DNA of 64,000 nucleotides from NCBI GenBank assembly GCA_965223855.1, contig CBDCXM010000009.1, positions 1,344,001 through 1,408,000 on the forward strand, in the 5' to 3' direction. The translations under genes and the position numbers were made by a program. This DNA is from Candidatus Multivoradales bacterium. Lineage in GTDB: Bacteria > Acidobacteriota > Thermoanaerobaculia > Multivoradales > JAHEKO01. The notes under the pieces were generated by a model, which did no database searches, was not told where the DNA came from, and saw nothing but the letters and a program-made list of their open reading frames with translations. Below, piece after piece: positions 1 through 64,000 of this stretch. Positions within the stretch are counted from its first letter, which is position 1; each line of letters starts with the position of its first letter.

Positions 1-45
1 TGGCTCGCCCTCGACGCCTGGGGACGCCTGCCGGGAGCGCCGTGA
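1..45 (+). CDS. 3' end of upstream gene, probably phosphatidate cytidylyltransferase (partial)
   Basis: Open frame WLALDAWGRLPGAP* whose TGA overlaps the dxr GTG (GTGA). Identity inferred only from the common cdsA-dxr-rseP synteny. Confidence 0.35.
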   Translation, partial: WLALDAWGRLPGAP

Positions 46-1199
46 TCTCGCTCGCGCTACTCGGCTCGACCGGGTCGATCGGCCGCAGCACCGTGGAAGT
101 GCTGCGGCGATTTCCGGACCGGCTGCGGGTCGTCACCCTGGCGGCGCACGGCAGCGACCTGGATGCGCTGGAGGCACAGGCGCGAGAGTTCGCCCCGTCG
201 CTGGTGGCGGTCCATGACGAGGAGAGCGCCGGCCAACTGGCCGGGCGGCTCCCGGGGGTCAAGGTCGTCGCCGGGCCGGAGGGGGTGATCGAAGCGGCGG
301 TTCATCCGCAGGTGGATCGCGTGGTCGCGGCGATGGTCGGTGCTGCGGGACTGGCGCCGGCGTATGCGGCCGCAGAGGCCGGCAAGGACCTGGCGCTCGC
401 CAACAAGGAGGCGTTGGTGGTCGGCGGCGAGGTCCTCAAGAGGGCCGCCCGGGAGAGCGGCGCGGCGATCGTGCCGATCGACAGTGAGCACGTGGCGCTC
501 CATCAGGCGCTTCGGTGTGGTGAAGCGAGCGAGGTGCGGGGACTGACCCTGACCGCATCGGGGGGGCCGTTTCGTGCCCGCCCGGCGGGGGACTGGAGCG
601 ACATCACTCCCGACGAGGCGCTGGCGCACCCGACCTGGGAGATGGGGCGCAAGATCTCGATCGATTCGGCGACGCTGATGAACAAGGGACTCGAGCTGAT
701 CGAGGCGCATCATCTCTTCGACGTCGCCGCCGACGACATCTCGGTCGTCGTCCATGCCCAGTCGCAGATCCATTCGCTGGTCGAGTTCGTCGACGGCTCC
801 TGGATCGCACAACTGTCGGTCAACGACATGGTCTTCTCGATTCAGTACGCGCTCGCGTTTCCCGAGCGGTGGGCGAACGACTTTCCGCGGCTCGATCTCG
901 GCGCCCTCGGCCGGCTCGACTTCGAACCGCTCGACTCCGATCGCTTCCCGGCCGTGGAACTCGCTCGAACGGCCGCGCGCGCCGGCGGCAGTGCCGGCGC
1001 GGTCCTCAACGCCGCCAACGAGGTCGCGGTGCACGCCTTCCTGGCCGGTGAGCTGCCATATCCGGACATCGTCGGCACGGTTGCGGCCGTGCTCGACACT
1101 CACGAAGTCGCGCCGCTGGAGACTCTCGAGGACGCGCTAGACTGGGACGAATGGGGCCGGCGGCGGGCCCGCGAGCATCTCGCCGCCGCCCGGGCATAG
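42..1199 (+). CDS. dxr: 1-deoxy-D-xylulose-5-phosphate reductoisomerase
   Basis: LGSTGSIG, LANKE, PIDSEH, TASGGPF, HPTWEMGRKISIDSATLMNKGLE, NAANE motifs. Confidence 0.98.
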   Translation: MISLALLGSTGSIGRSTVEVLRRFPDRLRVVTLAAHGSDLDALEAQAREFAPSLVAVHDEESAGQLAGRLPGVKVVAGPEGVIEAAVHPQVDRVVAAMVGAAGLAPAYAAAEAGKDLALANKEALVVGGEVLKRAARESGAAIVPIDSEHVALHQALRCGEASEVRGLTLTASGGPFRARPAGDWSDITPDEALAHPTWEMGRKISIDSATLMNKGLELIEAHHLFDVAADDISVVVHAQSQIHSLVEFVDGSWIAQLSVNDMVFSIQYALAFPERWANDFPRLDLGALGRLDFEPLDSDRFPAVELARTAARAGGSAGAVLNAANEVAVHAFLAGELPYPDIVGTVAAVLDTHEVAPLETLEDALDWDEWGRRRAREHLAAARA

Positions 1200-1294
1200 C
1201 GCTTGCACGCCCGAGGGGACCGGTGGCCCGGAGAGGATCCACCGCTCCCCGCTGTGTCGCCCGCTGAACCGATTTTCCGACGAGACCGGATTTC

Positions 1295-2611
1295 ATGATG
1301 GATCTGCTGACCAACACCGCCGCCTTCATCTTCGCCCTCGGCGTCATCATCTTCGTCCACGAGGCGGGGCATCTGCTGATGGGCAAGGCATTCGACATGC
1401 GCGTTCTCTCGTTCTCGCTCGGTTTCGGCAAGCGTCTCTTCGGCTTCCGCCGGGGCGAGACGGACTACAAGGTGTCGCTCGTCCCGCTGGGCGGGTACGT
1501 CGCCTTCGCCGGCGAGCAGCCGGGCGAAGAGGGGGACGATCCCCGCGACTTCCAGAACCAGCCGCGCTGGCAGCGGATTCTGGTGTTCCTGGCCGGGCCG
1601 GCGATGAACATCGTGCTCGCGATTCTCCTGATCGCCTTCGTCTTCATGGTCGGCGTCCAGGTGTCGGCGCTCCCCGACGTGCCGGCGGTGGTCGGAACGA
1701 TCGTCCCGGGTTCGGCCGCGGAGCAGGCGGGGCTGCAGGTTGGCGACGAGGTGCTGGAGATCGCCGGCGACGAGGTGGAGAACTGGGACGACGTGCAGTT
1801 CGCTCTCGTCACCTCCCCCGACCGCGACGTTCCGGTCACAGTGCGGCGTGCGGGCTCTGCGGTCGATCTCGTGGTGCGGCCGCACAAGGTGCCGAAGTAC
1901 GAGTTCGGCGATGCCGGGGTGCTGCCGAAGATGCTGCCGACGATCAGCTCGGTCGGCAACGACTCACCGGCGGCGGCGGCGGGCTTCCAGCCGGGCGACG
2001 AGGTGCGCGGCGTCGACGGTCGCGGCATCGGTAGCGGCAACGACCTCGTCGAATACATCAGCGCCAGGGCCGGCCAGTCGATCGACGTCGAGGTAGCGAG
2101 AGGCGACGAACTCCTCACGCTGGCGGTCGTGCCGAAGGACGAAGGCGGCAACGGCAGGATCGGTGTCGGTCTCTCCTATTTCCAGCGCTTCCCGCCCGGA
2201 GAGGCCCTCGCCCAGAGCGTCCGCTTCAACTGGCAGATCACGCAGCAGACCTTCCGCGTGCTCGGCAAGATCGTCACCGGCCAGCTGGCGGCCAAGAGCG
2301 CACTTTCGGGCCCGCTCGAGATTGCCGCCATGAGCGGTGCCGCGGTGAGGGCGAGCTTCGTCAGTCTGCTTCAGCTCATGGGGCTGATCAGCATCTCGAT
2401 CGCGATCCTCAATCTGCTCCCGATCCCGGTGCTCGACGGCGGCCAGATCGTGATCCTCCTGATCGAGTCGCTGAGGCGCAAGGACCTGTCCCTGAGGGTC
2501 AAGGAACGGATCCAGCAGGTCGGCTTCGTGCTGATCCTCATGCTGATGGGTCTGGTGCTATATTTTGACGTCGTCAAGAACATCCCGTCCGGGCTCTTCT
2601 CGGGCTCGTAA
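1295..2611 (+). CDS. rseP: RIP zinc metalloprotease RseP with two PDZ domains
   Basis: HEAGH, PLGGYV, AGPAMN, NLLPIPVLDGG; follows dxr. Confidence 0.97.
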   Translation: MMDLLTNTAAFIFALGVIIFVHEAGHLLMGKAFDMRVLSFSLGFGKRLFGFRRGETDYKVSLVPLGGYVAFAGEQPGEEGDDPRDFQNQPRWQRILVFLAGPAMNIVLAILLIAFVFMVGVQVSALPDVPAVVGTIVPGSAAEQAGLQVGDEVLEIAGDEVENWDDVQFALVTSPDRDVPVTVRRAGSAVDLVVRPHKVPKYEFGDAGVLPKMLPTISSVGNDSPAAAAGFQPGDEVRGVDGRGIGSGNDLVEYISARAGQSIDVEVARGDELLTLAVVPKDEGGNGRIGVGLSYFQRFPPGEALAQSVRFNWQITQQTFRVLGKIVTGQLAAKSALSGPLEIAAMSGAAVRASFVSLLQLMGLISISIAILNLLPIPVLDGGQIVILLIESLRRKDLSLRVKERIQQVGFVLILMLMGLVLYFDVVKNIPSGLFSGS

Positions 2612-2632
2612 ATCGCAGCGCAGGGGGCAGGT

Positions 2633-3155
2633 ATGGCTCGAGCTTTGGCCGTCGGAGACGAGGCTCCGAACTTCGATCTCACATCGACCGAGGACGTCGT
2701 GCTGATGCTGCGCGACGAGGTGGCACGCACGGCGGTGGTGCTCTATTTCTTTGCCGACGTCGAGGGAGATCGGGTGCGCGACGATCTGCTCGCCTTCGCC
2801 AGGAGCTGGGAAGACCTGGTGACGGCCGACACCCGGGTGCTCGGCGTCTCGCCGGCCAAGCTTCCCGCGCTCAAGGAGTTGCAGAAGGAGCTGCATCTGC
2901 CGTTCCCGCTGCTGACCGACGATCGCGGCTTCTCGGCCTCCTACGGTCTGGAGCCGGCACAGGACGATGCAGGCGCCCGAGCCGGTGCTCGCCGTGGTCG
3001 ATCGGCGGCAGGAGCTGCTGGCACTCGATCGTCTGCACGGCTCCGTGGCGGACGCGCTCGGCGACCTGATGAAGGTGATCAAGGGGCTGCCGTCGCCTTC
3101 TGCCGGTCTCCCCCGCAAGGTGGTCAACCGGCTGGTCGATCGCTGGGTCAACTGA
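2633..3155 (+). pseudogene. BCP/peroxiredoxin-like thioredoxin-fold protein, frameshifted near 2960 and lacking the peroxidatic Cys
   Basis: VGDEAPNFDL..VVLYFF..VLGVS..LPFPLLTD in the frame from 2633. The C-terminal half (PVLAVVDRRQELL...VN*) lies in the +1 frame ending at 3155. Confidence 0.7.
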
Positions 3156-3242
3156 AGCAGTTCGGTTGCGTCGGGCGCCGGAGCCGATACCGGTCCCGCG
3201 GGCAGGGCCGCGGCCCTCTCCGAAGCGGGTAGACTGCGCAGC

Positions 3243-3995
3243 GTGAAACGGCGTCTCTTGAGGTGGTTGGGATGGTGCGCCTACGGCGTGGCGATGCTGG
3301 TGCTCTTCGCCGGCGCCGGCTATCTGTCGTTCAGCCGTTTCGTGCGCAGCGGCGGCACCGAGGTGCCGGACCTCGTCGGTCGCTCCGAGGCTCAGCTCGA
3401 CGCGGTGACCGCCGGCCAGGGGCTCGAATGGGAGCTGCGCACCGGTAGCGGCCGCTACGACGAGCTCATTCCGGCCGGGCACGTCCTGACCCAGCGCCCG
3501 CCGGCCGGCAGCCTCGTCAAACGCGGGGCGACGGTGAAGGTCGAGCTGTCGCTCGGCCCGCAGAGGATGCGAGTGCCCGACGTTCGCGGCAGGGCGCTGC
3601 AGGCGGCTCAGGTCACGCTCGCGGCGGCCGGCCTCGGAGTCGGCAGGACGCTCGGCATCCACACCTTCGAGACCAAGGCGGGCACGGTGCACGAGCAGAA
3701 CCCTCCAGCCGACGACAGGGTCGGCATGGCGGGGGAGGTCGATCTCTATCTGTCGACGTCGAGTCGCGGCGCCACCTTCCTGATGCCCGACCTGGTCTAT
3801 CGCGACTACGAGACGGTGCGCGCCTTCTTCGAGCGCCGCGGATTCCGGCTGGGGAGCGTGAAGTTCGAACCGTACGAGAGCCTGGAGAGCGGTATCGTCC
3901 TGCGCCAGTTCCCGCTGGCCGGGCATCCGCTCCGTCGGCAGGACGTCATCTCGCTGGTGGTGGTGAGTCCACCGGTGGACGGGAGGCGCGGTTGA
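3243..3995 (+). CDS. PASTA domain-containing membrane protein (3 PASTA repeats)
   Basis: N-terminal TM; VPDLVG, VPDVRG, MPDLV repeats with Q-x-P motifs; precedes rpe. Confidence 0.9.
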   Translation: MKRRLLRWLGWCAYGVAMLVLFAGAGYLSFSRFVRSGGTEVPDLVGRSEAQLDAVTAGQGLEWELRTGSGRYDELIPAGHVLTQRPPAGSLVKRGATVKVELSLGPQRMRVPDVRGRALQAAQVTLAAAGLGVGRTLGIHTFETKAGTVHEQNPPADDRVGMAGEVDLYLSTSSRGATFLMPDLVYRDYETVRAFFERRGFRLGSVKFEPYESLESGIVLRQFPLAGHPLRRQDVISLVVVSPPVDGRRG

Positions 3996-4654
3996 AGATC
4001 GCACCGTCCATCCTGGCGGCCGATCTCGCAGATCTGGTGTCCGCTCTGGAGGTCTGCGACGAAGGCGGCGCGGACTACGTTCACGTCGATGTGATGGACG
4101 GGCACTTCGTGCCGAACCTGACCTTCGGCGCTCCGGTCGCTCAGGCGCTGGCGCGCCACACTGGCGTGCCTCTCGACATCCATCTGATGGTGTCGAACCC
4201 GGGTGCTCTGCTCGACGACTATCTGGCGGCGCAGCCGGCCATGGTGTCGGTCCACTGGGAGGCGGCAACTCATCTCGATCGACTGCTGGAGCGGATCCGC
4301 GCCGGCGGTGCCCAGGCCGGTGTCGTTCTGAACCCGGCGACGCCGGTCGAGCTGTTGGCAGACATCTTGCCTGCAATCGACTTCGTGTTGCTGATGTCCG
4401 TCAATCCCGGATTCGCCGGCCAGGCGTTCGTCCCGTACGTGCTCGACAAGGCGAAGCGCCTGCGCAAGCTCGCCTTGGAGGCGGGGCGCGAGCTGGTGAT
4501 CGAGATCGACGGCGGCGTCAAGCGAGGCAATATCCGGGAGGTGGCCCGAGCCGGTATCGACATCGCCGTGGCCGGATCGGCGATCTTCGCCGCCGGCGAT
4601 CCCGTGGCGGAGATCGGTCACCTGCGCCGGGCGGCACGCGGGGAGGATTCGTGA
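3992..4654 (+). CDS. rpe: ribulose-phosphate 3-epimerase
   Basis: IAPSILAAD, HVDVMDGHFVPNLTFG, MSVNPGF, IDGG. Confidence 0.98.
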   Translation: MKIAPSILAADLADLVSALEVCDEGGADYVHVDVMDGHFVPNLTFGAPVAQALARHTGVPLDIHLMVSNPGALLDDYLAAQPAMVSVHWEAATHLDRLLERIRAGGAQAGVVLNPATPVELLADILPAIDFVLLMSVNPGFAGQAFVPYVLDKAKRLRKLALEAGRELVIEIDGGVKRGNIREVARAGIDIAVAGSAIFAAGDPVAEIGHLRRAARGEDS

Positions 4655-5427
4655 TGCGAGAGTCGATTCGCTTCGGTATCGGGCGACTGCTGATGTTGGC
4701 CACTTGCCTTTCTCTGGCGGTGGCATGCGGAGGGGGCGGTCGGGAGGACCCGATCCTGAGGCTCTCCTCCGAGGAGGCGTTCACCGAAGGGCAGCGCCTG
4801 ATGGCGGACGAGAAGTATCTCCAGGCGCGCGAACACTTCGCACACGCCTTTCAGACCGCACCCAACTCGGAAGTCGGGCGCGACGCTCTGCTGTTGCAGG
4901 CCGACGCCTTCTTTCTCGAAGGGGGCGAGGTGAACCTCGTGCGGGCAGAGGCCAAGTACCGCGACTTCAACAACCGCTATCCGATCAGCGACAAAGCGGC
5001 GTACGTGCAGCACCAGGTGGCGAAGAGTCTGGCGCTGAGGATGCGCAAGGCCGATCGCGATCAGTCGGAGACCCGCGATGCGATCGCAGCGTTCGAGGAG
5101 TTGATCAGCCTCTATCCGACGAGCGAGCACGTCGCCGGAGCGGAGGAGGAGATCGCTCGCCTGCGCTCCAACCTGGCACGCCACGAATACCTGGTGGCGC
5201 GCTACCAGCTGCGGCGTGGGCTGGCGGGCGCTGCCAAGGCCCGCCTCACGGGCCTGCTCGAGGAGTACCCTGACTACGAGGATCTCGATCTCGCCCTCTG
5301 GAGCCTCGGCCTCGCCCATCACAAGCTCGACGAGGCCGACGAGGCGGCAACCGTGTTTGCCCGGCTGCGCGCCGAGCACCCTGAGAGCGAATACCTGAGC
5401 AAGATCCCCTCGGAGTACCGAGGATGA
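4651..5427 (+). CDS. bamD: outer membrane protein assembly lipoprotein BamD
   Basis: Lipobox LAVAC, TPR helices, DRDQSET motif, LARHEYLVARY. Confidence 0.9.
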   Translation: MMRESIRFGIGRLLMLATCLSLAVACGGGGREDPILRLSSEEAFTEGQRLMADEKYLQAREHFAHAFQTAPNSEVGRDALLLQADAFFLEGGEVNLVRAEAKYRDFNNRYPISDKAAYVQHQVAKSLALRMRKADRDQSETRDAIAAFEELISLYPTSEHVAGAEEEIARLRSNLARHEYLVARYQLRRGLAGAAKARLTGLLEEYPDYEDLDLALWSLGLAHHKLDEADEAATVFARLRAEHPESEYLSKIPSEYRG

Positions 5428-6332
5428 GGGGTGTGCGGGCACTGTCGTCGGTCGTGCTCGCGAGCACGCTGCTCGGCGGCTGCTCGTCGCTGCCGTTGCG
5501 CTCGGAGCGTGACTCCACGCCACCGGAGAGGACGGCGCCGCGGGAGTCTGAACTCGAGACGAGGGTGCTCGAACTGCGACGGCAGGCCGCCATGGCGGAG
5601 GCGGAGATCCGCATGCTCCGCCGGCAGCTCGCAGCCCTGACGGTCGAGGTGGAGCGGCTGGCTGCAGGAGAGCGGGAGACCGCCGCTCGCGGCACCTCGC
5701 CCGCCCCGTTCTCCGGTCGCGCGGACGAGGTGGAACAGCGCGGCTCCCTCCCGGCCATCGAACAGTCCGACCTCGATCCGGTCCCGGCCACGCCGCCCGA
5801 CTACGCGACGCCGGAGGCTCAGGTGGTCGACGTGGGGCCCGATACGCCCGGCCAGGGTACCGCCGCCGCGAGAGAGCAGGACCCGGAATCCTGGGTCGCC
5901 GTCACCCCGGAAGACGCCGCGCCTGCTTCCCCTCCCAGGGCGTCCGCCCCGGTGTCGATGGCGGGCCAGTCGGTCTACGACCGTGGCTACACCCTCTACC
6001 ATCAGGGGCGCTACGAGGACGCCGAGAAGAGCTTCGAGCGTTTTCTGGCCGAGCACGGCAACACCGACCTCGCCGACAACGCCCAGTTCTGGATCGGCGA
6101 GAGCCGATTCGCGCGGCAGGACTACAGCGGAGCGCGGCTGGCGTTTCAGGAGGTTCTCGACCGCTACCCCGAGGGCAACAAGGGTGCCGACGCGGTTTTC
6201 AAGCTCGGCGAATGCCTGCTGCGGCTGGGGGACCCGGCGGCGGCCCGGCGTCAGTTCGAGGAGGTGCTGACCCGGTACCCCGGTTCGGCTGCTTCGGTGA
6301 TGGCGGAGGAGCGGCTCGCCGAGCTTCGTTGA
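5424..6332 (+). CDS. cpoB: CpoB/YbgF-like tol-pal associated TPR lipoprotein
   Basis: Lipobox LLGGC, coiled coil, C-terminal LADNAQFWIGE...YPEGNKGADA..KLG. Confidence 0.85.
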   Translation: MRGVRALSSVVLASTLLGGCSSLPLRSERDSTPPERTAPRESELETRVLELRRQAAMAEAEIRMLRRQLAALTVEVERLAAGERETAARGTSPAPFSGRADEVEQRGSLPAIEQSDLDPVPATPPDYATPEAQVVDVGPDTPGQGTAAAREQDPESWVAVTPEDAAPASPPRASAPVSMAGQSVYDRGYTLYHQGRYEDAEKSFERFLAEHGNTDLADNAQFWIGESRFARQDYSGARLAFQEVLDRYPEGNKGADAVFKLGECLLRLGDPAAARRQFEEVLTRYPGSAASVMAEERLAELR

Positions 6333-6411
6333 GGCCGGGTGGTCGTCTGGCGCGCGACGGGCGCCTCGGGTCAATCCTTCAAGCTTCACTTGAGGGGTTG
6401 CTGCCTAAAGC

Positions 6412-6440
6412 TTGACTCCGAAAGGGTTGGGTTGTACCTT
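6412..6440 (+). promoter_or_regulatory. sigma70-type promoter for the LysM gene
   Basis: TTGACT-N17-TACCTT; a second TTGCAC-N18-TACGTT ends 6 nt before the ATG. Confidence 0.55.
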
Positions 6441-6474
6441 GCACGCCTCAACCTTGGTGTAGTACGTTGCGATC

Positions 6475-7623
6475 ATGAACCGTAGTGCGTTGTCCCTCGT
6501 CCTGGCGATCGGGGTCGGCTTCGCGGCTCTGCCCGCGGTCGCCCATCAGCCGCCGACTCAACTCCACCTCGTGGGGGATCACTGGACCGCATGGGACCCT
6601 CCGACCACCTTTCCGGAGGGCGCGGAGGTCTACACCATCGTCCGTGGCGACACCCTGTGGGATCTGGCCGCCCGTTTCTACGGCGATCCGTATCTCTGGC
6701 CGCAGCTCTGGGAGCGGAACCAGTACATCAAGGATGCCCACTGGATCTACCCCGGGGACCCGCTCGTCGTCGGCTTCGAGGTGACTCCGCTCGACAACCT
6801 CGCCAACCTTCAGGACGGCGAGCCGGAGGAGGAAGACGATGGGTTCGACCGTTCGATCGGCGCTCCGGAGGCGCTCGGTTACGAAGCGGACCTCTATTGC
6901 TCCGGCTTCATCGGCTCGCCCGACCGGACGTTCTCGCACACGATTCTCGGCTCCGAGTACCAGAACCTCGGTCCCACTCTGACTCGCGAGCGTCAGCGGC
7001 GCCGCAGGGGTGATGCTGCCAGGGCGCCGACCGCCAAGGTCGGGCTGACGGCTGGCGACATCATCTATCTCGACGGCGGCGCCGATTCCGGGCTCGAGCC
7101 GGGCGACGAGTTCGTCGCCATGACGGATCGGGGACGAATCGATCATCCGATCACCGGAGACCGTCTCGGTGTCTTCTACCAGTACCAGGGGCGCGTGCGC
7201 GTGCTCTCGGTGCAGGAGGACACGGCGATCGCGGAGGTTTCCTACAGTTGCCGGCCGATGGAGATCGGCAGTCGCCTCGAGCGCTTCGTCCCGGAGCCGA
7301 TTCCGCTCCGGCGTCGCACCGCACTGAGGGCCGTGAACGATCCGGTGTCGCGTGAGACGCTCGACGGCGCCCCCGTCATCGTCCACACGAACGACCAGGT
7401 GGTGACCCTCGGTCAGAACAGCGTCGTCTTCATCGATCGCGGTGAGGGCGACGACATCGCACCCGGGGATCTCTTCACCATCTACCGGCTCGGTCCCGAC
7501 GGCGTTCCGCCGATGGTACTGGGGGAGCTGGCCGTGCTCTCGGTGCACGAGAACTCGTCGGTCGCCCGCATTCTCGAGTCGCGGTACGCCGTTTATATCG
7601 GCGATCTTCTCGACCTCAAGTAG
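6475..7623 (+). CDS. LysM peptidoglycan-binding protein (TsaP-like architecture)
   Basis: Signal peptide, YTIVRGDTLWDLA...WPQLWERN..IKDAHWIYPGD, then two beta-rich C-terminal domains. Confidence 0.88.
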   Translation: MNRSALSLVLAIGVGFAALPAVAHQPPTQLHLVGDHWTAWDPPTTFPEGAEVYTIVRGDTLWDLAARFYGDPYLWPQLWERNQYIKDAHWIYPGDPLVVGFEVTPLDNLANLQDGEPEEEDDGFDRSIGAPEALGYEADLYCSGFIGSPDRTFSHTILGSEYQNLGPTLTRERQRRRRGDAARAPTAKVGLTAGDIIYLDGGADSGLEPGDEFVAMTDRGRIDHPITGDRLGVFYQYQGRVRVLSVQEDTAIAEVSYSCRPMEIGSRLERFVPEPIPLRRRTALRAVNDPVSRETLDGAPVIVHTNDQVVTLGQNSVVFIDRGEGDDIAPGDLFTIYRLGPDGVPPMVLGELAVLSVHENSSVARILESRYAVYIGDLLDLK

Positions 7624-7709
7624 CCTTCCCGGAGGCTCCCGAAGCGGGTCCTGAGGGCCCGAAAACCGTGTGGTACGCTGCGCGCCTCACGGACGAGCAG
7701 GGAGCGGGG

Positions 7710-7982
7710 ATGCGGAGGAATCTGAACGGCGAGCTGCAGAGCCTCGTCAGCGAGCTGGTGGACCGGGGGCTGACCCTCGGGCAGGCACGCAAGGAGTTCG
7801 AGCGGCAGTTCATCGTCGCGGCGCTCAAGACCCACCGGGGCAACATGACCGGCTCGGCGCGGTCGCTCGGGATTCACCGCAACACCTTGCGCAACAAGGT
7901 CGGGGAGCTCGGGATCGACGCTGCCGATTTCGCCGCGCGCAAGCCGGGCGCGAAGCGGGCACCGTCCCCCGCCGACGGGTGA
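7710..7982 (+). CDS. small Fis-family HTH DNA-binding protein
   Basis: FERQFIVAALKTHRGNMTGSARSLGIHRNTLRNK HTH_8 motif; GGAG upstream of the ATG at 7710. Confidence 0.85.
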   Translation: MRRNLNGELQSLVSELVDRGLTLGQARKEFERQFIVAALKTHRGNMTGSARSLGIHRNTLRNKVGELGIDAADFAARKPGAKRAPSPADG

Positions 7983-8173
7983 CAACCGGCCTCTGACCGG
8001 CTCGAAGCCGGCTCCGGGCGCTCTCGTCACGCCTCTCGGAGTTCCCCCGGGACCTCTCCTTGCAGGGGGGTTGCGCCCCGGCCTGTGGTATACTTCGCAC
8101 TGCGACCGGTTCTGGTCGCGAACTTCCATTCCAATTCCGAGGATTGTAGAGGGGACTCTCCGTAGTTCTGCCC

Positions 8174-8914
8174 ATGGAACCTCGCATTCGATTCAGCAGA
8201 TGGAGCCTCGTCCTGGCGACGGGCTTCTTCCTCGTGGCGCTTTTCGATTCGCCGCCGTCGGATCCTGCGATCCCGGTGGATCGCCCCGACGCGCCCACCG
8301 ACGCGCAGTTGGAGGCTCTGACCGAGCTTTCGGAGTGGGTGCTCGGCGGCTCGGCGGCGCCGATGTTCGAATCGATGAAGGATCGGTCGTTCCCGTCCAC
8401 CGGCGAGCCGTCGGGCGAAGAGAACGAGGTGGCCTTCGAGCTCTTCCGCCGCTACCACGGCCGGGAAGCGGGCGTGTCGGCCGTCGAGCGCAGGCCGTTC
8501 GGCCGGCTGATCGTCGCGATGGCGGAGCGCTACTCGGTGGATCCGCTGCTGGTGGCCGCGGTGATGGAAGTGGAGTCGGGCTTCGACCCCAATGCCGTAT
8601 CGGCGATGGGTGCGATCGGCCTCATGCAGGTCCTGCCGACGACGGTGGAGCTCTACAGCGACGAGGATCCGTTCGAGCCTGCCGTCAATGTCAGGGTCGG
8701 CGTGCGCTACCTGCGAGCGCTACTCGACCAGTTCGACGGTGACGTGACGCTCGCACTCGCGGCCTATAACGCGGGCCCCGGCAACGTGCTCAAGCACGAG
8801 GGCGTGCCGCCGTTCCGCGAGACCCGGAACTACGTCGAGCGGGTGTTGAGCCTCTACGTCGACCAGCACCAGGCGATCTGGCAGCAGTCGGAAGACCGCC
8901 GCTGGTTTCTCTAG
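8174..8914 (+). CDS. lytic transglycosylase (SLT domain)
   Basis: AVMEVESGFDPNAVS..GAIGLMQV, ALAAYNAGPG, PPFRETRNYV. Confidence 0.93.
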   Translation: MEPRIRFSRWSLVLATGFFLVALFDSPPSDPAIPVDRPDAPTDAQLEALTELSEWVLGGSAAPMFESMKDRSFPSTGEPSGEENEVAFELFRRYHGREAGVSAVERRPFGRLIVAMAERYSVDPLLVAAVMEVESGFDPNAVSAMGAIGLMQVLPTTVELYSDEDPFEPAVNVRVGVRYLRALLDQFDGDVTLALAAYNAGPGNVLKHEGVPPFRETRNYVERVLSLYVDQHQAIWQQSEDRRWFL

Positions 8915-8926
8915 CAGGCTGAGGTG

Positions 8927-8943
8927 GCCCCCCTGCGGGGGGC
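8927..8943. terminator. GC hairpin between convergent slt and tatA
   Basis: GCCCCCC-TGC-GGGGGGC; no U-tract. Confidence 0.35.
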
Positions 8944-8959
8944 ACCCGAAGGAGCCGGC

Positions 8960-9130
8960 TCAGGCTTCCTTGTCGGCGGGCTCGGGCTCGGCCTCGTCCC
9001 CTTTGAGGCCGCTGCGGAAGTTGCGAATGCCTTCTCCGAGCCCCTTGCCCAGTTTCGGCAGCTTGGCCGCGCCGAAAAGCACGAGCACGATGAGGAAGAT
9101 GATCAGCAGTTCCTGGAATCCGAACGACAT
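8960..9130 (-). CDS. tatA: twin-arginine translocase TatA/TatE subunit (56 aa, absent from the ORF track)
   Basis: Manual translation [56 protein letters not shown]; GGAGG RBS; TGC-TACACT -10 upstream. Confidence 0.95.
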
Positions 9131-9197
9131 GGGTGTGCCTCCAGGGGGAGTGTAGCAGGACGAAGCGCTTCGAAGCTTGCGCGCGATCTGTCGATTC

Positions 9198-9270
9198 AGG
9201 GGTACGAGTGCCTTTCCCTACCCGGCCTCACCCGACCATACCCCGGATAGGGAAAGGCACTCGTACCCCT
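9198..9270. repeat. perfect 23-bp inverted repeat (REP/MITE-like hairpin)
   Basis: AGGGGTACGAGTGCCTTTCCCTA (9198-9220) pairs with TAGGGAAAGGCACTCGTACCCCT (9248-9270); 27-nt spacer. Confidence 0.9.
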
Positions 9271-9316
9271 TGACGGTTCGGGGAGCTGCAGCTTCTCCAG
9301 GCGTAGGAGGAGAGGG

Positions 9317-10321
9317 TCAGGGGACTTTGCGAATCCTGTCTGAAGCGTCGCCCTCTGAAGCGAGGTATCGGCGCCAGGATGGCTCGAGGGCGGTGGCGAG
9401 CGAGGCGGTTTCGGGGAGGTGCTGGAGATGGCGCAGCGCTGCCCGGAGCGAGGGGGGGATGAGGGGAAGGTAGCGGTCGAAGCCGCGGTCGGCGAAGGAC
9501 TGGAAGGTGCCGACGATCTTGAGGCACCGTTGGGCTGCAGCCCGGTGGTAGCCCTCGGATTCGGAAGGGGCGACCGGGAGCAGGTCGAGCGTGGTTCGTT
9601 CTTCCTCGGTGGTGGAATAGAGCGAGTCGTTGAGGAGCGACGCGAGGTCGTAGTGGCGCGGGCCGAGTCGGAGGTCTTGATGGTCGATGAGGACGAGCTC
9701 GCCGTCGGAGGAGAGGACGAAGTTTCGTGCCATGAAATCGCGATGGCAGGGCGTCCTGGCCTCCCGGTCGAGCGCGTCGCAGAGTTCGAGCAGGGTCTGG
9801 TGAAACTCCTCATCGAGACGATCGTCCGCTCCACACAGGCCACGGGGCTCGAGGACGAGCTCCCAGCTTTGGAGCAGCTCACGCCTGAACACGCCGGCGT
9901 CGAGGGCTCCGTTGATGGCGGCCACGAGGTCGGCCGGCAGCTCCGCGAGGCGTTGGATCAGGGGGATGGCCGCTCTCCAGAAGCTCAGCCGCTCCCATCC
10001 TTCGGCCACGGCTTCGTAGGCGGTCCTGGCGCCCACGTCTTCGACCCACATGAACCCGTCCTCGCGACTCCAGGCGTGGATCTCGGGGACCCGGATCCGT
10101 GCCTGCTCGAGGAGCCGGGTCGTTCGGACGAAGCGAGAACCGGCTTGCGTCGCTTCCGCGGGATAGATCACGGCGATGGAGGTCCTGCCGCCGGGACCGC
10201 GAACGCGGACGTAGCGGCGCGTAGAGACATCCCCCGGCAGCGGGTCGAAAGCTTCCACCCGGCACCCGTGCCTGGCGAGCCAGTCGGACAGCTCCTCGAG
10301 CGGGAGGGGAGACGGAGACAA
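9317..10321 (-). CDS. aminoglycoside phosphotransferase family kinase, AmgK-like (anomeric MurNAc/GlcNAc kinase)
   Basis: GDVSTRRYVR, HRDFMARN, IDHQDLRLGPRHYDLASLL; start uncertain (TTG at 10321; ORF open to 10426). Confidence 0.8.
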   Translation of the reverse strand: MSPSPLPLEELSDWLARHGCRVEAFDPLPGDVSTRRYVRVRGPGGRTSIAVIYPAEATQAGSRFVRTTRLLEQARIRVPEIHAWSREDGFMWVEDVGARTAYEAVAEGWERLSFWRAAIPLIQRLAELPADLVAAINGALDAGVFRRELLQSWELVLEPRGLCGADDRLDEEFHQTLLELCDALDREARTPCHRDFMARNFVLSSDGELVLIDHQDLRLGPRHYDLASLLNDSLYSTTEEERTTLDLLPVAPSESEGYHRAAAQRCLKIVGTFQSFADRGFDRYLPLIPPSLRAALRHLQHLPETASLATALEPSWRRYLASEGDASDRIRKVP

Positions 10322-10342
10322 GGTGCCGGAAGTGAGGGTTCG

Positions 10343-10372
10343 TTGACAGTCGCGGTGGGGGGCAAGAATAAT
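10343..10372 (+). promoter_or_regulatory. sigma70-type promoter
   Basis: TTGACA-N18-AATAAT upstream of the 10410 gene. Confidence 0.5.
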
Positions 10373-10409
10373 CCATGCAGGCGCGGACGAACACCGGGCC
10401 CCTGCAACG

Positions 10410-10721
10410 ATGGACGAGAAACTCAAGCAACTGGTCGAAGAGCTGCGAGGCGCCGTCTCGCAGGCGCTGGTCGATTCTGCCCAGGTCGATCAGGCGTTGC
10501 GGCAGATCCGGGAACAGGGGTGGTCGCTCTACCTGGTGGTCGACCGCAAGGGTGGGGGGCAGGCACTCGAGGCCTACGAGATCGGCACAGATGCTGCGCC
10601 GGCGAGTGAGGCCAGCTTCAGGATCGACGCGACCGATCTCTCCTTTCTCCGTTCGATCGGCATCGACCCGACTCGCAAGAGCCGCCGCAAACGCGCCGAC
10701 CCTCAGGGCCACGATTCCTGA
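10410..10721 (+). CDS. small hypothetical protein
   Basis: MDEKLKQLVEEL...GWSLYLVVD...DLSFLRSIGI; good codon usage; resembles small proteins recalled from Acidobacteria. Confidence 0.75.
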   Translation: MDEKLKQLVEELRGAVSQALVDSAQVDQALRQIREQGWSLYLVVDRKGGGQALEAYEIGTDAAPASEASFRIDATDLSFLRSIGIDPTRKSRRKRADPQGHDS

Positions 10722-10755
10722 CGCGCGGTCCCTCGGCGTCGGACTCGCCTCCGAA

Positions 10756-11454
10756 TCAGTCTCGCCACAGAAGGGCGAGGTTGCGCCCCGCGGCCGCTCC
10801 GTCGCGGCGGTAGGACCAGAGCCACTGAGGATTGCAGCGGGTACACACGCTGACGGCCACGACGCCGGCGACGCCGCGTCGCTCGAGCTGGGTTGCCACC
10901 GCGGCCGCGAGGTCTACCTTCGGCCGTCGTCCCTTGCGGTCGACAACCTCGGAAGAAGAGGCGCCCTCGATCTGCTCTGCGACCTCTTCACCGACCTCGT
11001 AGCAGCACGGGCCGATCGCCGGACCGATCCAGGCGATTGCCGGTGCTGGAGTTTCGCCGGAGTCGCTCTCCAGTGCGTCGAGGCTGCGGTCGACCACGCG
11101 AGAGACGATCCCGCGCCATCCGGCATGGACCAGTGCCGAGGAGCCGCGCCGGGTGATCGCCACTGGAACGCAGTCCGCGGTCGCGATGCTCAGGGCGACG
11201 GCAGGTCCCCGGTCTGTCGTCACCAGGGCGTCGGCTTCTCCGCACAGCCCTGCAGCCGCCGGGGTCACGCGGTCCCCGTGGACCTGTTTCAGGAAGGAGA
11301 CCGGCAAGCGGGTACCGGAGACCGCTTCGAGCACGGACTCGCGCTCCGTCGATCGATCGACCCGACCGACGAAACGAATCCGGGTTTCTCCGTCTTCGAA
11401 GGCCCAGACCGGAAATCCCCCCATCCGGTCCGGCGGCGCGGTCACCTCCCTCAT
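10756..11454 (-). CDS. pgeF: PgeF/YfiH purine nucleoside phosphorylase (laccase domain)
   Basis: KQVHG, ADALVT, TADCVPV, HAGWRG, IGPAIGPCCYEVG, CTRC, SYRRDG. Confidence 0.95.
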   Translation of the reverse strand: MREVTAPPDRMGGFPVWAFEDGETRIRFVGRVDRSTERESVLEAVSGTRLPVSFLKQVHGDRVTPAAAGLCGEADALVTTDRGPAVALSIATADCVPVAITRRGSSALVHAGWRGIVSRVVDRSLDALESDSGETPAPAIAWIGPAIGPCCYEVGEEVAEQIEGASSSEVVDRKGRRPKVDLAAAVATQLERRGVAGVVAVSVCTRCNPQWLWSYRRDGAAAGRNLALLWRD

Positions 11455-11683
11455 GCCGCCATCCTAGCCTGCCCCCGGACCCCCTTCCGCCGTCCTCGGT
11501 GGAGCCTCCCTCCGACCAGCATCTCTTCCTCGTCGGAGGCTGCCCGGTCTCAGGCACGGCCTCAGATCCGACAGAGACCACAAGGAGCCCGCGCCACCTG
11601 GGCGGCGTCGGCTGCTTTAGACTAGCGGTGGGCGAGGCGACGGTCGGGCGGCGTGCCCTCGGAGCACAGGCGTCCGGCGAGAG

Positions 11684-12397
11684 ATGATCCAGTTTCTGCG
11701 CGTAACGAAGCGTTTCACCCCGGAGCGTGCGGCGCTCGACGAGGTCAGCATGGAGATCGCCGCTGGCGAGTTCGTCTTCCTCACCGGGGAGAGCGGCGCC
11801 GGCAAGAGCACCATGCTCGGGATGATCTACGGCGCCGTCGTTCCGACGACGGGCAACGTCCTCGTCAACGGCCGCAATGTAGGTTCCCTGCCGCGTGCCA
11901 AGATCCCCTACCTGCGGCGGACGATCGGCGTCGTCTTCCAGGACTCGCGTCTGATCGGTCGCCGGACGGTCTACGAGAACGTCGCCTACCTGCCGCAGAT
12001 TCTCGGGCTGTCCGCCGCGGAGCAGAAGGAGCGCGTCTACGCGGCACTCGACAGGGTCGGTCTCGCCGAGCGGGGAGAGGCCTTCCCGCGCCAGCTTTCG
12101 GGTGGCGAGCAGCAGCGGGTTGCGATAGCGAGAGCGATCGTCAACGAGCCGCCGGTTCTGCTTGCGGATGAACCGACCGGGAATCTCGATCCGGAGCTCT
12201 CCGACCGCATCTTCGATCTCTTCGAAGAGGCCCACGGAAACGGTGCCACCGTCCTCGTGGCGACCCACGACCCGCGGATGATCGATCGCATTCCGGCCCG
12301 GGTGCTGCGCCTCAAGGGCGGTCAGCTCATCGAGGACAGTGCGAGGGACCTTGTCCAGCCGACCGGTGACTTCGAGGAAGGGGAGGAGTCGCCGTGA
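11684..12397 (+). CDS. ftsE: cell division ATP-binding protein FtsE
   Basis: GESGAGKST, IPYLRRTIGVVFQD, LSGGEQQRVAIARA, ADEPTGNLD. Confidence 0.93.
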   Translation: MIQFLRVTKRFTPERAALDEVSMEIAAGEFVFLTGESGAGKSTMLGMIYGAVVPTTGNVLVNGRNVGSLPRAKIPYLRRTIGVVFQDSRLIGRRTVYENVAYLPQILGLSAAEQKERVYAALDRVGLAERGEAFPRQLSGGEQQRVAIARAIVNEPPVLLADEPTGNLDPELSDRIFDLFEEAHGNGATVLVATHDPRMIDRIPARVLRLKGGQLIEDSARDLVQPTGDFEEGEESP

Positions 12398-13314
12398 CCT
12401 GGGGACAGGCCATTGTCTACTTCTTCAGCGAGGCGCTGACCAGTCTTCGCCGCGGGTGGAGGGTCAGCCTGCTGGCCATTCTCACGATTGCCGTGAGCCT
12501 GTTCCTCGGAGGTGTCTTCCGGCTCCTCGGGATCAACCTGGCCGGACAGCTCGAGCAATGGCAGGGGGAGGCCAGGGTCGTGGCCTACTTCGCGCCGGAG
12601 ACGCGTACCGACAGACTGGCAGACGAGGCCGAGCGGCTGCGGCGGTTCTCCTGGATCGAGTCCGTCGAGGTCATCGACGAAGAACGCGCTCGGGGGCGCT
12701 TCGAAAGAGTATTCCCCGATCTCGCTGACCTGCTGGACGATCCCGAGGCGGAGCCGCTTCCCGCCTCCCTCGAGCTGACGGTCGCAGAGGCGGCTCTCGC
12801 CGACACCCGCGAGCTCCTGACGCGGGAGCTGGAGTCGATCGAGGGTGTCGAGTGGGTTGACGACGACGCACGATGGCTCGAGCGCCTGCAGACGCTCGTA
12901 ACCGCTTCCCGGCGGGTGGGGCTCGCCCTCGGAGGCCTCCTGCTGGCAGCGGCGGTGTTCACCATCGCGAGCGTGATCCGTCTGACGGCCTATCGTTATC
13001 GTGAGGAGATCGCGGTGATGAGGCAGGTCGGCGCCACCGAGCTGGTCATCCGATGTCCGTTTTACGTCGAGGGCTTCCTGCAGGGTCTGGCGGGTGGAGT
13101 GCTGGCGACCGGCGGCTTGTGGCTCTTTCACCTCTGGCTGCGACCCGATGGGCCCGGTGAGGGAGTCCGCGACGCTCTGGCCGGGAGCTTTCTGCCGGCG
13201 GGATCGATCCTGCTTCTGGTCTGCTTCGGTGCGCTCGCCGGCACGGCCGGGGCGATCCTGTCGCTCCCGCGCGAAGTCTTCGGGGCCGGGGCCGACCTCG
13301 ACTCCGACCTCTGA
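12394..13314 (+). CDS. ftsX: cell division permease FtsX
   Basis: TM, periplasmic PLPASL loop, REEIAVMRQVGAT..IRCPFYVEG; translationally coupled to ftsE. Confidence 0.92.
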   Translation: MTWGQAIVYFFSEALTSLRRGWRVSLLAILTIAVSLFLGGVFRLLGINLAGQLEQWQGEARVVAYFAPETRTDRLADEAERLRRFSWIESVEVIDEERARGRFERVFPDLADLLDDPEAEPLPASLELTVAEAALADTRELLTRELESIEGVEWVDDDARWLERLQTLVTASRRVGLALGGLLLAAAVFTIASVIRLTAYRYREEIAVMRQVGATELVIRCPFYVEGFLQGLAGGVLATGGLWLFHLWLRPDGPGEGVRDALAGSFLPAGSILLLVCFGALAGTAGAILSLPREVFGAGADLDSDL

Positions 13315-13350
13315 TCTTGCTGAGCCGGCAGCGGCCGCTGCCCGCAGAAA

Positions 13351-13385
13351 GAAAACCGCCCCGCCACCCGAAGGTGACGGGGCGG
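13351..13385 (-). terminator. rho-independent terminator of the OmpA gene
   Basis: CCGCCCCGTCACC-TTCG-GGTGGCGGGGCGG followed by TTTTCTTT on the minus strand. Confidence 0.85.
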
Positions 13386-13404
13386 GGAATGAGCAGCTGG
13401 GAAC

Positions 13405-14541
13405 TCAGCCGACGCTGATGATGACGACCGCGCGACGGTTCTCGGCACGGCCCTCGCGGGTGTCGTTGCTCGCGACCGGCTCGCGGGAGCCGCGGCCTTC
13501 GGTCGAGATGCGGGACGGATCGATGCCGTGCCGCTCGACGAGATAGGCCTTGACCGCCTCGGCGCGACGGAGGCTGAGGGGATCGTTGATGGCATCGTTG
13601 CCGGTGCTGTCGGTGTGGCCGATCACCATAGCCTCGAGCTCGGGATCCTGCTTGAGCTTGAGGGCGACCTCATCGAGCTTCGCCTTGCCGATATTGGAGA
13701 CCCGCGCGCTGTCGGTGTCGAAGTTGATGACCTCGCGCTCCTCGACCGGTGCCGGAGGCGGCGGCGGAGGCGGCGGCGGGGCTACAGGCTCGGGCGTCGG
13801 CTCCGGAGCGGGAGGCGCCGGTGGCGGCGGCGGAGGCGGTGTCGGCTCTGCCGGCCGCTCGCACGGCCCGCAGCGATTGCCGTTCCAGCGATAGGCAAGT
13901 CCGAGGGTCGCGATCAAGGGATCGACGTCGACCTCGAAGCCGTTGCCCTCTGCGGACGTCGCCAGGTAGCGGAGCCCGGCGGTCAGCGCCCAGGGGGCGT
14001 TCTCACCGAACGGGATGTCGAGCCCGGCGTTGAGGCCGAGCGCCGCTTCGCCGTCGAGACTCACGCTCTCGCGTGCCGTACCGAAGTCGTACGTCACGTC
14101 GTCGTAGTCGATGAGGCCGACGAACGGCCCGATGAAGAAATCGGCCCTCGAGCGCGGCGTCAGATGGAAATTGGCACCGACCGAGACCATCTGGAAGCCG
14201 ATGTCGGCATTCTGCATGAGCCACTCGGTGTCGGTGTCGATCGTGAGCATGCTGTCGAGATCGGCTGCCAGCAGGCCGAACGCCAGGCCGACCGGGCAGT
14301 TGGCGCGGTACTCGAGCTCAGCGCCCAGCCCGTTGCCCGAGCCGAGAACGAACTTGCTGGTCCTGAAAGGATCGGTCTGCGTCGTGCGGAACGGATCGTC
14401 CTTGACGTCGACCTTGGCGCCGAAGCCACGCAGTGTCCAGCGATAGCCGTCGGCGTTGCAGTCCTGAGCGCTGCTCGGCGCCGGGGCGACGACCAGCACT
14501 GCCGTCAGTGCCAGCAGGGCAACTCTGGGTATCCACTTCAT
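13405..14541 (-). CDS. OmpA family protein (OmpW-like barrel, Pro-rich linker, PG-binding domain)
   Basis: Signal peptide, beta-strands ending VDPLIATLGLAYRW, poly-Pro linker, INFDTDSA, GHTDSTG, LSLRRAEAV, NRRA. Confidence 0.93.
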   Translation of the reverse strand: MKWIPRVALLALTAVLVVAPAPSSAQDCNADGYRWTLRGFGAKVDVKDDPFRTTQTDPFRTSKFVLGSGNGLGAELEYRANCPVGLAFGLLAADLDSMLTIDTDTEWLMQNADIGFQMVSVGANFHLTPRSRADFFIGPFVGLIDYDDVTYDFGTARESVSLDGEAALGLNAGLDIPFGENAPWALTAGLRYLATSAEGNGFEVDVDPLIATLGLAYRWNGNRCGPCERPAEPTPPPPPPPAPPAPEPTPEPVAPPPPPPPPPAPVEEREVINFDTDSARVSNIGKAKLDEVALKLKQDPELEAMVIGHTDSTGNDAINDPLSLRRAEAVKAYLVERHGIDPSRISTEGRGSREPVASNDTREGRAENRRAVVIISVG

Positions 14542-14565
14542 TCTCTTCTCCCCAAAAATCAGATT

Positions 14566-14605
14566 CCAGGACTCGACCCTTCGAGTCCTGGCTAGAAGTG
14601 TAGCA
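14566..14605 (-). promoter_or_regulatory. extended -10 plus 5'-UTR stem-loop of the OmpA gene
   Basis: Minus strand TGC-TACACT (14597-14605), followed about 6 nt later by the perfect 11-bp stem CCAGGACTCGA-AGGG-TCGAGTCCTGG. Confidence 0.6.
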
Positions 14606-14670
14606 GTGTTGTCAGCGCAGTGGGATGGTGCCGGGAGGCGGCCGAAAGGCGAGCCAGCCCGATGTTGAGG

Positions 14671-15888
14671 CTAGTGCCGCGCTCGGATCGAGAAGCGTCC
14701 CTTGACGCTGCCGTCGGTGTCGAGCGCCTGAGCGACGATGCCGCCCATGAAGACCGTGTAGTCCTTGACGCGAAAGGAGGTCTCGAATCCGAACCCGGCG
14801 TCGGTGATGTAGTTCTCGGATTGCGACAGGACCTCGCTGTCGAAGCCGATCGCTCCATACCCCGCATAAAGGATCCAGTACCAGCTCGACCACTCGGCCT
14901 TCAGCGCCTGGCGACTTTCATCGACGAACCACGGCAGGAAGAACTCGAAGGTCGTCAGCAGCTCGTCGGTGCCGCGGAGAGGATCGTCGAGTCCCTTGAG
15001 GCCGTCGCGGCCGTCGAGCTTGAAGAAGACACCGCGCGGGACCGCGTAGCGGTCGGTCGAGCCCGGTGGCGCCTGGAGATCGAGATCTCCCTTGCGAAGG
15101 AAGGAGCCGCCGTTCACACGCCAGATGGCGAAGGCCTCCGGCCCGAGATCGAAGCGCTTGAGGCTGGCGACCTCGAGCTTGATGTAGTCGAAGTCGCCGA
15201 CCCACTCGGCGCCGTAGGAGAGTGCCGTCGAAAGGCCGAATCCGAACGGGCCGAGTTCGCGATGAGCCGTCAGAAGCTCGGTCCGCTCAGCTCGGCTCTC
15301 ACCGACGACGGAGTTGAGCCCGACGTCGGCTGCGGTGCCGATCTGGTGGCCGATCCTGACGAAGGCGTCGGTCTTGTTGGTCGTCAGGCTGAACTCCTCC
15401 TTGCTCGAGGTGATGCGGTCGAACTCGACGAGGAAGAAGGCGCGCTGGTGGTAGGAGAAGGGGTGCTGAATCAACAGCAGCCCACCTCTGGTGCGTTCGA
15501 AGTCGTTCGTTCCGCGGTCGATCGGATCGAACTCGACCGCGTCGAAGAGACCGATCTGGTAGACCGAGTCGTACCCGTAGTAGCGGTAGCGCAGGAACGC
15601 CTCGATGTCGCCGCTCAGGAAGTCGTAGCGCAGCTGACCTTCATAGAAGGACCCCTTGATCAGACGGCTCAGTCTGAAGTCGAGCTCGCCCTCCGGGAAA
15701 TAGAAGTCGAGCCGGGGGAAGACGGTCTCTCCGGCCGAAGAGTCGGCAGACGAAACCGCCGGCGGGGTTTCCCCCACCGGCGGATCGGCCTCTTGCGCCG
15801 AGAGCTCGCCCGCCAGTGTCAGGGAGGCGAGCCCCAGGGCGACGCGGAAGGCGAGGCCGGCTCCCGCGCCGCGCGGAGCGCTGCGCAA
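14671..15888 (-). CDS. outer membrane beta-barrel protein (Omp85/surface-antigen-like, no evident POTRA)
   Basis: Signal peptide, alternating aromatic beta-strands, FFKLDG..GLKG loop, DAGFGFE near the C-terminus. Confidence 0.65.
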   Translation of the reverse strand: MRSAPRGAGAGLAFRVALGLASLTLAGELSAQEADPPVGETPPAVSSADSSAGETVFPRLDFYFPEGELDFRLSRLIKGSFYEGQLRYDFLSGDIEAFLRYRYYGYDSVYQIGLFDAVEFDPIDRGTNDFERTRGGLLLIQHPFSYHQRAFFLVEFDRITSSKEEFSLTTNKTDAFVRIGHQIGTAADVGLNSVVGESRAERTELLTAHRELGPFGFGLSTALSYGAEWVGDFDYIKLEVASLKRFDLGPEAFAIWRVNGGSFLRKGDLDLQAPPGSTDRYAVPRGVFFKLDGRDGLKGLDDPLRGTDELLTTFEFFLPWFVDESRQALKAEWSSWYWILYAGYGAIGFDSEVLSQSENYITDAGFGFETSFRVKDYTVFMGGIVAQALDTDGSVKGRFSIRARH

Positions 15889-15894
15889 CGACGG

Positions 15895-17061
15895 CTACCG
15901 GCGCCGTGGCGGATCCGAGGATCCGGGCAGACTCTGAAGCGCCTTCTCGAGCTCCTCCTGCTCGCGACGCAGGTCCTCGAGCTCACGGTTCTCCGCCTCT
16001 ACGTCGGCGTTGTACTCGGCGGTCTCCTTGTTGGCCCGGACCCGCTCCACAGCCGCTGAGTTGCCCGCCTGCTGATAGGCCGAGATCGCCTCGTCGTAGG
16101 ACTTGGTCTTCTCGAAGACGAAGCCGATCTGTCCCCACACGGTCGCCTTGTCGGCGGAGGTCGATGCGTTGTTGAGCGCCTGCCGCAGCTGCGACTCGGC
16201 CGAGCTGTATTGACCCTTCTGCGTGTAGGCCTGCCCCATGTAGTAGTGGGCGAGCCAGTCGGAGCTGCGAGCTCTGCTCGCCCTCTCGGCAGCGGAGATC
16301 GCGGTGTCGTACTGCTTGGCGCCGAGAGCCGCTCCCGCCTCCATCAGATGGTTGTCGAAGCTCGGCGAGGCCTGGGCCAGCTGGCCGGCGACCTGGGTGG
16401 CGCGGGTGTACGCCTGGGACTTGCTGCTCCCCTGGGCGCGACGACCCTGCTGCATGAGCGCTTTCACGAGCGCACTGCGGTTGTCGGTCGAAGCGCTGAT
16501 GCTGACGGACTTCTCGAGGGCCGAAATCGCCGCGCCGAGATCACCGGCATTGAGCGCCGCGACGCCGTACTGATACTGGACGGACGCGTCGTTGGGACTG
16601 GCCGCGGCCGCGCGCTTCAGGGCTGCCGTCGCCGCGTCCCCCTGGCCGCTCTTGGAGAGCGCCACCGCGAGGAGTTGGTCGAGGGTGCCGCGCTGCCCGG
16701 CCTGCAGCTGCGAGCTGTCGATCTTGCTGAGGACGGAGGCTCCGTCCGCGTACCTGCGCGCCTGGACATAGGCCTGACCGAGGGCGAACTGCGTGGCTGC
16801 ATCGCCCGGAGAGAGGTCGTAGGCCTTGCGCAGATGGGTCAGCGCCTGGTCGGTCTTGTCGAGCTTGATCAGCACCTGACCCAGCATGCGCTGGCCCGGC
16901 GCCCAATCGGGCTGCTGATCGACCACTTTCTGGAACTCGGCAGCAGCGGTGGCGTAGTCGTTGGCCTTGAGGGCGGCGACACCCTCGTCCCAGCCGGCGT
17001 GCGCCGATCCGGCGATGAGGACCAGCAGCGCGGCGAAAGCGATGGTCAGTGTCTTGGTCAT
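15895..17061 (-). CDS. exported tetratricopeptide repeat protein
   Basis: AGGAGG RBS before MTKTLTIA; signal peptide AHA; many TPR helices; C-terminal coiled coil. Confidence 0.88.
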   Translation of the reverse strand: MTKTLTIAFAALLVLIAGSAHAGWDEGVAALKANDYATAAAEFQKVVDQQPDWAPGQRMLGQVLIKLDKTDQALTHLRKAYDLSPGDAATQFALGQAYVQARRYADGASVLSKIDSSQLQAGQRGTLDQLLAVALSKSGQGDAATAALKRAAAASPNDASVQYQYGVAALNAGDLGAAISALEKSVSISASTDNRSALVKALMQQGRRAQGSSKSQAYTRATQVAGQLAQASPSFDNHLMEAGAALGAKQYDTAISAAERASRARSSDWLAHYYMGQAYTQKGQYSSAESQLRQALNNASTSADKATVWGQIGFVFEKTKSYDEAISAYQQAGNSAAVERVRANKETAEYNADVEAENRELEDLRREQEELEKALQSLPGSSDPPRRR

Positions 17062-17140
17062 TTCGTACCTCCTCTTCGGGCGTCCTGCGAATGGTGCATG
17101 TGAGAAAAGTACCCTCGTGCTTCCTCCGGGGACCTCAGAC

Positions 17141-17156
17141 AGCAATCCCCGTGCCA
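17141..17156 (-). promoter_or_regulatory. sigma54 (-24/-12) promoter
   Basis: TGGCACGGGGATTGCT on the minus strand, consensus match, 80 nt upstream of the TPR gene. Confidence 0.8.
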
Positions 17157-17172
17157 CGAGTGCGAAATCGGT

Positions 17173-17988
17173 TCAGGAGAGCATCTGCTCGATCGACTCG
17201 GCGAAGGCTTGCGCCTGGGTCGGACCGAGAGCCGCGAGGATCGCCTTCTCGACGGTGTTGAACTGCTCGAGCAGGGCAGCGGCGCCGTTGCCGGCCGCGA
17301 TCTGCTGAGTGGCCGCTCGATAGGCCGCGTCGGCCTCGCCGGACCCGCCGTGATTGGACAGCAGCGCCGAAGCGCGGCTCTGCACGGACTGCGCGAGGCC
17401 TTGCAGATCCTGGACCGTCATCTTCTGGAGACGGTCCAGGCGTGCACTCTGCGCCGGCTCTTGCAGTTCGACGAGTCCCGAGGTGTTCAGTCCGAAGAGG
17501 GTCTTCGAAACCTCGAAGGCGCTCTTGCCCATCGCCTCCGCGATCTGCTCGATGGACCGCTCTTCGTCGATCCTCCGGATGACCGCCCATTCCGAAGGGC
17601 TGAGCGAGACGTTGGTCGAACCGCCGTCGGCCGTGAAGGTCGGGATGGCACGTGTCGACGGGACCCTCGTCACGAGCACTTTCCATTCGTCGATCCGCTG
17701 CGCTGCCTGCATCAGCAGGTTGGTGTTCGACTTGTCGATCGTGTCGTCGGGAGACTCGTCCCCGGGCGTGAAGACGAAGTCTCCCTCGTCCCAGGTGGCC
17801 AGCTCGTAGAAGGCCTCTTCGCCCCCCAGCCGGTCGGTCGTCGAGTGGACGATCTTCCCGTCACGCAGGAAGATGTTGCCGTTCCCCAGACGGCTCGTAA
17901 CGCTGAACTTCCCGGTCTTGCCGGAAGCGGCTACGAGCTGGAGAACATCGGGAAGCGGGAGTTCCTCGAGGGAACCCTGGAACGCCAT
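17173..17988 (-). CDS. DUF4388 (PATAN-like) domain protein
   Basis: MAFQGSLEELPLPDVLQLV..SGKTG...GNIFLRDGKIVH...WDEGDFVF...LLMQAAQRIDEW. Confidence 0.9.
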   Translation of the reverse strand: MAFQGSLEELPLPDVLQLVAASGKTGKFSVTSRLGNGNIFLRDGKIVHSTTDRLGGEEAFYELATWDEGDFVFTPGDESPDDTIDKSNTNLLMQAAQRIDEWKVLVTRVPSTRAIPTFTADGGSTNVSLSPSEWAVIRRIDEERSIEQIAEAMGKSAFEVSKTLFGLNTSGLVELQEPAQSARLDRLQKMTVQDLQGLAQSVQSRASALLSNHGGSGEADAAYRAATQQIAAGNGAAALLEQFNTVEKAILAALGPTQAQAFAESIEQMLS

Positions 17989-18012
17989 GGCTGTGTCGGC
18001 ACCTCTTGGCTG

Positions 18013-18756
18013 CTACTGCAGTCGGAAATTCACGGTCAGATTGTAGAAGACATCGACCGGCTTGCCGTTGAGCGTAGCAGGCTTGAACTTCCACTTCTGG
18101 ACCGCGTCGACCGCAGCCTGGTCGAGGCCCATCGGCAGCGGCTTGAGAACCCTCACGTTGGTCACGTTGCCGTCCTTGTCGATGATGGCTTCGACGATGA
18201 CCACGCCCTGAATTCGAGCCTTCCGCGCGATCTCCGTGTACTGCGGATTCGGTCCCGAGATCTTCTCCGGCCGGCTGACGTCGCCACCGACCCGGATCGG
18301 GCCCTGAGGCTCCACCGGAGGAGGACCATCCGGGATGTCGAAGATGATGTCGGTGTCGGGCAGGTCGATGTCCTGCTCGATCTCTTCTTCGATCCGGATC
18401 GGTTCCGGCTCATCCGGCGTCGGATCGGGAATCGGCACCTTCTTCGTCTTCGGCTTCGGCAGCTCCTGCTGCTGCTTCGGTGGTGGCGGCTTGAACCGCA
18501 CCTGCTGCACGACGTACACCTTCTGCTTCTTCTGCTCGGCATCCGCGATGCTGGGCTTGAGGAAGCCGAAGTTCACGACGAAGAGGATGGCGTGGAAGAT
18601 GACCGCGCCGATGATTGCGTAGCGCAGTCGCTTCGAGTCTTCCGCGTCCTCCTGGGCGAACTCCCAGAAAGCGCCGCCTTGCTCGGTGGTCATGCCACTC
18701 TGCGCAGGCTGCTTCTCAGGGGCCTTGGGGGCCGGGGCCTTGGGATTCTCTGCCAT
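18013..18756 (-). CDS. tonB: energy transducer TonB
   Basis: TM with His, Pro/Lys-rich linker, PQYTEIARKARIQGVV...WKFKPATLNGKPV. Confidence 0.93.
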   Translation of the reverse strand: MAENPKAPAPKAPEKQPAQSGMTTEQGGAFWEFAQEDAEDSKRLRYAIIGAVIFHAILFVVNFGFLKPSIADAEQKKQKVYVVQQVRFKPPPPKQQQELPKPKTKKVPIPDPTPDEPEPIRIEEEIEQDIDLPDTDIIFDIPDGPPPVEPQGPIRVGGDVSRPEKISGPNPQYTEIARKARIQGVVIVEAIIDKDGNVTNVRVLKPLPMGLDQAAVDAVQKWKFKPATLNGKPVDVFYNLTVNFRLQ

Positions 18757-18783
18757 AGCTGGATTCCGTGTTGAGAGGCGTTC

Positions 18784-19224
18784 TTAGTACCAGAACATGT
18801 CGATCTCGCGCTGTGTCGGGATCGAGACGTTCTTGACTTCCATGCCGATCTTGTCCTTCGCCTGGCGGAGCTCGTCGAACACGTCGACCATGAACCCGTA
18901 CTCCGCCTCCTGGTTGGACCGGATGATGACCGGCTTCATCGGATTGCGCTCGAGCTTCGGCTTGAGGTAGTCGAGGATCTGGTCGAGCGGCTTGGGCTGA
19001 CCGTCCACGATCAGCGTGCCCCCGGGCTGAATCTCGATCAGCACCGACTCCTCCTTGTCGACGAGCGGAGTGTCGTCCTGCTCGTCTTTCGGGAGCGAGA
19101 AGTCGAGACCGCGAGTGGCCGCGAAGGTGGTCGTCACCATGAAGTAGATGATCAGCAGGAAGGCGATATCCGCCATCGACGACGTCGGGATCTCGTCACT
19201 GATCGGGGTGCGTTTGATCTTCAT
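18784..19224 (-). CDS. exbD: ExbD/TolR family protein (copy 2)
   Basis: IPTSSMADIAFLLIIYFMVTT; YGFMVDVFDEL. Confidence 0.93.
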   Translation of the reverse strand: MKIKRTPISDEIPTSSMADIAFLLIIYFMVTTTFAATRGLDFSLPKDEQDDTPLVDKEESVLIEIQPGGTLIVDGQPKPLDQILDYLKPKLERNPMKPVIIRSNQEAEYGFMVDVFDELRQAKDKIGMEVKNVSIPTQREIDMFWY

Positions 19225-19225
19225 C

Positions 19226-19669
19226 CTAGCCTCCGTCGGTTCCGCCGCCGTCGACCTGCTCCTGCTCCGACAGCAGATAGATCACCTCGGCGCGCGCCTG
19301 TTTGAGCGCATCGATGACGCCATCGACGTAGCGGTACGGGACGTCCTTGTCCGCCTTGAGCACGAACACCTTGCCCGGGTTGCTGGCGACGACGTCGACC
19401 GCAAACGACAGCACGTTCTCCGGGCCCGGGACGACGACACTGACCTCTTCGCCGCTCGAGACGCGGATGGCGCCGTTCTTGGTGACCGAGATGTAGGCGG
19501 ACTTCTTGGGAATCTCGAACCTCAGGCCCGACTTCGGCAGCGCGACCTGCGCCTTGTCCACCTCGAAGTTGATCGTCACCATGAAGAAGATGATCAACAG
19601 GAAGGCGATGTCCGCCATCGAGGCGGTCGGGATGCCTTCGTTCTGGGTGCCGCGAACCTTGAGTTTCAT
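19226..19669 (-). CDS. exbD: ExbD/TolR family protein (copy 1)
   Basis: IPTASMADIAFLLIIFFMVT; LKADKDVPY..VDGVIDAL. Confidence 0.93.
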   Translation of the reverse strand: MKLKVRGTQNEGIPTASMADIAFLLIIFFMVTINFEVDKAQVALPKSGLRFEIPKKSAYISVTKNGAIRVSSGEEVSVVVPGPENVLSFAVDVVASNPGKVFVLKADKDVPYRYVDGVIDALKQARAEVIYLLSEQEQVDGGGTDGG

Positions 19670-19677
19670 GGAGTGGC

Positions 19678-20343
19678 CTAGGCCTTGCCGCCCGAGTCCG
19701 GCGTGATCCCGCCGCGCTCCATCTCACCGAAGGTCTCGAGGAGCATGTTGGTGGAGGTCTCGACGTCGCGCACGAACTTGTTGATCTTGTTCATGAAGAA
19801 GTTGTAGGCGAGCTGCACCGGGATGGCGATCGCGAGGCCGGCTGCGGTTGTGGTCAGCGCCTCCTTGATACCCGTTGCGACGAGACCCGGGTTCGACAGG
19901 CCCGCTTCGGCCAGCGCGTCGAACGAACTCATCATGCCGGCGACCGTGCCGAAGAAGCCGAGGAGCGGAGCGACGTTGGCGACGGTGGCGAGCCAGACCA
20001 TGTTCTTCTCGAAGCGGCCGATCTCGAAGAACGCGGCGTTCTCGATCGTCTTCTCGACCTCGTCCTTCGGGTGGCCGTACTTGAGGAGGCCGGCCTTCAT
20101 GATCGAGGCGACTGGACCGGGATAGTCCTCGCACACCTTGGTGGCCTGCTTGATCGAACGGTTCACGATCAGGCTCTTGCGGATCTTGGCCAGGAACTCG
20201 TTGACGTTGGTCTTGGCCTTCCGGAGAGCGAACCAGCGCTCGATGATGAAGATGAGTCCGACGAGCGAGAAGCCGAGCAGGGGATACATCGTCAACCCGC
20301 CCTGCTTGAAGATCGTAAACATCGTACTGGCGAATCCGTCCAC
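19678..20343 (-). CDS. exbB: MotA/TolQ/ExbB proton channel protein
   Basis: GGLTMYPL, APLLGFFGTVAGM, GIKEALTTTAAGLAIAIP. Confidence 0.95.
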   Translation of the reverse strand: MDGFASTMFTIFKQGGLTMYPLLGFSLVGLIFIIERWFALRKAKTNVNEFLAKIRKSLIVNRSIKQATKVCEDYPGPVASIMKAGLLKYGHPKDEVEKTIENAAFFEIGRFEKNMVWLATVANVAPLLGFFGTVAGMMSSFDALAEAGLSNPGLVATGIKEALTTTAAGLAIAIPVQLAYNFFMNKINKFVRDVETSTNMLLETFGEMERGGITPDSGGKA

Positions 20344-20545
20344 GGTGGAGCCTCCTCTAGAGTGTGTAGACCCCGGATCCCGGGGTCGAGTTCCTCAACA
20401 GAACCATTCCGCCCGCGCGGGCCTTCGAGACGCTCCGGAATCGACCGGTGTTGCGCCTCCGAGAAGAATGGACTGTGTTGCTCAAAACAGACGGGGAGCC
20501 TAGCACAGGCCCGGAAGGCGTCCCAAGAAAATCGGGCGCTCCAGG

Positions 20546-21049
20546 TCAGCGGGCCGAGGATTCGACGGCGGCGTCGAAGCGGCGTCTCTGAGCGGCGCAA
20601 ACGGCGACCGCGAGAGCGTCGGCGGCATCCTCGGCGAGCTCCCGTCCCGCGAGGCCGAGCAGTCGCCGCACCATGCTCTCGACCTGGTCCTTGGCGGCCC
20701 TGCCGTTGCCGGTCACTGCGCTCTTGACCTCGGCCGGAGCGAACTCCACCACTCTGACGCCGCGGCGGCCGACCGACCCGAGGATCGCCCCCCGGGCCTG
20801 CGAGAGCACCATCAACGAGCGAGGGTTCATGCCGAGGAAGGTCGACTCGACGGCGACCAGGTCGGGACGGGCCAGATCGAGAAGCTCCTCGAGATCGGTG
20901 ACGAGGCTCGCCAGACGGGCGGGGAGAGAGCTGCGGGGATCGGCGCGCAGGCGGCCGAACTCCAGCGCCTCGAGGCTGGAGCGGGAGCCGCAGCGGACCA
21001 GGCCGAAGCCGGTGAAGCGACTCCCGGGGTCGATCCCTAGGATCCGCAT
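20546..21049 (-). CDS. ruvC: Holliday junction resolvase RuvC
   Basis: ILGIDPG, VAVES, QARG, VKSAVTGNGRAAKDQV, DAADALAVA. Confidence 0.97.
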   Translation of the reverse strand: MRILGIDPGSRFTGFGLVRCGSRSSLEALEFGRLRADPRSSLPARLASLVTDLEELLDLARPDLVAVESTFLGMNPRSLMVLSQARGAILGSVGRRGVRVVEFAPAEVKSAVTGNGRAAKDQVESMVRRLLGLAGRELAEDAADALAVAVCAAQRRRFDAAVESSAR

Positions 21050-21056
21050 CGGCCGC

Positions 21057-21806
21057 TCAGCTCTCGGCCGCCGCCAGGAGTTCCGCGGTCACGTTGAGAT
21101 TGGTCCAGACGTTCTGTACGTCGTCCTGGTCCTCGAGCGCATCGACCAGCCGCAGGACTCGAACCGCCTCCTCCGCTTCGAGATCGACCTGGCTTTGCGG
21201 CAACATGGCCAGCGCCTGCGACTCGACCTCGATCCCGTGTTCCTCGAGGCTGTCGCGAACCGCCGCGTAGTCCTCGGCGGCCGAATACAGCTCGTACACG
21301 TCGTCCTCGATCGTGGCGTCCTCGGCGCCGACCTCGAGGGCGATCTCCATCACGTCGTCTTCGGTGGCGTTTCCCCGCTCGACTGCGAACAGCCCGCGCT
21401 TGTCGAACATCCAGGCGACGCAGCCGTTCTCGCCGAGATTGCCGCCGTGTCGGGAGAAGGTGTGACGCAGCTCGGACACCGTGCGGTTCTTGTTGTCGGT
21501 CATCGCCTCGATCAGCACGGCGACGCCTCCAGGGCCGTAGCCCTCGTAGGTCAGCTCCTCGTAGGAGACACCTTCGAGCTGGCCGGTGCCGCGCTGGATC
21601 GCGCGGTCGATGTTGTCGTTCGGGACGTTGGCGTTGCGCGCCTCCTGGATGCCGACCCGCAGGCGGGGATTGCCGTCCGGGTCGCCGCCGCCGAGTCGCG
21701 CGGCCACGGAGACTTCCTTGAGGAGCTTGGTCCACAACTTGCCCCTGCGGCTGTCCGTCACCGCCTTCTTGCGCTTGATCTGCGCCCACTTACTGTGTCC
21801 GGCCAT
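21057..21806 (-). CDS. yebC: YebC/PmpR family protein
   Basis: MAGHSKWAQIKRKK, GDPDGNPRLR, YEGYGPGG, TDNKNRT, LEDQDDVQNV. Confidence 0.97.
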   Translation of the reverse strand: MAGHSKWAQIKRKKAVTDSRRGKLWTKLLKEVSVAARLGGGDPDGNPRLRVGIQEARNANVPNDNIDRAIQRGTGQLEGVSYEELTYEGYGPGGVAVLIEAMTDNKNRTVSELRHTFSRHGGNLGENGCVAWMFDKRGLFAVERGNATEDDVMEIALEVGAEDATIEDDVYELYSAAEDYAAVRDSLEEHGIEVESQALAMLPQSQVDLEAEEAVRVLRLVDALEDQDDVQNVWTNLNVTAELLAAAES

Positions 21807-22004
21807 CTCGATCTCCCGTGCGGCGCCCCGCCGTCGTCGGTTCGATTGTACCTGCCCGCGGCGCTCGAGGATCGTCTCCGGGATGCCTCGAGGACGCCGT
21901 CGCCGCCGGGATCTATGCGGGGATGGCTCCGCGCTAAGTTCCCTCAAACACTGGGCTTTTTGTTGACTGCCGTCGTCGGCGAGTGATAAGAGAAGCGATT
22001 AGGC

Positions 22005-24344
22005 GTGGAACCCAAGGCGATGATTCTGCTGGCGGTCCGGGATCCGGACCGCGATGCCGCTCTCCGTGATCTGTTGACCGCGGAAGGGTACTGGGTGACG
22101 ACCGCCAGGACGCAGGCCGAAACGGTGCGCGCAACGGCGGATCATGCGCCGCGGCTTCTGATCATCGACGCCGATCTGGCGGACGCCACCAGTCTGCTCG
22201 AGGTCCTGCAGCAGCAGGAAGGCGGTCCTGCGACGCTGATTCTCGTCGACGAGCGTGGGGACTTCGAAGCCCAGCAGGTCCTGCTGCGGGGCGCTCCGAA
22301 AGAGGTCGTGCTCGACGCCGTCCGCGGGCGACTCGACGCCCCTCGTCCACGGCAGTCGGGCGGAACGACCGTAGCGGACGAGCAGCTGACCACGAGCGAC
22401 CTCTTTGGCGACATCCTGGTCGGTCTGGGGGAAGCCGAGGACGGGGACGGAGCCATCGATGCGACCACCGACGCATCCGGCGGGGAGCGCGAAGGGCCGG
22501 GCGAAGTCACCGCGAGTGCCGAAGAGCACGAAGCCGAGGAGCCCGCCGAGTCGGAAGAGGAGCCGGAAGCGGCCGAACCGGAGCCGGCCGGCCCCGAGAC
22601 GCCGCAACCGGGACAGCCGGAGTCGCGGGAGGCCGATTCGGAGGGGGAGGAGACGGTGGATCGGGAGCCGCAGACCGTCCCCGCCTCCGAGGTTGCGCCG
22701 GAACCGGAAACGTCACCCGATGCGGGGGATCCGGGCGGCTCCGCGCCGGTCGAGGGCGGGACGGCGGAGGACCCGACCCCGGAGGACGGGGCAGCGAAGG
22801 GAGAGACGGTCGAGGTTTCTCAGGAGAGCGAGACAGGCGAGGTCGGAGACCTCGTCGTGGAGTCCGGCCTCCCCGAGATCGCGGTGGCCGGGACCGACGT
22901 CTCAGAGGTCGAAGCCCCGGAAGTCGAAGCCCCAGAGGTCGAAGCCCCGGAGGTCGAAGCCCCGGAGGTCGAAGCTCCGAAGGTCGAAGCCCCGGAGGTT
23001 GGGGCGGCCGAAGTCGAAGCCCCCGAAGTCGAGCCGCCTGAAGTCGAGGCGCCCGGCGAAGCGGAGGCGCCCCATCTCGAGATCGAGCGCAGGGTCGAGG
23101 ATCTTCTTTCCGGACACATCGACGACCGCGTGATCGACGAGCCGTCTCCGCGCTCTCTCGACGAGGTACTCGCGCTCGCCGACGACTCGCCGGCAGTGGC
23201 GCAAGAGGGAGTCGAGGAATCCGATACCGGATCCGAGGACCCAGGGACACCCGCGGCCGACGTCCGATCGGGTGCCGACGGTCGTGAGCGGGTCGGCGAG
23301 TTCGAGTTGCTGGAGTTGCTCGAGTTCTCGGAATACGTCGAGCGCTGGCGAGCCCGCAGGACGGGAGAGGGGAAGGACGGCAGCGTGCTGATCGAGCGTC
23401 TGCGCCCCGAGTACCGAGGGCGATCCGGAACGGTGGAGACCTTCGTCCAGGGGAACTCTCTGGCGGCGTCGATCGGCGATCCGAGGTTCCTCGAGGTCGT
23501 CGATCTCGGACGGGCCGGCGATGTCGACTACGTCGCCGTCGAGGAGGTTCCGGGTCAGTCGCTCCAGGAGGTCATCCATCGCGTCCGGAGGATGGAAGGA
23601 CGCGTTCCTCTGGGAATCGCGATGCGGGTGGCGGAGCAGGTGGGGCGGGCCCTGCAGGCGATCGGAGAGCGCTCGGGCTCCAGTCGTCATGGCCGTCTCG
23701 TAGCGACCAGCGTGTGGCTCGCCGAGGACGGCCGAGTGCTCCTGAGGGACTTCGGTGCCGAGCGCTCGATCACGGATCATGAGCCTGCGGCTTCCGACTG
23801 GGCGGCCTGGAGATTCATCGCACCCGAGGCCTGGCAGGGGCAGAGCGATCTGCGCTCCGACCTTTTCTCCCTGGGGGCTCTGGTCTACGAGATGGTGACC
23901 GGTCGCCCGATCCGCGAGGCAGACACGCTCAAGGAGCTCGAAGCGCGGATGAAGACCGGGTCCATTGCGCCCGCTCAGGAGGTCGATCCCACTCTGCCGA
24001 CGGGACTCCACGAGTGGGTCATGGAGCTGCTGGCGCCGAATCCGGCCGATCGGCCTGAGGCGATGTCCAAGGTCCTGCGACGCCTGGAGAGGCTGCTCGA
24101 GGAGCTGCCAGCGCGTCCCGGTGACAGGGAGGTGGCCGCCTACCTGCGGCAGCTCTCGGCCGCCCGAGTGCCTGCCGCCCAGCGCGAACGACTGCCGCTG
24201 CGCGAGGAGCTCCCGCCGGTCTCGCAACCGGCTGGAACGGCGGCCGCCCGATCGGGTGGCGGCTTCGATGCCAGGTGGTGGTGGTGGATCGCGGCGCTGC
24301 TCGGTCTGGCCGCCGGCTACCTGCTCTTCATGGCGCTGCGTTGA
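22005..24344 (+). CDS. receiver-like domain, acidic repeat linker, Ser/Thr pseudokinase, C-terminal TM
   Basis: N-terminal receiver-like ILLAV..LLIID; kinase fold with DFG, FIAPE and DLRSDLFSLG, but VAIK reads VLIE and HRD reads HGR. Confidence 0.8.
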   Translation: MEPKAMILLAVRDPDRDAALRDLLTAEGYWVTTARTQAETVRATADHAPRLLIIDADLADATSLLEVLQQQEGGPATLILVDERGDFEAQQVLLRGAPKEVVLDAVRGRLDAPRPRQSGGTTVADEQLTTSDLFGDILVGLGEAEDGDGAIDATTDASGGEREGPGEVTASAEEHEAEEPAESEEEPEAAEPEPAGPETPQPGQPESREADSEGEETVDREPQTVPASEVAPEPETSPDAGDPGGSAPVEGGTAEDPTPEDGAAKGETVEVSQESETGEVGDLVVESGLPEIAVAGTDVSEVEAPEVEAPEVEAPEVEAPEVEAPKVEAPEVGAAEVEAPEVEPPEVEAPGEAEAPHLEIERRVEDLLSGHIDDRVIDEPSPRSLDEVLALADDSPAVAQEGVEESDTGSEDPGTPAADVRSGADGRERVGEFELLELLEFSEYVERWRARRTGEGKDGSVLIERLRPEYRGRSGTVETFVQGNSLAASIGDPRFLEVVDLGRAGDVDYVAVEEVPGQSLQEVIHRVRRMEGRVPLGIAMRVAEQVGRALQAIGERSGSSRHGRLVATSVWLAEDGRVLLRDFGAERSITDHEPAASDWAAWRFIAPEAWQGQSDLRSDLFSLGALVYEMVTGRPIREADTLKELEARMKTGSIAPAQEVDPTLPTGLHEWVMELLAPNPADRPEAMSKVLRRLERLLEELPARPGDREVAAYLRQLSAARVPAAQRERLPLREELPPVSQPAGTAAARSGGGFDARWWWWIAALLGLAAGYLLFMALR
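22905..23054 (+). repeat. 10 x 15-bp tandem repeat encoding EVEAP
   Basis: Consensus GAGGTCGAAGCCCCG, degenerating toward the 3' end. Confidence 0.95.
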
Positions 24345-24432
24345 GGCCGCTTCGCTGAGGCCGAGATTCGCACCTCCGGAACCTCGGGCGGCCCCTCGAG
24401 GCGGTCGCCCCATCAACTGCTAGAGTCCCGTC

Positions 24433-25275
24433 ATGGCCTGGTTCCGCAAGGCGAAGAAGCCCAAGCCGGTGCGCGCCGGACGCAGTCCTGTGCCCCAAGG
24501 CCTCTGGGTCAAGTGTGACGGGTGCCGGGAGATCATCTATTCGCGTGAGCTCGAGAAGAACCATCGCATCTGCCCGAAATGCGGCCATCACTTCAGGATC
24601 GACGTGGCGACGCGCCTCTCGCTGCTGCTCGACGACGGAGAGGGCAAGGAGCTGTTCGCCGGGGTTCACCCGACCGATCCGCTCGGTTTCAAGGACAGTC
24701 AGTCCTACAAGGATCGCCTGTCGCAGTATCAGAAGAAGTCGGGCGCCAAGGATGCCTTGCGGGTGGTCGAGGGGGAGATCGAGGGGATTCCTGTGGTGGT
24801 GGCGGTCATGGACTACGCCTTCATGGGAGGCTCGATGGGGTCGGTCGTCGGCGAGAAGGTGACCCGCGCAGCCGAGCTTGCGGCGGAGACCTCCCGGCCG
24901 CTGATCGTCGTCTCCGCGTCCGGCGGCGCCCGCATGCAGGAAGGTGTGCTGTCGCTGATGCAGATGGGGAAGATCTCGGCGGCGCTGGCCCGGCTGCGGG
25001 AGCGGGGGTTGCCGTACCTCTCCGTCCTCACCGATCCGACGACCGGAGGGGTGACGGCCTCGTTCGCGATGTTGGGGGACCTCAACGTCGCCGAGCCCGG
25101 CGCGTTGATCGGCTTCGCCGGCCCGAGGGTGATTCAGCAGACGATCGGTCAGGAGCTGCCCGAGGGCTTTCAGCGCAGTGAGTTCCTGCTGGAGCACGGA
25201 TTCCTCGACCTCGTCGTGCCTCGGACCGAGATGAAGAGCGTCCTCGCCCGTGCGCTCCGCCATCTGACCGGTTGA
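24433..25275 (+). CDS. accD: acetyl-CoA carboxylase carboxyltransferase beta subunit
   Basis: LWVKC..C zinc finger, FMGGSMGSVVGEK, SGGARMQEG, DPTTGGVTASFA. Confidence 0.98.
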   Translation: MAWFRKAKKPKPVRAGRSPVPQGLWVKCDGCREIIYSRELEKNHRICPKCGHHFRIDVATRLSLLLDDGEGKELFAGVHPTDPLGFKDSQSYKDRLSQYQKKSGAKDALRVVEGEIEGIPVVVAVMDYAFMGGSMGSVVGEKVTRAAELAAETSRPLIVVSASGGARMQEGVLSLMQMGKISAALARLRERGLPYLSVLTDPTTGGVTASFAMLGDLNVAEPGALIGFAGPRVIQQTIGQELPEGFQRSEFLLEHGFLDLVVPRTEMKSVLARALRHLTG

Positions 25276-26612
25276 CCCCCGAGCTCGACTGGGAGGCGCG
25301 CCTCGCGGCGCTCGAGGGGCGGGGAGTTCGCCTCGGTCTCGGAACCGTGAGGCAGGTTCTGGAGACCCTCGGCGGTCCCGAAAGGCGTCTCCCGCACGTG
25401 CTCGTGGCGGGGACCAACGGCAAGGGTTCGGCGGCTGCCGCCCTGACGGCCATCCTCGCCGCGGCCGGCTACCGGACCGGTCTCTACACCTCTCCTCATC
25501 TCGAGAGTGCGCGGGAGCGGCTGAGGATCGACGGGTTGGCGATCGACGATCGGGCGATGGAAGGCAGTCTCGAGCGGGTGCTCGCTGCAGCACGGAAGCT
25601 GAGGCTCGAGCCGCCCACCTACTTCGAGGCGCTGACCCTCGCGGCCTTCTCGGTCTTCGAGGAGGCGGCCGAGATCGCCGTCCTCGAGGTCGGTATGGGG
25701 GGGCGACTCGATGCGACCAACGCCGGCGAGCCGATGCTGTCGGTCGTCACCGAGGTCGGCCTCGACCACCAGGAGTTCCTCGGCGAGGATCTCGCGTCGA
25801 TCGCCCGAGAGAAGGCAGGCGTGCTGAGAGCGGGCCGCCCGGCGGTCGTCGCGACGACCGTGAAGCCTGCCAGGGAAGCGATCGAGATGCGCGGAGAAGC
25901 ATTGGGAGCTCGATTGCACGACGTCGCTGCCGACACGGCATGGAAGAACGTACGGATCGGCAGACGGCTCGAGGGGACCCTCGAGACGCCGACCGACCGT
26001 TACGGGCTCGAGTGTGCGCTTGTCGGAAGGCACCAGCTCCTCAACCTCGCGGCAGCCGTGAGGGCCGCGGAACTGCTCGGCGGGAACGGTTGGGGGAGCA
26101 TCGATCGTCCCGCCATCGAGCGGGGCATCCGTTCGGTGGCGTGGCCGGGACGGCTCGAGTGGGTGGAGCTGGGTCGTGATCGGCGGGCGCTTCTCGACGC
26201 CGCCCACAACCCCGCGGCGGCGCTTGCGCTGGCCGAGTACCTCGACGAGCTCTCGGACCCGCCGCCGACCCTCGTCTTCGGCGCCCTCGGAGACAAGGAC
26301 GTCGCCAATCTCCTGCCGCCGTTGGCTCGACGAGCGGTCCGCGTCGTCCTGACTCGGCCGCAGAGCTCGCGAGCGCTCGCGCCGGAGGCTCTGACGGGCT
26401 GGTGCGCGGGCCGACCGGTCGAGATTCTCGAGGCACCCGAGGAGGCGCTCGCTTCGGCGCTGGGGGCGCCGGGAACGGTGCTCGTCTGCGGCTCGATCTA
26501 CCTCGTCGGCGCCGCCCGGGCCCTGCTGCGAGATCGCTTCGGGCAGCCGCTCCCGGCCGTCGAGGTCGATGTGACCGGGCGTCGAGTCAGGGGAGCGGGA
26601 AGCCGCGACTGA
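25272..26612 (+). CDS. folC: folylpolyglutamate/dihydrofolate synthase
   Basis: [47 protein letters not shown]. Confidence 0.97.
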
Positions 26613-27882
26613 GCTCGCGGACTTCTTCGCGGACGCTCGTCAGCCTGTCCGCGTCGTCGGGTGCCTCGAGAGCGCGGGCGATCAGCTCGGCGACGCGGTC
26701 CATCTCCTCGAGGCCGAGACCACGCGTCGTGACGGCCGGTGTGCCGATGCGGACACCCGAGGCGACCATCGGAGGGTTCGGGTCGTAGGGGATGGTGTTC
26801 TTGTTGACGGTGATCCCCGCCGCCTCGAGCGCCTTCTCGGCCACCTTGCCGGTCAGCCCCGACGGGGTGACGTCGAGGAGGAAGACGTGGTTGTCGGTGC
26901 CACCGGAAACGATTCGAAACCCTTGAGCCGCCAGGGCATCCGCGAGCCGTCGGGCGTTGGCGACGATGTCGGCCTGATAGAGGCGGAATCCGTCGGTGAG
27001 GGCCTCTCCCAGAGCCACCGCCTTCGCTGCGATGACATGCATCAATGGGCCGCCCTGGATTCCGGGGAAGAGCGCCCGATCGACCGCCTTGGCGTGCTGT
27101 CCGCGGCAGAGGATGAGGCCGCCGCGCGGCCCGCGCAGCGTCTTGTGGGTCGTGGTCGTCACGTAGTCGCAGTGAGGCACCGGCGACGGGTGCTCCCCGG
27201 CGGCCACGAGGCCTGCGATGTGGGCGATATCCGCCATCAGCAGCGCGTCGACCTCGTCGGCGATCCTGCGGAAGGCGGAGAAGTCGATCTGCCGCGAGTA
27301 GGCGCTCGCTCCGCAGATGATGAGCTTGGGCCGGTTCTCGGCCGCGAGGCGCGCCACCTCGTCGTAGTCGATGCGCTCCGTCTCCCGATCGACGCCGTAG
27401 GCCACGACCTCGAAGTCGCGGCCGCTGTAAGAGAGCGGGTGGCCGTGGGTGAGATGGCCCCCGGAGGAGAGGTCCATGCCCATCAGCACGTCGCCCGGCT
27501 CGAGAGCCGAGAAGTAGACCGCCATGTTGGCCTGCGATCCGCTGTGGGGCTGGACGTTGGCGTGCTCGGCACCGAAGAGCTCCAGAGCTCGCTCGATCGC
27601 CAGGCGCTCGACCACGTCTACGTGCTCGCACCCGCCGTAGTAGCGACGCCCGGGATACCCCTCGGCGTATTTGTTCGTCAGCTCACTGCCGGTCGCCTCG
27701 CGAACGGCGGCGCTGACGAAGTTCTCGGACGCGATCAGCTCGAGACCGTCGGTCTGGCGCTGCCGCTCGGCGGCTACCGCTGCGGCGACGGCCGGGTCCT
27801 TCGCGGCCAGGTCTCCGGCTGAAGCCTCCTCGGCGGTCAGGTCTGCGGTCGGGTCTGCGGTCGAGTCTGCGGCCAGGCCCAT
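26587..27882 (-). CDS. glyA: serine hydroxymethyltransferase
   Basis: [47 protein letters not shown]. Confidence 0.99.
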
Positions 27883-27885
27883 CTC

Positions 27886-28173
27886 CTACTCTTCGGAGGA
27901 GTCGGAGTCGGCGGCTACGGTGACCGCCTTCTTGGCCGTCTTCTTCGCCGCCTTCTTTGCTGCGGACTTCTTGGCGGCCGTCTTCTTCGCCGCGGCCTTC
28001 TTCTTGGCCGGGCTCTTCTTGGCCGCGCTCTTCTTCGCGGCCGCCTTCTTCGCCGTCTTCCTGGCCGGCTTGCGGGTCGTGCCCGCGGCCTTCAAGGCCT
28101 CGCGGCGCCGCTGCTTGAGCCTCTTGGCACGCCGTTGACGGCGTCGCCTCAGCTCCCGATCCTTTTCGCGCAT
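27886..28173 (-). CDS. small highly basic protein with histone H1-like Lys/Ala tail
   Basis: MREKDRELRRRRQRRAKRLK...(KKAAAKKS)n; TTGACA-N17-CAAGCT upstream; start taken at ATG 28173. Confidence 0.8.
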   Translation of the reverse strand: MREKDRELRRRRQRRAKRLKQRRREALKAAGTTRKPARKTAKKAAAKKSAAKKSPAKKKAAAKKTAAKKSAAKKAAKKTAKKAVTVAADSDSSEE

Positions 28174-28384
28174 GGTGCTCTTGTACCCCCTGAGGTGCTC
28201 AGAATGACGTGCGAGCTTGTCCGAGAGCCGTTGGAGTGTCAAGCGAGCCGCGCGGCCTGGGACGCAGTCGTCTCCTCGATCGTGGCTCCGCCCGGAACCG
28301 TACTCCCTGTCGCGCCCGACAGACCGGAGGCCTACCGGCTCTACCTGGGGGTCGCTGTGTGGCAGCGCCCGGATCCGCAGGCCC

Positions 28385-29956
28385 TCAGATCGGCAGGTTG
28401 CCGTGCTTCCGTGCCGGGACGGAGGCGCGCTTGCCGGAGAGCTGTCTGAGCGCCCGGACGAGATGGCCGCGCGTCGCCCGAGGCTCGATGATCGCATCGA
28501 CGAATCCACGTTCCGCGGCGACGTAGGGGTTCGAGAAGCGCTCCCGGTACTCGGCGACCTTCTTCTTGCGCAGCTCGGCCACGCCGTCTCCCGCTTCCTG
28601 CAGCTCGCGCCGGTAGAGGATGTTGACCGCCCCCTCGGGCCCCATGACGGCGATCTCCGCCGTCGGGAACGCGAGATTGACGTCGGTGCGCAGGTGCTTC
28701 GACGCCATCACACAGTAGGCACCGCCGTACGCCTTGCGGGTGATGACGGTGACCTTGGGCACGGTCGCCTCCGCGTAGGCGTAGAGGAGCTTCGCGCCGT
28801 GCTTGATGATGCCGCCGAACTCCTGCTGGGTGCCGGGCAGGAAGCCGGGGACGTCCTCGAAGGTGACGAGCGGGATGTTGAAGGCGTCGCAGAAGCGGAC
28901 GAATCGGGCCCCCTTGAGCGAGGCGTCGATGTCGAGGACGCCCGCCAGGTAGGCAGGCTGGTTGGCGACGATGCCGACGCTCTGGCGCCCGAGGCGCGCG
29001 AAGCCGACGACCAGATTGCGGGCGTAGTCGGGCTGTACTTCCAGAAAATCGCCGTCGTCGACGACGGCTGCGATCAGGTTCTTGATGTCGTACGGCCGGT
29101 TGGGGTCGGCGGGGACCAGCTCGTCGAGTTCGGGCGCCTCCCGGTCCGCCGGGTCGTCGCTCGTGCCGATCGGAGGGTCGTCGAGGTTGTTGCTCGGCAG
29201 GAAGGAAAGCAGCTTGCGCGTCGCCAGCAGGCAGGCGGCGTCGTTCGGCAGGGTGAAGTGGCAGACGCCGCTCTTCGACGCGTGGGTCGAGGCGCCGCCG
29301 AGCTCCTCCTTGGTGACCTCTTCGTGCGTCACGGTCTTGATGACATCGGGCCCGGTGACGAACATGTAGCTCGTGTCCTCCACCATGAGGATGAAGTCGG
29401 TGATCGCCGGGGAGTACACGGCACCGCCGGCGCACGGCCCCATGATGGCGCTGATCTGCGGGACCACCCCCGAAGCGAGCGTGTTGCGCAGGAAGATGTC
29501 CGCGTAGCCACCGAGTGAGGCGACGCCCTCCTGGATCCTCGCTCCGCCGGAATCGTTGAGACCGATGATCGGAGCGCCGTTCTCGACGGCGAGATCCATC
29601 ACCTTGCAGATCTTCCGCGCGTTGGTCGCCGAGAGCGATCCGCCGAACACCGTGAAGTCCTGAGCGAACACGTAGACCAGCCGATCCTCGATCGTGCCGT
29701 GTCCGCAGACGACGCCGTCGCCGGGGATGGTCTTGGTGTCCATGCCGAAGTCGCGACAACGGTGGGTCACCAGGGCATCGATCTCGACGAACGATCCGGG
29801 GTCGAGCAGCAGATCGACCCGCTCGCGGGCGGTCAGCTTGCCGCTGGAATGCTGGCGCTCGATCCTCTCCTCTCCGCCTCCGAGACGTGCGGCTTCGAGT
29901 CGGCGCTGAAGCTCCTCGAGCTTCGAGTGTCGGTCGCTTCGTGTCGTTTCGCTCAT
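28385..29956 (-). CDS. pccB: acyl-CoA (propionyl-CoA) carboxylase carboxyltransferase subunit
   Basis: [44 protein letters not shown]. Confidence 0.96.
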
Positions 29957-30128
29957 GCGGCGTTTCTCGCGAGGGAGGTTCGGGGTGGACGCCGGAGCGC
30001 CCCCTGGAATCAGGCGTCGCAGCGGCTGGCGGTCACGGTTCGTTGAGGCGCCTGATCATATGGGACAAACTGGCGCTACGGCCGGGGCTGCGTCCGCTGC
30101 TCGCCCGGGCCATCTTGGCCCGATACCG

Positions 30129-31439
30129 ATGCAAGACCTCGACACGGGAGCGATCGCCAGAGCTCTTTCGCAGGTGGCGGATCGCGACGGCGACCACGCC
30201 GACCTGTTCCTCGAGGCGCTCGCCGAAGTGCGACTGGAGGGTGAGGAGGGGAGCCTCGCCCTCAGCCATCATCGCGAGGCCGGCATGGCGGTGCGGCTGC
30301 TGCGAGCGGGGCGGAGCTGGACCGCGAGCTCCGACGTGGTGTCGCCGGACGGGTTCGCGCAGGCGATCGCACGCGTCGCGAGGGTGCGCCCCGGCGCCGT
30401 GGCGCCACCGCCGCGGACTCTCGAGATCGACCTGCCGACGACCGAAGGCGGCGAAGTGCTCGAGCGATTCGCCGATCGGGTGGCGGACGCCATCCGGGGT
30501 CGCCACGCCGCGTTTCCACTGCGCTGGAGCCTGATCGCTCATCGGCGGGAGACACGGACTGTAGGGACGATGGTCGCCCCGGCGCCGCAGAGCGAGACGT
30601 TCTTCAGTTGCCGGGTGACGACCCGCTTCGGGCGCTGGGGTGGGCTCTTCGATCGCCTGGGCAGCGAAGCGGTGGAGTCGGTCGCCGACACGCTGACCTC
30701 GCTCTTCCGCACCCGTCGGGTCGAGGGACCTCGGAGAGGCCGGCATGCGCTGGTGCTCGGCCCGGCGGCGGTGGCCGTGCTGCTGCACGAGGCAGTCGCG
30801 CACGTCCTCGAGACCGATACCCTCGCGCTGACCGGCCGCCCGGAGGCGGCCCTCGGCGTGCGGATCGCCGCCGCGGGACTCGACGTTATCGACGACCCGG
30901 GTCGGGCGCCGGAGTCGGTGCGACGTACGGTCGATGACGAAGGGATGCCGACCACCCGACGGTTCCTGCTGCGCGATGGAGTCGTCGTGGCGCCGCTGGC
31001 CGATCTCGCGGCGACCCAACGCGGTCCCGAGCTGATGCCCGGTGCCGGACGCCGGGGGTCGCGGCATCAGGCGCCCGCTCCCCGCTCGTACCATCTCGAG
31101 TTGCTCCCGCCGGAGGACTCGGTGTCGGACCCGGTCGCTTCCTGTGTCGAAGGTCTCTACGTTCGGGAGTTCTCGCGCGGCCGACTCGATCCTCTGACCG
31201 GGGAGATCGACCTTGCTTTCCCGTACGCACGCCGCATCGAGCGCGGCAATCTGGGAGGGCTCGTCGGCAGCGGCAGCGTCACGGGGACGGTCGGGCAGTT
31301 GCTGCACCGGATCGTCTCCATCGGTCGTGACCCGGCCGTCGGAGGGGCCGGCTGGTGTGCCAAGGGGGGGCATCGCCTCGCCGTCTGGGCGCGGGCGCCG
31401 ACACTGCTTCTCGACGACGTGGAGGTCGCAGGTGGCTGA
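30129..31439 (+). CDS. tldD: TldD family metalloprotease
   Basis: ADLFLE, HEAVAH Zn motif, VDDEG, C-terminal GWCAKGG. Confidence 0.85.
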   Translation: MQDLDTGAIARALSQVADRDGDHADLFLEALAEVRLEGEEGSLALSHHREAGMAVRLLRAGRSWTASSDVVSPDGFAQAIARVARVRPGAVAPPPRTLEIDLPTTEGGEVLERFADRVADAIRGRHAAFPLRWSLIAHRRETRTVGTMVAPAPQSETFFSCRVTTRFGRWGGLFDRLGSEAVESVADTLTSLFRTRRVEGPRRGRHALVLGPAAVAVLLHEAVAHVLETDTLALTGRPEAALGVRIAAAGLDVIDDPGRAPESVRRTVDDEGMPTTRRFLLRDGVVVAPLADLAATQRGPELMPGAGRRGSRHQAPAPRSYHLELLPPEDSVSDPVASCVEGLYVREFSRGRLDPLTGEIDLAFPYARRIERGNLGGLVGSGSVTGTVGQLLHRIVSIGRDPAVGGAGWCAKGGHRLAVWARAPTLLLDDVEVAGG

Positions 31440-32739
31440 CCGCGAACGGGCGCGGCTGCTGATGGCGCGTCTCCTCGACTCGGCGACGCTGGCAGAGGTG
31501 TTCGTCAAGGAGGGCCGGACGCGACGCGTCGAGTACGGACCGGAAGGTGCGTCCTCCAGCGTGGCTTCGGAGCTGGGTTGGGCGGTGCGGGCAGGGGGCG
31601 ACTCCGGGACCGGCTTCGCGACCGGCACCGGGCTCCCCCCGCCGCGACTCGAGCTGTCGGTCGCGACCGGGGAGAGACTGACGCTGCCCTCGCCGGACCG
31701 GCAGCCTGGCCGGAGCGAGGAGGACTCGGAGGTGCCGCTGATCGTCGAGGGGGAGGCGGTCTCGCTCCTCGAGGCGGTGGAGAGCGAACTCACCGGCCAG
31801 TTGCCGGGAGCGCGGCTCCTCAAGGGGGTGCTCGAAGACGGCATGAGTGCGAGCGTCCTCGTCAACTCGAGAGGGATCGACATCGGCTACCGGTCCCGAG
31901 CCTGCTGGCTGATGCTCGAAGTCGCCGAGGCTTCCCGCGGGATGGCGCGTACGGTCGTCGAAGTCGGCGAACGGGATGCAGGCCGCCTGCAGCCTCGCGC
32001 CCTGGCCCGACGGCTCGTCGATTCCCTGACGGCCAGGGCTGGCGCCGGCGGCCCGGATCGAGATCGCGGCGAAGTGGTGCTCGCTCCGGGGGTCGCGGCT
32101 CGGATCCTGGCGGCGCTCGAGCCGCTGTGGGATGGAGCCGCCGGGGCAAAGCGGGCGCTCGAGCTCAACGATCGCAACGATCGTCTCGGCTCTTCCCTGT
32201 TGACCGTGGTCGATGACGGGGACCTGGCGGGTGGTGTGATGGCCTCTCCCTGGGACGGGGAGGGGGCGCCCACGCGCCGCCGGGTGCTGGTCGATCGCGG
32301 CAGGTACGTGCAGCCACTCGTCGATTGGCGCGAAGCCGCGCCGCCGCGCTGGCGCGCGTCCGGTTGTGTCCGCCGGCCCGGTTGGCGGGACTGGCCGGTC
32401 CGCGGCCCGAGTCATCTCTTCATCGAGCCCGACCGCAACGTCGCCGCCGGGGAACTCGTGGCGGCGGTCACACGCGGCTATTACCTGCTCGAGGCGGTCG
32501 GTGCCGTGCGGGTCGAAGCCGGGGGGGAGCGCTTCCGGGTCCCGGTCTGCGGCTTCTCCCTCGATCGCGGACGCGCGGTCGAGACCGTCGGCTCGACCTG
32601 GCTATGCGGCACGGTCGGCGGCTTCCTCCGCGGAGTGCGAGGGGTGGCGCGCGACCTCGCCTTCGTGCCGGCGGGAGGGATGATCGGCTCGCCGAGCCTC
32701 CTCGTCGGCGGGCTCGAGCTGCGCTCTCAGGAGCGCTGA
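31432..32739 (+). CDS. pmbA: TldE/PmbA family protein
   Basis: AEVFVK, LVNSRG, PWDGEGAPT, IGSPSLLV; overlaps the tldD stop. Confidence 0.82.
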   Translation: MADRERARLLMARLLDSATLAEVFVKEGRTRRVEYGPEGASSSVASELGWAVRAGGDSGTGFATGTGLPPPRLELSVATGERLTLPSPDRQPGRSEEDSEVPLIVEGEAVSLLEAVESELTGQLPGARLLKGVLEDGMSASVLVNSRGIDIGYRSRACWLMLEVAEASRGMARTVVEVGERDAGRLQPRALARRLVDSLTARAGAGGPDRDRGEVVLAPGVAARILAALEPLWDGAAGAKRALELNDRNDRLGSSLLTVVDDGDLAGGVMASPWDGEGAPTRRRVLVDRGRYVQPLVDWREAAPPRWRASGCVRRPGWRDWPVRGPSHLFIEPDRNVAAGELVAAVTRGYYLLEAVGAVRVEAGGERFRVPVCGFSLDRGRAVETVGSTWLCGTVGGFLRGVRGVARDLAFVPAGGMIGSPSLLVGGLELRSQER

Positions 32740-32802
32740 GACCGGCCCCGGGGCCGGAAGATCGCGACGATCCTCCGGCAGCACCCGGGTCAGGGCTCCG
32801 GG

Positions 32803-33447
32803 CTAGCGCTTCTCCTCGGCCTCGGCCTCGGCGGCGTCGGAGTCCGTCTCGATCGCCTCGAGTTCCGGCACCAGGAGCCCCAGGATCGGCGCGGGATCGT
32901 CGTAGACCCGTGTCCGCCGGCCGGCTGAGTGCTTCAGGTAGTGGTGCATCGAAGCCCAGGTGGCGAGCTCGTTGAAGAGAATCTCCGGGTTGTGATGCGC
33001 CTCCAGGAGGGCGGGGTCGAGCTCGAAGGCTCGCGAGAAGCGCAGGACCGCCCTCCGGTGACGCTGCCGGGCGGCGAGCGCCGAGCCGAGTGCGTAGTGG
33101 GCGCGTGCAAACCCGGGGTCGATATCGACCGCCTTGCGGAAGTGGGTGGCGGCGTTGCGCGGCTGCCCCGTCTCGAGCAGCAAAAGACCGAGGTTGTAAT
33201 GAGCGAGCACCGAGGTGGCGTCGAGGTCGATGGCGGTTTCGTAGGCGGCGCGAGCCTCATCGAGGCGGCCCGCCATCACCAGCAGGTTGCCGTAGTCGCT
33301 CCACAGTGCCGAGTCGCGTGGAGTCTCCTCGATCTGCGCCTCCATCGCCTCGAGAGTGGTCGAGATCGGACTGGCGGACGCGGCTCCGCCGACGAGAACC
33401 AGTACGAGGAGGGCGGTCGGGATCGTCTGCTGTGGACGTAGCGGCAT
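32803..33447 (-). CDS. exported TPR protein
   Basis: Signal peptide; AHYNLG and AHYALG TPR motifs. Confidence 0.85.
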   Translation of the reverse strand: MPLRPQQTIPTALLVLVLVGGAASASPISTTLEAMEAQIEETPRDSALWSDYGNLLVMAGRLDEARAAYETAIDLDATSVLAHYNLGLLLLETGQPRNAATHFRKAVDIDPGFARAHYALGSALAARQRHRRAVLRFSRAFELDPALLEAHHNPEILFNELATWASMHHYLKHSAGRRTRVYDDPAPILGLLVPELEAIETDSDAAEAEAEEKR

Positions 33448-33475
33448 GCTCGTGTCTCCGGGATCGTTACGGCGG

Positions 33476-34018
33476 CTAGCGGCCCTTGCTCCGGTCGGCT
33501 CCGCGGCCGATCGGGCGCGCCTTCAGTGTCTTCTTGCCGTCCTGCGAGATCACCCTGAACTGCACCGAGCTGCAACCGGTGCGGCCTCGAATCTCCTCGA
33601 CCTTGGTGTCGAGGAACTGGCGGAAGCCGCCCAGCGTCGTCGTCTCGTCGTCGCTGCCCTCGTAGAGCTCGGAGTAGAGCCGCCGGACGGCGCGGCCACC
33701 GCGCTCGCGGCCGGCGACGACGGACTCGACAGGCTTGCTTCGGATCTGGTGTCGGTTGCGCTGGTCCCGGGAACGCCGGTCGAAGAGTTCGTTGTAGCTG
33801 CGCAGCTTCGCCGCCAGGCTGGAGAGCCGGAAGCGTTCCGCCGTCGAGCGCTGGGGAGACGACCTCAGGTTGGCGATCCGGGTCTCGAGCTCTTCGCGAA
33901 GGGCTCGCGGCGGTTGATCGATGTCGCCGGCCAGGAAGCGCGACTGTTCGATCTGGAGTTGTCGGATCTCGCGCTCGAGCCGGTCGAGGGCGCGGTTGGT
34001 GGCGGGGGTGTCGGTCAT
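33476..34018 (-). CDS. MXAN_5187 C-terminal-like domain protein
   Basis: LQIEQSRFLAG..PP...RFRLSSL and C-terminal TGCSSVQFRVISQDGKKTLKARP. Confidence 0.75.
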   Translation of the reverse strand: MTDTPATNRALDRLEREIRQLQIEQSRFLAGDIDQPPRALREELETRIANLRSSPQRSTAERFRLSSLAAKLRSYNELFDRRSRDQRNRHQIRSKPVESVVAGRERGGRAVRRLYSELYEGSDDETTTLGGFRQFLDTKVEEIRGRTGCSSVQFRVISQDGKKTLKARPIGRGADRSKGR

Positions 34019-34110
34019 CACGTCGGCCCGGGATGGCAGGGTCTCTCGGGAGTATACGGGCCAGGGATCGGCTGCGCCCAGTTCGGCGGTGAGCGCCGTA
34101 CAATGAAGGG

Positions 34111-35427
34111 GTGCCTGCGTTCCGTCTTCTCGTCGTCGAAGACCGCGCCTCTCTGCGGCGGATGCTCGAACACGCACTGACCGGAGAAGGACACCGGGTC
34201 GCTGCAGTCGGCGACGCAGAGACCGCTCGCGAGCTGCTGGCGAGCGAGACCTTCGATCTGGTGCTGACCGACCTGAAGCTCCCCGGGGGCAGTGGTCTCG
34301 ACGTGGTGAAGTCGGCGCGCCGCCGGCAGCCCGACGCTCCCGTCATCGTGCTGACGGCTTTCGGCACCGTCGCTACGGCGGTCGAAGCGATGAAGCTGGG
34401 AGCGACCGACTTCCTGGAGAAGCCGGTCGAGATCGAAGACCTGTTCGCGCTGGTCGATGCAGCTCTGACCCGCCCCGCGGAGCCGTCTTCCTTCTCGACA
34501 CCGGGAGGGACGACGATCGTCGGTTCGCACCCTCACCTGCGCGCCGCGCTCCGCCTGCTGGAACGGGTCGCTCCGACCGACAGCACCGTGCTCCTGACGG
34601 GAGAGAGCGGTACCGGCAAGGAGCTCTTCGCCCGCGCTCTCCACGATCTGTCGCAGCGCTCCGGCGGCCCCTTCGTGGCGGTCAACTGTGCCGCCATTCC
34701 GGCGTCCCTGGTCGAGAGCGAGCTCTTCGGTCATGAAAAGGGTGCGTTCACCGGCGCCCATCGCACCCGTGCCGGTCGCTTCGAACGAGCGTCCGGCGGC
34801 ACCCTTCTGCTCGACGAGATCGGCGATCTCGATCTCACGGTGCAGAGCAAGGTGTTGCGGGTACTGGAGGAGAAGACCTACGAGAGGGTCGGGGGGGAGT
34901 CTTCTAGACGTTCGGATGTGCGTCTCGTCGCTGCGACCAACCGGGACCTGGCAGCGATGGCCGAGGCTGGCGAGTTCCGTTCCGACCTCCGGTTCCGCCT
35001 CGACGTCTTCCCGATCGAGCTCCCGCCGCTGCGGGACCGGATCGCCGACCTGCCGGAGCTGGCGGCACATCTGCTCGCGAAGCTCGCGACCCGGCATTCA
35101 CGTTCGCCCGCCAGGCTGTCGGAGTCGGCGTTGCGCCGACTCGAGGAACAGCCGTGGCCGGGCAATGTGCGGCAGCTCGCGAACGTGCTCGAACGGGCCC
35201 TGATCCTCTCGAACGGGGACGTACTGGGCGAGGAGCTCTTCGATGCCCTGCCGGAGCAGCCGGACGAAGCAGAGGAGCGGGAGCGCCGCCAGCTCGAGTC
35301 GGCGCTCGTCGCCGCCCGTGGCGACAAGCACGAGGCGGCGCGCGCTCTTGGAGTGAGCTACCGCACCCTTCTGCGCCGGGTGGCGCGGCATCGGCTCGAA
35401 GGGGTCGGTCGCTACGTCGATCCCTGA
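34111..35427 (+). CDS. sigma54-dependent response regulator (PilR/NtrC family)
   Basis: Receiver DLVLTD; [31 protein letters not shown]; Fis HTH. Confidence 0.93.
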
Positions 35428-35485
35428 AGCGCCCCCTGGCGAAAAAGCGCCCGGAAGACGGTCGGCGCCCTGACGAAGTCGGCGG

Positions 35486-36223
35486 TCAGCTCTGGTCGGC
35501 GTCGCGCTCTGCGTCGGCGTCGCGCTCTGCGTCGGCGCTGCCGGTTTCGAGATCGACGCTGGTGACCGTGAACCGGAGAGCACCGATCGAGAACGTCTCG
35601 CGGAACTGCACATTGAACGTCGAGGTCTGCCCTGGCCTCAGCGATGCAAGAGCGGGTTCGACGGTCTGTGTGGCGACGCGATTGCCGTCGTCGTCGTAGA
35701 CGGTCGCTTCGACGACGATGCCGGTGGCGAAGACGTTGCCGTCGTTGCGGACGGTGCCGGACACCAGACGACCCTCGCCGTCCTCCGGATCGCTCTCTTC
35801 CCACGCGGTCACGCGAACCGGGGAGGCGATCGGTGGGGGAGTGGCGCTTGCAGCCGAAGTCCCGTCTTCGGCGCCGTCGGGAGCCGCCGGCTCCGGCAGC
35901 GGATCGACGTGCGCCACGTCGGCATCGGTGATGACGATGCGCGCCTTCGGCTTCTGCTGCATCTCGGGCTCCGGGGCCGCGTCGGCGGACTCCTCGGTCC
36001 ACGCTTCGGTCGCGTCGAAGTCGACATCCTCGGCGCGCAGCGACTCGAGACCGCCTCCGGCGCGGGTGTAGACGACCATCGCGCCTTTTCGCTGCCAGTC
36101 GCCTTCGATCTCGATCACGGTGCCGTCGGTCGTCACGAGCACCCCCGCCGGAGCGGCGAGGGCGACGAAGATGCCCAGGGCGGCAGCGGTCGCTGCAGGT
36201 ATCCACAGTCGGCGTTGCATCAT
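35486..36223 (-). CDS. exported protein with C-terminal FxLYD-like Ig domain
   Basis: Signal peptide; VSGTVRNDG..VEATVYDDDGNRV..LRPGQTSTF; last gene after pilY1. Confidence 0.7.
   Translation of the reverse strand: MMQRRLWIPAATAAALGIFVALAAPAGVLVTTDGTVIEIEGDWQRKGAMVVYTRAGGGLESLRAEDVDFDATEAWTEESADAAPEPEMQQKPKARIVITDADVAHVDPLPEPAAPDGAEDGTSAASATPPPIASPVRVTAWEESDPEDGEGRLVSGTVRNDGNVFATGIVVEATVYDDDGNRVATQTVEPALASLRPGQTSTFNVQFRETFSIGALRFTVTSVDLETGSADAERDADAERDADQS
35495..35537. repeat. 18-bp tandem repeat (about 2.4 copies; DAERDA)
   Basis: GTCGGCGTCGCGCTCTGC x2 plus GTCGGCG. Confidence 0.8.
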
Positions 36224-36279
36224 TGCTCTCCTCGAGAGGGCTCTCTCAGAAGCGGGCCGGTTTCGTGACTCATCGTGCC

Positions 36280-39200
36280 TCAGAAGTCGCGGAAATTCTT
36301 TTCTACCACGCAGATCGGGACCGGGGCGATGAAGTCGATCCCGGTGCCCGAGTTGCGGGTCTTGACGTCGATCCGGTAGCCGGGCGGGAACGAGCAGTTG
36401 GCCGGGAAGTTCTCCTTCAACCGGTCACGAATGAACCTGAGTCGGTTGTCGAGGGTGTCGATGACGTCCGTGCCGGCCTCGGGTGCAGGGTTCTTCGTCT
36501 GCGCCTGCTCGGTGAACGGCGACGACACCAGACCCTCGACCGTGACGAAGCGCTCCAGGTCGTTGGCGCTGTTGATGTCGGGGTCGTCCGAGAGCAGCCC
36601 GTCCGCATTGGTGGTGAAGACGCCGTAGATGTTGCTGGTACCGCTCTCGCGACACAGCGACTCCTCCGGGATGACGATCGGTCCGTCGGGGTTGGGGATG
36701 AAGGTCGAGAAGAAGAGGATCCCCGAAAGGGCGAACGGCTCCGTGACGAGGCGTTCGTCGGCCGCCAACTCGAGCCACCAGCCCTCGCCCGGTAGCAGCA
36801 GGTTGGTGCTGCCGAAGGTCGCGGACGTCGGTGTCAGCGGTTCGAGGTCGGTCGATGCGGGCGAGAACGGCTCGAACGTCGGATCCATGATCGTCGTCTG
36901 CCCGACGTTGTCGACGAAGGTGAAGAAGCGCCCGGACGGCTGCTGGCGACGGAAGATGTTCTCCCGCTCGCCGGTGCCGACCGCGATCGCGTACTTGTTG
37001 AACTCGGAAAGGAAGATCACCGAGGGTGGGTAGAAGATCGGCCGCACCTCGGGAGGGATCGTGCCCGGAGCGGTCGTCTCGAGCAGCACGAACGGGGCGA
37101 AGTCGGTGTCGAGAATCCGTCGCTGGAGCTTGGAGACTACGGTCCCGTCGGCGGCGACCTCCTGAACGAGGTGAAGCTCGGCAAACGGGTACTTGAGGTC
37201 AGGACCCCCGTCGTCGATCGGGAAGAGCACGGTCCGGTAGAGCAGACCGAGCGTCGTGCCGAAGTAGACCGTGTCGATGTAGCCGTCGAAATTGGTATCG
37301 ACCGCGGCGGGTTCGGCGGCGACCGCTCCCATCACCGGGAACTTGTAGATCGGATCACCGGTCTCGACGTCGATCATGTACAGGAAGTTGCCGCGCTGGA
37401 ACTCGGCGCGCGGGTCGTAGCCGCCGCCGACGATCAGCACGTAGCGGTCCTCGAGCTGCGGGTCGGCTCCGGTACAGCCACTGGTGCAGACCTGAATGCG
37501 GCCGACGTTCGGGTTCGACCAGGCGAAAGCGAGATCGACGTAACCGTTGTCGTCCTCGTCGAGTCTCACGCCGTCGATCGAGTCGCTGAACTCCCAGAGG
37601 ATCGAGCCGAAGGCGATCGGGCCGCAACCGTCCTCCGCCGGGGTGATGCCGTCGATCGAACGCAGGCAGCCCGGCGGCTCGAGGCCGGTCACTTCGGGGA
37701 TGGGGGAGACTCCCGGCGCAACCGCGGGCAGCGGATCGGGCTGCGTGACGTCGATGACGTAGTAGCCCGAGGTCGGATGGTTGCGCGGATCCTCGGTGTC
37801 GAGAGGGTTGGAGTCGAGCGGGCTCGACAGGTCGCCGATCCCCTCCGGTGGTACGTGACCGCCTTCGCGCAGGCCGCCGATGAGGACGGTGCGCCACTCG
37901 CGATCGTCTTCTCTCGGAGGATCGAGCGTCGAGTCTGTGCCCTCGTGGATCGGGTCGATGAAGACGTCCGCAGCCTGAGTGCGGCCGTCGACGCTGTAAC
38001 GGTGCCGTGGTAGTCCTTCCGTGAGGTCGCGGACCGTCGGCATCGCCTGCCGCGGCACGACGGCGAAGAGTTCCCGGCCCGAGCCGTTGTCGTAGATGCA
38101 CGGGCGCGGGTCGCCCGAGACCTCGCGGCAGACGCCGGCGTCGAGGCCGTGCAGCATGCCGCCGTTGGCGCCGAAGAGCAGAACCCGTCGGCGGAAGGCG
38201 TGCAGGATCGAGAACTCCCGGTAGCCGTCGAGATCCTGCAGGAAGTAGAGCAGGTTGTTCGGCGAGGTGAAGAAGAGCGGGTCGGAGTGGAAGATGTCGG
38301 TCAGCAGATAGTCGATCGGCGTCGGGAAGTCGTCGTTCTGGGGCGTCGTCTTCTTCTCGAGCGTCTCGCCGATGACGTTGTTGGCCCGCGTCCTCGCCAG
38401 ATCGTGGGTCGGCGTCAGCAACGGGTCGAAGGGGATGTCGAAGCCGCGCCACAGGTCGAACTCCTGAGCGAGCGGCGTGGTGCCGTCCTGGGTCTCCTCG
38501 AAGAAGTGGCGCTTGCGGGGCACCCGATCGCCGAACTCACCGTAGAAGATGCGGCGCTGGTTGGCCAACTCGCCGACCGGGTCCGCCTCGTTGTACTGGT
38601 TGTCGAGGATCACCTGGCCCGCCTCCCACAGGAGACAGGCAGACGGGTCGTCGGTCGGATCGGTCGGGTCGGGATCGGGCGGGCAGGGGATGCTCGTGTC
38701 CGGCCGGTTGAACTCGTCGACCGGCACCGGCTTGAGGAAGGCGTTGACGCGGCCGATCCAGTTGGAGCGCTGCGGTACCGGTGTGAACTCGCTCAGGAAC
38801 ACCTTGTCGGCGGCTTCCGCCTGCACCGAGGGCACCGCGGCGGTGGCGAAGGCGCTCGGCGCCGGCTTGATCTGATCGAGGATGCTGATCAGCGCGTCGA
38901 CGAGCTCGTCTTTGTTCTGCGGGTAGATCACCCCGGGTCCGTCGCTGTCGATCGATCCGTCGAGGTCGTAGTCCTCGTTGCCGGTGCCGCCGGTCGAGGC
39001 CATGCAGCGCAGCGACCGGTTCTCGCGCCCGGGGCCGGTCGGAGGCCATTCGTCCACCGGCAGGCCCACCGTGTCGCTGGGGATACAGCTCGGGTCGGTG
39101 TCGCTGGGGCAGCAATTCACGCCCGGCTCTTCATCGGGGTCGCCCGAGCAGCGCGGCAGATAGGGTCGGTGCGGCGCCACGCCGAACGCGACGACGAAGG

Positions 39201-40635
39201 TCGGGACGCCCAGGCTTTCGAACAACTCCTTGGTGCCCTGCGTATCGCACGGGTCGTCGCCGTCGCAGGTGCTCTGGTTGCCGTCCGAGAGGACGATCAG
39301 GTAGGTGCGGCGGCAGAAGGTGCTCGGATCGCTGTTCTGCGCAACGTTGACCCATCCTGTGCTGCCGGCCATGAAGTCGTGGAACGACCGCAACGAAGTA
39401 CCGATCGGGGTGGCGCCGAACGACAGAATCGGCCGCGCCGCCTCGTCCTTGAGCCGCAACTCGTCGGCCGGGTTGACGATGTCCTCGAAGTACGTGGCGA
39501 CCCTGAAATCGGGGTTGGCGTTTGGGTCGAGCGCCAGGTTCGGTGCCAGTCGCTCGAGCAACGCCTGGCGGTTGTCGTTGCGCCAGTCGATCGGCAGCAC
39601 GTCGCCGACGTCGAGGAGGCCCGGGAAATCGACGTCCGGGACCGTCGGCCAGCGGATGTTGTAGCCGTCCCAGGTGTCGGCGACGGTGTCGGTGTTGGCG
39701 TCCCAATTGACGCACGTGTTGCCGGCGGGGCCGTCGCTCACCGTCCCCTGAGCAAAGAAGCCGGGCTGAAAGTCGGTCCGATCGGTGTTGATGTCCCAGT
39801 TGTCGAAGTCGGTGACGTAGCCGAAATCGACTTCCCGGGTCTCCACCTGGTCGAACGTAGTGCAATCGATGTCGGCGCACCGACGGCGTCTCACCTGCAT
39901 CTCGATCGTCGGCGCGCCGAGCGTGGTCGAGTTCGAGGTGAGGGCGCCGAAGCGCATCTCGTAGGTCTCACCGCCGAAGGCGACGAAGAAGGTCCGGAAG
40001 GCGTTCGCGTCGCCGTTGAGATCGGGCGTGTGCTTGGGCCACGCCTGCATCCGTTCGCGATCCCACCGCAGGTTGAGGTTGGCCGGCGTGGCGGCGGCGC
40101 ACCCGGTGTCGTCGTCGGGGTCGGGTCCGACGAAGCAGCCCCAGGTCGCGCCGAAGGTGTGTAGGTCGCCCTGCACGGGGTCGGGGCCGGAGGTGTCTCT
40201 GCCGCGCGGGTAGGGCCCGTAGCCGGGGATGTTCGGACCGTCTTCCAGTGCCTCGTAGAGCCAGTGCTTGCGCCGCAGCCGCAGGTCGTCCTGGTTGAAG
40301 GTGGCGAAGCCGACCTGGATGTCGTCGGTCTGGTCGATCACCTCGTAGACCGCCTGCTTGGCCTGGAAGAGCTTCGAGTTCGGGCTGTCGCCGGCACCGG
40401 GAGCCCAGCAGCTGCCCAGCGGGCAGAGCAGGTCGCACTCGCCGGCATCGAAGTCCTCCTGGGTGCACTGGGCGCTCCAGTGCATCGAGCCGGAGGTGTC
40501 GAAGAGAAAGAAGACCGTCGGCAGCTCCTCGAACCCGGAGATGAGGCGACGATCGTCGGCGAAGGTCGGGGCGACGCAGGCCGCGCCGAGAGCGACGACG
40601 AGCGACAGGAGGCAGAGGCGGGAAGTTCGGTTCAT
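36280..40635 (-). CDS. pilY1: type IV pilus tip adhesin PilY1/PilC with vWA domain
   Basis: MIDAS FDTSGSM..TP..LSDG; DIFHSDP, GANGGMLH, GRELFA, WRTVLIGGLREGG, DTNFDGYIDTVYFG. Confidence 0.92.
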   Translation of the reverse strand: MNRTSRLCLLSLVVALGAACVAPTFADDRRLISGFEELPTVFFLFDTSGSMHWSAQCTQEDFDAGECDLLCPLGSCWAPGAGDSPNSKLFQAKQAVYEVIDQTDDIQVGFATFNQDDLRLRRKHWLYEALEDGPNIPGYGPYPRGRDTSGPDPVQGDLHTFGATWGCFVGPDPDDDTGCAAATPANLNLRWDRERMQAWPKHTPDLNGDANAFRTFFVAFGGETYEMRFGALTSNSTTLGAPTIEMQVRRRRCADIDCTTFDQVETREVDFGYVTDFDNWDINTDRTDFQPGFFAQGTVSDGPAGNTCVNWDANTDTVADTWDGYNIRWPTVPDVDFPGLLDVGDVLPIDWRNDNRQALLERLAPNLALDPNANPDFRVATYFEDIVNPADELRLKDEAARPILSFGATPIGTSLRSFHDFMAGSTGWVNVAQNSDPSTFCRRTYLIVLSDGNQSTCDGDDPCDTQGTKELFESLGVPTFVVAFGVAPHRPYLPRCSGDPDEEPGVNCCPSDTDPSCIPSDTVGLPVDEWPPTGPGRENRSLRCMASTGGTGNEDYDLDGSIDSDGPGVIYPQNKDELVDALISILDQIKPAPSAFATAAVPSVQAEAADKVFLSEFTPVPQRSNWIGRVNAFLKPVPVDEFNRPDTSIPCPPDPDPTDPTDDPSACLLWEAGQVILDNQYNEADPVGELANQRRIFYGEFGDRVPRKRHFFEETQDGTTPLAQEFDLWRGFDIPFDPLLTPTHDLARTRANNVIGETLEKKTTPQNDDFPTPIDYLLTDIFHSDPLFFTSPNNLLYFLQDLDGYREFSILHAFRRRVLLFGANGGMLHGLDAGVCREVSGDPRPCIYDNGSGRELFAVVPRQAMPTVRDLTEGLPRHRYSVDGRTQAADVFIDPIHEGTDSTLDPPREDDREWRTVLIGGLREGGHVPPEGIGDLSSPLDSNPLDTEDPRNHPTSGYYVIDVTQPDPLPAVAPGVSPIPEVTGLEPPGCLRSIDGITPAEDGCGPIAFGSILWEFSDSIDGVRLDEDDNGYVDLAFAWSNPNVGRIQVCTSGCTGADPQLEDRYVLIVGGGYDPRAEFQRGNFLYMIDVETGDPIYKFPVMGAVAAEPAAVDTNFDGYIDTVYFGTTLGLLYRTVLFPIDDGGPDLKYPFAELHLVQEVAADGTVVSKLQRRILDTDFAPFVLLETTAPGTIPPEVRPIFYPPSVIFLSEFNKYAIAVGTGERENIFRRQQPSGRFFTFVDNVGQTTIMDPTFEPFSPASTDLEPLTPTSATFGSTNLLLPGEGWWLELAADERLVTEPFALSGILFFSTFIPNPDGPIVIPEESLCRESGTSNIYGVFTTNADGLLSDDPDINSANDLERFVTVEGLVSSPFTEQAQTKNPAPEAGTDVIDTLDNRLRFIRDRLKENFPANCSFPPGYRIDVKTRNSGTGIDFIAPVPICVVEKNFRDF

Positions 40636-40669
40636 GGGGTCTCTCCCAAGGGGGTCTGCGGTTCCCGCC

Positions 40670-41248
40670 CTAGAGGGCGAGCTTCTCCGCGAGGAGCTCA
40701 GGGCTCAGGCGCTCGATCGGAAACAGCGAGGACGCCGGTACCCGCCACGGCTGGATGTCGATTGTGGCGGCGACGCGACGCCGCGTCGTGCTTTCGTAGA
40801 GGTTCTGGCGCTCACCGTTCGAGGGGAGCGCGATGTTGGTGCGCTGGTACGACGCGTCCCGGTAGGAGCCGGCGTTGTTGATCTCGCACAGGTTGCAGGG
40901 CGAGAGCTGCATCGGCAGGAGCGGGCCGACCTCGACCCGGCTCTGGACCAGCTGGGTGTCGACGATGTCCGCCGCCTCGTTGAGGATGTAGGCGTTGTTG
41001 TCGGGGTCGTTGACGTCGTAGGCGTAGTCGCTCGCCACCAGAATGCGGGCCGCGGCGATACCGATCCCGGAGTCGCTCGTGTAGAAGGTCCGCTCGAGGA
41101 TCCGCTCGTTGAAGCCGATCTGGCTCTCGGTGCTGGTGATGAGGGCGAGCGAGAGGCCCATCAGAGTCAGGACGACGAGCAGCAGGAGGCTGATGATGTA
41201 GGCCGAGCCCGCCTCACGGGCGCGGTCGGACAGAAGGTGTCGGTTCAT
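40670..41248 (-). CDS. pilX: minor pilin PilX
   Basis: GSAYIISLLLLVVLTLMGL..TESQIGFN (no E5, as typical); start at MNRHLL. Confidence 0.85.
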   Translation of the reverse strand: MNRHLLSDRAREAGSAYIISLLLLVVLTLMGLSLALITSTESQIGFNERILERTFYTSDSGIGIAAARILVASDYAYDVNDPDNNAYILNEAADIVDTQLVQSRVEVGPLLPMQLSPCNLCEINNAGSYRDASYQRTNIALPSNGERQNLYESTTRRRVAATIDIQPWRVPASSLFPIERLSPELLAEKLAL

Positions 41249-42669
41249 CACAGGTTCCTCAGATCGGCGATCGTGGTGAGCAGGAGGCGACGTCGTGAAC
41301 GACCCTCGAGGTTGTTGACGATGTCGTCGTCGTCGAGGGCGTACTGGTGGTCCTCGAGATCGGTGAGCTCGTCCGCCTGGTAGCCGCCGTCGGGGCGGGC
41401 CGCCATGGCGAGAGTCGTGACCCTGGCGTAGTAGAGGCGCGGCCGCGGCTGGCTGTTCGTGAAGGTCGGCGGAGTCGAACCGGCGGCCGAGTTGGGCGAC
41501 CACGGCAGGCTGGTGAGCGCCGAGGTGTCGCCGGCGTCGTTGAAGAGCCAGTCGTCGGTGGCGGTATCGCCGGTCGCCTCCACATCCGCGTCGAAGATGA
41601 CGTCGTCCGGGCCGGTGTTGTTGAGGTCGGCGGCGAAGTGCCCGTCGGAAGACCCGTTCCCGTCGTAGCTCGAGTCGAAGCCGAGGGCGACCTGGAGGTC
41701 GTAGATGTTGTCGGCCAGATCGCTGGCATAGCCGCCGTCGGGGTGTGGCTCCTCGGTCCCGGGGTAGAAGCGGGCGCGCGACAGCCGGGGGGCGCCGCCC
41801 TCGTCAGGCTCCGGCTCCCGGATGTAGTAGCGGTACTCTTCGAGCAGCGCCACCATGCCGACACCGGTGAGATCGCGCGGCGGGACCCAGTCGGGGCGGT
41901 TCATGAGGGCGCTGTCCGGAAAGACGCCGTCGGCGGACAGTCGGTCGTACGCGGCGGCATGCGGGCTCGCATTACCGACCTGGTAGGCGACGGTGATCGT
42001 GAACTGGACGGTGGGGTCGGGTTCGTAGGGGTCCGGAACTCCCGTCAGATCCGAGCCGCCGGGATTGAGCTGCGCCACGCCGTAGATCTCGTCGCTGAGA
42101 TTGCTCACGAGGAGCAGCGCGTCGGGGCGGCCTGCCCGGATCGCTTCGATCAGCGCGCTCAGGTCCTGGAACACCGAGCCGGCGACGTGGCTCGCGACGA
42201 CCACCGAACCGCCGGCGCCGCCGACGGGGGCGAAGGTGGCCGGATTGGTGAAGTCGACGAAGAGCGGCGGGCTGTTGAAGTGGCCCCGCACGGTGAGCAC
42301 GTCGGTCCCCTCGAGGACCGCGTCCGAGTCGTTGTTGTCGAGGGAGATCTTGGTGTCGGCGGGAACATTGTTGCGCAGCGAGATGGCGGGCGTGACCGAA
42401 GCGGGGAAGGAGGCCGCGGTGTCGCCTGCGACCGCGAAGCCGGGCAGGCCGCCGCGACCCGCCATCCGCAGGTAGCGCAGTAGCTCTCGCTGAGCGACGC
42501 GGCCGGACTGCTGGAGATCGGACTGGTGGATCTGAGCCCGCGACAGCTTGTTCGTGTAGTTGAACATCGCGAAGGCGCCGCCCAGCACGAGGGACACCAG
42601 AACCAGGGTGACGAGCAGCTCGACGAGCGAGAAACCACTCTCGCGATGAGGAGTCCGGGCGGTGATCAT
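41248..42669 (-). CDS. pilW: minor pilin PilW
   Basis: G|FSLVELLV, LRMAG, LADNIYDLQVALG, C-terminal RNL. Confidence 0.88.
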   Translation of the reverse strand: MITARTPHRESGFSLVELLVTLVLVSLVLGGAFAMFNYTNKLSRAQIHQSDLQQSGRVAQRELLRYLRMAGRGGLPGFAVAGDTAASFPASVTPAISLRNNVPADTKISLDNNDSDAVLEGTDVLTVRGHFNSPPLFVDFTNPATFAPVGGAGGSVVVASHVAGSVFQDLSALIEAIRAGRPDALLLVSNLSDEIYGVAQLNPGGSDLTGVPDPYEPDPTVQFTITVAYQVGNASPHAAAYDRLSADGVFPDSALMNRPDWVPPRDLTGVGMVALLEEYRYYIREPEPDEGGAPRLSRARFYPGTEEPHPDGGYASDLADNIYDLQVALGFDSSYDGNGSSDGHFAADLNNTGPDDVIFDADVEATGDTATDDWLFNDAGDTSALTSLPWSPNSAAGSTPPTFTNSQPRPRLYYARVTTLAMAARPDGGYQADELTDLEDHQYALDDDDIVNNLEGRSRRRLLLTTIADLRNL

Positions 42670-43211
42670 CAGAAGCCCCTCACGTCGACGAGATCGACCC
42701 GCCGGCCGGGACCGAGCGCTCCGCCGTCGCGCTGCCCGGAGGTCGTGACGATCAGTTGGCGGATGTGAACGAAGGAATCGAGCTCGTCGTTGCCGAGCGA
42801 GTAGCCGGTGACAGGGTTCTTGAAGGTCGGCTCGCCGTTCTTGGTGTCGGAGTCGTAGATCTCGTTGATGTTGAACTGCTGAACCTCGGAACGCCGCAGC
42901 CATTCGGGCTCACCGGTCGGGTCGGCGCCGCAAGCGTAGGGCTTCCAGCCGTCCTTGTCCGTGTACTGGGCGCAGGTCACCGCCTCGTCGTCGCCGACGT
43001 CCGGCCGCACCTGCGGTCGGTCGAGCGGCAACGGATAGAGGAATTCCGAACCAGAGCGCGAGAAGTTGGTCGACTCGGTCGACTCCTTGCCCTGCACGTT
43101 CTGGACGATCGAGTTGGTGAAGAGCGGCATGATGCCGACCGTGATGACGAGGATCAGCGCTGCTGACAGCACCGCCTCGACGAGCGAGAAGCCGCTTTGT
43201 GGATCCCTCAT
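42669..43211 (-). CDS. pilV: minor pilin PilV
   Basis: G|FSLVEAVLS prepilin motif; lies between FimT and PilW. Confidence 0.82.
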   Translation of the reverse strand: MRDPQSGFSLVEAVLSAALILVITVGIMPLFTNSIVQNVQGKESTESTNFSRSGSEFLYPLPLDRPQVRPDVGDDEAVTCAQYTDKDGWKPYACGADPTGEPEWLRRSEVQQFNINEIYDSDTKNGEPTFKNPVTGYSLGNDELDSFVHIRQLIVTTSGQRDGGALGPGRRVDLVDVRGF

Positions 43212-43741
43212 CCCCGTTCCTCCCAATCGGCGCCGTCCCAGGTGTTGAGTCGCATTCGCGCCGTCGACGCCGGCTCGAGCCGCACCTCGACGAAATGCTG
43301 GTTGCCGTTGCCGAGTCTCAGCGCACCGGCATCGCTGGCCGAGCCGTCCGCGGCGAACACGACGAAAGCACCCTTGGCGTTCGTCGGGAAGGCTTCGAAC
43401 TTCGGCAGCCCCTGAGGTGCCCTGAACTGAACGCCCCCTGGCAGACCGATCGTCCTCTGGAGCGCGTCGGCGTCGAGCGGGTCGTCGCCCTGGAAGACCT
43501 GCACCTGATGCTCATTGAGCGCCAGGATGGTGTACTCGCGTCCCTCGTTGATGGCGCGGAAGCGGGTTCCGCGCATTACCGACAGGACGTCGCGGGCTCC
43601 CTGCTTGAGCTTGATCTCCTGGGAGATGTCCCACAGGTGAGGCATGCCGACGGCCATGCTGATTCCCAGCACGGCGACCGCCACGATCATGCCGACCAGG
43701 GTGAAACCGGGGCGGCGGGCCTGGATCTTGCGACTCATCAT
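43208..43741 (-). CDS. FimT/FimU (GspH-like) minor pilin
   Basis: G|FTLVGMIV, RFRAI, VVFAADGS; first gene of the minor pilin operon. Confidence 0.8.
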   Translation of the reverse strand: MMSRKIQARRPGFTLVGMIVAVAVLGISMAVGMPHLWDISQEIKLKQGARDVLSVMRGTRFRAINEGREYTILALNEHQVQVFQGDDPLDADALQRTIGLPGGVQFRAPQGLPKFEAFPTNAKGAFVVFAADGSASDAGALRLGNGNQHFVEVRLEPASTARMRLNTWDGADWEERG

Positions 43742-43803
43742 CTACTCCTCCGCTTCTCGACGCCTGCCGGCGTTGGACGGTTGGCGGGTGCGGTTCTCTT
43801 CTT

Positions 43804-43819
43804 AGCAAGGGGCGTGCCT
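43804..43819 (-). promoter_or_regulatory. sigma54 promoter of the minor pilin operon
   Basis: AGGCACGCCCCTTGCT on the minus strand (GG-N10-GC). Confidence 0.78.
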
Positions 43820-43911
43820 CGCTTTCGCTGCCCGGGCAAGCCCTTTTTCCACAGGTGGATAGCCGGCTCACCAGGGAGCGAGTCGGATGAGGAGCTGGAA
43901 TGATTGTTACG

Positions 43912-45384
43912 TTACGTAACGATTGTGTCAATAGGGAGAGTGGCGGCGGCTGTCGTGCCTCCCCCGGCGCGGGGCTCGAGCGCGAGCGCGCCGCCGTGGA
44001 GGTCGAGGATTCGCTGCGCCAGCGGCAGGCCGAGACCCACTCCATCGGGCCGCGAGGTCGCGAACGGCTCGAACCACTCTTCGAGTCGGACCGGGTCGAT
44101 CCCCGCGCCCCGATCGGCGACCTCGATCACGAGTTCGCGCTCACGCAGGAAGAGCCGAAGTACGAGGGCCTCACCCGAACCGGCCTCCTCGTGCGCCGCG
44201 GCGCCGTTGCGCACCAGATTGCGTAGGGCGCGCTCGAGGAGCTGTCGATCGGCTCGCAGCTCCAGATCTGGCGGCAGCTCGTTGTCGAGCTCTACCGGCA
44301 CCGCGAGGGCCGGGTCCCGCTGGAGGTGGCGGGCGAGGTCGGCGGCCCGGAAGGTCTCCAGACGCGCCTCGGGGCGGGCGAACGACAGGAAGTCCTCGAC
44401 GACCCGCTGGAGGTGGTCCGTCTCGCCTCGGATCTCTCCCAGATAGTCGTGGACCGTGTCCTCGTCGGGCTGCCGCTCGATGAGGGTCAGATAGCCGCGC
44501 AGCGCGGCGAGCGCGTTGCGCAGCTCGTGGGCGAGGCCGGCCGACATCCGACCGAGCTGAGCGAGACTCGAGGCGCGCTGCTCCCGGTTCGACCGTTCCC
44601 GGTCTTCCGTCAGGTCCGCGAAGAGGGCGAGCCGGCCGCGTCGGGTACCGTCGTCACGGTGGAGCTCATGGGTCGTGAGGCCGAGCGTCAGGGTCGATCC
44701 GTCGGTGCGCTCGAGGGAGAGTTCTCGCCTGGAGACACGGTCTTCGGGTGAGGCTTCGGCGTTGCCGAGCAACTCGACGAGCGCGGGGTGTCGGGCGCCG
44801 TACTCTGAGAGCGCAGGGCGGGCGTCCTCCGGTGGCTCCAGTCCGAGGAGCTCGCAACCGACCGGGTTGAGAGCCAGCACGCGATCGCTGTCGTCGAGCA
44901 GAAGGACACCGCTGTCGAGGCTCGAACCGAGGGTGCGCTGGAGCGCGGCGATCTCCCGCTCCTCGTCGAGATTCGAATCGTCGTGGTGACTGCCGGCCAG
45001 CGCTTCGAGCGCCCGTTCGAAGGTCGAGACGAGATAGTCGACGTCGTCGCGCGCCTCGCTCTCGTCGATCGCCGCCACATCCCTCGCCTGGCCGAGCAGC
45101 GCCTCGAAGGGCGAGATGAGATGCCGGAGGTAGAAGAGCACGAAGATCACCAGCGCGACGCCCACCGCCAGAACGACCCAGGTGAGGCGCTCGGCGATCA
45201 CCCTCTGGCGGGCGACCTCTCTATCGATCTCCGCGCTCCCGGCACCTCCGAGAGAGCCGAGAGACTCCAGCGAAGAACGGTAGGCGGAGAGGGTGGCGAT
45301 CGAGAGCACCACCAGGACGAGCAGCACGAGCGGTAGCAGAATCGAAGCCTCGCGCACGAGGCCGATCCTGGGCCGCCGCTTCAC
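43912..45384 (-). CDS. PAS sensor histidine kinase (PilS-like)
   Basis: 2 TM, PAS, AHELRNAL H-box, NLVRN, DRGAGI, GVGLGL; GTG start overlaps the pilD stop. Confidence 0.9.
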   Translation of the reverse strand: MKRRPRIGLVREASILLPLVLLVLVVLSIATLSAYRSSLESLGSLGGAGSAEIDREVARQRVIAERLTWVVLAVGVALVIFVLFYLRHLISPFEALLGQARDVAAIDESEARDDVDYLVSTFERALEALAGSHHDDSNLDEEREIAALQRTLGSSLDSGVLLLDDSDRVLALNPVGCELLGLEPPEDARPALSEYGARHPALVELLGNAEASPEDRVSRRELSLERTDGSTLTLGLTTHELHRDDGTRRGRLALFADLTEDRERSNREQRASSLAQLGRMSAGLAHELRNALAALRGYLTLIERQPDEDTVHDYLGEIRGETDHLQRVVEDFLSFARPEARLETFRAADLARHLQRDPALAVPVELDNELPPDLELRADRQLLERALRNLVRNGAAAHEEAGSGEALVLRLFLRERELVIEVADRGAGIDPVRLEEWFEPFATSRPDGVGLGLPLAQRILDLHGGALALEPRAGGGTTAAATLPIDTIVT

Positions 45385-46166
45385 AACAGGCCCAGGTAGA
45401 CGTCGACCGGGCGGTTGCGGGTAAACAGAGCGATCAGCGCGCCGGCGGCGAGGAAGGTACCGAATGGGAGCTTGGAGGCGAGACCGAGACGCCGGGTGGC
45501 GATCATCGCCAGACCGTAGACAGCACCGATGAGGGCGCCGCAGAAGAGCGCCATCGCGACTCCCTTCCAGCCGAGAAAGGCCCCGATCATCGCCAGCAGA
45601 TTGACGTCGCCCAGCCCCATCCCCTCTTCCTCCCGCAGCCAGTACCAGGCATTGATCAGGAGGATCAGCCCTCCGGCGCCGACCAGCGTCCCGATCACGG
45701 CCTCGAGGAAGGTCACTCCGGGAATCCACGGCTGGAGAGCGAGCCCGGCGGCGATGCCGGGGAAGGTCAGCCGGTCGGGCAGCAGGAAGTGCTCGAGGTC
45801 GATGAGGGCGAGGGCGAGCAGCAACGACCCGAACAGGGCCGCGGCGAGTCCCTCGAGCCCGAAGCCGAAGGTCCTCGCGCAGCTCCAGAACAGGAGCGCC
45901 GTCGCCGCCTCGACCGCCGGGTAGCGCCAGCCGATCGTCGCCCCGCAATGGCGGCATCTTCCGCGCAGCCAGAGGAAGCTCAGCATCGGCAGGTTGTCGA
46001 ACCAGGCGATCGCCGCGCCGCACCCCGGGCAGGCCGATCGCGGGCGGATGGTCGAGACCTGCCGCGGCACGCGGTGGATCACGACGTTGAGGTAGCTGCC
46101 GGCGATCAGGCCGAGAGCGACGGCGAGAAACTCGGCCGTCAGCGGGGACAGCGAGAGGGCGGACAC
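45381..46166 (-). CDS. pilD: prepilin peptidase/N-methyltransferase
   Basis: GSYLNVVIHRVP, SACPGC, RGRCRHC, IDLEH..LPD, MGLGD, LPFGTFL. Confidence 0.97.
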   Translation of the reverse strand: MSALSLSPLTAEFLAVALGLIAGSYLNVVIHRVPRQVSTIRPRSACPGCGAAIAWFDNLPMLSFLWLRGRCRHCGATIGWRYPAVEAATALLFWSCARTFGFGLEGLAAALFGSLLLALALIDLEHFLLPDRLTFPGIAAGLALQPWIPGVTFLEAVIGTLVGAGGLILLINAWYWLREEEGMGLGDVNLLAMIGAFLGWKGVAMALFCGALIGAVYGLAMIATRRLGLASKLPFGTFLAAGALIALFTRNRPVDVYLGLL

Positions 46167-46175
46167 CGGGGGATT

Positions 46176-46541
46176 CTAACCGTCGTCCGCTTCCTCGCGG
46201 CCGCACGGTTCGGCCAGCGGGACGAGGTCGAAGAGATCACCGAGCACCCCGCGCCACTCGGTGTCGAGACCGGCGCTCCAGCGCCGGTCGCGCAGCTCCA
46301 CCTCGGCACTCGCGTCGGCCGGGACCACGTTGGGAGCCTCCGATCCCCGGAGCTCGACGATCCTGAAGTCGTCTCCGTGCCGTCGCTCGAGCGCGGCGAG
46401 GCCGCGGACCAGCCGATGAGGAGCCGAATGCGGGTTGGGGCTGGCACTGTGTCCCGAGCGACCCTCGGCGACAACCTCGATCATCGTGCAGGTACCCGAA
46501 GGCGCCGCCGCGAGGGCGAGCAACAGAGCCGCGACCAACAT
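46176..46541 (-). CDS. exported stand-alone M20 peptidase dimerization domain
   Basis: Hydrophobic signal; IEVVAEGRSGHSASP..SAPHRL..GLAAL and RGSEAPNVVPADASAEVELR; own -10 TAGACT 6 nt before the ATG. Confidence 0.75.
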   Translation of the reverse strand: MLVAALLLALAAAPSGTCTMIEVVAEGRSGHSASPNPHSAPHRLVRGLAALERRHGDDFRIVELRGSEAPNVVPADASAEVELRDRRWSAGLDTEWRGVLGDLFDLVPLAEPCGREEADDG

Positions 46542-46587
46542 GGCGTGAGTCTAGCCCGAACGTCTCCCGGTCCCTTCTTCGGACAAC

Positions 46588-46619
46588 AAAAAACGGCGCC
46601 GCCCCGAAGAGCGGCGCCG
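46588..46619 (-). terminator. rho-independent terminator of the major pilin
   Basis: CGGCGCCGC-N8-GCGGCGCCG followed by TTTTTT on the minus strand. Confidence 0.88.
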
Positions 46620-46675
46620 CCAGAAGAGAAGACGTTGCTGTCAGGTCTTCTGTGCCTCGAGGCTCAGCTACCGAA

Positions 46676-47218
46676 CTAGTTGCCGACCTGGGCGCCCGCC
46701 GGGTAGGTGACGAAGAAACCGTCCGCCCAGGCGATGTCGTTGTCGTAGATCGTCGCGATGAACGGGCCGACGGTGTACGACTCGGCGTCGAACGCGCCGT
46801 CACGACCGGTGCTGCGGATACCCATGACCTTCGAGCCGAGAAGCTGGGAGCCCGACGCATAGGCGTACGAGTTGCCCCAACCGTCGAGAGGCGGCACGGT
46901 CTGGATGTAGAAGAAGGTATCCGACTGGAAGAGCGTGTTCTGCAGGTTGTTGGCACCGATGTCGGTGTTGTTGAAGTCCCAGTCGAAGGTCGAGGCGCCG
47001 GCGGAAGCGGCACCGACCTGATCGGTCAGCCAGGAAAACCAGGCGCCACCGACGTTGCGCATGTCACCGACGGTCCGCTTCTGCTTGGCCTTCTGAAGGG
47101 CGTCGAGAAGGTTCGGGATCAGGACCGCGGCGATGATGCCGATGATCGCGACGACGATCAGCAGCTCGATGAGGGTGAAACCCTTCTGGCCGCGGCGACG
47201 ATTGAGAAAATTCATCAT
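46676..47218 (-). CDS. pilA: major type IV pilin (GspG-like C-terminal domain)
   Basis: G|FTLIELLIVVAIIGII..IP; own sigma54 promoter, strong RBS and terminator. Confidence 0.88.
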   Translation of the reverse strand: MMNFLNRRRGQKGFTLIELLIVVAIIGIIAAVLIPNLLDALQKAKQKRTVGDMRNVGGAWFSWLTDQVGAASAGASTFDWDFNNTDIGANNLQNTLFQSDTFFYIQTVPPLDGWGNSYAYASGSQLLGSKVMGIRSTGRDGAFDAESYTVGPFIATIYDNDIAWADGFFVTYPAGAQVGN

Positions 47219-47290
47219 GTGTTGCTTCCTCCCTGGGGGAATTGGATGTCTTTCGACGGATGCGGCCGAGCCGCGTGGACCCGCTTACCA

Positions 47291-47306
47291 TGCAGGGAGC
47301 ATGCCG
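47291..47306 (-). promoter_or_regulatory. sigma54 promoter of the pilin
   Basis: CGGCATGCTCCCTGCA (GG-N10-GC); IHF-like TTTCAGGGACTTG at 47324-47336. Confidence 0.7.
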
Positions 47307-47405
47307 AGAGCAAACACCCCTTTTTTCAGGGACTTGCGGGATTGGGCACGGCTCGGGTTGTCAGGGATCGTCAGCCCGCAGTGACGAATATTGTCGGTCG
47401 CCGCG

Positions 47406-48773
47406 TCAACCGGCCATTCGACGGACGGTCTCGACGTAGAGGTCGATACCCTTGACGAAGCCGGGCAGGTTGATCCTCTCGTTGGGGTTGTCGGCGCGGA
47501 ACGACTCGGTGTTGAAGATCACGAATGGAGAGAAACCGTAGGCGGCCACTCCGGCGTCGCGGAAGAAACGGGCGTCGGTGGCGCTCCAGGCGAGGAAGAA
47601 GGGGCTGACGACGGTACCCGGGTACTCGCGGAGGATCTGCCGCTCGAGCAGGCGGTAGTCCGGGTGGTCGATCGGGCTCCCCCGGATCGATCCCACGGGA
47701 GGGCCGAACTCGACTTCGATCCCGGCCCGCATCCACTCCGGTAGCAGTCGGTCCAGGGTCTCTCGGTAGGGGCTCCCGGGCAGCAGGTTGAGGAACATCC
47801 TCATGCGGAAGGTGCCGTCCTCGAGCTCCTCTACCGGGAAGGTGGCGATCTCGTCGATCACGAAGGAGCGCAGATAGGGCTGCGCCCGGCGGAAGCGGCG
47901 AGGCTCGACGGAGCCGTCCGCGATCCGGTCGAGGAGTTCTGTGAAGATCTCCTGGTCGCGAGTCTTCGAGTAGTCCCCCAGAAACCAGGCGACCTCGTCC
48001 ACGATGCGGGGGACGCTGTAGCGGAGCTGGTGCACCCTGATGGTGCGGGAGAGCTCCTCTAGCAAGTCGCGCCGATCGGCGCAGGCGGAGCCCTCCGCGT
48101 AGCGCTTCTGTGCCGCCTCGATCCCCCAGAACTTGATCTCCGACGTCGTGTTCGGCTCGATGATGCCGCCCTCGGTCAGCACGGTATCGAAGCGGGAGAC
48201 GAGCTCGGGATGGCGTTGGAGGACCCACCGGGTCCCGAGATGGCTGCCGATTTCCTCGCCGGACGTTGCGAGGAAGATTACGGACCGCTCGGGGCGGCGT
48301 CGTGACGCGGCCAATTGCCGCATCGTCTCGAGCTGGGCTATGGCGAGGCTCTTCATGTCGAAGACTCCTCTTCCGTAGAGGAAGGGCGGGTCGATGACCC
48401 CCTCGAACGGCGGATGCTTCCATCCCAGGTCGGTCGGCGCCTCGAACACGTCGATGTGGTGGTGAAGGACGATCGCCTCGCGTCGCTGCCCCTCGATGAC
48501 CGCCCACAGGTTCGCGTGGCCATTTCCGAGCTCCTCCAGCTCCGGTTCGAGGCCTGTTTTCCGGAGCTCTTCGGCGAGGAAGCGTGCTCCGTCGATCTCT
48601 TTCTCGCTGGTATCGATGCGCACGTACTGCTGCAGCAGCCGGACCGCGGGTTCTCCTTCCCAGTCCGCCACGGTGCGCCCTGCGTCCTCTTTCACCTCGA
48701 TCGGACGGTGAAGGTGGGCGACCATCGCCAGCACGGCAGCTACAGAGAGGGCTACCGATGCATAGAGCGCCAC
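47406..48773 (-). CDS. membrane-anchored M20/M25/M40 metallo-hydrolase (divergent)
   Basis: HHHIDV, GRGVFDMKS, GEEIG, LTEGG, ATDARFFR; final His ligand replaced (ADNPNERI). Confidence 0.85.
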   Translation of the reverse strand: MALYASVALSVAAVLAMVAHLHRPIEVKEDAGRTVADWEGEPAVRLLQQYVRIDTSEKEIDGARFLAEELRKTGLEPELEELGNGHANLWAVIEGQRREAIVLHHHIDVFEAPTDLGWKHPPFEGVIDPPFLYGRGVFDMKSLAIAQLETMRQLAASRRRPERSVIFLATSGEEIGSHLGTRWVLQRHPELVSRFDTVLTEGGIIEPNTTSEIKFWGIEAAQKRYAEGSACADRRDLLEELSRTIRVHQLRYSVPRIVDEVAWFLGDYSKTRDQEIFTELLDRIADGSVEPRRFRRAQPYLRSFVIDEIATFPVEELEDGTFRMRMFLNLLPGSPYRETLDRLLPEWMRAGIEVEFGPPVGSIRGSPIDHPDYRLLERQILREYPGTVVSPFFLAWSATDARFFRDAGVAAYGFSPFVIFNTESFRADNPNERINLPGFVKGIDLYVETVRRMAG

Positions 48774-48874
48774 CCGTGCGCTTCTGCGTGCACGGCGCTC
48801 GAAGGGGGATCTTGGTGCCGGGGGTTGTCGGGCCAGGGGAGTCTCTCCGGGTGTCGGCGGGTTAGGCTAGCCCC

Positions 48875-50431
48875 ATGTCCAAGAGCTCCGGGGCCGAGGG
48901 CGCCGCGATCGTCGCGATCGCGGCCGGTATCGTATACGCCGCCTTCGCTCGGCACGTCGTGGGCTTCACAGGCCCACCGCTCGACGACGGCTTCATCCAC
49001 CTGCAGTTCGCGCGCAACCTCGCGGCGGGCTCGGGAATGAGCTACTTCGGCGGTGAGCTGGTCGGCGGTTCGACCGCGCCTCTGTGGACTCTGCTCCTCG
49101 CCGTGCTGTCGGGGCTGCCCGGTCCCGCGCTTGTTTGGGCACAGGCGTTCGGATTGCTGTGCTTCGCCGCGTCGGTCTTCCAGACGGTCGGACTGGCTCG
49201 CGACCTCGGAGTCGATCCACTTCTGGCCCGTTTCGCCGGCTACCTCGCGGCGACGACAGGGCCGCTGGTCTGGGCTTCGGTCTCGGGGCTGGAGATCCCG
49301 CTCTTCGCCCTTCTGAGCCTGGCCGCGATCCGACGCCATCTGCACGACCGGCAGCGCAGCGACGGCGTTGCGTTCTCGCTGCCGCTGTTCGCGCTGGCGG
49401 TCCTCGCGAGGCCGGAGGGGGCGTTGCTGCTGGCGCTCGCAGTGATCGATCGATTGGCGGTGCAGCGCTTCCGACCGCGGGCGGCGGTGCGCTCCCTCGG
49501 CCCGGGGCTCCTCCTCGCCGGCCTGCTGCTGGCGCCGGTCGCGTTGTTCCACCTGCTGTCGGGCGGCAGCCTGCTGCCGACGACGTTCGCTGCCAAGGGT
49601 GCCGGGTGGCACCGCCTGACTCCGGACCTGCGGTACCTCCACACCGTGATCGGTATCTTCCTGCGGGCGCAGCCGGTCGCGGCGCTCTTTGCGATCGGCG
49701 GTCTGCTGGAACTGCTGAGGCGTGACTCCATCGTGCCGGATGCAGGCCGGGCCGCGCTTCCGGCGCTGTGGTGCGTCGGGTTGCCCTTCGTCTACTCGCT
49801 GCTCTCGGCACCCGGTCCGGCGATGGTCGGCAACTTCGGCCGCTACTACTATCCGCTGCTGCCGCTGGTCGTCGTCTTCGGCTGTCTAGGTCTCACCCCG
49901 CTGTTGCGGCGTCTCAGGGTTGCGCAGGGATGGGCCGCCTCGCGCTGGGTGGTTCTGCTCCTCGCCCTCCTGGTGGCCGCTCCGGCGCTCCATCGGCTCG
50001 GGCTGACGGCGGGTCGATTCGCTCAGAACGTCCGCAATGTCCACGACGGCGATGTCGCTGCCGCGCGCTGGCTGGGCGAGCGTCTGCCTCCGGAGGCGAC
50101 TCTGGCCGTCAACGACGTCGGTGCTCTGCAGTACCTCCTGCCGCAGAACCGGGTGCTCGACCTCGCCGGTCTCGTCACGCCGCGGCTCACCGCATACACT
50201 CGCCTCGCGCTCGAGTCGGGGCGGCCGAGGAACGACGGAGTGACGGCCTATCTCGCCGAGGCGCGGCCCGACTATCTGGTGATCTTCCCGGAGTGGTTCC
50301 CGATGCTGATCTCGAGTGACGTCCGCTATCGCCCGGTTCGCGAGTTCGCGGTGCCGGGGAACATCACGCTCGGCGGCAGTCGGGTCGTGGTGTTCCGCAC
50401 ACCCTGGACCGACGTCGAGCTCGAGCCGTGA
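48875..50431 (+). CDS. polytopic GT-C fold glycosyltransferase
   Basis: DDGFIHLQFARNLAAG, GSTAPLW, SGLE, RPEG, many TM helices, DVGAL, DLAGLV. Confidence 0.75.
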   Translation: MSKSSGAEGAAIVAIAAGIVYAAFARHVVGFTGPPLDDGFIHLQFARNLAAGSGMSYFGGELVGGSTAPLWTLLLAVLSGLPGPALVWAQAFGLLCFAASVFQTVGLARDLGVDPLLARFAGYLAATTGPLVWASVSGLEIPLFALLSLAAIRRHLHDRQRSDGVAFSLPLFALAVLARPEGALLLALAVIDRLAVQRFRPRAAVRSLGPGLLLAGLLLAPVALFHLLSGGSLLPTTFAAKGAGWHRLTPDLRYLHTVIGIFLRAQPVAALFAIGGLLELLRRDSIVPDAGRAALPALWCVGLPFVYSLLSAPGPAMVGNFGRYYYPLLPLVVVFGCLGLTPLLRRLRVAQGWAASRWVVLLLALLVAAPALHRLGLTAGRFAQNVRNVHDGDVAAARWLGERLPPEATLAVNDVGALQYLLPQNRVLDLAGLVTPRLTAYTRLALESGRPRNDGVTAYLAEARPDYLVIFPEWFPMLISSDVRYRPVREFAVPGNITLGGSRVVVFRTPWTDVELEP

Positions 50432-51531
50432 GCCCGTCGGTCCCGGCCTTCGACCTCGCCCGCGCGGCCCGACGCATCGAGCCGCGCTTGAGGGCGCGGT
50501 GGGCCGATCTGCTGGAGCGAACGGCCTTCGTCGGCGGTGAGGAGGTCACCGGCTTCGAGGAGGAGTTCCGGGCGTTTCTCGAAGTCGAAGGGTGCGTCGC
50601 CGTCGCCAACGGCACCGACGCGCTTGTGCTGGCACTCCAGGCGCTCGAGCTCGAGCCGGGCGACGAGGTGATCGTCCCGGCATTCACCTTCGTCGCCACG
50701 GCCGCCTCGGTCGTGCAGGCAGGCGGCACTCCGGTCTTCGCCGATGTCGATCCGGGAACGCTCAATCTGGATTTCACCGACGCCGAGCGACGGATCTCGC
50801 CGCGTACCGTCGGCGTGATCGGGGTCCACCTCTACGGCTGTCCGTTCGATGTCGAGGCGGCTGGAGCGCTGTGCGAACGCCACGGACTGTGGCTGGTGGA
50901 GGACGCCGCGCAGGCACAGGGTGCTCGCTGGCGCGGGCGTCGGGTGGGCGGTTTCGGCCGACTGGCGACCTGGAGCTTCTACCCGTCGAAGAACCTCGGT
51001 GCCTTCGGCGACGCAGGTGCCGTGACCGGTAACGACCCGGCCCTCCTCGACAGGGTGCGCCTGCTCGCGAACCACGGAGCGACCGGCCGCTATCACCATG
51101 AGCTTGTCGGCGCGAATTCTCGACTCGACGCTCTCCAGGCGGCGGTGCTTCGTTGCCGATTGGAAGGGCTCGACGCCGACAACGCCGAGCGCCGCTCGGT
51201 GGCGGCGCGCTACCGCCGCGCGCTGGACCGGTCGGAGGGCATCTGCTGGCTGCCGGAGCCCGAGGGGTGCGAGAGCGTCGTGCACCAGTTCACGGTCATG
51301 ACCGAGCGTCGGGACGAGCTGCAGGCGTTCCTGGCCGAGCGGGGGATCGGCTCCTCGGTTCACTATCCGACGCCGTTGCACCGTCAGCCCGCGTTCTCGC
51401 ACCTCGGCGCGGTCCCATCGCTGCCGGTCGCCGAGCGGGCCGCTGAGCGGGTTCTGTGCCTGCCGATGTTCCCCGAGTTGACCGACGAAGAGGTCGATCT
51501 GGTCGCCTCGGCGCTCGTCGACTTCTGCTAG
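50428..51531 (+). CDS. DegT/DnrJ/EryC1/StrS sugar aminotransferase
   Basis: NGTDAL, VHLYG, EDAAQA, SFYPSKNLGAFGDAG, NSRLD. Confidence 0.96.
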   Translation: MSPSVPAFDLARAARRIEPRLRARWADLLERTAFVGGEEVTGFEEEFRAFLEVEGCVAVANGTDALVLALQALELEPGDEVIVPAFTFVATAASVVQAGGTPVFADVDPGTLNLDFTDAERRISPRTVGVIGVHLYGCPFDVEAAGALCERHGLWLVEDAAQAQGARWRGRRVGGFGRLATWSFYPSKNLGAFGDAGAVTGNDPALLDRVRLLANHGATGRYHHELVGANSRLDALQAAVLRCRLEGLDADNAERRSVAARYRRALDRSEGICWLPEPEGCESVVHQFTVMTERRDELQAFLAERGIGSSVHYPTPLHRQPAFSHLGAVPSLPVAERAAERVLCLPMFPELTDEEVDLVASALVDFC

Positions 51532-53036
51532 TCCGCGCTCGGATCGAGCAGCTCGAGGTCGAAGTCCTGGTCGCCGACCGCGATCAGGTGCTCGGCGGGT
51601 GCGAAGGCGTCGCGCAGCTCGATCGTCTCGCCTTCGTCGTATTGCCAGTCGGTCAGGCCCGCAGCGATGTCGGTCATCGGTACGACGAGGCCCCTCCCGG
51701 AGAAGGTCCCGGCGCGTGCCTCGAGAGCGTCGCGCGAAGGCTGCTCGCGAGCGGTGGCGAGGACCAGCACGTTGCCGGCGCCCCGAACCGCAACGACCAG
51801 AGTCGTTCGGAAGCTGCGTCGCAGCGTGTGAAGGAGCGAGCGCGAGAACGGGTCGTGAAGACCGGCGGCGAGGTTCACGGCGAGAGTGCCTCCCTCGGTG
51901 AGCCGGCGGCTCGCCGAAGCGAAGAACTCCCGGGTCGTCATGTGAAACGGCACCGAGCGGCCGATGTAGGCGTCGACGTAGATCACGTCCCAGCTGCGCT
52001 CACTCTCGTCGACGAACCGCCGCCCGTCGGCGATGTGAACCCGCTGCCTCGGGTCGGGCCGCCAGAAGCCGTAGCGCTCGGCGACCTCGGGCACGGCGGG
52101 ATCGATCTCCACGAAGTCGACCTCGAGAGCCGGGGCGAGCTTGTGCCAGGTCTTCGCCACGAGGCCGCCCCCCATGCCGAGCACGAGGGCGTGATCGGGT
52201 GCCGGCGTGGTCAGGAACACCGCCGCCGCGTAGTGTCCGTAGCGGGAGGCGATCTCGCCGCTGTCGAGCCAGTAGGCCGATTGGGTGACGCTGTCGCTGC
52301 GCATGTAGCGCACGCCTGCCTGGTCGAGGATCTCGATGGTCTGATACGCGGTCCCGCGGACGGCGACGACCTCGTCGGGGCGTCCCGGGTCGGCCTCGGG
52401 GAGGGCGAACGCCGAGAGCCCGATGGTCAGCGCCAGTAGGCTTTCCGCCACGCCGCGCCCGCGCCCGACCAGAGCGAGCGCCGCCGTCGCTCCGGTGCCC
52501 GCGGTCAGCGTCGACAGGATGGCGGGCACGGGAAAGCCGGGGATGGCGACGAAGGTGCACAGCAGCGTGCCGGCCAACGAGCCCGCTGTCGAAGTGGCGT
52601 AGATGCGGCCGCTGATATTTCCGAGGCGTTCGAGGTCGTCGGCCGCTAGGCGGATGACGAACGGGGAGATCATGCCGAACACCAGGCCGGGCACCGTGAA
52701 GAGGACGAGGCACGCCAGGAGGGTGCCGCCAGGGGTCGCGCCCGTAGCCTCGGCCAGCTCGCGGCTGACGCCGGCGCTCCACATCCGCAGCGCGAGCATC
52801 CAGATGGCGGCGAGGAGGATCAGTCCGCCGAGCAGGCGTCGATCGGGGCGACGGTCGGCGAGCCGCCCCCCCCAGAAGTAGCCGATCGACATCGCGGCGA
52901 GGAACACCGAGATGATGGAGCCCCAGACGTAGACGCTGTTGCCGAAGTGCGGCGCCAGGATCCGGCTGGCGAGAATCTCCAGGGCCATCAGAAGCGCCCC
53001 GCACAGGCCGGCGACGACCAGCAGCCGGAGCTTCAT
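51528..53036 (-). CDS. fused MFS-like membrane / spermidine synthase-like SAM-binding protein
   Basis: MALEI..SRILAPHFG..YVW, STAGSLAG, VLGMGGG, VEIDP, DGRRF, IYVDAY, HMTTREF. Confidence 0.9.
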   Translation of the reverse strand: MKLRLLVVAGLCGALLMALEILASRILAPHFGNSVYVWGSIISVFLAAMSIGYFWGGRLADRRPDRRLLGGLILLAAIWMLALRMWSAGVSRELAEATGATPGGTLLACLVLFTVPGLVFGMISPFVIRLAADDLERLGNISGRIYATSTAGSLAGTLLCTFVAIPGFPVPAILSTLTAGTGATAALALVGRGRGVAESLLALTIGLSAFALPEADPGRPDEVVAVRGTAYQTIEILDQAGVRYMRSDSVTQSAYWLDSGEIASRYGHYAAAVFLTTPAPDHALVLGMGGGLVAKTWHKLAPALEVDFVEIDPAVPEVAERYGFWRPDPRQRVHIADGRRFVDESERSWDVIYVDAYIGRSVPFHMTTREFFASASRRLTEGGTLAVNLAAGLHDPFSRSLLHTLRRSFRTTLVVAVRGAGNVLVLATAREQPSRDALEARAGTFSGRGLVVPMTDIAAGLTDWQYDEGETIELRDAFAPAEHLIAVGDQDFDLELLDPSAD

Positions 53037-53062
53037 CGTTCCCGCACCCGGGTTCGCTGCGT

Positions 53063-53115
53063 CACGGACAGCTCACTCTTCACGGACGGCCCTCACGGAC
53101 AGCCCGCACAGACAT
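53063..53115. repeat. short intergenic direct repeats CACGGAC(A/G)G x3 plus one degenerate copy
   Basis: Copies at 53063, 53081, 53094 and CACAGACAT at 53107. Confidence 0.7.
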
Positions 53116-53132
53116 CCCCGGCAGTTGAGCCC

Positions 53133-54581
53133 TCACAGGTAACCCAGCGCCCGGAGCGTTTCCTCGTCGAGCGGTTCGACGGCGCTGTCGTCGTCCAGAG
53201 CGACGGCGGCGGCATCCGCCCGGGCGACGAAGCGGTCGAGTCGCGCCCTGAGGTCGGCAACGACCTCGGGGAGAGATTCGCTCAGGTCCTCGCGGTCTCC
53301 CGGATCCGCGTCGAGGTCGAAGAGAAAGAGTCTCTCGCCTGTGAGCGTGTAGTCGTCCTCGAGAAGTACGAGCTTGTAGCCGCCATGGACGAGCGCTCGT
53401 CCGACGCATCGGGCTTCGAGATCCGCTTCGACGAGAATCTCGCGCTGGTCGAGCCCGCTCACTTCGTGCTCCGAGCGCAGCAGGCGTGCCAGCGAGATGC
53501 CGTCGAGCTCGCGGGACGGCGGGATGCCCGCCAGATCGAGCAGGGTGGGGGTCAGGTCCACCAGCGAGACCGGCTCCGCGATTGTCCGTCTCGCAGGGGA
53601 GACTTCGCGCGGCAGCTTGACGAGAAGGGGAACGTGGATCGACTCTTCGAAGAGGGTGAAGCCGTGGCGGAAACCGCCGTGCTCGAAGAGCTCCTCGCCG
53701 TGGTCGGAGGTCAGCACGACGATCGAGTCGTCCCATTCGCCGGCCTCGCGCAGCGCCTCGAAGACCGCGGCGAGCTGATCCATCGTGTAGCGCACCGCCA
53801 CCGCGTATTGTTCTCGCAGGCTGGTGATCATCTGAGGCTCCACCTGCCACCGGAACTCGAGCCGGCCCGACATGATGCGGGTCTCGATCGGCGACTGGTA
53901 GCGATACTCCCGGCTGGGCGGGCGGCCGAGGAGGGTCGAGCGGTGTTCCTGCGGGACCCGGTAGGGGCCGTGCGGGTTCATCGGCTGGAGGTAGAGGAAG
54001 AACGGCTCGTCCCTTGGGGCGATCCACTCGATCACGTCGTCGTTCATTTCCGAGATGTCGGGGTACGCCAGTACCCCGCCGTCGTAGGCGTAGAACTCCT
54101 CGAACCCCTGGTCGAAGTTGCGCTTCGGACTGACGTTGATGTTGTGCGAGTGACCGCGGGTCCGGTAGCCGCGCTCTCGTAGTATCTCGGGCAGGGTCGC
54201 GACCGACTCCGGCAGGTACTCCGCCCGTTCGGCGCGCACCTGATGACGTGTCGGTACGAGGCCGCTCAGGATTGAGGCGACGCTCGGGCGGGTCCACGAG
54301 CCTGCGGCGTAGGCCTGCTCGAAGCGCACCGCCTCGCTCATGAAGTCGGCGAGGGCCGGCGTCGTGGGGAGCGAGAACCCGTACTCGCTCAGATGGTCTG
54401 CTCGCAAGGTGTCGACGACGACGAGGACGATGTTGGGCCCGTCGAACGGGACCTCACGGGGAGTGCCCGCCCCGCACCCGGTCAGCAGTGAGGCCGCGAC
54501 GAGCAGGGTCAGGGCGGCCAATTGGCCGCGGCCCGCGGAGTTCGCCCCGCCGGCTCGCAGTCGATGTGTCGTCGGTCCCAT
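53133..54581 (-). CDS. sulfatase-like (alkaline phosphatase superfamily) lipoprotein
   Basis: Lipobox LLTGC, NIVLVVVDTLRADH, SWTRPS, PHGPY, SDHGE, LRALGY. Confidence 0.9.
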   Translation of the reverse strand: MGPTTHRLRAGGANSAGRGQLAALTLLVAASLLTGCGAGTPREVPFDGPNIVLVVVDTLRADHLSEYGFSLPTTPALADFMSEAVRFEQAYAAGSWTRPSVASILSGLVPTRHQVRAERAEYLPESVATLPEILRERGYRTRGHSHNINVSPKRNFDQGFEEFYAYDGGVLAYPDISEMNDDVIEWIAPRDEPFFLYLQPMNPHGPYRVPQEHRSTLLGRPPSREYRYQSPIETRIMSGRLEFRWQVEPQMITSLREQYAVAVRYTMDQLAAVFEALREAGEWDDSIVVLTSDHGEELFEHGGFRHGFTLFEESIHVPLLVKLPREVSPARRTIAEPVSLVDLTPTLLDLAGIPPSRELDGISLARLLRSEHEVSGLDQREILVEADLEARCVGRALVHGGYKLVLLEDDYTLTGERLFLFDLDADPGDREDLSESLPEVVADLRARLDRFVARADAAAVALDDDSAVEPLDEETLRALGYL

Positions 54582-54656
54582 CGGGCGCCAAGACTAGCCT
54601 GCTTTTTCTCACCCCCTCCCGATGCTTAGCCCGAGACCCGGCGGTAAGATCCTCGA

Positions 54657-56561
54657 ATGTCGAATGGCCCTGCGCCCGAGCCGGTCCGTGGGCCGTTCCC
54701 GATCGTCGCCGCCCACGGTGCCCTGCTGCTGGCGTTGATGACGTGGTTGCGGCTCTCCAAGGCGCGTTTCGCCGGTCTCGACCCGTCGCCCCAGGCGTGG
54801 CTGCCGCTGATGGCCGCGGACGTCGGCTTCGTGCTGCTCCTGGAAGGGGTGCTCTGGCTGGCGAGCAACGGACGAGGGTCCAGAGGTTGGTCGGCTGCGG
54901 TTCACCTCGTTCACCTTCCGATCTACCTCTTCCTCGCGATCGCTCACCAGTTCTTCGTCAACACCGGGTATCGGCTGCCGTTCGACGTAGCCGCCTACGC
55001 CGCCGGCCGCCTGGGGATGCTGCGCGACCTGCTCACGGTCACCGGAGGCGTCGGAGCGTTGCGCGATGTCGCGATCGCCGGTGGTGCGTTCCTGCTGGCC
55101 GTCGTCGCCGGGCGGGTTTGGAAGCCGCGGCCGTGGGCGGTGTCGCGGCGGCTCGTCATCGGCGCCGCGCTGGCGCTCGGTGTGGCCCTTCTGCTCTGGG
55201 CTCCGTTCCGGGATCCGGCGGTCCGGGATCTCGCCCGCAACGACGTCGTCGCGTTCGCCGGGAGCGCGCTCCATGCGGCCGAGTCCGATGTCGACCTCAG
55301 CGGCTTCATGATCGAGCCGGAAGACTTCTACAGGCGGCCGGAGGTCGGCGCAGGGCCGGCCTCTCGGCCCAACATCATCCTGCTCGTTCTCGAGTCGACC
55401 GGGGCTCAGGCTGTGGGAGCCGACTTCACAAGTGGGCCGGAGACACCTGAGCTGGCGGCCCTTGCCCTGGACTCCGTGGTCGTCGAGCAGGCGTACGGCA
55501 CGGTGTCGCACACCTCCAAGGCGCTGGTCGGCCTTCTGTGCGGGATGCTGCCGCGGCTCGAGCTGGTGATCTCCGAATCGCTCGAAGGCAATCTGCCGCT
55601 GGCCTGCCTGCCCTCGATCCTGCGGGAGAACGGCTACCGGACGGCGTTTCTCCAGACCGCCCTGGGCGAGTTCGAGAATCGCCCGGGCCTCGTGGCCAAC
55701 CTCGGCTTCGAGCACGGCGCCTATCAGGAGACGCTGACGCGCCCTCCGTTCGCCACCACCGGCTACTTCGGGCTCGACGAGTTCGCGATGCTCGAGCCCG
55801 CGGTCAGGCTCGCGACCTCATCCGGGTCGCAGCCCTTCTTTCTGACGCTTCTTACCATCACTCCCCATCACCCTTACGAGACTCCGGGAGTGCCGATGGG
55901 AGACCGCCCAAACGAAGAGCTCTACCGGGAGGCGCTCGCTCATCAGGATCGCTTCGTCGGTGCCCTGAGAGCGTCGCTGGCCGCCGGCGGAGCGCTCGAC
56001 AACACGCTCCTGATCGTCATCGGCGATCACGGCGAAGCCCACGGTGAGCACGGGCTCTACGAGCACGATGTCGTGCCGTACGAGGAGGTGGTGCACACCC
56101 CCTGGCTGCTGCACGGTCCCGAGGCGCTGATCGGCCCGCCCCGAACGCTGGACGGGCTGCGTTCGCACCTCGATCTGATGCCGACGCTGCTCGAACTGCT
56201 CGACCTCGAATGGTCCGGCACGCTTCCGGGGCAAAGCGTGCTGTCGACTCCCGGCCACGAGCGGGTGGTGACGTCGTGCTGGTATCGGAGTCACTGCCTG
56301 GGACTGCGGCGCGACGATCGCAAGGTCGTCTATTCCTTCGGGCGCCGTCCGACCGAGGTCTACGATCTGGGTGTCGATCCTTTCGAGCACACCGATCTGG
56401 CGCCGACGCTGCCGGCCGACGAGGTCGAGACGCTGGAGGCGGAGATGCTCGCCTGGAAGCTCTCGGTGGATGCCTTCTGGGCGGGGCACCCGAAGAACGA
56501 GGGGCCGCTCTACTGGTGGCGGGAGGCGTCCGGCGATTCGTCTTCTGCAGGATCCGACTGA
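54657..56561 (+). CDS. LTA synthase-like membrane sulfatase-fold phosphotransferase
   Basis: About 5 N-terminal TM, NIILLVLES, SHTSKA (Thr nucleophile position), PHHPY, GDHGE. Confidence 0.82.
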   Translation: MSNGPAPEPVRGPFPIVAAHGALLLALMTWLRLSKARFAGLDPSPQAWLPLMAADVGFVLLLEGVLWLASNGRGSRGWSAAVHLVHLPIYLFLAIAHQFFVNTGYRLPFDVAAYAAGRLGMLRDLLTVTGGVGALRDVAIAGGAFLLAVVAGRVWKPRPWAVSRRLVIGAALALGVALLLWAPFRDPAVRDLARNDVVAFAGSALHAAESDVDLSGFMIEPEDFYRRPEVGAGPASRPNIILLVLESTGAQAVGADFTSGPETPELAALALDSVVVEQAYGTVSHTSKALVGLLCGMLPRLELVISESLEGNLPLACLPSILRENGYRTAFLQTALGEFENRPGLVANLGFEHGAYQETLTRPPFATTGYFGLDEFAMLEPAVRLATSSGSQPFFLTLLTITPHHPYETPGVPMGDRPNEELYREALAHQDRFVGALRASLAAGGALDNTLLIVIGDHGEAHGEHGLYEHDVVPYEEVVHTPWLLHGPEALIGPPRTLDGLRSHLDLMPTLLELLDLEWSGTLPGQSVLSTPGHERVVTSCWYRSHCLGLRRDDRKVVYSFGRRPTEVYDLGVDPFEHTDLAPTLPADEVETLEAEMLAWKLSVDAFWAGHPKNEGPLYWWREASGDSSSAGSD

Positions 56562-57931
56562 GTTCCGACCCAGCCGGCGACGATCTTCGTCATCCGCTCG
56601 ACCCCCTCGTCGAAGGCGGCGACCGCGATCCTCTCGTTGGCGGCGTGGACGGTCGTCGTGTAGCGCCCGCTCAGTCGGAAGGGTGAGAAGCCGTAGGCGG
56701 GGAACCCTCGCTCCCGGAAGTAGCGGGAGTCGGTGACGCCACCGATCATCTGCTCGACGATCGGCGCTTCGGTGCTCAAGACCTGCTCGAGCAGGGCGAC
56801 GACCTCGTGGTCGAACGGGCTCGCTGCGGCGGGTGGAGCGGCCAGGAGGGTCTCGATCGCTACTTCGGGCCCGAGGGTCTGGGCGATCGCGGTGCGCTTG
56901 GCGTCGGTGTCCGACCCCGGCAACAGACGGGCGTCGATCGACGCCCAGGCGCTGCCGTCCTCTTCCGTCTCGAGTTGATTGACCTGAAGGGAATCGATGA
57001 AGTAGTTCTCCATCCCGGGCATGAGTCGGGTGGTCGGCCCGGTCGGTGCGATGTGGCTATCCAGGTCGAGGAAGACCGAGCGCCGGCCGCGCCGGTAGAA
57101 CGGGGCGAGGCCGGCGAAGACCCGTCTCGCCGGCGCGGTGACCCGCCATTCGATCGGTTCCGCGAGCAGGCGATCGAGTGCGGTGACCAGAGTGCGCGCG
57201 TCAGGAGCCTCGATCCTGAGCCACAGCGGAAGTTTCTGGGCCGTCTCGATGCCCCACCACTGGATGCGCTCCTCCGACACCCGGTTGAACCCCCCCTCGT
57301 TCAGCACCGCTGCCGTGTCGGCGAAGAGCTCGGGTCGCTCCCTCAGCCAGCGGCCGACGCCGATCTCGCCTCCGGTCTCCTCTCCTGCCGCCGCGAACAG
57401 CGCGACCGCGCGGTGTCGTCGTCGGCCCGATCTTTCTACTTCGAGCATCGCGGAGAGCTGTGCGATGCCGAGCCCCTTGGCGTCGATCGCCCCACGCCCC
57501 CACAACTCGCCATCGACGTGGGCGCCCGAGAAGGGCGCCTGCGCCCACCCGTCCCCGGCCGGCGTGACGTCGATGTGGTGAAGCAGCAGCAGAGTCGGGC
57601 CGCTCTCGGCGCCCGCCGAAGCGGGAAGCCTCGCGTACCAGCTCGGCCGACCGTCTCCGGCGTCGAGCCGTGTGGTCTCGATCGCGCTGCCGGCGACGAA
57701 GCTCTCGAGGAGATCGACGGCGGCGCTCTCTCCCCGGACCGCTGCCGTCTCTCCGGTTCGTACGGCCTGACCCTCGTCGCCGTGCCCGTCTGTCGTGTCG
57801 ATCCTGAGATAGCTCTGCAGCCGTTGGGCGGCAGCCGACAGTCCTTCGTCGTCCCCCGAAGGCGGGGTGGTGCAGCCGGCGGTCGCGAACGCCAGGGCGA
57901 CGGCGACGGTCAGCCGAGATAGACGATCCAC
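56510..57931 (-). CDS. M20/M25/M40 metallo-hydrolase lipoprotein
   Basis: Lipobox ATAGC, HHIDV, GRGAIDAKG, GEETG, LNEGG, TDSRYFR, HAANERI. Confidence 0.9.
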   Translation of the reverse strand: MDRLSRLTVAVALAFATAGCTTPPSGDDEGLSAAAQRLQSYLRIDTTDGHGDEGQAVRTGETAAVRGESAAVDLLESFVAGSAIETTRLDAGDGRPSWYARLPASAGAESGPTLLLLHHIDVTPAGDGWAQAPFSGAHVDGELWGRGAIDAKGLGIAQLSAMLEVERSGRRRHRAVALFAAAGEETGGEIGVGRWLRERPELFADTAAVLNEGGFNRVSEERIQWWGIETAQKLPLWLRIEAPDARTLVTALDRLLAEPIEWRVTAPARRVFAGLAPFYRRGRRSVFLDLDSHIAPTGPTTRLMPGMENYFIDSLQVNQLETEEDGSAWASIDARLLPGSDTDAKRTAIAQTLGPEVAIETLLAAPPAAASPFDHEVVALLEQVLSTEAPIVEQMIGGVTDSRYFRERGFPAYGFSPFRLSGRYTTTVHAANERIAVAAFDEGVERMTKIVAGWVGTQSDPAEDESPDASRHQ

Positions 57932-58779
57932 AAGACCACTCCTCCCCAGGCGGCGATGTTGAGCAGGAAGGGGAGGTCACGCAGGAGCTGCTCGGTCGGG
58001 TTGCGCTGTGCGGTCTTCTGGTAGATCAGGAAGAGGTAGCGGAAGATCCCGAAGAGCACGAACGGCACCGTGTACACGAGCCGACTGCCGAAGCGGTCGA
58101 CGTTCTCGGGCGCCACGGCGTAGAGCGCGTAGGAGAGCACGCTCGATGCGGTCACCACATTGACCATCTGATCGAGGAACGGAGCGCTGTAGCGCTCGAG
58201 CACGTCACGGGCGTCACCCGCCCGGTCGGACAGCAGCATGATCTCGTGGCGCCTCTTGGAGAGCGCCAGGAGCAGCGAAACGAAGATCGTGCACAGGAGC
58301 AGCCATGCGGAGACCTCGACGCCGGCCGCCGAGCCGCCGCCGAAGACGCGCAGCACGAATCCCAGGCTGATGATGAGGACGTCGAGGATTACGACCCGCT
58401 TGAGGCCGAGCGAGTAGAGGAGATTGAGGGTGAAGTAGAGCGCGACGACGGTGACGACGGTGCCGCCGAGCCAGGCTGCGAGAGTCAGCGCGGCGCCGAC
58501 GAGGACGAGCGCCGCGACCATGCCGACCGCCGGAGATACAATGCCGGAAGCGAACGGCCGATGGCGTTTCAGTGGGTGCCGGCGGTCTTCCTCGCGGTCG
58601 CGGATGTCGTTGAAGAGGTAGACGGCGCTCGACGCGAGGCAGAACGCGACGAAGGCGAGGAGCGTCCTCGCCTGGGCGTCACGGTCGCCGAGCGAGCCGG
58701 CGAAGACGAGTGGCGCCAGCACGAAGACGTTCTTGACCCACTGATGAGGCCGCATGGCGGCCCACAGACCCTTCAGCAT
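57910..58779 (-). CDS. UbiA family decaprenyl-phosphate phosphoribosyltransferase
   Basis: RPHQWVKN, YLFND..D...DRRHPLKRHRPFASG, LYSLGLK, KRRHE, GIFRYL; start 58779 or 58788. Confidence 0.92.
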   Translation of the reverse strand: MLKGLWAAMRPHQWVKNVFVLAPLVFAGSLGDRDAQARTLLAFVAFCLASSAVYLFNDIRDREEDRRHPLKRHRPFASGIVSPAVGMVAALVLVGAALTLAAWLGGTVVTVVALYFTLNLLYSLGLKRVVILDVLIISLGFVLRVFGGGSAAGVEVSAWLLLCTIFVSLLLALSKRRHEIMLLSDRAGDARDVLERYSAPFLDQMVNVVTASSVLSYALYAVAPENVDRFGSRLVYTVPFVLFGIFRYLFLIYQKTAQRNPTEQLLRDLPFLLNIAAWGGVVLWIVYLG

Positions 58780-61162
58780 GAGCGACATTGTACGGAACGA
58801 CGACGCGGGCCGTCTCCGCTTCCTCCTCGCGTGGGTGGCGCCGGTACTCGTGCTGCTCGGCTTCGTGATCGCACCGCTGGCGAGCGGCGAGCGAACCCTC
58901 TTTCAGCGCGACGTGATGAACACCCACTACGGGAAGAAGTTCGCGCAGGCGGAGGCGATGCTCGCGGGCGAGTTGCCGATGGTCGATCTCCAACGCGCGG
59001 GCGGGCAGGTCCACGTGGGCAACCCGAACACGGTACCGCTCTATCCGACCAACCTGCTGCTCTATGTCGCGGAGCCGCTGTGGATGATCAACGCCCACTT
59101 CTGGCTTCATTGGCTGGCGGCGCTCGTCGGCGGGTTCTGGCTCGGGCGGGCTCTCGGCCAGTCCCGCGAAGCCGCGTGGACTCTCGGGGTCGTGTACGCC
59201 CTGAGCGGGTACTTCCTGTCGACGCTCAACCTCTTCAATCTCGTCGCGGCGGCAGCCTTGCTACCTGCACTGTTGGCGGCGGCGGTGGAGATGGAACGGC
59301 GGCACACTCGTCGGAGAGCCTTCGTGGCGCTCGTGGTGCTGTGGGTGCTGATGATCCTGGGCGGCGATCCGGTGACGGCGGCGATCGCCTTCTTCGGCGT
59401 CGTTGCCGTGGTTCTCTACCGTCACCGGCGGCGCTATCCATGGGGCGCCGCCGCTCTCGCGATCGGCCTCGGCACGTTGATCGCGGCGCCGCAGTGGGTC
59501 GAGCTGCTGCGGATCGTCGGCTTCTCGTATCGCGGCTTCTGGGGCTACGGCGACGATCTCGCGACCTTTGGCGGATGGCGGCCCGTCGATGCGCTCGACC
59601 TCTTGATTCCTCTGCCGTTCGGCCCCCCCAACGTCAACTACTGGGGGCACCACTTGCACGTCAACCACGTGCCGCTCTTCCTCACGTACTACCCCGGATT
59701 GCTGGCGATCGCCCTGGCGACGGCGGCGCGCAAGTCGGGCGACCGCTCCTTCGGCTGGGCGTGGTGGCTGGTAGGTGGGGGATTGTTCTTCGCGCTCGGA
59801 GAGACGAACCCGATCGTCGTCGCCGTGTCCAGGCTGCCGGGTGCTTCGCTGCTTCGGATTCCGGCCAAGCTCTGGTGTCTGGTGGCGCTCGGACTGGCGG
59901 TCCTGGCGTCGTTGGCGGCATCGACGCTCTCGGACCCGGTCGGCAGGCGACGCTTCCGGCGCTCGTTGGCGGTGCTGGCGACGCTCGTGGGTGCCGGCTG
60001 GCTCGTGCTGACGGTCCTCCCGTCACTGGCGGAGACGTGGCTCGGCCGGCTGATTCCCGAGGGCGCCGGAGAAGAGTTCGTCGAGCGCGAGCGCCTGCGC
60101 TGGGCCGGCCTGTGCCTCATCAACCTGCTGGCACTCGGGCTCGCCTTCGTCGGCCTCGGAGCGACCCGCCGTCGGCCGGCGCTCTTCGGAGCGCTGTTGC
60201 TCGTCCTCCACACTGCGTCCCAGATCTTCTTCCTCGTGCCGGTCCTCGAGACCGACGAGCGGCGCTTCTACCTCGAGCGCCCGCCTCTGCTGGACGAGAT
60301 TCCTCCCGGTTCTAGAGTGGTGTACGCCGAGGTCTTCAATCTGTTCGGCCCGACGCGCATCGAAGCACGAGAGTTTCCGGGCGGCAGCTTCCTGTGGCGC
60401 CAGCGCGCCCTGTACCAGGATCTCGCACCGTGGTCGGGCGTGAAGGGTGACCTCCACTACGAGTTCGACGTTTCGCCGGAGGGGCTCGACTCCTTCCTCA
60501 CCCGTGCCACTGCGGGCACACTCGTCAATGCCGACTCGGACCTCGACAGGATGCGGATCCTCGAGGCGAGCGGCGTCGAGTTCCTTCTCATCAAGCGACC
60601 TCTGGACGAGCGGGTGCTCGATCGCGTCGAGCTCGTCACGACCCGCCCGACTCCCGGTACCGAGCTCCATGTCTACCGGTTGCTGCGATCGGCCCGGTGG
60701 CTCGAAGTGCCCGGAGCCTCGAACGGTTCCGACAATCTCAGCGACGCGCTGGCTACGATTCTCGACGAGGAGTTCGATCCCTCTCGCCACGTCGTTCTGG
60801 CGGGTGAGCACGAGCTGCGCGTCGGAGCGCCGGGGACGGCTCGCGAGCTGTCGCGTCGGGGGGCGGCGCTCGAGATCGAGGTCGAGGCGCCCGACCCCGC
60901 CGTCCTCGTCGTCCAACGCACGCACCTGCCGATCTACAAGGTGGAGGTCGACGGCGAACCGGCGTCCTTCTTCGCCGCCAACCTCCACCGTCTCGGCATC
61001 AAGGTCCCGGCGGGCCGGCACCGGGTCACCATCGACATCGATCGCAGGCCGTTCCACCTGTCGCTCCTCGCTTCGGCGGTAGGTCTCGTGGCGCTGATTC
61101 TGTTCGTCTGGAAGGGGCCGATGCCGCTCGCGGCGGGTGAGCCTTCCGCGCCGGCCGGCTGA
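58778..61162 (+). CDS. YfhO-family polytopic membrane glycosyltransferase (GT-C)
   Basis: RD..NTHY, GELP.., NP...LYP, YALSG, GGDP, many TM, C-terminal VDG..AN...GIKVPAGRHRV; start uncertain (58754 or 58778). Confidence 0.8.
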   Translation: MSDIVRNDDAGRLRFLLAWVAPVLVLLGFVIAPLASGERTLFQRDVMNTHYGKKFAQAEAMLAGELPMVDLQRAGGQVHVGNPNTVPLYPTNLLLYVAEPLWMINAHFWLHWLAALVGGFWLGRALGQSREAAWTLGVVYALSGYFLSTLNLFNLVAAAALLPALLAAAVEMERRHTRRRAFVALVVLWVLMILGGDPVTAAIAFFGVVAVVLYRHRRRYPWGAAALAIGLGTLIAAPQWVELLRIVGFSYRGFWGYGDDLATFGGWRPVDALDLLIPLPFGPPNVNYWGHHLHVNHVPLFLTYYPGLLAIALATAARKSGDRSFGWAWWLVGGGLFFALGETNPIVVAVSRLPGASLLRIPAKLWCLVALGLAVLASLAASTLSDPVGRRRFRRSLAVLATLVGAGWLVLTVLPSLAETWLGRLIPEGAGEEFVERERLRWAGLCLINLLALGLAFVGLGATRRRPALFGALLLVLHTASQIFFLVPVLETDERRFYLERPPLLDEIPPGSRVVYAEVFNLFGPTRIEAREFPGGSFLWRQRALYQDLAPWSGVKGDLHYEFDVSPEGLDSFLTRATAGTLVNADSDLDRMRILEASGVEFLLIKRPLDERVLDRVELVTTRPTPGTELHVYRLLRSARWLEVPGASNGSDNLSDALATILDEEFDPSRHVVLAGEHELRVGAPGTARELSRRGAALEIEVEAPDPAVLVVQRTHLPIYKVEVDGEPASFFAANLHRLGIKVPAGRHRVTIDIDRRPFHLSLLASAVGLVALILFVWKGPMPLAAGEPSAPAG

Positions 61163-61202
61163 GCCGTCGCTGCTATCATCGCCAGCCATTCGAGACCATC
61201 AG

Positions 61203-62738
61203 ATGGGGCAATCGGGCAAACGTTTCAGCAAGGTGCTGATCGCCAACCGCGGCGAGATCGCGGTGCGTGTGCTGAGGACCTTGCGCGAACTCGACATCCG
61301 CTCCGCCGTCGTCTTCTCCGACCCTGACCGGGCGGCGCTGCCGGTGCTCCTCGCCGACGAGGCCTACAGGGTCGGCCCGGCGCCGTCGGCCGAGAGCTAC
61401 CTGAGGGGCGAGGCGATCGCCGAACTCGCCGTGGAGATCGGTGCCGACGCGATCCACCCCGGCTACGGATTTCTGTCCGAGAACGCCGACTTCGCCCGGC
61501 TGTGCCGCGACAGGGGAGTCAAGTTCATCGGCCCGTCGCCCGAGGCGATGGCTTCGATGGGCTCCAAGATCGAGAGTCGGCGTCTCATGAAGGCCGCCGG
61601 TGTGCCCGTCGTGCCGGGTGGAGAGGATCCGCTGCCGACCGCTGCGGAGGCGGTCGCCTTCGCGGAGGAGATCGGATTTCCCGTCATGGTGAAGGCTTCG
61701 GCTGGTGGAGGCGGCAAGGGAATGCGCCTCGTCGAATCGGCGGAAGACCTGCCGTCGGCTTACCGGACGGCACGATCGGAGGCGGCGGCGAGCTTCGGCG
61801 ACGACGCCGTCTATATCGAGAAGTTCGTCCTCGAACCGCGGCACGTGGAGATCCAGATCCTTGGCGACGAGCACGGCAAGGTGGTGTCGCTCGGCGAGCG
61901 CGAGTGCTCGCTGCAGCGGCGGCATCAGAAGGTCGTCGAGGAGGCGCCGTCGCCGGTCGTCGACGCCGACCTGCGCCGCCGCATGGGAGAGGCGGCGGTG
62001 CGCGCGGCCGAGGCGGTCGGCTATGCCAACGCCGGCACGGTCGAGTTCCTCCTCGATCCGAACGGTGACTTCTATTTTCTCGAGATGAACACCCGCCTGC
62101 AGGTCGAGCATCCGATCACCGAGCAGGTGACGGGGGTCGACATCGTCCGCCAGCAGATCGCCGTTGCCCAGGGGGAGCCGCTCGACCCCCGGCTCGAGGG
62201 GATCGAGCCGCGCGGGCACGCCATCGAGGTGCGCCTCTATGCAGAGGACCCCTGGCGCGGCTTCACCCCGTCACCCGGGCGGATCGTCCGGCTGCGCCTC
62301 CCGGAGGGGCCGGGGGTGCGCAACGACTGCGGCGTGTACGAGGGAGGCGAGGTCTCGATCCACTACGACCCGATGATCGGCAAGCTGATCGCTTTCGGAG
62401 CCGACCGGGAAGAGGCGATGGACCGCCTCGGCCGCGCCCTGGCCGAGCTGAGGGTCGACGGCATCCGCACGACGGCGCCGCTCTTTCAGGCCCTTCTCGA
62501 AGACGGCGACTTCAGGAGCGGCAATTTCGACATCGGCATGCTCGACCGCAAGCTCGCGGCGGGAGAGCTCCAGCCCGATCCACCGGATCACCTGCGCAAT
62601 CTGACCATCGCCGCAGCCGCCCTCGAGCACCTCGAGCGGGGTGGCCGGAGAGCGGCGGACGCGAAGAGCGAAGGACGGCGCGACTACTGGCGCTCGGCCG
62701 GGCGCCGTGACGCGATCAGGGGGAGCGGATGGAGCTGA
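61203..62738 (+). CDS. accC: biotin carboxylase subunit of acetyl/propionyl-CoA carboxylase
   Basis: KVLIANRGEIA, HPGYGFLSEN, GGGGKGMR, ERECSLQRRHQK, EMNTRLQVEH, YDPMIGKL. Confidence 0.96.
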   Translation: MGQSGKRFSKVLIANRGEIAVRVLRTLRELDIRSAVVFSDPDRAALPVLLADEAYRVGPAPSAESYLRGEAIAELAVEIGADAIHPGYGFLSENADFARLCRDRGVKFIGPSPEAMASMGSKIESRRLMKAAGVPVVPGGEDPLPTAAEAVAFAEEIGFPVMVKASAGGGGKGMRLVESAEDLPSAYRTARSEAAASFGDDAVYIEKFVLEPRHVEIQILGDEHGKVVSLGERECSLQRRHQKVVEEAPSPVVDADLRRRMGEAAVRAAEAVGYANAGTVEFLLDPNGDFYFLEMNTRLQVEHPITEQVTGVDIVRQQIAVAQGEPLDPRLEGIEPRGHAIEVRLYAEDPWRGFTPSPGRIVRLRLPEGPGVRNDCGVYEGGEVSIHYDPMIGKLIAFGADREEAMDRLGRALAELRVDGIRTTAPLFQALLEDGDFRSGNFDIGMLDRKLAAGELQPDPPDHLRNLTIAAAALEHLERGGRRAADAKSEGRRDYWRSAGRRDAIRGSGWS

Positions 62739-63247
62739 TCGTCAAACACACCGACGGCGAGATGAAGGTCAAGATCGAGCGGCGGGGTGGCGAGTTCAAC
62801 CTGCAGATCGGTGATCAGTCCTACGTCATCCTCTCCGCGGAAGCGATGAACGGGGTGCGCAGCCTGCTGGTGGAAGGGATGCAATTCGAGGTCGCCGTCA
62901 GGAGCGTCGGCGAGGATCGTTACGAGGTGACGAGCAGCGGCGGCGTGGAGACGGTCCATGTGCAGGATCCCTTGACCGCGCTGGCCGAGTCGGCCCACGC
63001 CGAGGGTGCCGGCGGCGGCCGGCAGCGGGTCGACGCCTACATGCCGGGGCGGGTTACCTCGGTGCTGGTCGCGGAAGGGGACGCCGTCACCGCCGGGCAG
63101 GGCGTCGTCGTGCTCGAGGCGATGAAGATGGAGAACGAGATCCAGGCCGAGCGCGACGGCGTCGTCAGCCGCATCCATGTCGAAGCGGGGCAGGCGGTCG
63201 AGGGGGGAGACCCCCTGTTCGAGCTCGAAGCGGCCGAGACGGGCTGA
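62729..63247 (+). CDS. biotin carboxyl carrier protein
   Basis: MPGRV, LEAMKMENEI biotinylation motif. Confidence 0.95.
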   Translation: MELIVKHTDGEMKVKIERRGGEFNLQIGDQSYVILSAEAMNGVRSLLVEGMQFEVAVRSVGEDRYEVTSSGGVETVHVQDPLTALAESAHAEGAGGGRQRVDAYMPGRVTSVLVAEGDAVTAGQGVVVLEAMKMENEIQAERDGVVSRIHVEAGQAVEGGDPLFELEAAETG

Positions 63248-63253
63248 GAGCGG

Positions 63254-64000
63254 CTACCCGCCGGAGCCGCCGCTGCCGGCGACGGTCCGCTCGACGATCG
63301 AGACGACCTCGTCGGCTTCGATGTCGCGCAGGCAGCGGTGGTGCAGCAGCGGGCAGCGCCGCCGGAAGCACGGCGCGCACCACCGGTCGCGGGTGACGAC
63401 GTGGTGGCCTTCGCCGGTGGGAGCGGTTCGGCTCGGGTCGGTGGGGCCGAAGAGTGCCACACAGCGGACGCCGACGGCGGCAGCCAGGTGCATCGGCCCC
63501 GAGTCGTTGGTGACGAGGACGCGGTGGTGGGAGAGCACCGCAGCCAGGTCCGCCAGATCGAGGTCGGGGCCCAGGACCGGATGGACCTTGCCGGTCTCCT
63601 CGTGCAGCCGTACGGCGAGCCAGGTCTCTTTCGGCCCGGCGAGAATCGTCAGCCGCGCCTCGGGCAGCGCGCGCCGCACCTGCCGCGCCGTCTCCTCGAA
63701 CCGCTCCCTCGGCCACTGCTTGGAGGCCCCGAACTCGGCGCCGGGGAAGAGCCCGACGATCGGTCCGGCGGCGATGTCGATGCCCGCGCGGGCCAGGCGT
63801 TCGGCGCCGCGCGCCGCGTGCTCCGGGCCCAGTTCGAGCCGCGGGGTCCAATCGCCGGGCGGCTCGACGCCCATCGCCGCGAGCAGCGGGGCGTAGTCCT
63901 CCACCTGATGAACGTCGGTCGGCGGTCGGGCGACGGCGGGGGCGAGCAGCGGGCTGCGGAATCCGCCCCGGTAGCCCCAGCGGGCGGGGATGCCGGCGCG
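63254..64000 (-). CDS. GT9 LPS heptosyltransferase (WaaF-like), 5' end outside the window
   Basis: AGIPARWGY, PGAEFGASKQWP, TNDSGPMHLAAAVG, FGPT, CAPC..RRCP..HHRC. Confidence 0.92.
   Translation of the reverse strand, partial: RAGIPARWGYRGGFRSPLLAPAVARPPTDVHQVEDYAPLLAAMGVEPPGDWTPRLELGPEHAARGAERLARAGIDIAAGPIVGLFPGAEFGASKQWPRERFEETARQVRRALPEARLTILAGPKETWLAVRLHEETGKVHPVLGPDLDLADLAAVLSHHRVLVTNDSGPMHLAAAVGVRCVALFGPTDPSRTAPTGEGHHVVTRDRWCAPCFRRRCPLLHHRCLRDIEADEVVSIVERTVAGSGGSGG

What the first reader, a model, noticed from the sequence alone, without database searches (positions are those of the whole stretch)
46176..57931. Candidate split M20 metallopeptidase: free 'lid' subunit plus two enzymes lacking the same trans-acting loops
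Seen: 46176-46541 encodes a 121-aa exported protein that is only an M20 dimerization domain (EGRSGHSASP..SAPHRL; GSEAPNVVPADASAEVELR). Seen: both nearby full-length exported M20s lack those two loops. 56510-57931 reads QKLPLWLRIEAPD-ARTLVTALDRL and VNQLETEEDGSAWASIDARLLPG; 47406-48773 reads QKRYAEGSACADR-RDLLEEL and FPVEELEDGTFRMRMFLNLLPG. The usual pattern is EKG..W..L...G..GHxSxP...NA...L and GG...NVIP..A.A..DxR. Established: in dimeric M20s (aminoacylase-1, DapE) the His of the GHxS loop and the NVIP region of one subunit complete the partner's active site. Inference: the small protein complements one or both enzymes in trans, giving a heteromeric, switchable cell-surface amidohydrolase or acyl-transferase beside the pilin and glycan genes. 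I know of no described example.
Basis: partly seen in the sequence, partly recalled or inferred. Interest (0 to 1): 0.9.

Follow-up and report, generated by a model that had tools for sequence, protein, structure and literature searches.

The report
Split M20 enzyme with separate lid subunit
A small exported protein consisting only of the "lid" domain of an M20 metal-dependent hydrolase is conserved in a few uncultured Acidobacteria, and only there the related full-length enzyme has lost the two lid loops the small protein keeps, so one enzyme seems to have been split into two cooperating subunits.

Summary
ORF 46176-46541(-) is a real, conserved 121-aa protein that is only an M20 dimerisation (lid) domain: Pfam 27.3 bits (cut-off 21), AF2 pLDDT 84.9, Foldseek hits to M20 lids. 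Both nearby M20s lack the His loop and the Asn loop.

In most relatives the slot pilin-X-prepilin peptidase holds a full-length exported M20 ("M20-2") with both loops. In 7 of 45 family genomes it holds only the solo lid. In the 6 of those 7 where a full-length copy was found, that copy (window 56510-57931, "M20-3") lies elsewhere and has both loops deleted. All 30 other M20-2 sequences keep them.

His31 and Asn71 are invariant in 21 solo lids. A complex prediction places the lid on M20-3, touching metal ligands E185 and H429 (score 0.82, best control 0.01). M20 homodimers are solved, so this may reflect likeness.

The adjacent M20 (47406-48773) lacks the loops in 31 of 31 orthologues, including genomes with no loop donor found, so it is probably not the dependent partner.

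Best reading (about 0.6): a naturally split M20 whose small subunit supplies trans-acting residues. Substrate, "switchable" and "acyl-transferase" remain untested.

The parts
46176..46541 (-). Solo M20 lid (dimerisation) domain protein, 121 aa. It has an N-terminal hydrophobic leader. Cys18 (46490-46488) and Cys113 (46205-46203) are a candidate disulfide. His31 (46451-46449), His42 (46418-46416) and Asn71 (46331-46329) are invariant.
   Evidence: Pfam M20_dimer 27.3 bits. AF2 pLDDT 84.9. Foldseek hits to M20 lids. Orthologues found in G001-G004, G012 and G021. Invariant residues in 21 sequences. Residue coordinates.
56510..57931 (-). 'M20-3': full-length M20 with a lipoprotein-like leader (..ATAGC). 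It is the homologue of the relatives' M20-2. Its lid lacks the His loop (deletion at about residue 243, 57205-57203) and the Asn loop (at about residue 325, 56959-56957). The metal ligands H119, D150, E185, E212, H429 and the catalytic E184 are intact. It is the proposed catalytic partner of the solo lid.
47406..48773 (-). 'M20-1': full-length M20 with an N-terminal hydrophobic anchor. It is loop-less in all 31 orthologues, and the last His metal ligand is replaced (Asp here). It is probably not the lid-dependent partner.
46676..47218 (-). Type IV pilin / pseudopilin-like protein (N_methyl motif, weak T2SSG match). It lies between M20-1 and the lid slot in all relatives inspected.
46592..46621 (-). 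Terminator-like hairpin (13 pairs, T tail) after the pilin gene. It suggests the lid gene starts a new transcription unit with the peptidase gene.
   Evidence: consensus scan only.
45381..46166 (-). Prepilin peptidase (A24_N_bact + Peptidase_A24). It starts 10 nt after the lid stop codon.
43912..45336 (-). Sensor histidine kinase (HisKA + HATPase_c), downstream of the peptidase in every relative inspected.
57910..58788 (-). UbiA-family prenyltransferase. Its end overlaps the start of M20-3 by 22 nt, so the two are likely co-transcribed.

Best explanation
An ancestral exported M20 hydrolase (M20-2), of the kind that dimerises through its lid, has been split in one lineage of Thermoanaerobaculia.

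What remains at the old locus (pilin, X, prepilin peptidase) is only the lid, now a free 12-kDa exported protein. It keeps the His loop and the Asn loop. A second full-length copy elsewhere in the genome (window 56510-57931, M20-3) keeps a complete metal site and the lid scaffold, but has both loops trimmed to tight turns.

Proposed mechanism: the solo lid binds the lid of M20-3 in the same geometry as one M20 subunit binds another. It places His31, and probably Asn71, into the M20-3 active site. This gives an obligate 1:1 heteromer with one active site in place of a homodimer with two.

Shown here: the fold, the synteny, the complementary presence and absence of loops, the invariance of His31 and Asn71, the intact metal ligands, and a predicted interface.

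Inferred: real binding, the catalytic role of His31 and Asn71, export, the Cys18-Cys113 disulfide, and the order of evolutionary events (a second copy arose, then the two copies degenerated in complementary ways). The substrate is unknown. The neighbours suggest envelope glycan or pilus chemistry.
For: 1. Slot identity. In G020 and G018 the order is pilin, full-length exported M20-2 carrying GRGGHGSxLNLHxAPHRLVR and NV(T/V)P, then prepilin peptidase. In the window, L002, L004, L005, L082, L113 and L115 the same slot holds the solo lid, which shares the APHRL(I/V)R motif.

2. Complementary distribution in the 45 family genomes. Seven have the short lid frame as their only hit with the lid profile. 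Twenty-nine have only long-frame, loop-bearing hits. Nine have none. No genome has both.

3. Loop status. The full-length M20-2/3 copy found in 6 of the 7 solo-lid genomes lacks both loops. No copy was found in G021, which is 61% complete. All 30 other M20-2 sequences, from genomes without a solo lid, keep GH and N.

4. Where M20-2 is gone altogether, no lid is kept. G022, G010 and G029 have pilin-to-peptidase gaps of 115-167 bp. So the lid is not retained for the sake of the peptidase gene or of M20-1.

5. Invariant residues. G27, H31, H42, L44, L48 and N71 are invariant in 21 solo lids that are only 29-44% identical to the window's. In Acy1 the His206Ala mutant is nearly inactive (PMC4012986, passages). 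In DapE, His194 of the opposite chain forms the oxyanion hole (PMC10815964, passages).

6. Intact catalytic centre in M20-3. H119, D121, D150, E184, E185, E212 and H429 are invariant in 31 sequences. The AF2 model (pLDDT 90.6) shows an intact lid with a 2-residue turn where the His loop would be.

7. Complex prediction. Score 0.82, best of 3 controls 0.01. The mark was reached by 58 of 80 solved complexes and 2 of 110 mismatched pairs; these counts hold only roughly because my own alignments were used. The runs agree in at least 85% of contacts and the partner's pLDDT is at least 81. Lid residues 29-36 and 60-74 are in the interface, together with M20-3 residues 123-124, 185, 396-399 and 428-430.

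8. The family is real and diverse. About 22 short proteins (90-170 aa) scored E <= 1e-10 in 1.84 billion representatives.
Against: - No experiment, and no RNA data. No RNA run was listed.
- The complex pass may come from likeness to solved M20 homodimers, as the tool itself warns. I could not run the M20-3 homodimer, M20-1 + lid, or a lid with the loops removed as comparisons.
- The co-occurrence is phylogenetically close to a single event. G000-G004 plus G012 form one clade (SH-aLRT 95 and 99). The seventh genome, G021, is 61% complete and no M20-3 was found in it, so there is no independent replicate.
- Pairwise dN/dS of the lid is 0.2-1.1 with dS saturated. It gives no clear proof of purifying selection. 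The protein evolves fast: 26-52% identity between orthologues, against 49-60% for M20-1.
- ORFs of 120 codons arise easily by chance at 68% GC.
- Loop-less M20-1 exists without any donor found, which shows that an M20 of this clan can persist without these loops. M20-3 might do the same.
Confidence: 0.6

Rival explanations
1. The solo lid binds an M20 lid (M20-3 or M20-1) but has no catalytic role. It would act as a cap, chaperone or regulator that blocks or replaces homodimerisation, or as an anchor to another envelope component.
For: The predicted interface is mostly lid helix on lid helix and strand on strand. The lid gene sits in a different transcription unit from M20-3, together with a prepilin peptidase and a histidine kinase. 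One metagenomic protein (P0018, 764 aa) carries a lid-like domain at the C-terminus of a GDSL acylhydrolase-TPR protein, which hints at other partners.
Against: A pure cap has no need for His31 and Asn71, yet both are invariant in 21 diverse lids while most other positions drift. The loops M20-3 lost are exactly the ones the lid keeps.
Confidence: 0.17
2. The solo lid serves the adjacent M20-1 (47406-48773), alone or together with M20-3.
For: The genes are neighbours, and this neighbourhood is conserved in every solo-lid locus long enough to show it. M20-1 also lacks both loops. In the ancestral arrangement, M20-1 lay next to the loop-bearing M20-2.
Against: M20-1 is loop-less in 31 of 31 orthologues. 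It is kept in G022 (99% complete), G010 and G029, where no lid and no M20-2 were found at the thresholds used. Its fifth metal ligand, a His, is replaced by D, A, S, G, R or N, so it may not be a standard two-metal enzyme at all.
Confidence: 0.1
3. The solo lid is a decaying remnant of M20-2 with no function. The loop loss in M20-3 is unrelated, for example because M20-3 changed substrate or mechanism or is itself inactive.
For: It evolves fast and dN/dS is inconclusive. Long chance ORFs are common at 68% GC. There is no expression evidence. The window's copy has no obvious ribosome-binding site within 15 nt upstream; this is my reading, not a test.
Against: - The frame is open in all 7 genomes, and about 22 short relatives were called as proteins in metagenome collections.
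- The hydrophobic leader is kept in every full-length copy.
- A Cys pair is present in 15 of 16 group-A sequences and absent in 5 of 5 group-B sequences.
- The functional His and Asn are invariant.
- The codon-position GC pattern is that of a coding frame in 6 of 6 high-GC copies.
- Both catalytic halves were removed cleanly, leaving a compact domain that folds at pLDDT 84.9.
- Lineages that lost M20-2 function kept no remnant.
Confidence: 0.1

Closest known systems
Dimeric M20 enzymes with a trans-acting lid histidine (aminoacylase-1, DapE, ArgE, carnosinases)
   Same: The fold of both parts is the same. The lid carries a G-H-x-S type loop and an N-V-x-P type loop. In Acy1 and DapE the lid His of the partner subunit is needed for catalysis, and deleting the lid inactivates DapE (PMC4012986 and PMC10815964, passages read). 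The role of Asn263 in Acy1 is recalled, not seen in any call.
   Different: Those enzymes are homodimers of identical full-length chains, in which each lid serves the other subunit. Here the loop-bearing lid is a separate 121-aa polypeptide, and the catalytic chain's own lid has lost the loops.
AbgA/AbgB p-aminobenzoyl-glutamate hydrolase of E. coli
   Same: It is a heteromeric enzyme made of two different M20-type subunits that associate through the lid region (PMC5082436, passages read: alpha2beta2, co-purify).
   Different: Both Abg subunits are full-length (AbgB is 481 aa) and cytoplasmic. Neither is a bare lid, and no complementary loop loss was described in the passages I read.
PepV-type monomeric M20 dipeptidases
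   Same: They offer another way of providing the 'partner' His without a homodimer. That the lid is internally duplicated so that the His comes in cis is recalled knowledge. PepV (1lfw) appeared only as a sequence hit to the catalytic half.
   Different: The PepV solution lies within one chain. Here it lies in a second gene.
Short M20_dimer-only protein clusters in sequence databases
   Same: The ESM Atlas lists clusters of 90-143 aa automatically named 'peptidase dimerisation domain-containing protein', one of them commonest in Acidobacteriota. JGI names two relatives 'acetylornithine deacetylase/succinyl-diaminopimelate desuccinylase-like protein'.
   Different: These are automatic names only. 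I found no study of them. Some may be gene fragments. Their relation to this family was not tested beyond feature scores of 0.90-0.91.

Membership tests
Pfam M20_dimer (PF07687), for the solo lid | Profile match above the gathering score | tested here: met
   27.3 bits against a cut-off of 21, residues 22-85. Relatives P0012, P0011 and P0022 score 27.1, 23.1 and 22.2 bits.
Pfam M20_dimer (PF07687), for the solo lid | Ferredoxin-like beta-alpha-beta-beta-alpha-beta lid fold | tested here: met
   AF2 pLDDT 84.9, elements E18-26, H40-58, E59-65, E76-84, H90-100, E104-109. All 34 displayed PDB hits are M20 enzymes; 103 hits had E <= 0.001.
Pfam M20_dimer (PF07687), for the solo lid | Inserted within a Peptidase_M20 catalytic domain (the usual architecture) | tested here: not met
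   The open frame is 124 aa in all, with 134 bp to the pilin gene upstream and 10 nt to the peptidase gene downstream. There is no Peptidase_M20 hit.
Peptidase_M20 (PF01546) two-metal hydrolase, for M20-3 (56510-57931) | Profile match plus the five metal ligands and the catalytic Glu | tested here: met
   86.9 bits. H119, D150, E184, E185, E212 and H429 are invariant in 31 sequences. I assigned the ligands by motif position from recalled CPG2 numbering; that numbering also appears in Table 1 of PMC5082436 (passage read).
Peptidase_M20 (PF01546) two-metal hydrolase, for M20-1 (47406-48773) | The five metal ligands | tested here: inconclusive
   The profile match is 80.6 bits. In the window sequence, the HxD, D, EE and E motifs are present by my reading. 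The last His aligns with D, A, S, G, R or N in 31 of 31 orthologues.
M20 dimers with a trans-acting lid His (Acy1/DapE type) | Lid loop with a conserved His, and a second loop with a conserved Asn | tested here: met
   For the solo lid: H31 and N71 are invariant in 21 of 21. For M20-3 and M20-1: not met, both loops are absent.
M20 dimers with a trans-acting lid His (Acy1/DapE type) | The lid of one chain reaches the partner's metal site | tested here: inconclusive
   Prediction only. The interface includes lid residues 29-36 and M20-3 residues 185 and 428-430. Score 0.82 against a best control of 0.01; 58 of 80 solved and 2 of 110 mismatched pairs reach the mark; the result may reflect likeness to solved homodimers.
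M20 dimers with a trans-acting lid His (Acy1/DapE type) | Catalysis depends on the partner's His | not testable with these tools
   This needs an enzyme assay with His31Ala.
AbgAB-type heteromeric M20 | Two different full-length M20 subunits | tested here: not met
   One partner is 121 aa with no catalytic domain.

The most novel reading that the evidence does not exclude
This may be a natural case of complementary degeneration inside a single enzyme fold. A second copy of a homodimeric exported M20 appeared, possibly by transfer from another family. One copy then lost everything except the lid, which carries the trans-acting His and Asn loops. The other copy lost exactly those loops. The result would be an obligate heteromer of a catalytic lipoprotein and a 12-kDa 'active-site donor' subunit. 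Because the donor is transcribed with a prepilin peptidase and a sensor kinase rather than with the enzyme, its supply could set the enzyme's activity at the cell envelope.
Probability: 0.4. Interest if true: 0.8.

Novelty: new variant of a known kind. Interest (0 to 1): 0.72.

Why it matters
M20 hydrolases (DapE, ArgE, aminoacylases, carnosinases, CPG2) are textbook examples of active sites completed across a dimer interface.

A lineage in which the donating loops and the receiving active site have been sorted onto two separate genes would be a clean natural test of that mechanism. It would be a compact example of how obligate heteromers arise from homomers by complementary loss. It would also show that a bare lid domain can fold and act alone, which is useful for engineering M20 enzymes whose activity is switched by adding a small subunit.

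It also corrects annotation. The short proteins are currently unnamed or carry automatic deacetylase-like names. The loop-less M20s would be predicted inactive or misassigned if considered alone.

Tried and rejected
- Single-sequence word search for lid homologues of similar length found only the query itself. A profile word search found 7. The exhaustive HMM search was the informative one.
- phmmer of the lid against PDB sequences gave only chance hits at E 0.8-1.4. The fold comparison was needed instead.
- PDB sequence hits of both M20s cover the N-terminal catalytic half, apart from one weak C-terminal hit of M20-3 (1q7l_B). None covers the lid, so they could not show the lid deletions.
- dN/dS of the lid: dS is saturated (0.7-2.7) and ratios run 0.2-1.1. 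This is inconclusive and is not used as support.
- Expression: no RNA holder was listed. Read laying was not used because only contigs were on offer.
- Independent replicate through the 'group B' lids. The genome scan found one MAG contig of 3.8 kb and the metagenome scan found one contig of 1.5 kb. Both show the same slot but are too short to show M20-3. The MAG (G021, 61% complete) gave no M20-3.
- The lid tree puts all 21 solo lids on one side of a branch (99). It cannot show from which M20-2 lineage they descend. Placement of the M20-3 clade among M20-2 of other families has only 82-86 support, so transfer is a lead, not a finding.
- Rejected: that the first conserved Cys is a lipobox Cys. 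The residues before it (SGT, GLS, QES, ATE) do not fit the lipobox pattern as I recall it, and the two Cys appear and disappear together. The Cys-Cys distance in the model could not be measured because model coordinates are not exposed.
Supplementary files were not needed.
- Genomes marked unpublished count only in tallies. G005 is, as one of the 29 long-frame genomes. G044, G135 and G164 are in the class tally. None of their sequences is in my alignments or trees. L028 from G005 was fetched automatically and appeared only in the BLAST table.

Full report
**What is in the window.** The region is 66-69% GC and most real genes lie on the minus strand. In order of decreasing coordinates:

| Coordinates | Gene | Evidence |
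|---|---|---|
| 57910-58788 | UbiA-family prenyltransferase | |
| 56510-57931 | M20 peptidase, here M20-3; overlaps UbiA by 22 nt | |
| between (both strands) | two sulfatase-family proteins, a spermidine-synthase-like membrane protein, a DegT aminotransferase, an unassigned membrane protein | |
| 47406-48773 | second M20, here M20-1 | |
| 46676-47218 | pilin-like protein | |
| 46592-46621 | terminator-like hairpin | |
| 46176-46541 | the 121-aa ORF | |
| 45381-46166 | prepilin peptidase, starting 10 nt after the ORF's stop | |
| 43912-45336 | histidine kinase | |

- The 121-aa ORF hits only Pfam M20_dimer, at 27.3 bits against a cut-off of 21.
- Its codon-position GC (0.79/0.52/0.82) matches the neighbouring genes.
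- It folds with pLDDT 84.9 into a beta-alpha-beta-beta-alpha-beta domain.
- All 34 displayed structural matches are M20 enzymes, and 103 hits had E <= 0.001.
- Both full-length M20s hit Peptidase_M20 but not M20_dimer. Their PDB sequence matches do not reach the lid.

**The small ORF is a conserved gene.**
- Orthologous short frames of 124-227 aa, 37-52% identical, occur in the four other genomes of the genus (G001-G004) and in G012 of another genus. The 227-aa frame in G002 has a stop-free upstream extension; the protein on record there is 133 aa (P0002).
- In the loci long enough to show both flanks (L002, L004, L005, L082), the order is M20-1, pilin, small ORF, prepilin peptidase, kinase.
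- A profile of six orthologues, searched against 1.84 billion representative proteins, found 241 hits at E <= 0.001. Twenty-five reach E <= 1e-10, and about 22 of those are short proteins of 90-170 aa.
- These short proteins form two groups.
  - A high-GC group has two conserved cysteines, one just before the first strand and one after the last.
  - A lower-GC group has neither.
- Because a lid is an insertion, its two ends lie side by side. A disulfide stapling the excised domain is therefore a natural reading, but it is inferred.
- One lower-GC member lies on a contig titled 'MAG: Thermoanaerobaculia bacterium'. That genome returns the same hit (contig number, coordinates, E-value) as G021 of the window's own family, so I take them to be one genome. 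Its order is lid, prepilin peptidase, kinase. A metagenome contig reads pilin, lid, peptidase.
- Across 21 solo lids, G27, H31, H42, L44, L48 and N71 are invariant.

**Where the lid came from.**
- In relatives such as G020 and G018, the slot between the pilin and the prepilin peptidase holds a full-length exported M20 of 460-480 aa (M20-2). It carries GRGGHGSxLNLHxAPHRLVR and xxNV(T/V)P. The solo lid shares the APHRL(I/V)R motif.
- With the 21-lid profile, the 45 genomes of the family fall into three exclusive classes.
  - Seven have a short lid frame as their only hit: G000-G004, G012, G021.
  - Twenty-nine have a long-frame, loop-bearing hit only.
  - Nine have none.
- In 301 genomes sampled across the class, the only short-frame hit apart from one contig-end fragment is the window's own.

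**The complementary loss.**
- Each genome has at most two or three members of this M20 clan: M20-1 and M20-2.
- In the solo-lid genomes, the best M20-2 homologue is the window's 56510-57931 and its orthologues. They lie 3-19 kb from the old slot or on another contig.
- I aligned 36 sequences.
  - The six from solo-lid genomes all lack 13 residues at the His loop and about five at the Asn loop.
  - The 30 from other genomes all keep GH and N.
- These six form one clade (SH-aLRT 99). With weak support (82-86), that clade sits among M20-2 of other families rather than of its own.
- Their metal ligands and catalytic Glu are invariant.
- The AF2 model (pLDDT 90.6) shows an intact lid scaffold with a two-residue turn in place of the His loop. 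It resembles DapE, carnosinases and Sso-CP2.
- The loop-less clade also has a Cys-ending, lipoprotein-like leader that the five loop-bearing M20-2 I inspected lack (my reading).

**Which enzyme is the partner.**
- M20-1 lacks both loops in 31 of 31 orthologues. It also lacks the last His ligand.
- It is kept in G022 (99% complete), G010 and G029, where the pilin gene is followed within 115-167 bp by the peptidase gene. No lid or M20-2 was found anywhere in those genomes at the thresholds used.
- So M20-1 does not depend on a lid donor. The lid is also not kept merely as a leader for the peptidase operon.
- The lid's retention tracks the loop-less M20-3.

**Complex prediction.** I folded M20-3 (residues 31-473, 31-row alignment) with the lid (17-121, 21-row alignment).
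- Scores were 0.82, 0.84 and 0.82. The best of three controls was 0.01.
- The mark was reached by 58 of 80 solved complexes and 2 of 110 mismatched pairs. These counts hold only roughly because my own alignments were used.
- The runs agree in at least 85% of contacts, and the partner's pLDDT is at least 81.
- The interface comprises lid residues 29-36 (with His31), 39-52 (helix 1) and 60-79 (with Asn71). On M20-3 it comprises the lid (233-256, 306-335) and the active-site residues 123-124, 185, 396-399 and 428-430.
- Solved M20 homodimers exist, so this shows likeness of the interface, not binding.

**Known background.**
- Removing the lid inactivates DapE, and the Acy1 His206Ala mutant is nearly inactive (PMC4012986, passages read).
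- In DapE's closed form, His194 of the opposite chain forms the oxyanion hole with Zn1 (PMC10815964, passages read).
- AbgA/AbgB is a heterotetramer of two full-length M20-type subunits (PMC5082436, passages read).
- Searches for a stand-alone lid subunit found nothing. The library holds only open-licence papers and preprints, so this is not proof of absence.

**Verdict.**
Its central idea is supported for the distant M20 and not for the adjacent one.
- Most likely (about 0.6), this is a split M20 hydrolase whose small exported subunit donates His31 and Asn71 to a loop-less catalytic lipoprotein.
- Weaknesses: the comparative signal is essentially one evolutionary event, selection tests are saturated, there are no expression data, and binding is only predicted.
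- The substrate and any regulatory 'switch' are unknown.

Noticed in passing
window 47406-48773 and 30 orthologues (loci L014-L042, L080, L081): M20-1 has no His at the position of the last metal ligand in any of 31 orthologues. Asp is most common, otherwise A, S, G, R or N. It also carries a conserved Cys in lid strand 1. It may be a one-metal enzyme or a non-catalytic paralogue.
   Followed up: partly
window 57840-57931 (M20-3 N-terminus); L043-L046: M20-3 and four of its five loop-less orthologues (G001-G004) have a leader ending in a Cys (ATAGC, GLAC, VPGC, LLAC, LSTC), which looks like a lipoprotein signal. The G012 N-terminus was not seen. The five loop-bearing M20-2 inspected (G020, G018, G009, G028, G036) show no such Cys.
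   Followed up: partly
tree: The loop-less M20-3 clade groups, with weak support (82-86), with M20-2 of other families of the order (G036, G033, G028, G040, G030) rather than with its own family. Identities point the same way: 47-50% against 43-46%. The second copy may have been acquired by transfer.
   Followed up: partly
L078 (G022), L079 (G010), L081 (G029): Three lineages have lost M20-2 entirely. There the pilin gene is followed by the prepilin peptidase gene after 115-167 bp, and M20-1 is retained.
   Followed up: yes
P0018 (metagenomic protein, 764 aa): A lid-like domain (residues 646-761, E 1e-15 to the lid profile) sits at the C-terminus of a GDSL-like acylhydrolase plus TPR protein. 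This is either a true fusion, which would hint at acyl-ester chemistry, or a gene-call read-through.
   Followed up: partly
window 43912-46206 (-): A 764-aa open frame runs over the histidine kinase gene and, out of frame, over the prepilin peptidase gene. It is an artefact of high GC content. The kinase proper starts near 45336.
   Followed up: partly
window 48875-50431 (+) and 58754-61162 (+): Two large multi-pass membrane proteins have no Pfam hit at E <= 1e-4. A similar membrane protein follows M20-2 in G018 (L007). Together with the DegT, UbiA and sulfatase/LtaS-like genes, they suggest an envelope glycoconjugate locus.
   Followed up: no
ESM Atlas: Other clusters of short (90-143 aa) M20_dimer-only proteins exist, one of them commonest in Pseudomonadota. 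Free lid domains may therefore occur outside this lineage. These rest on feature scores of 0.90-0.91 and were not checked.
   Followed up: no
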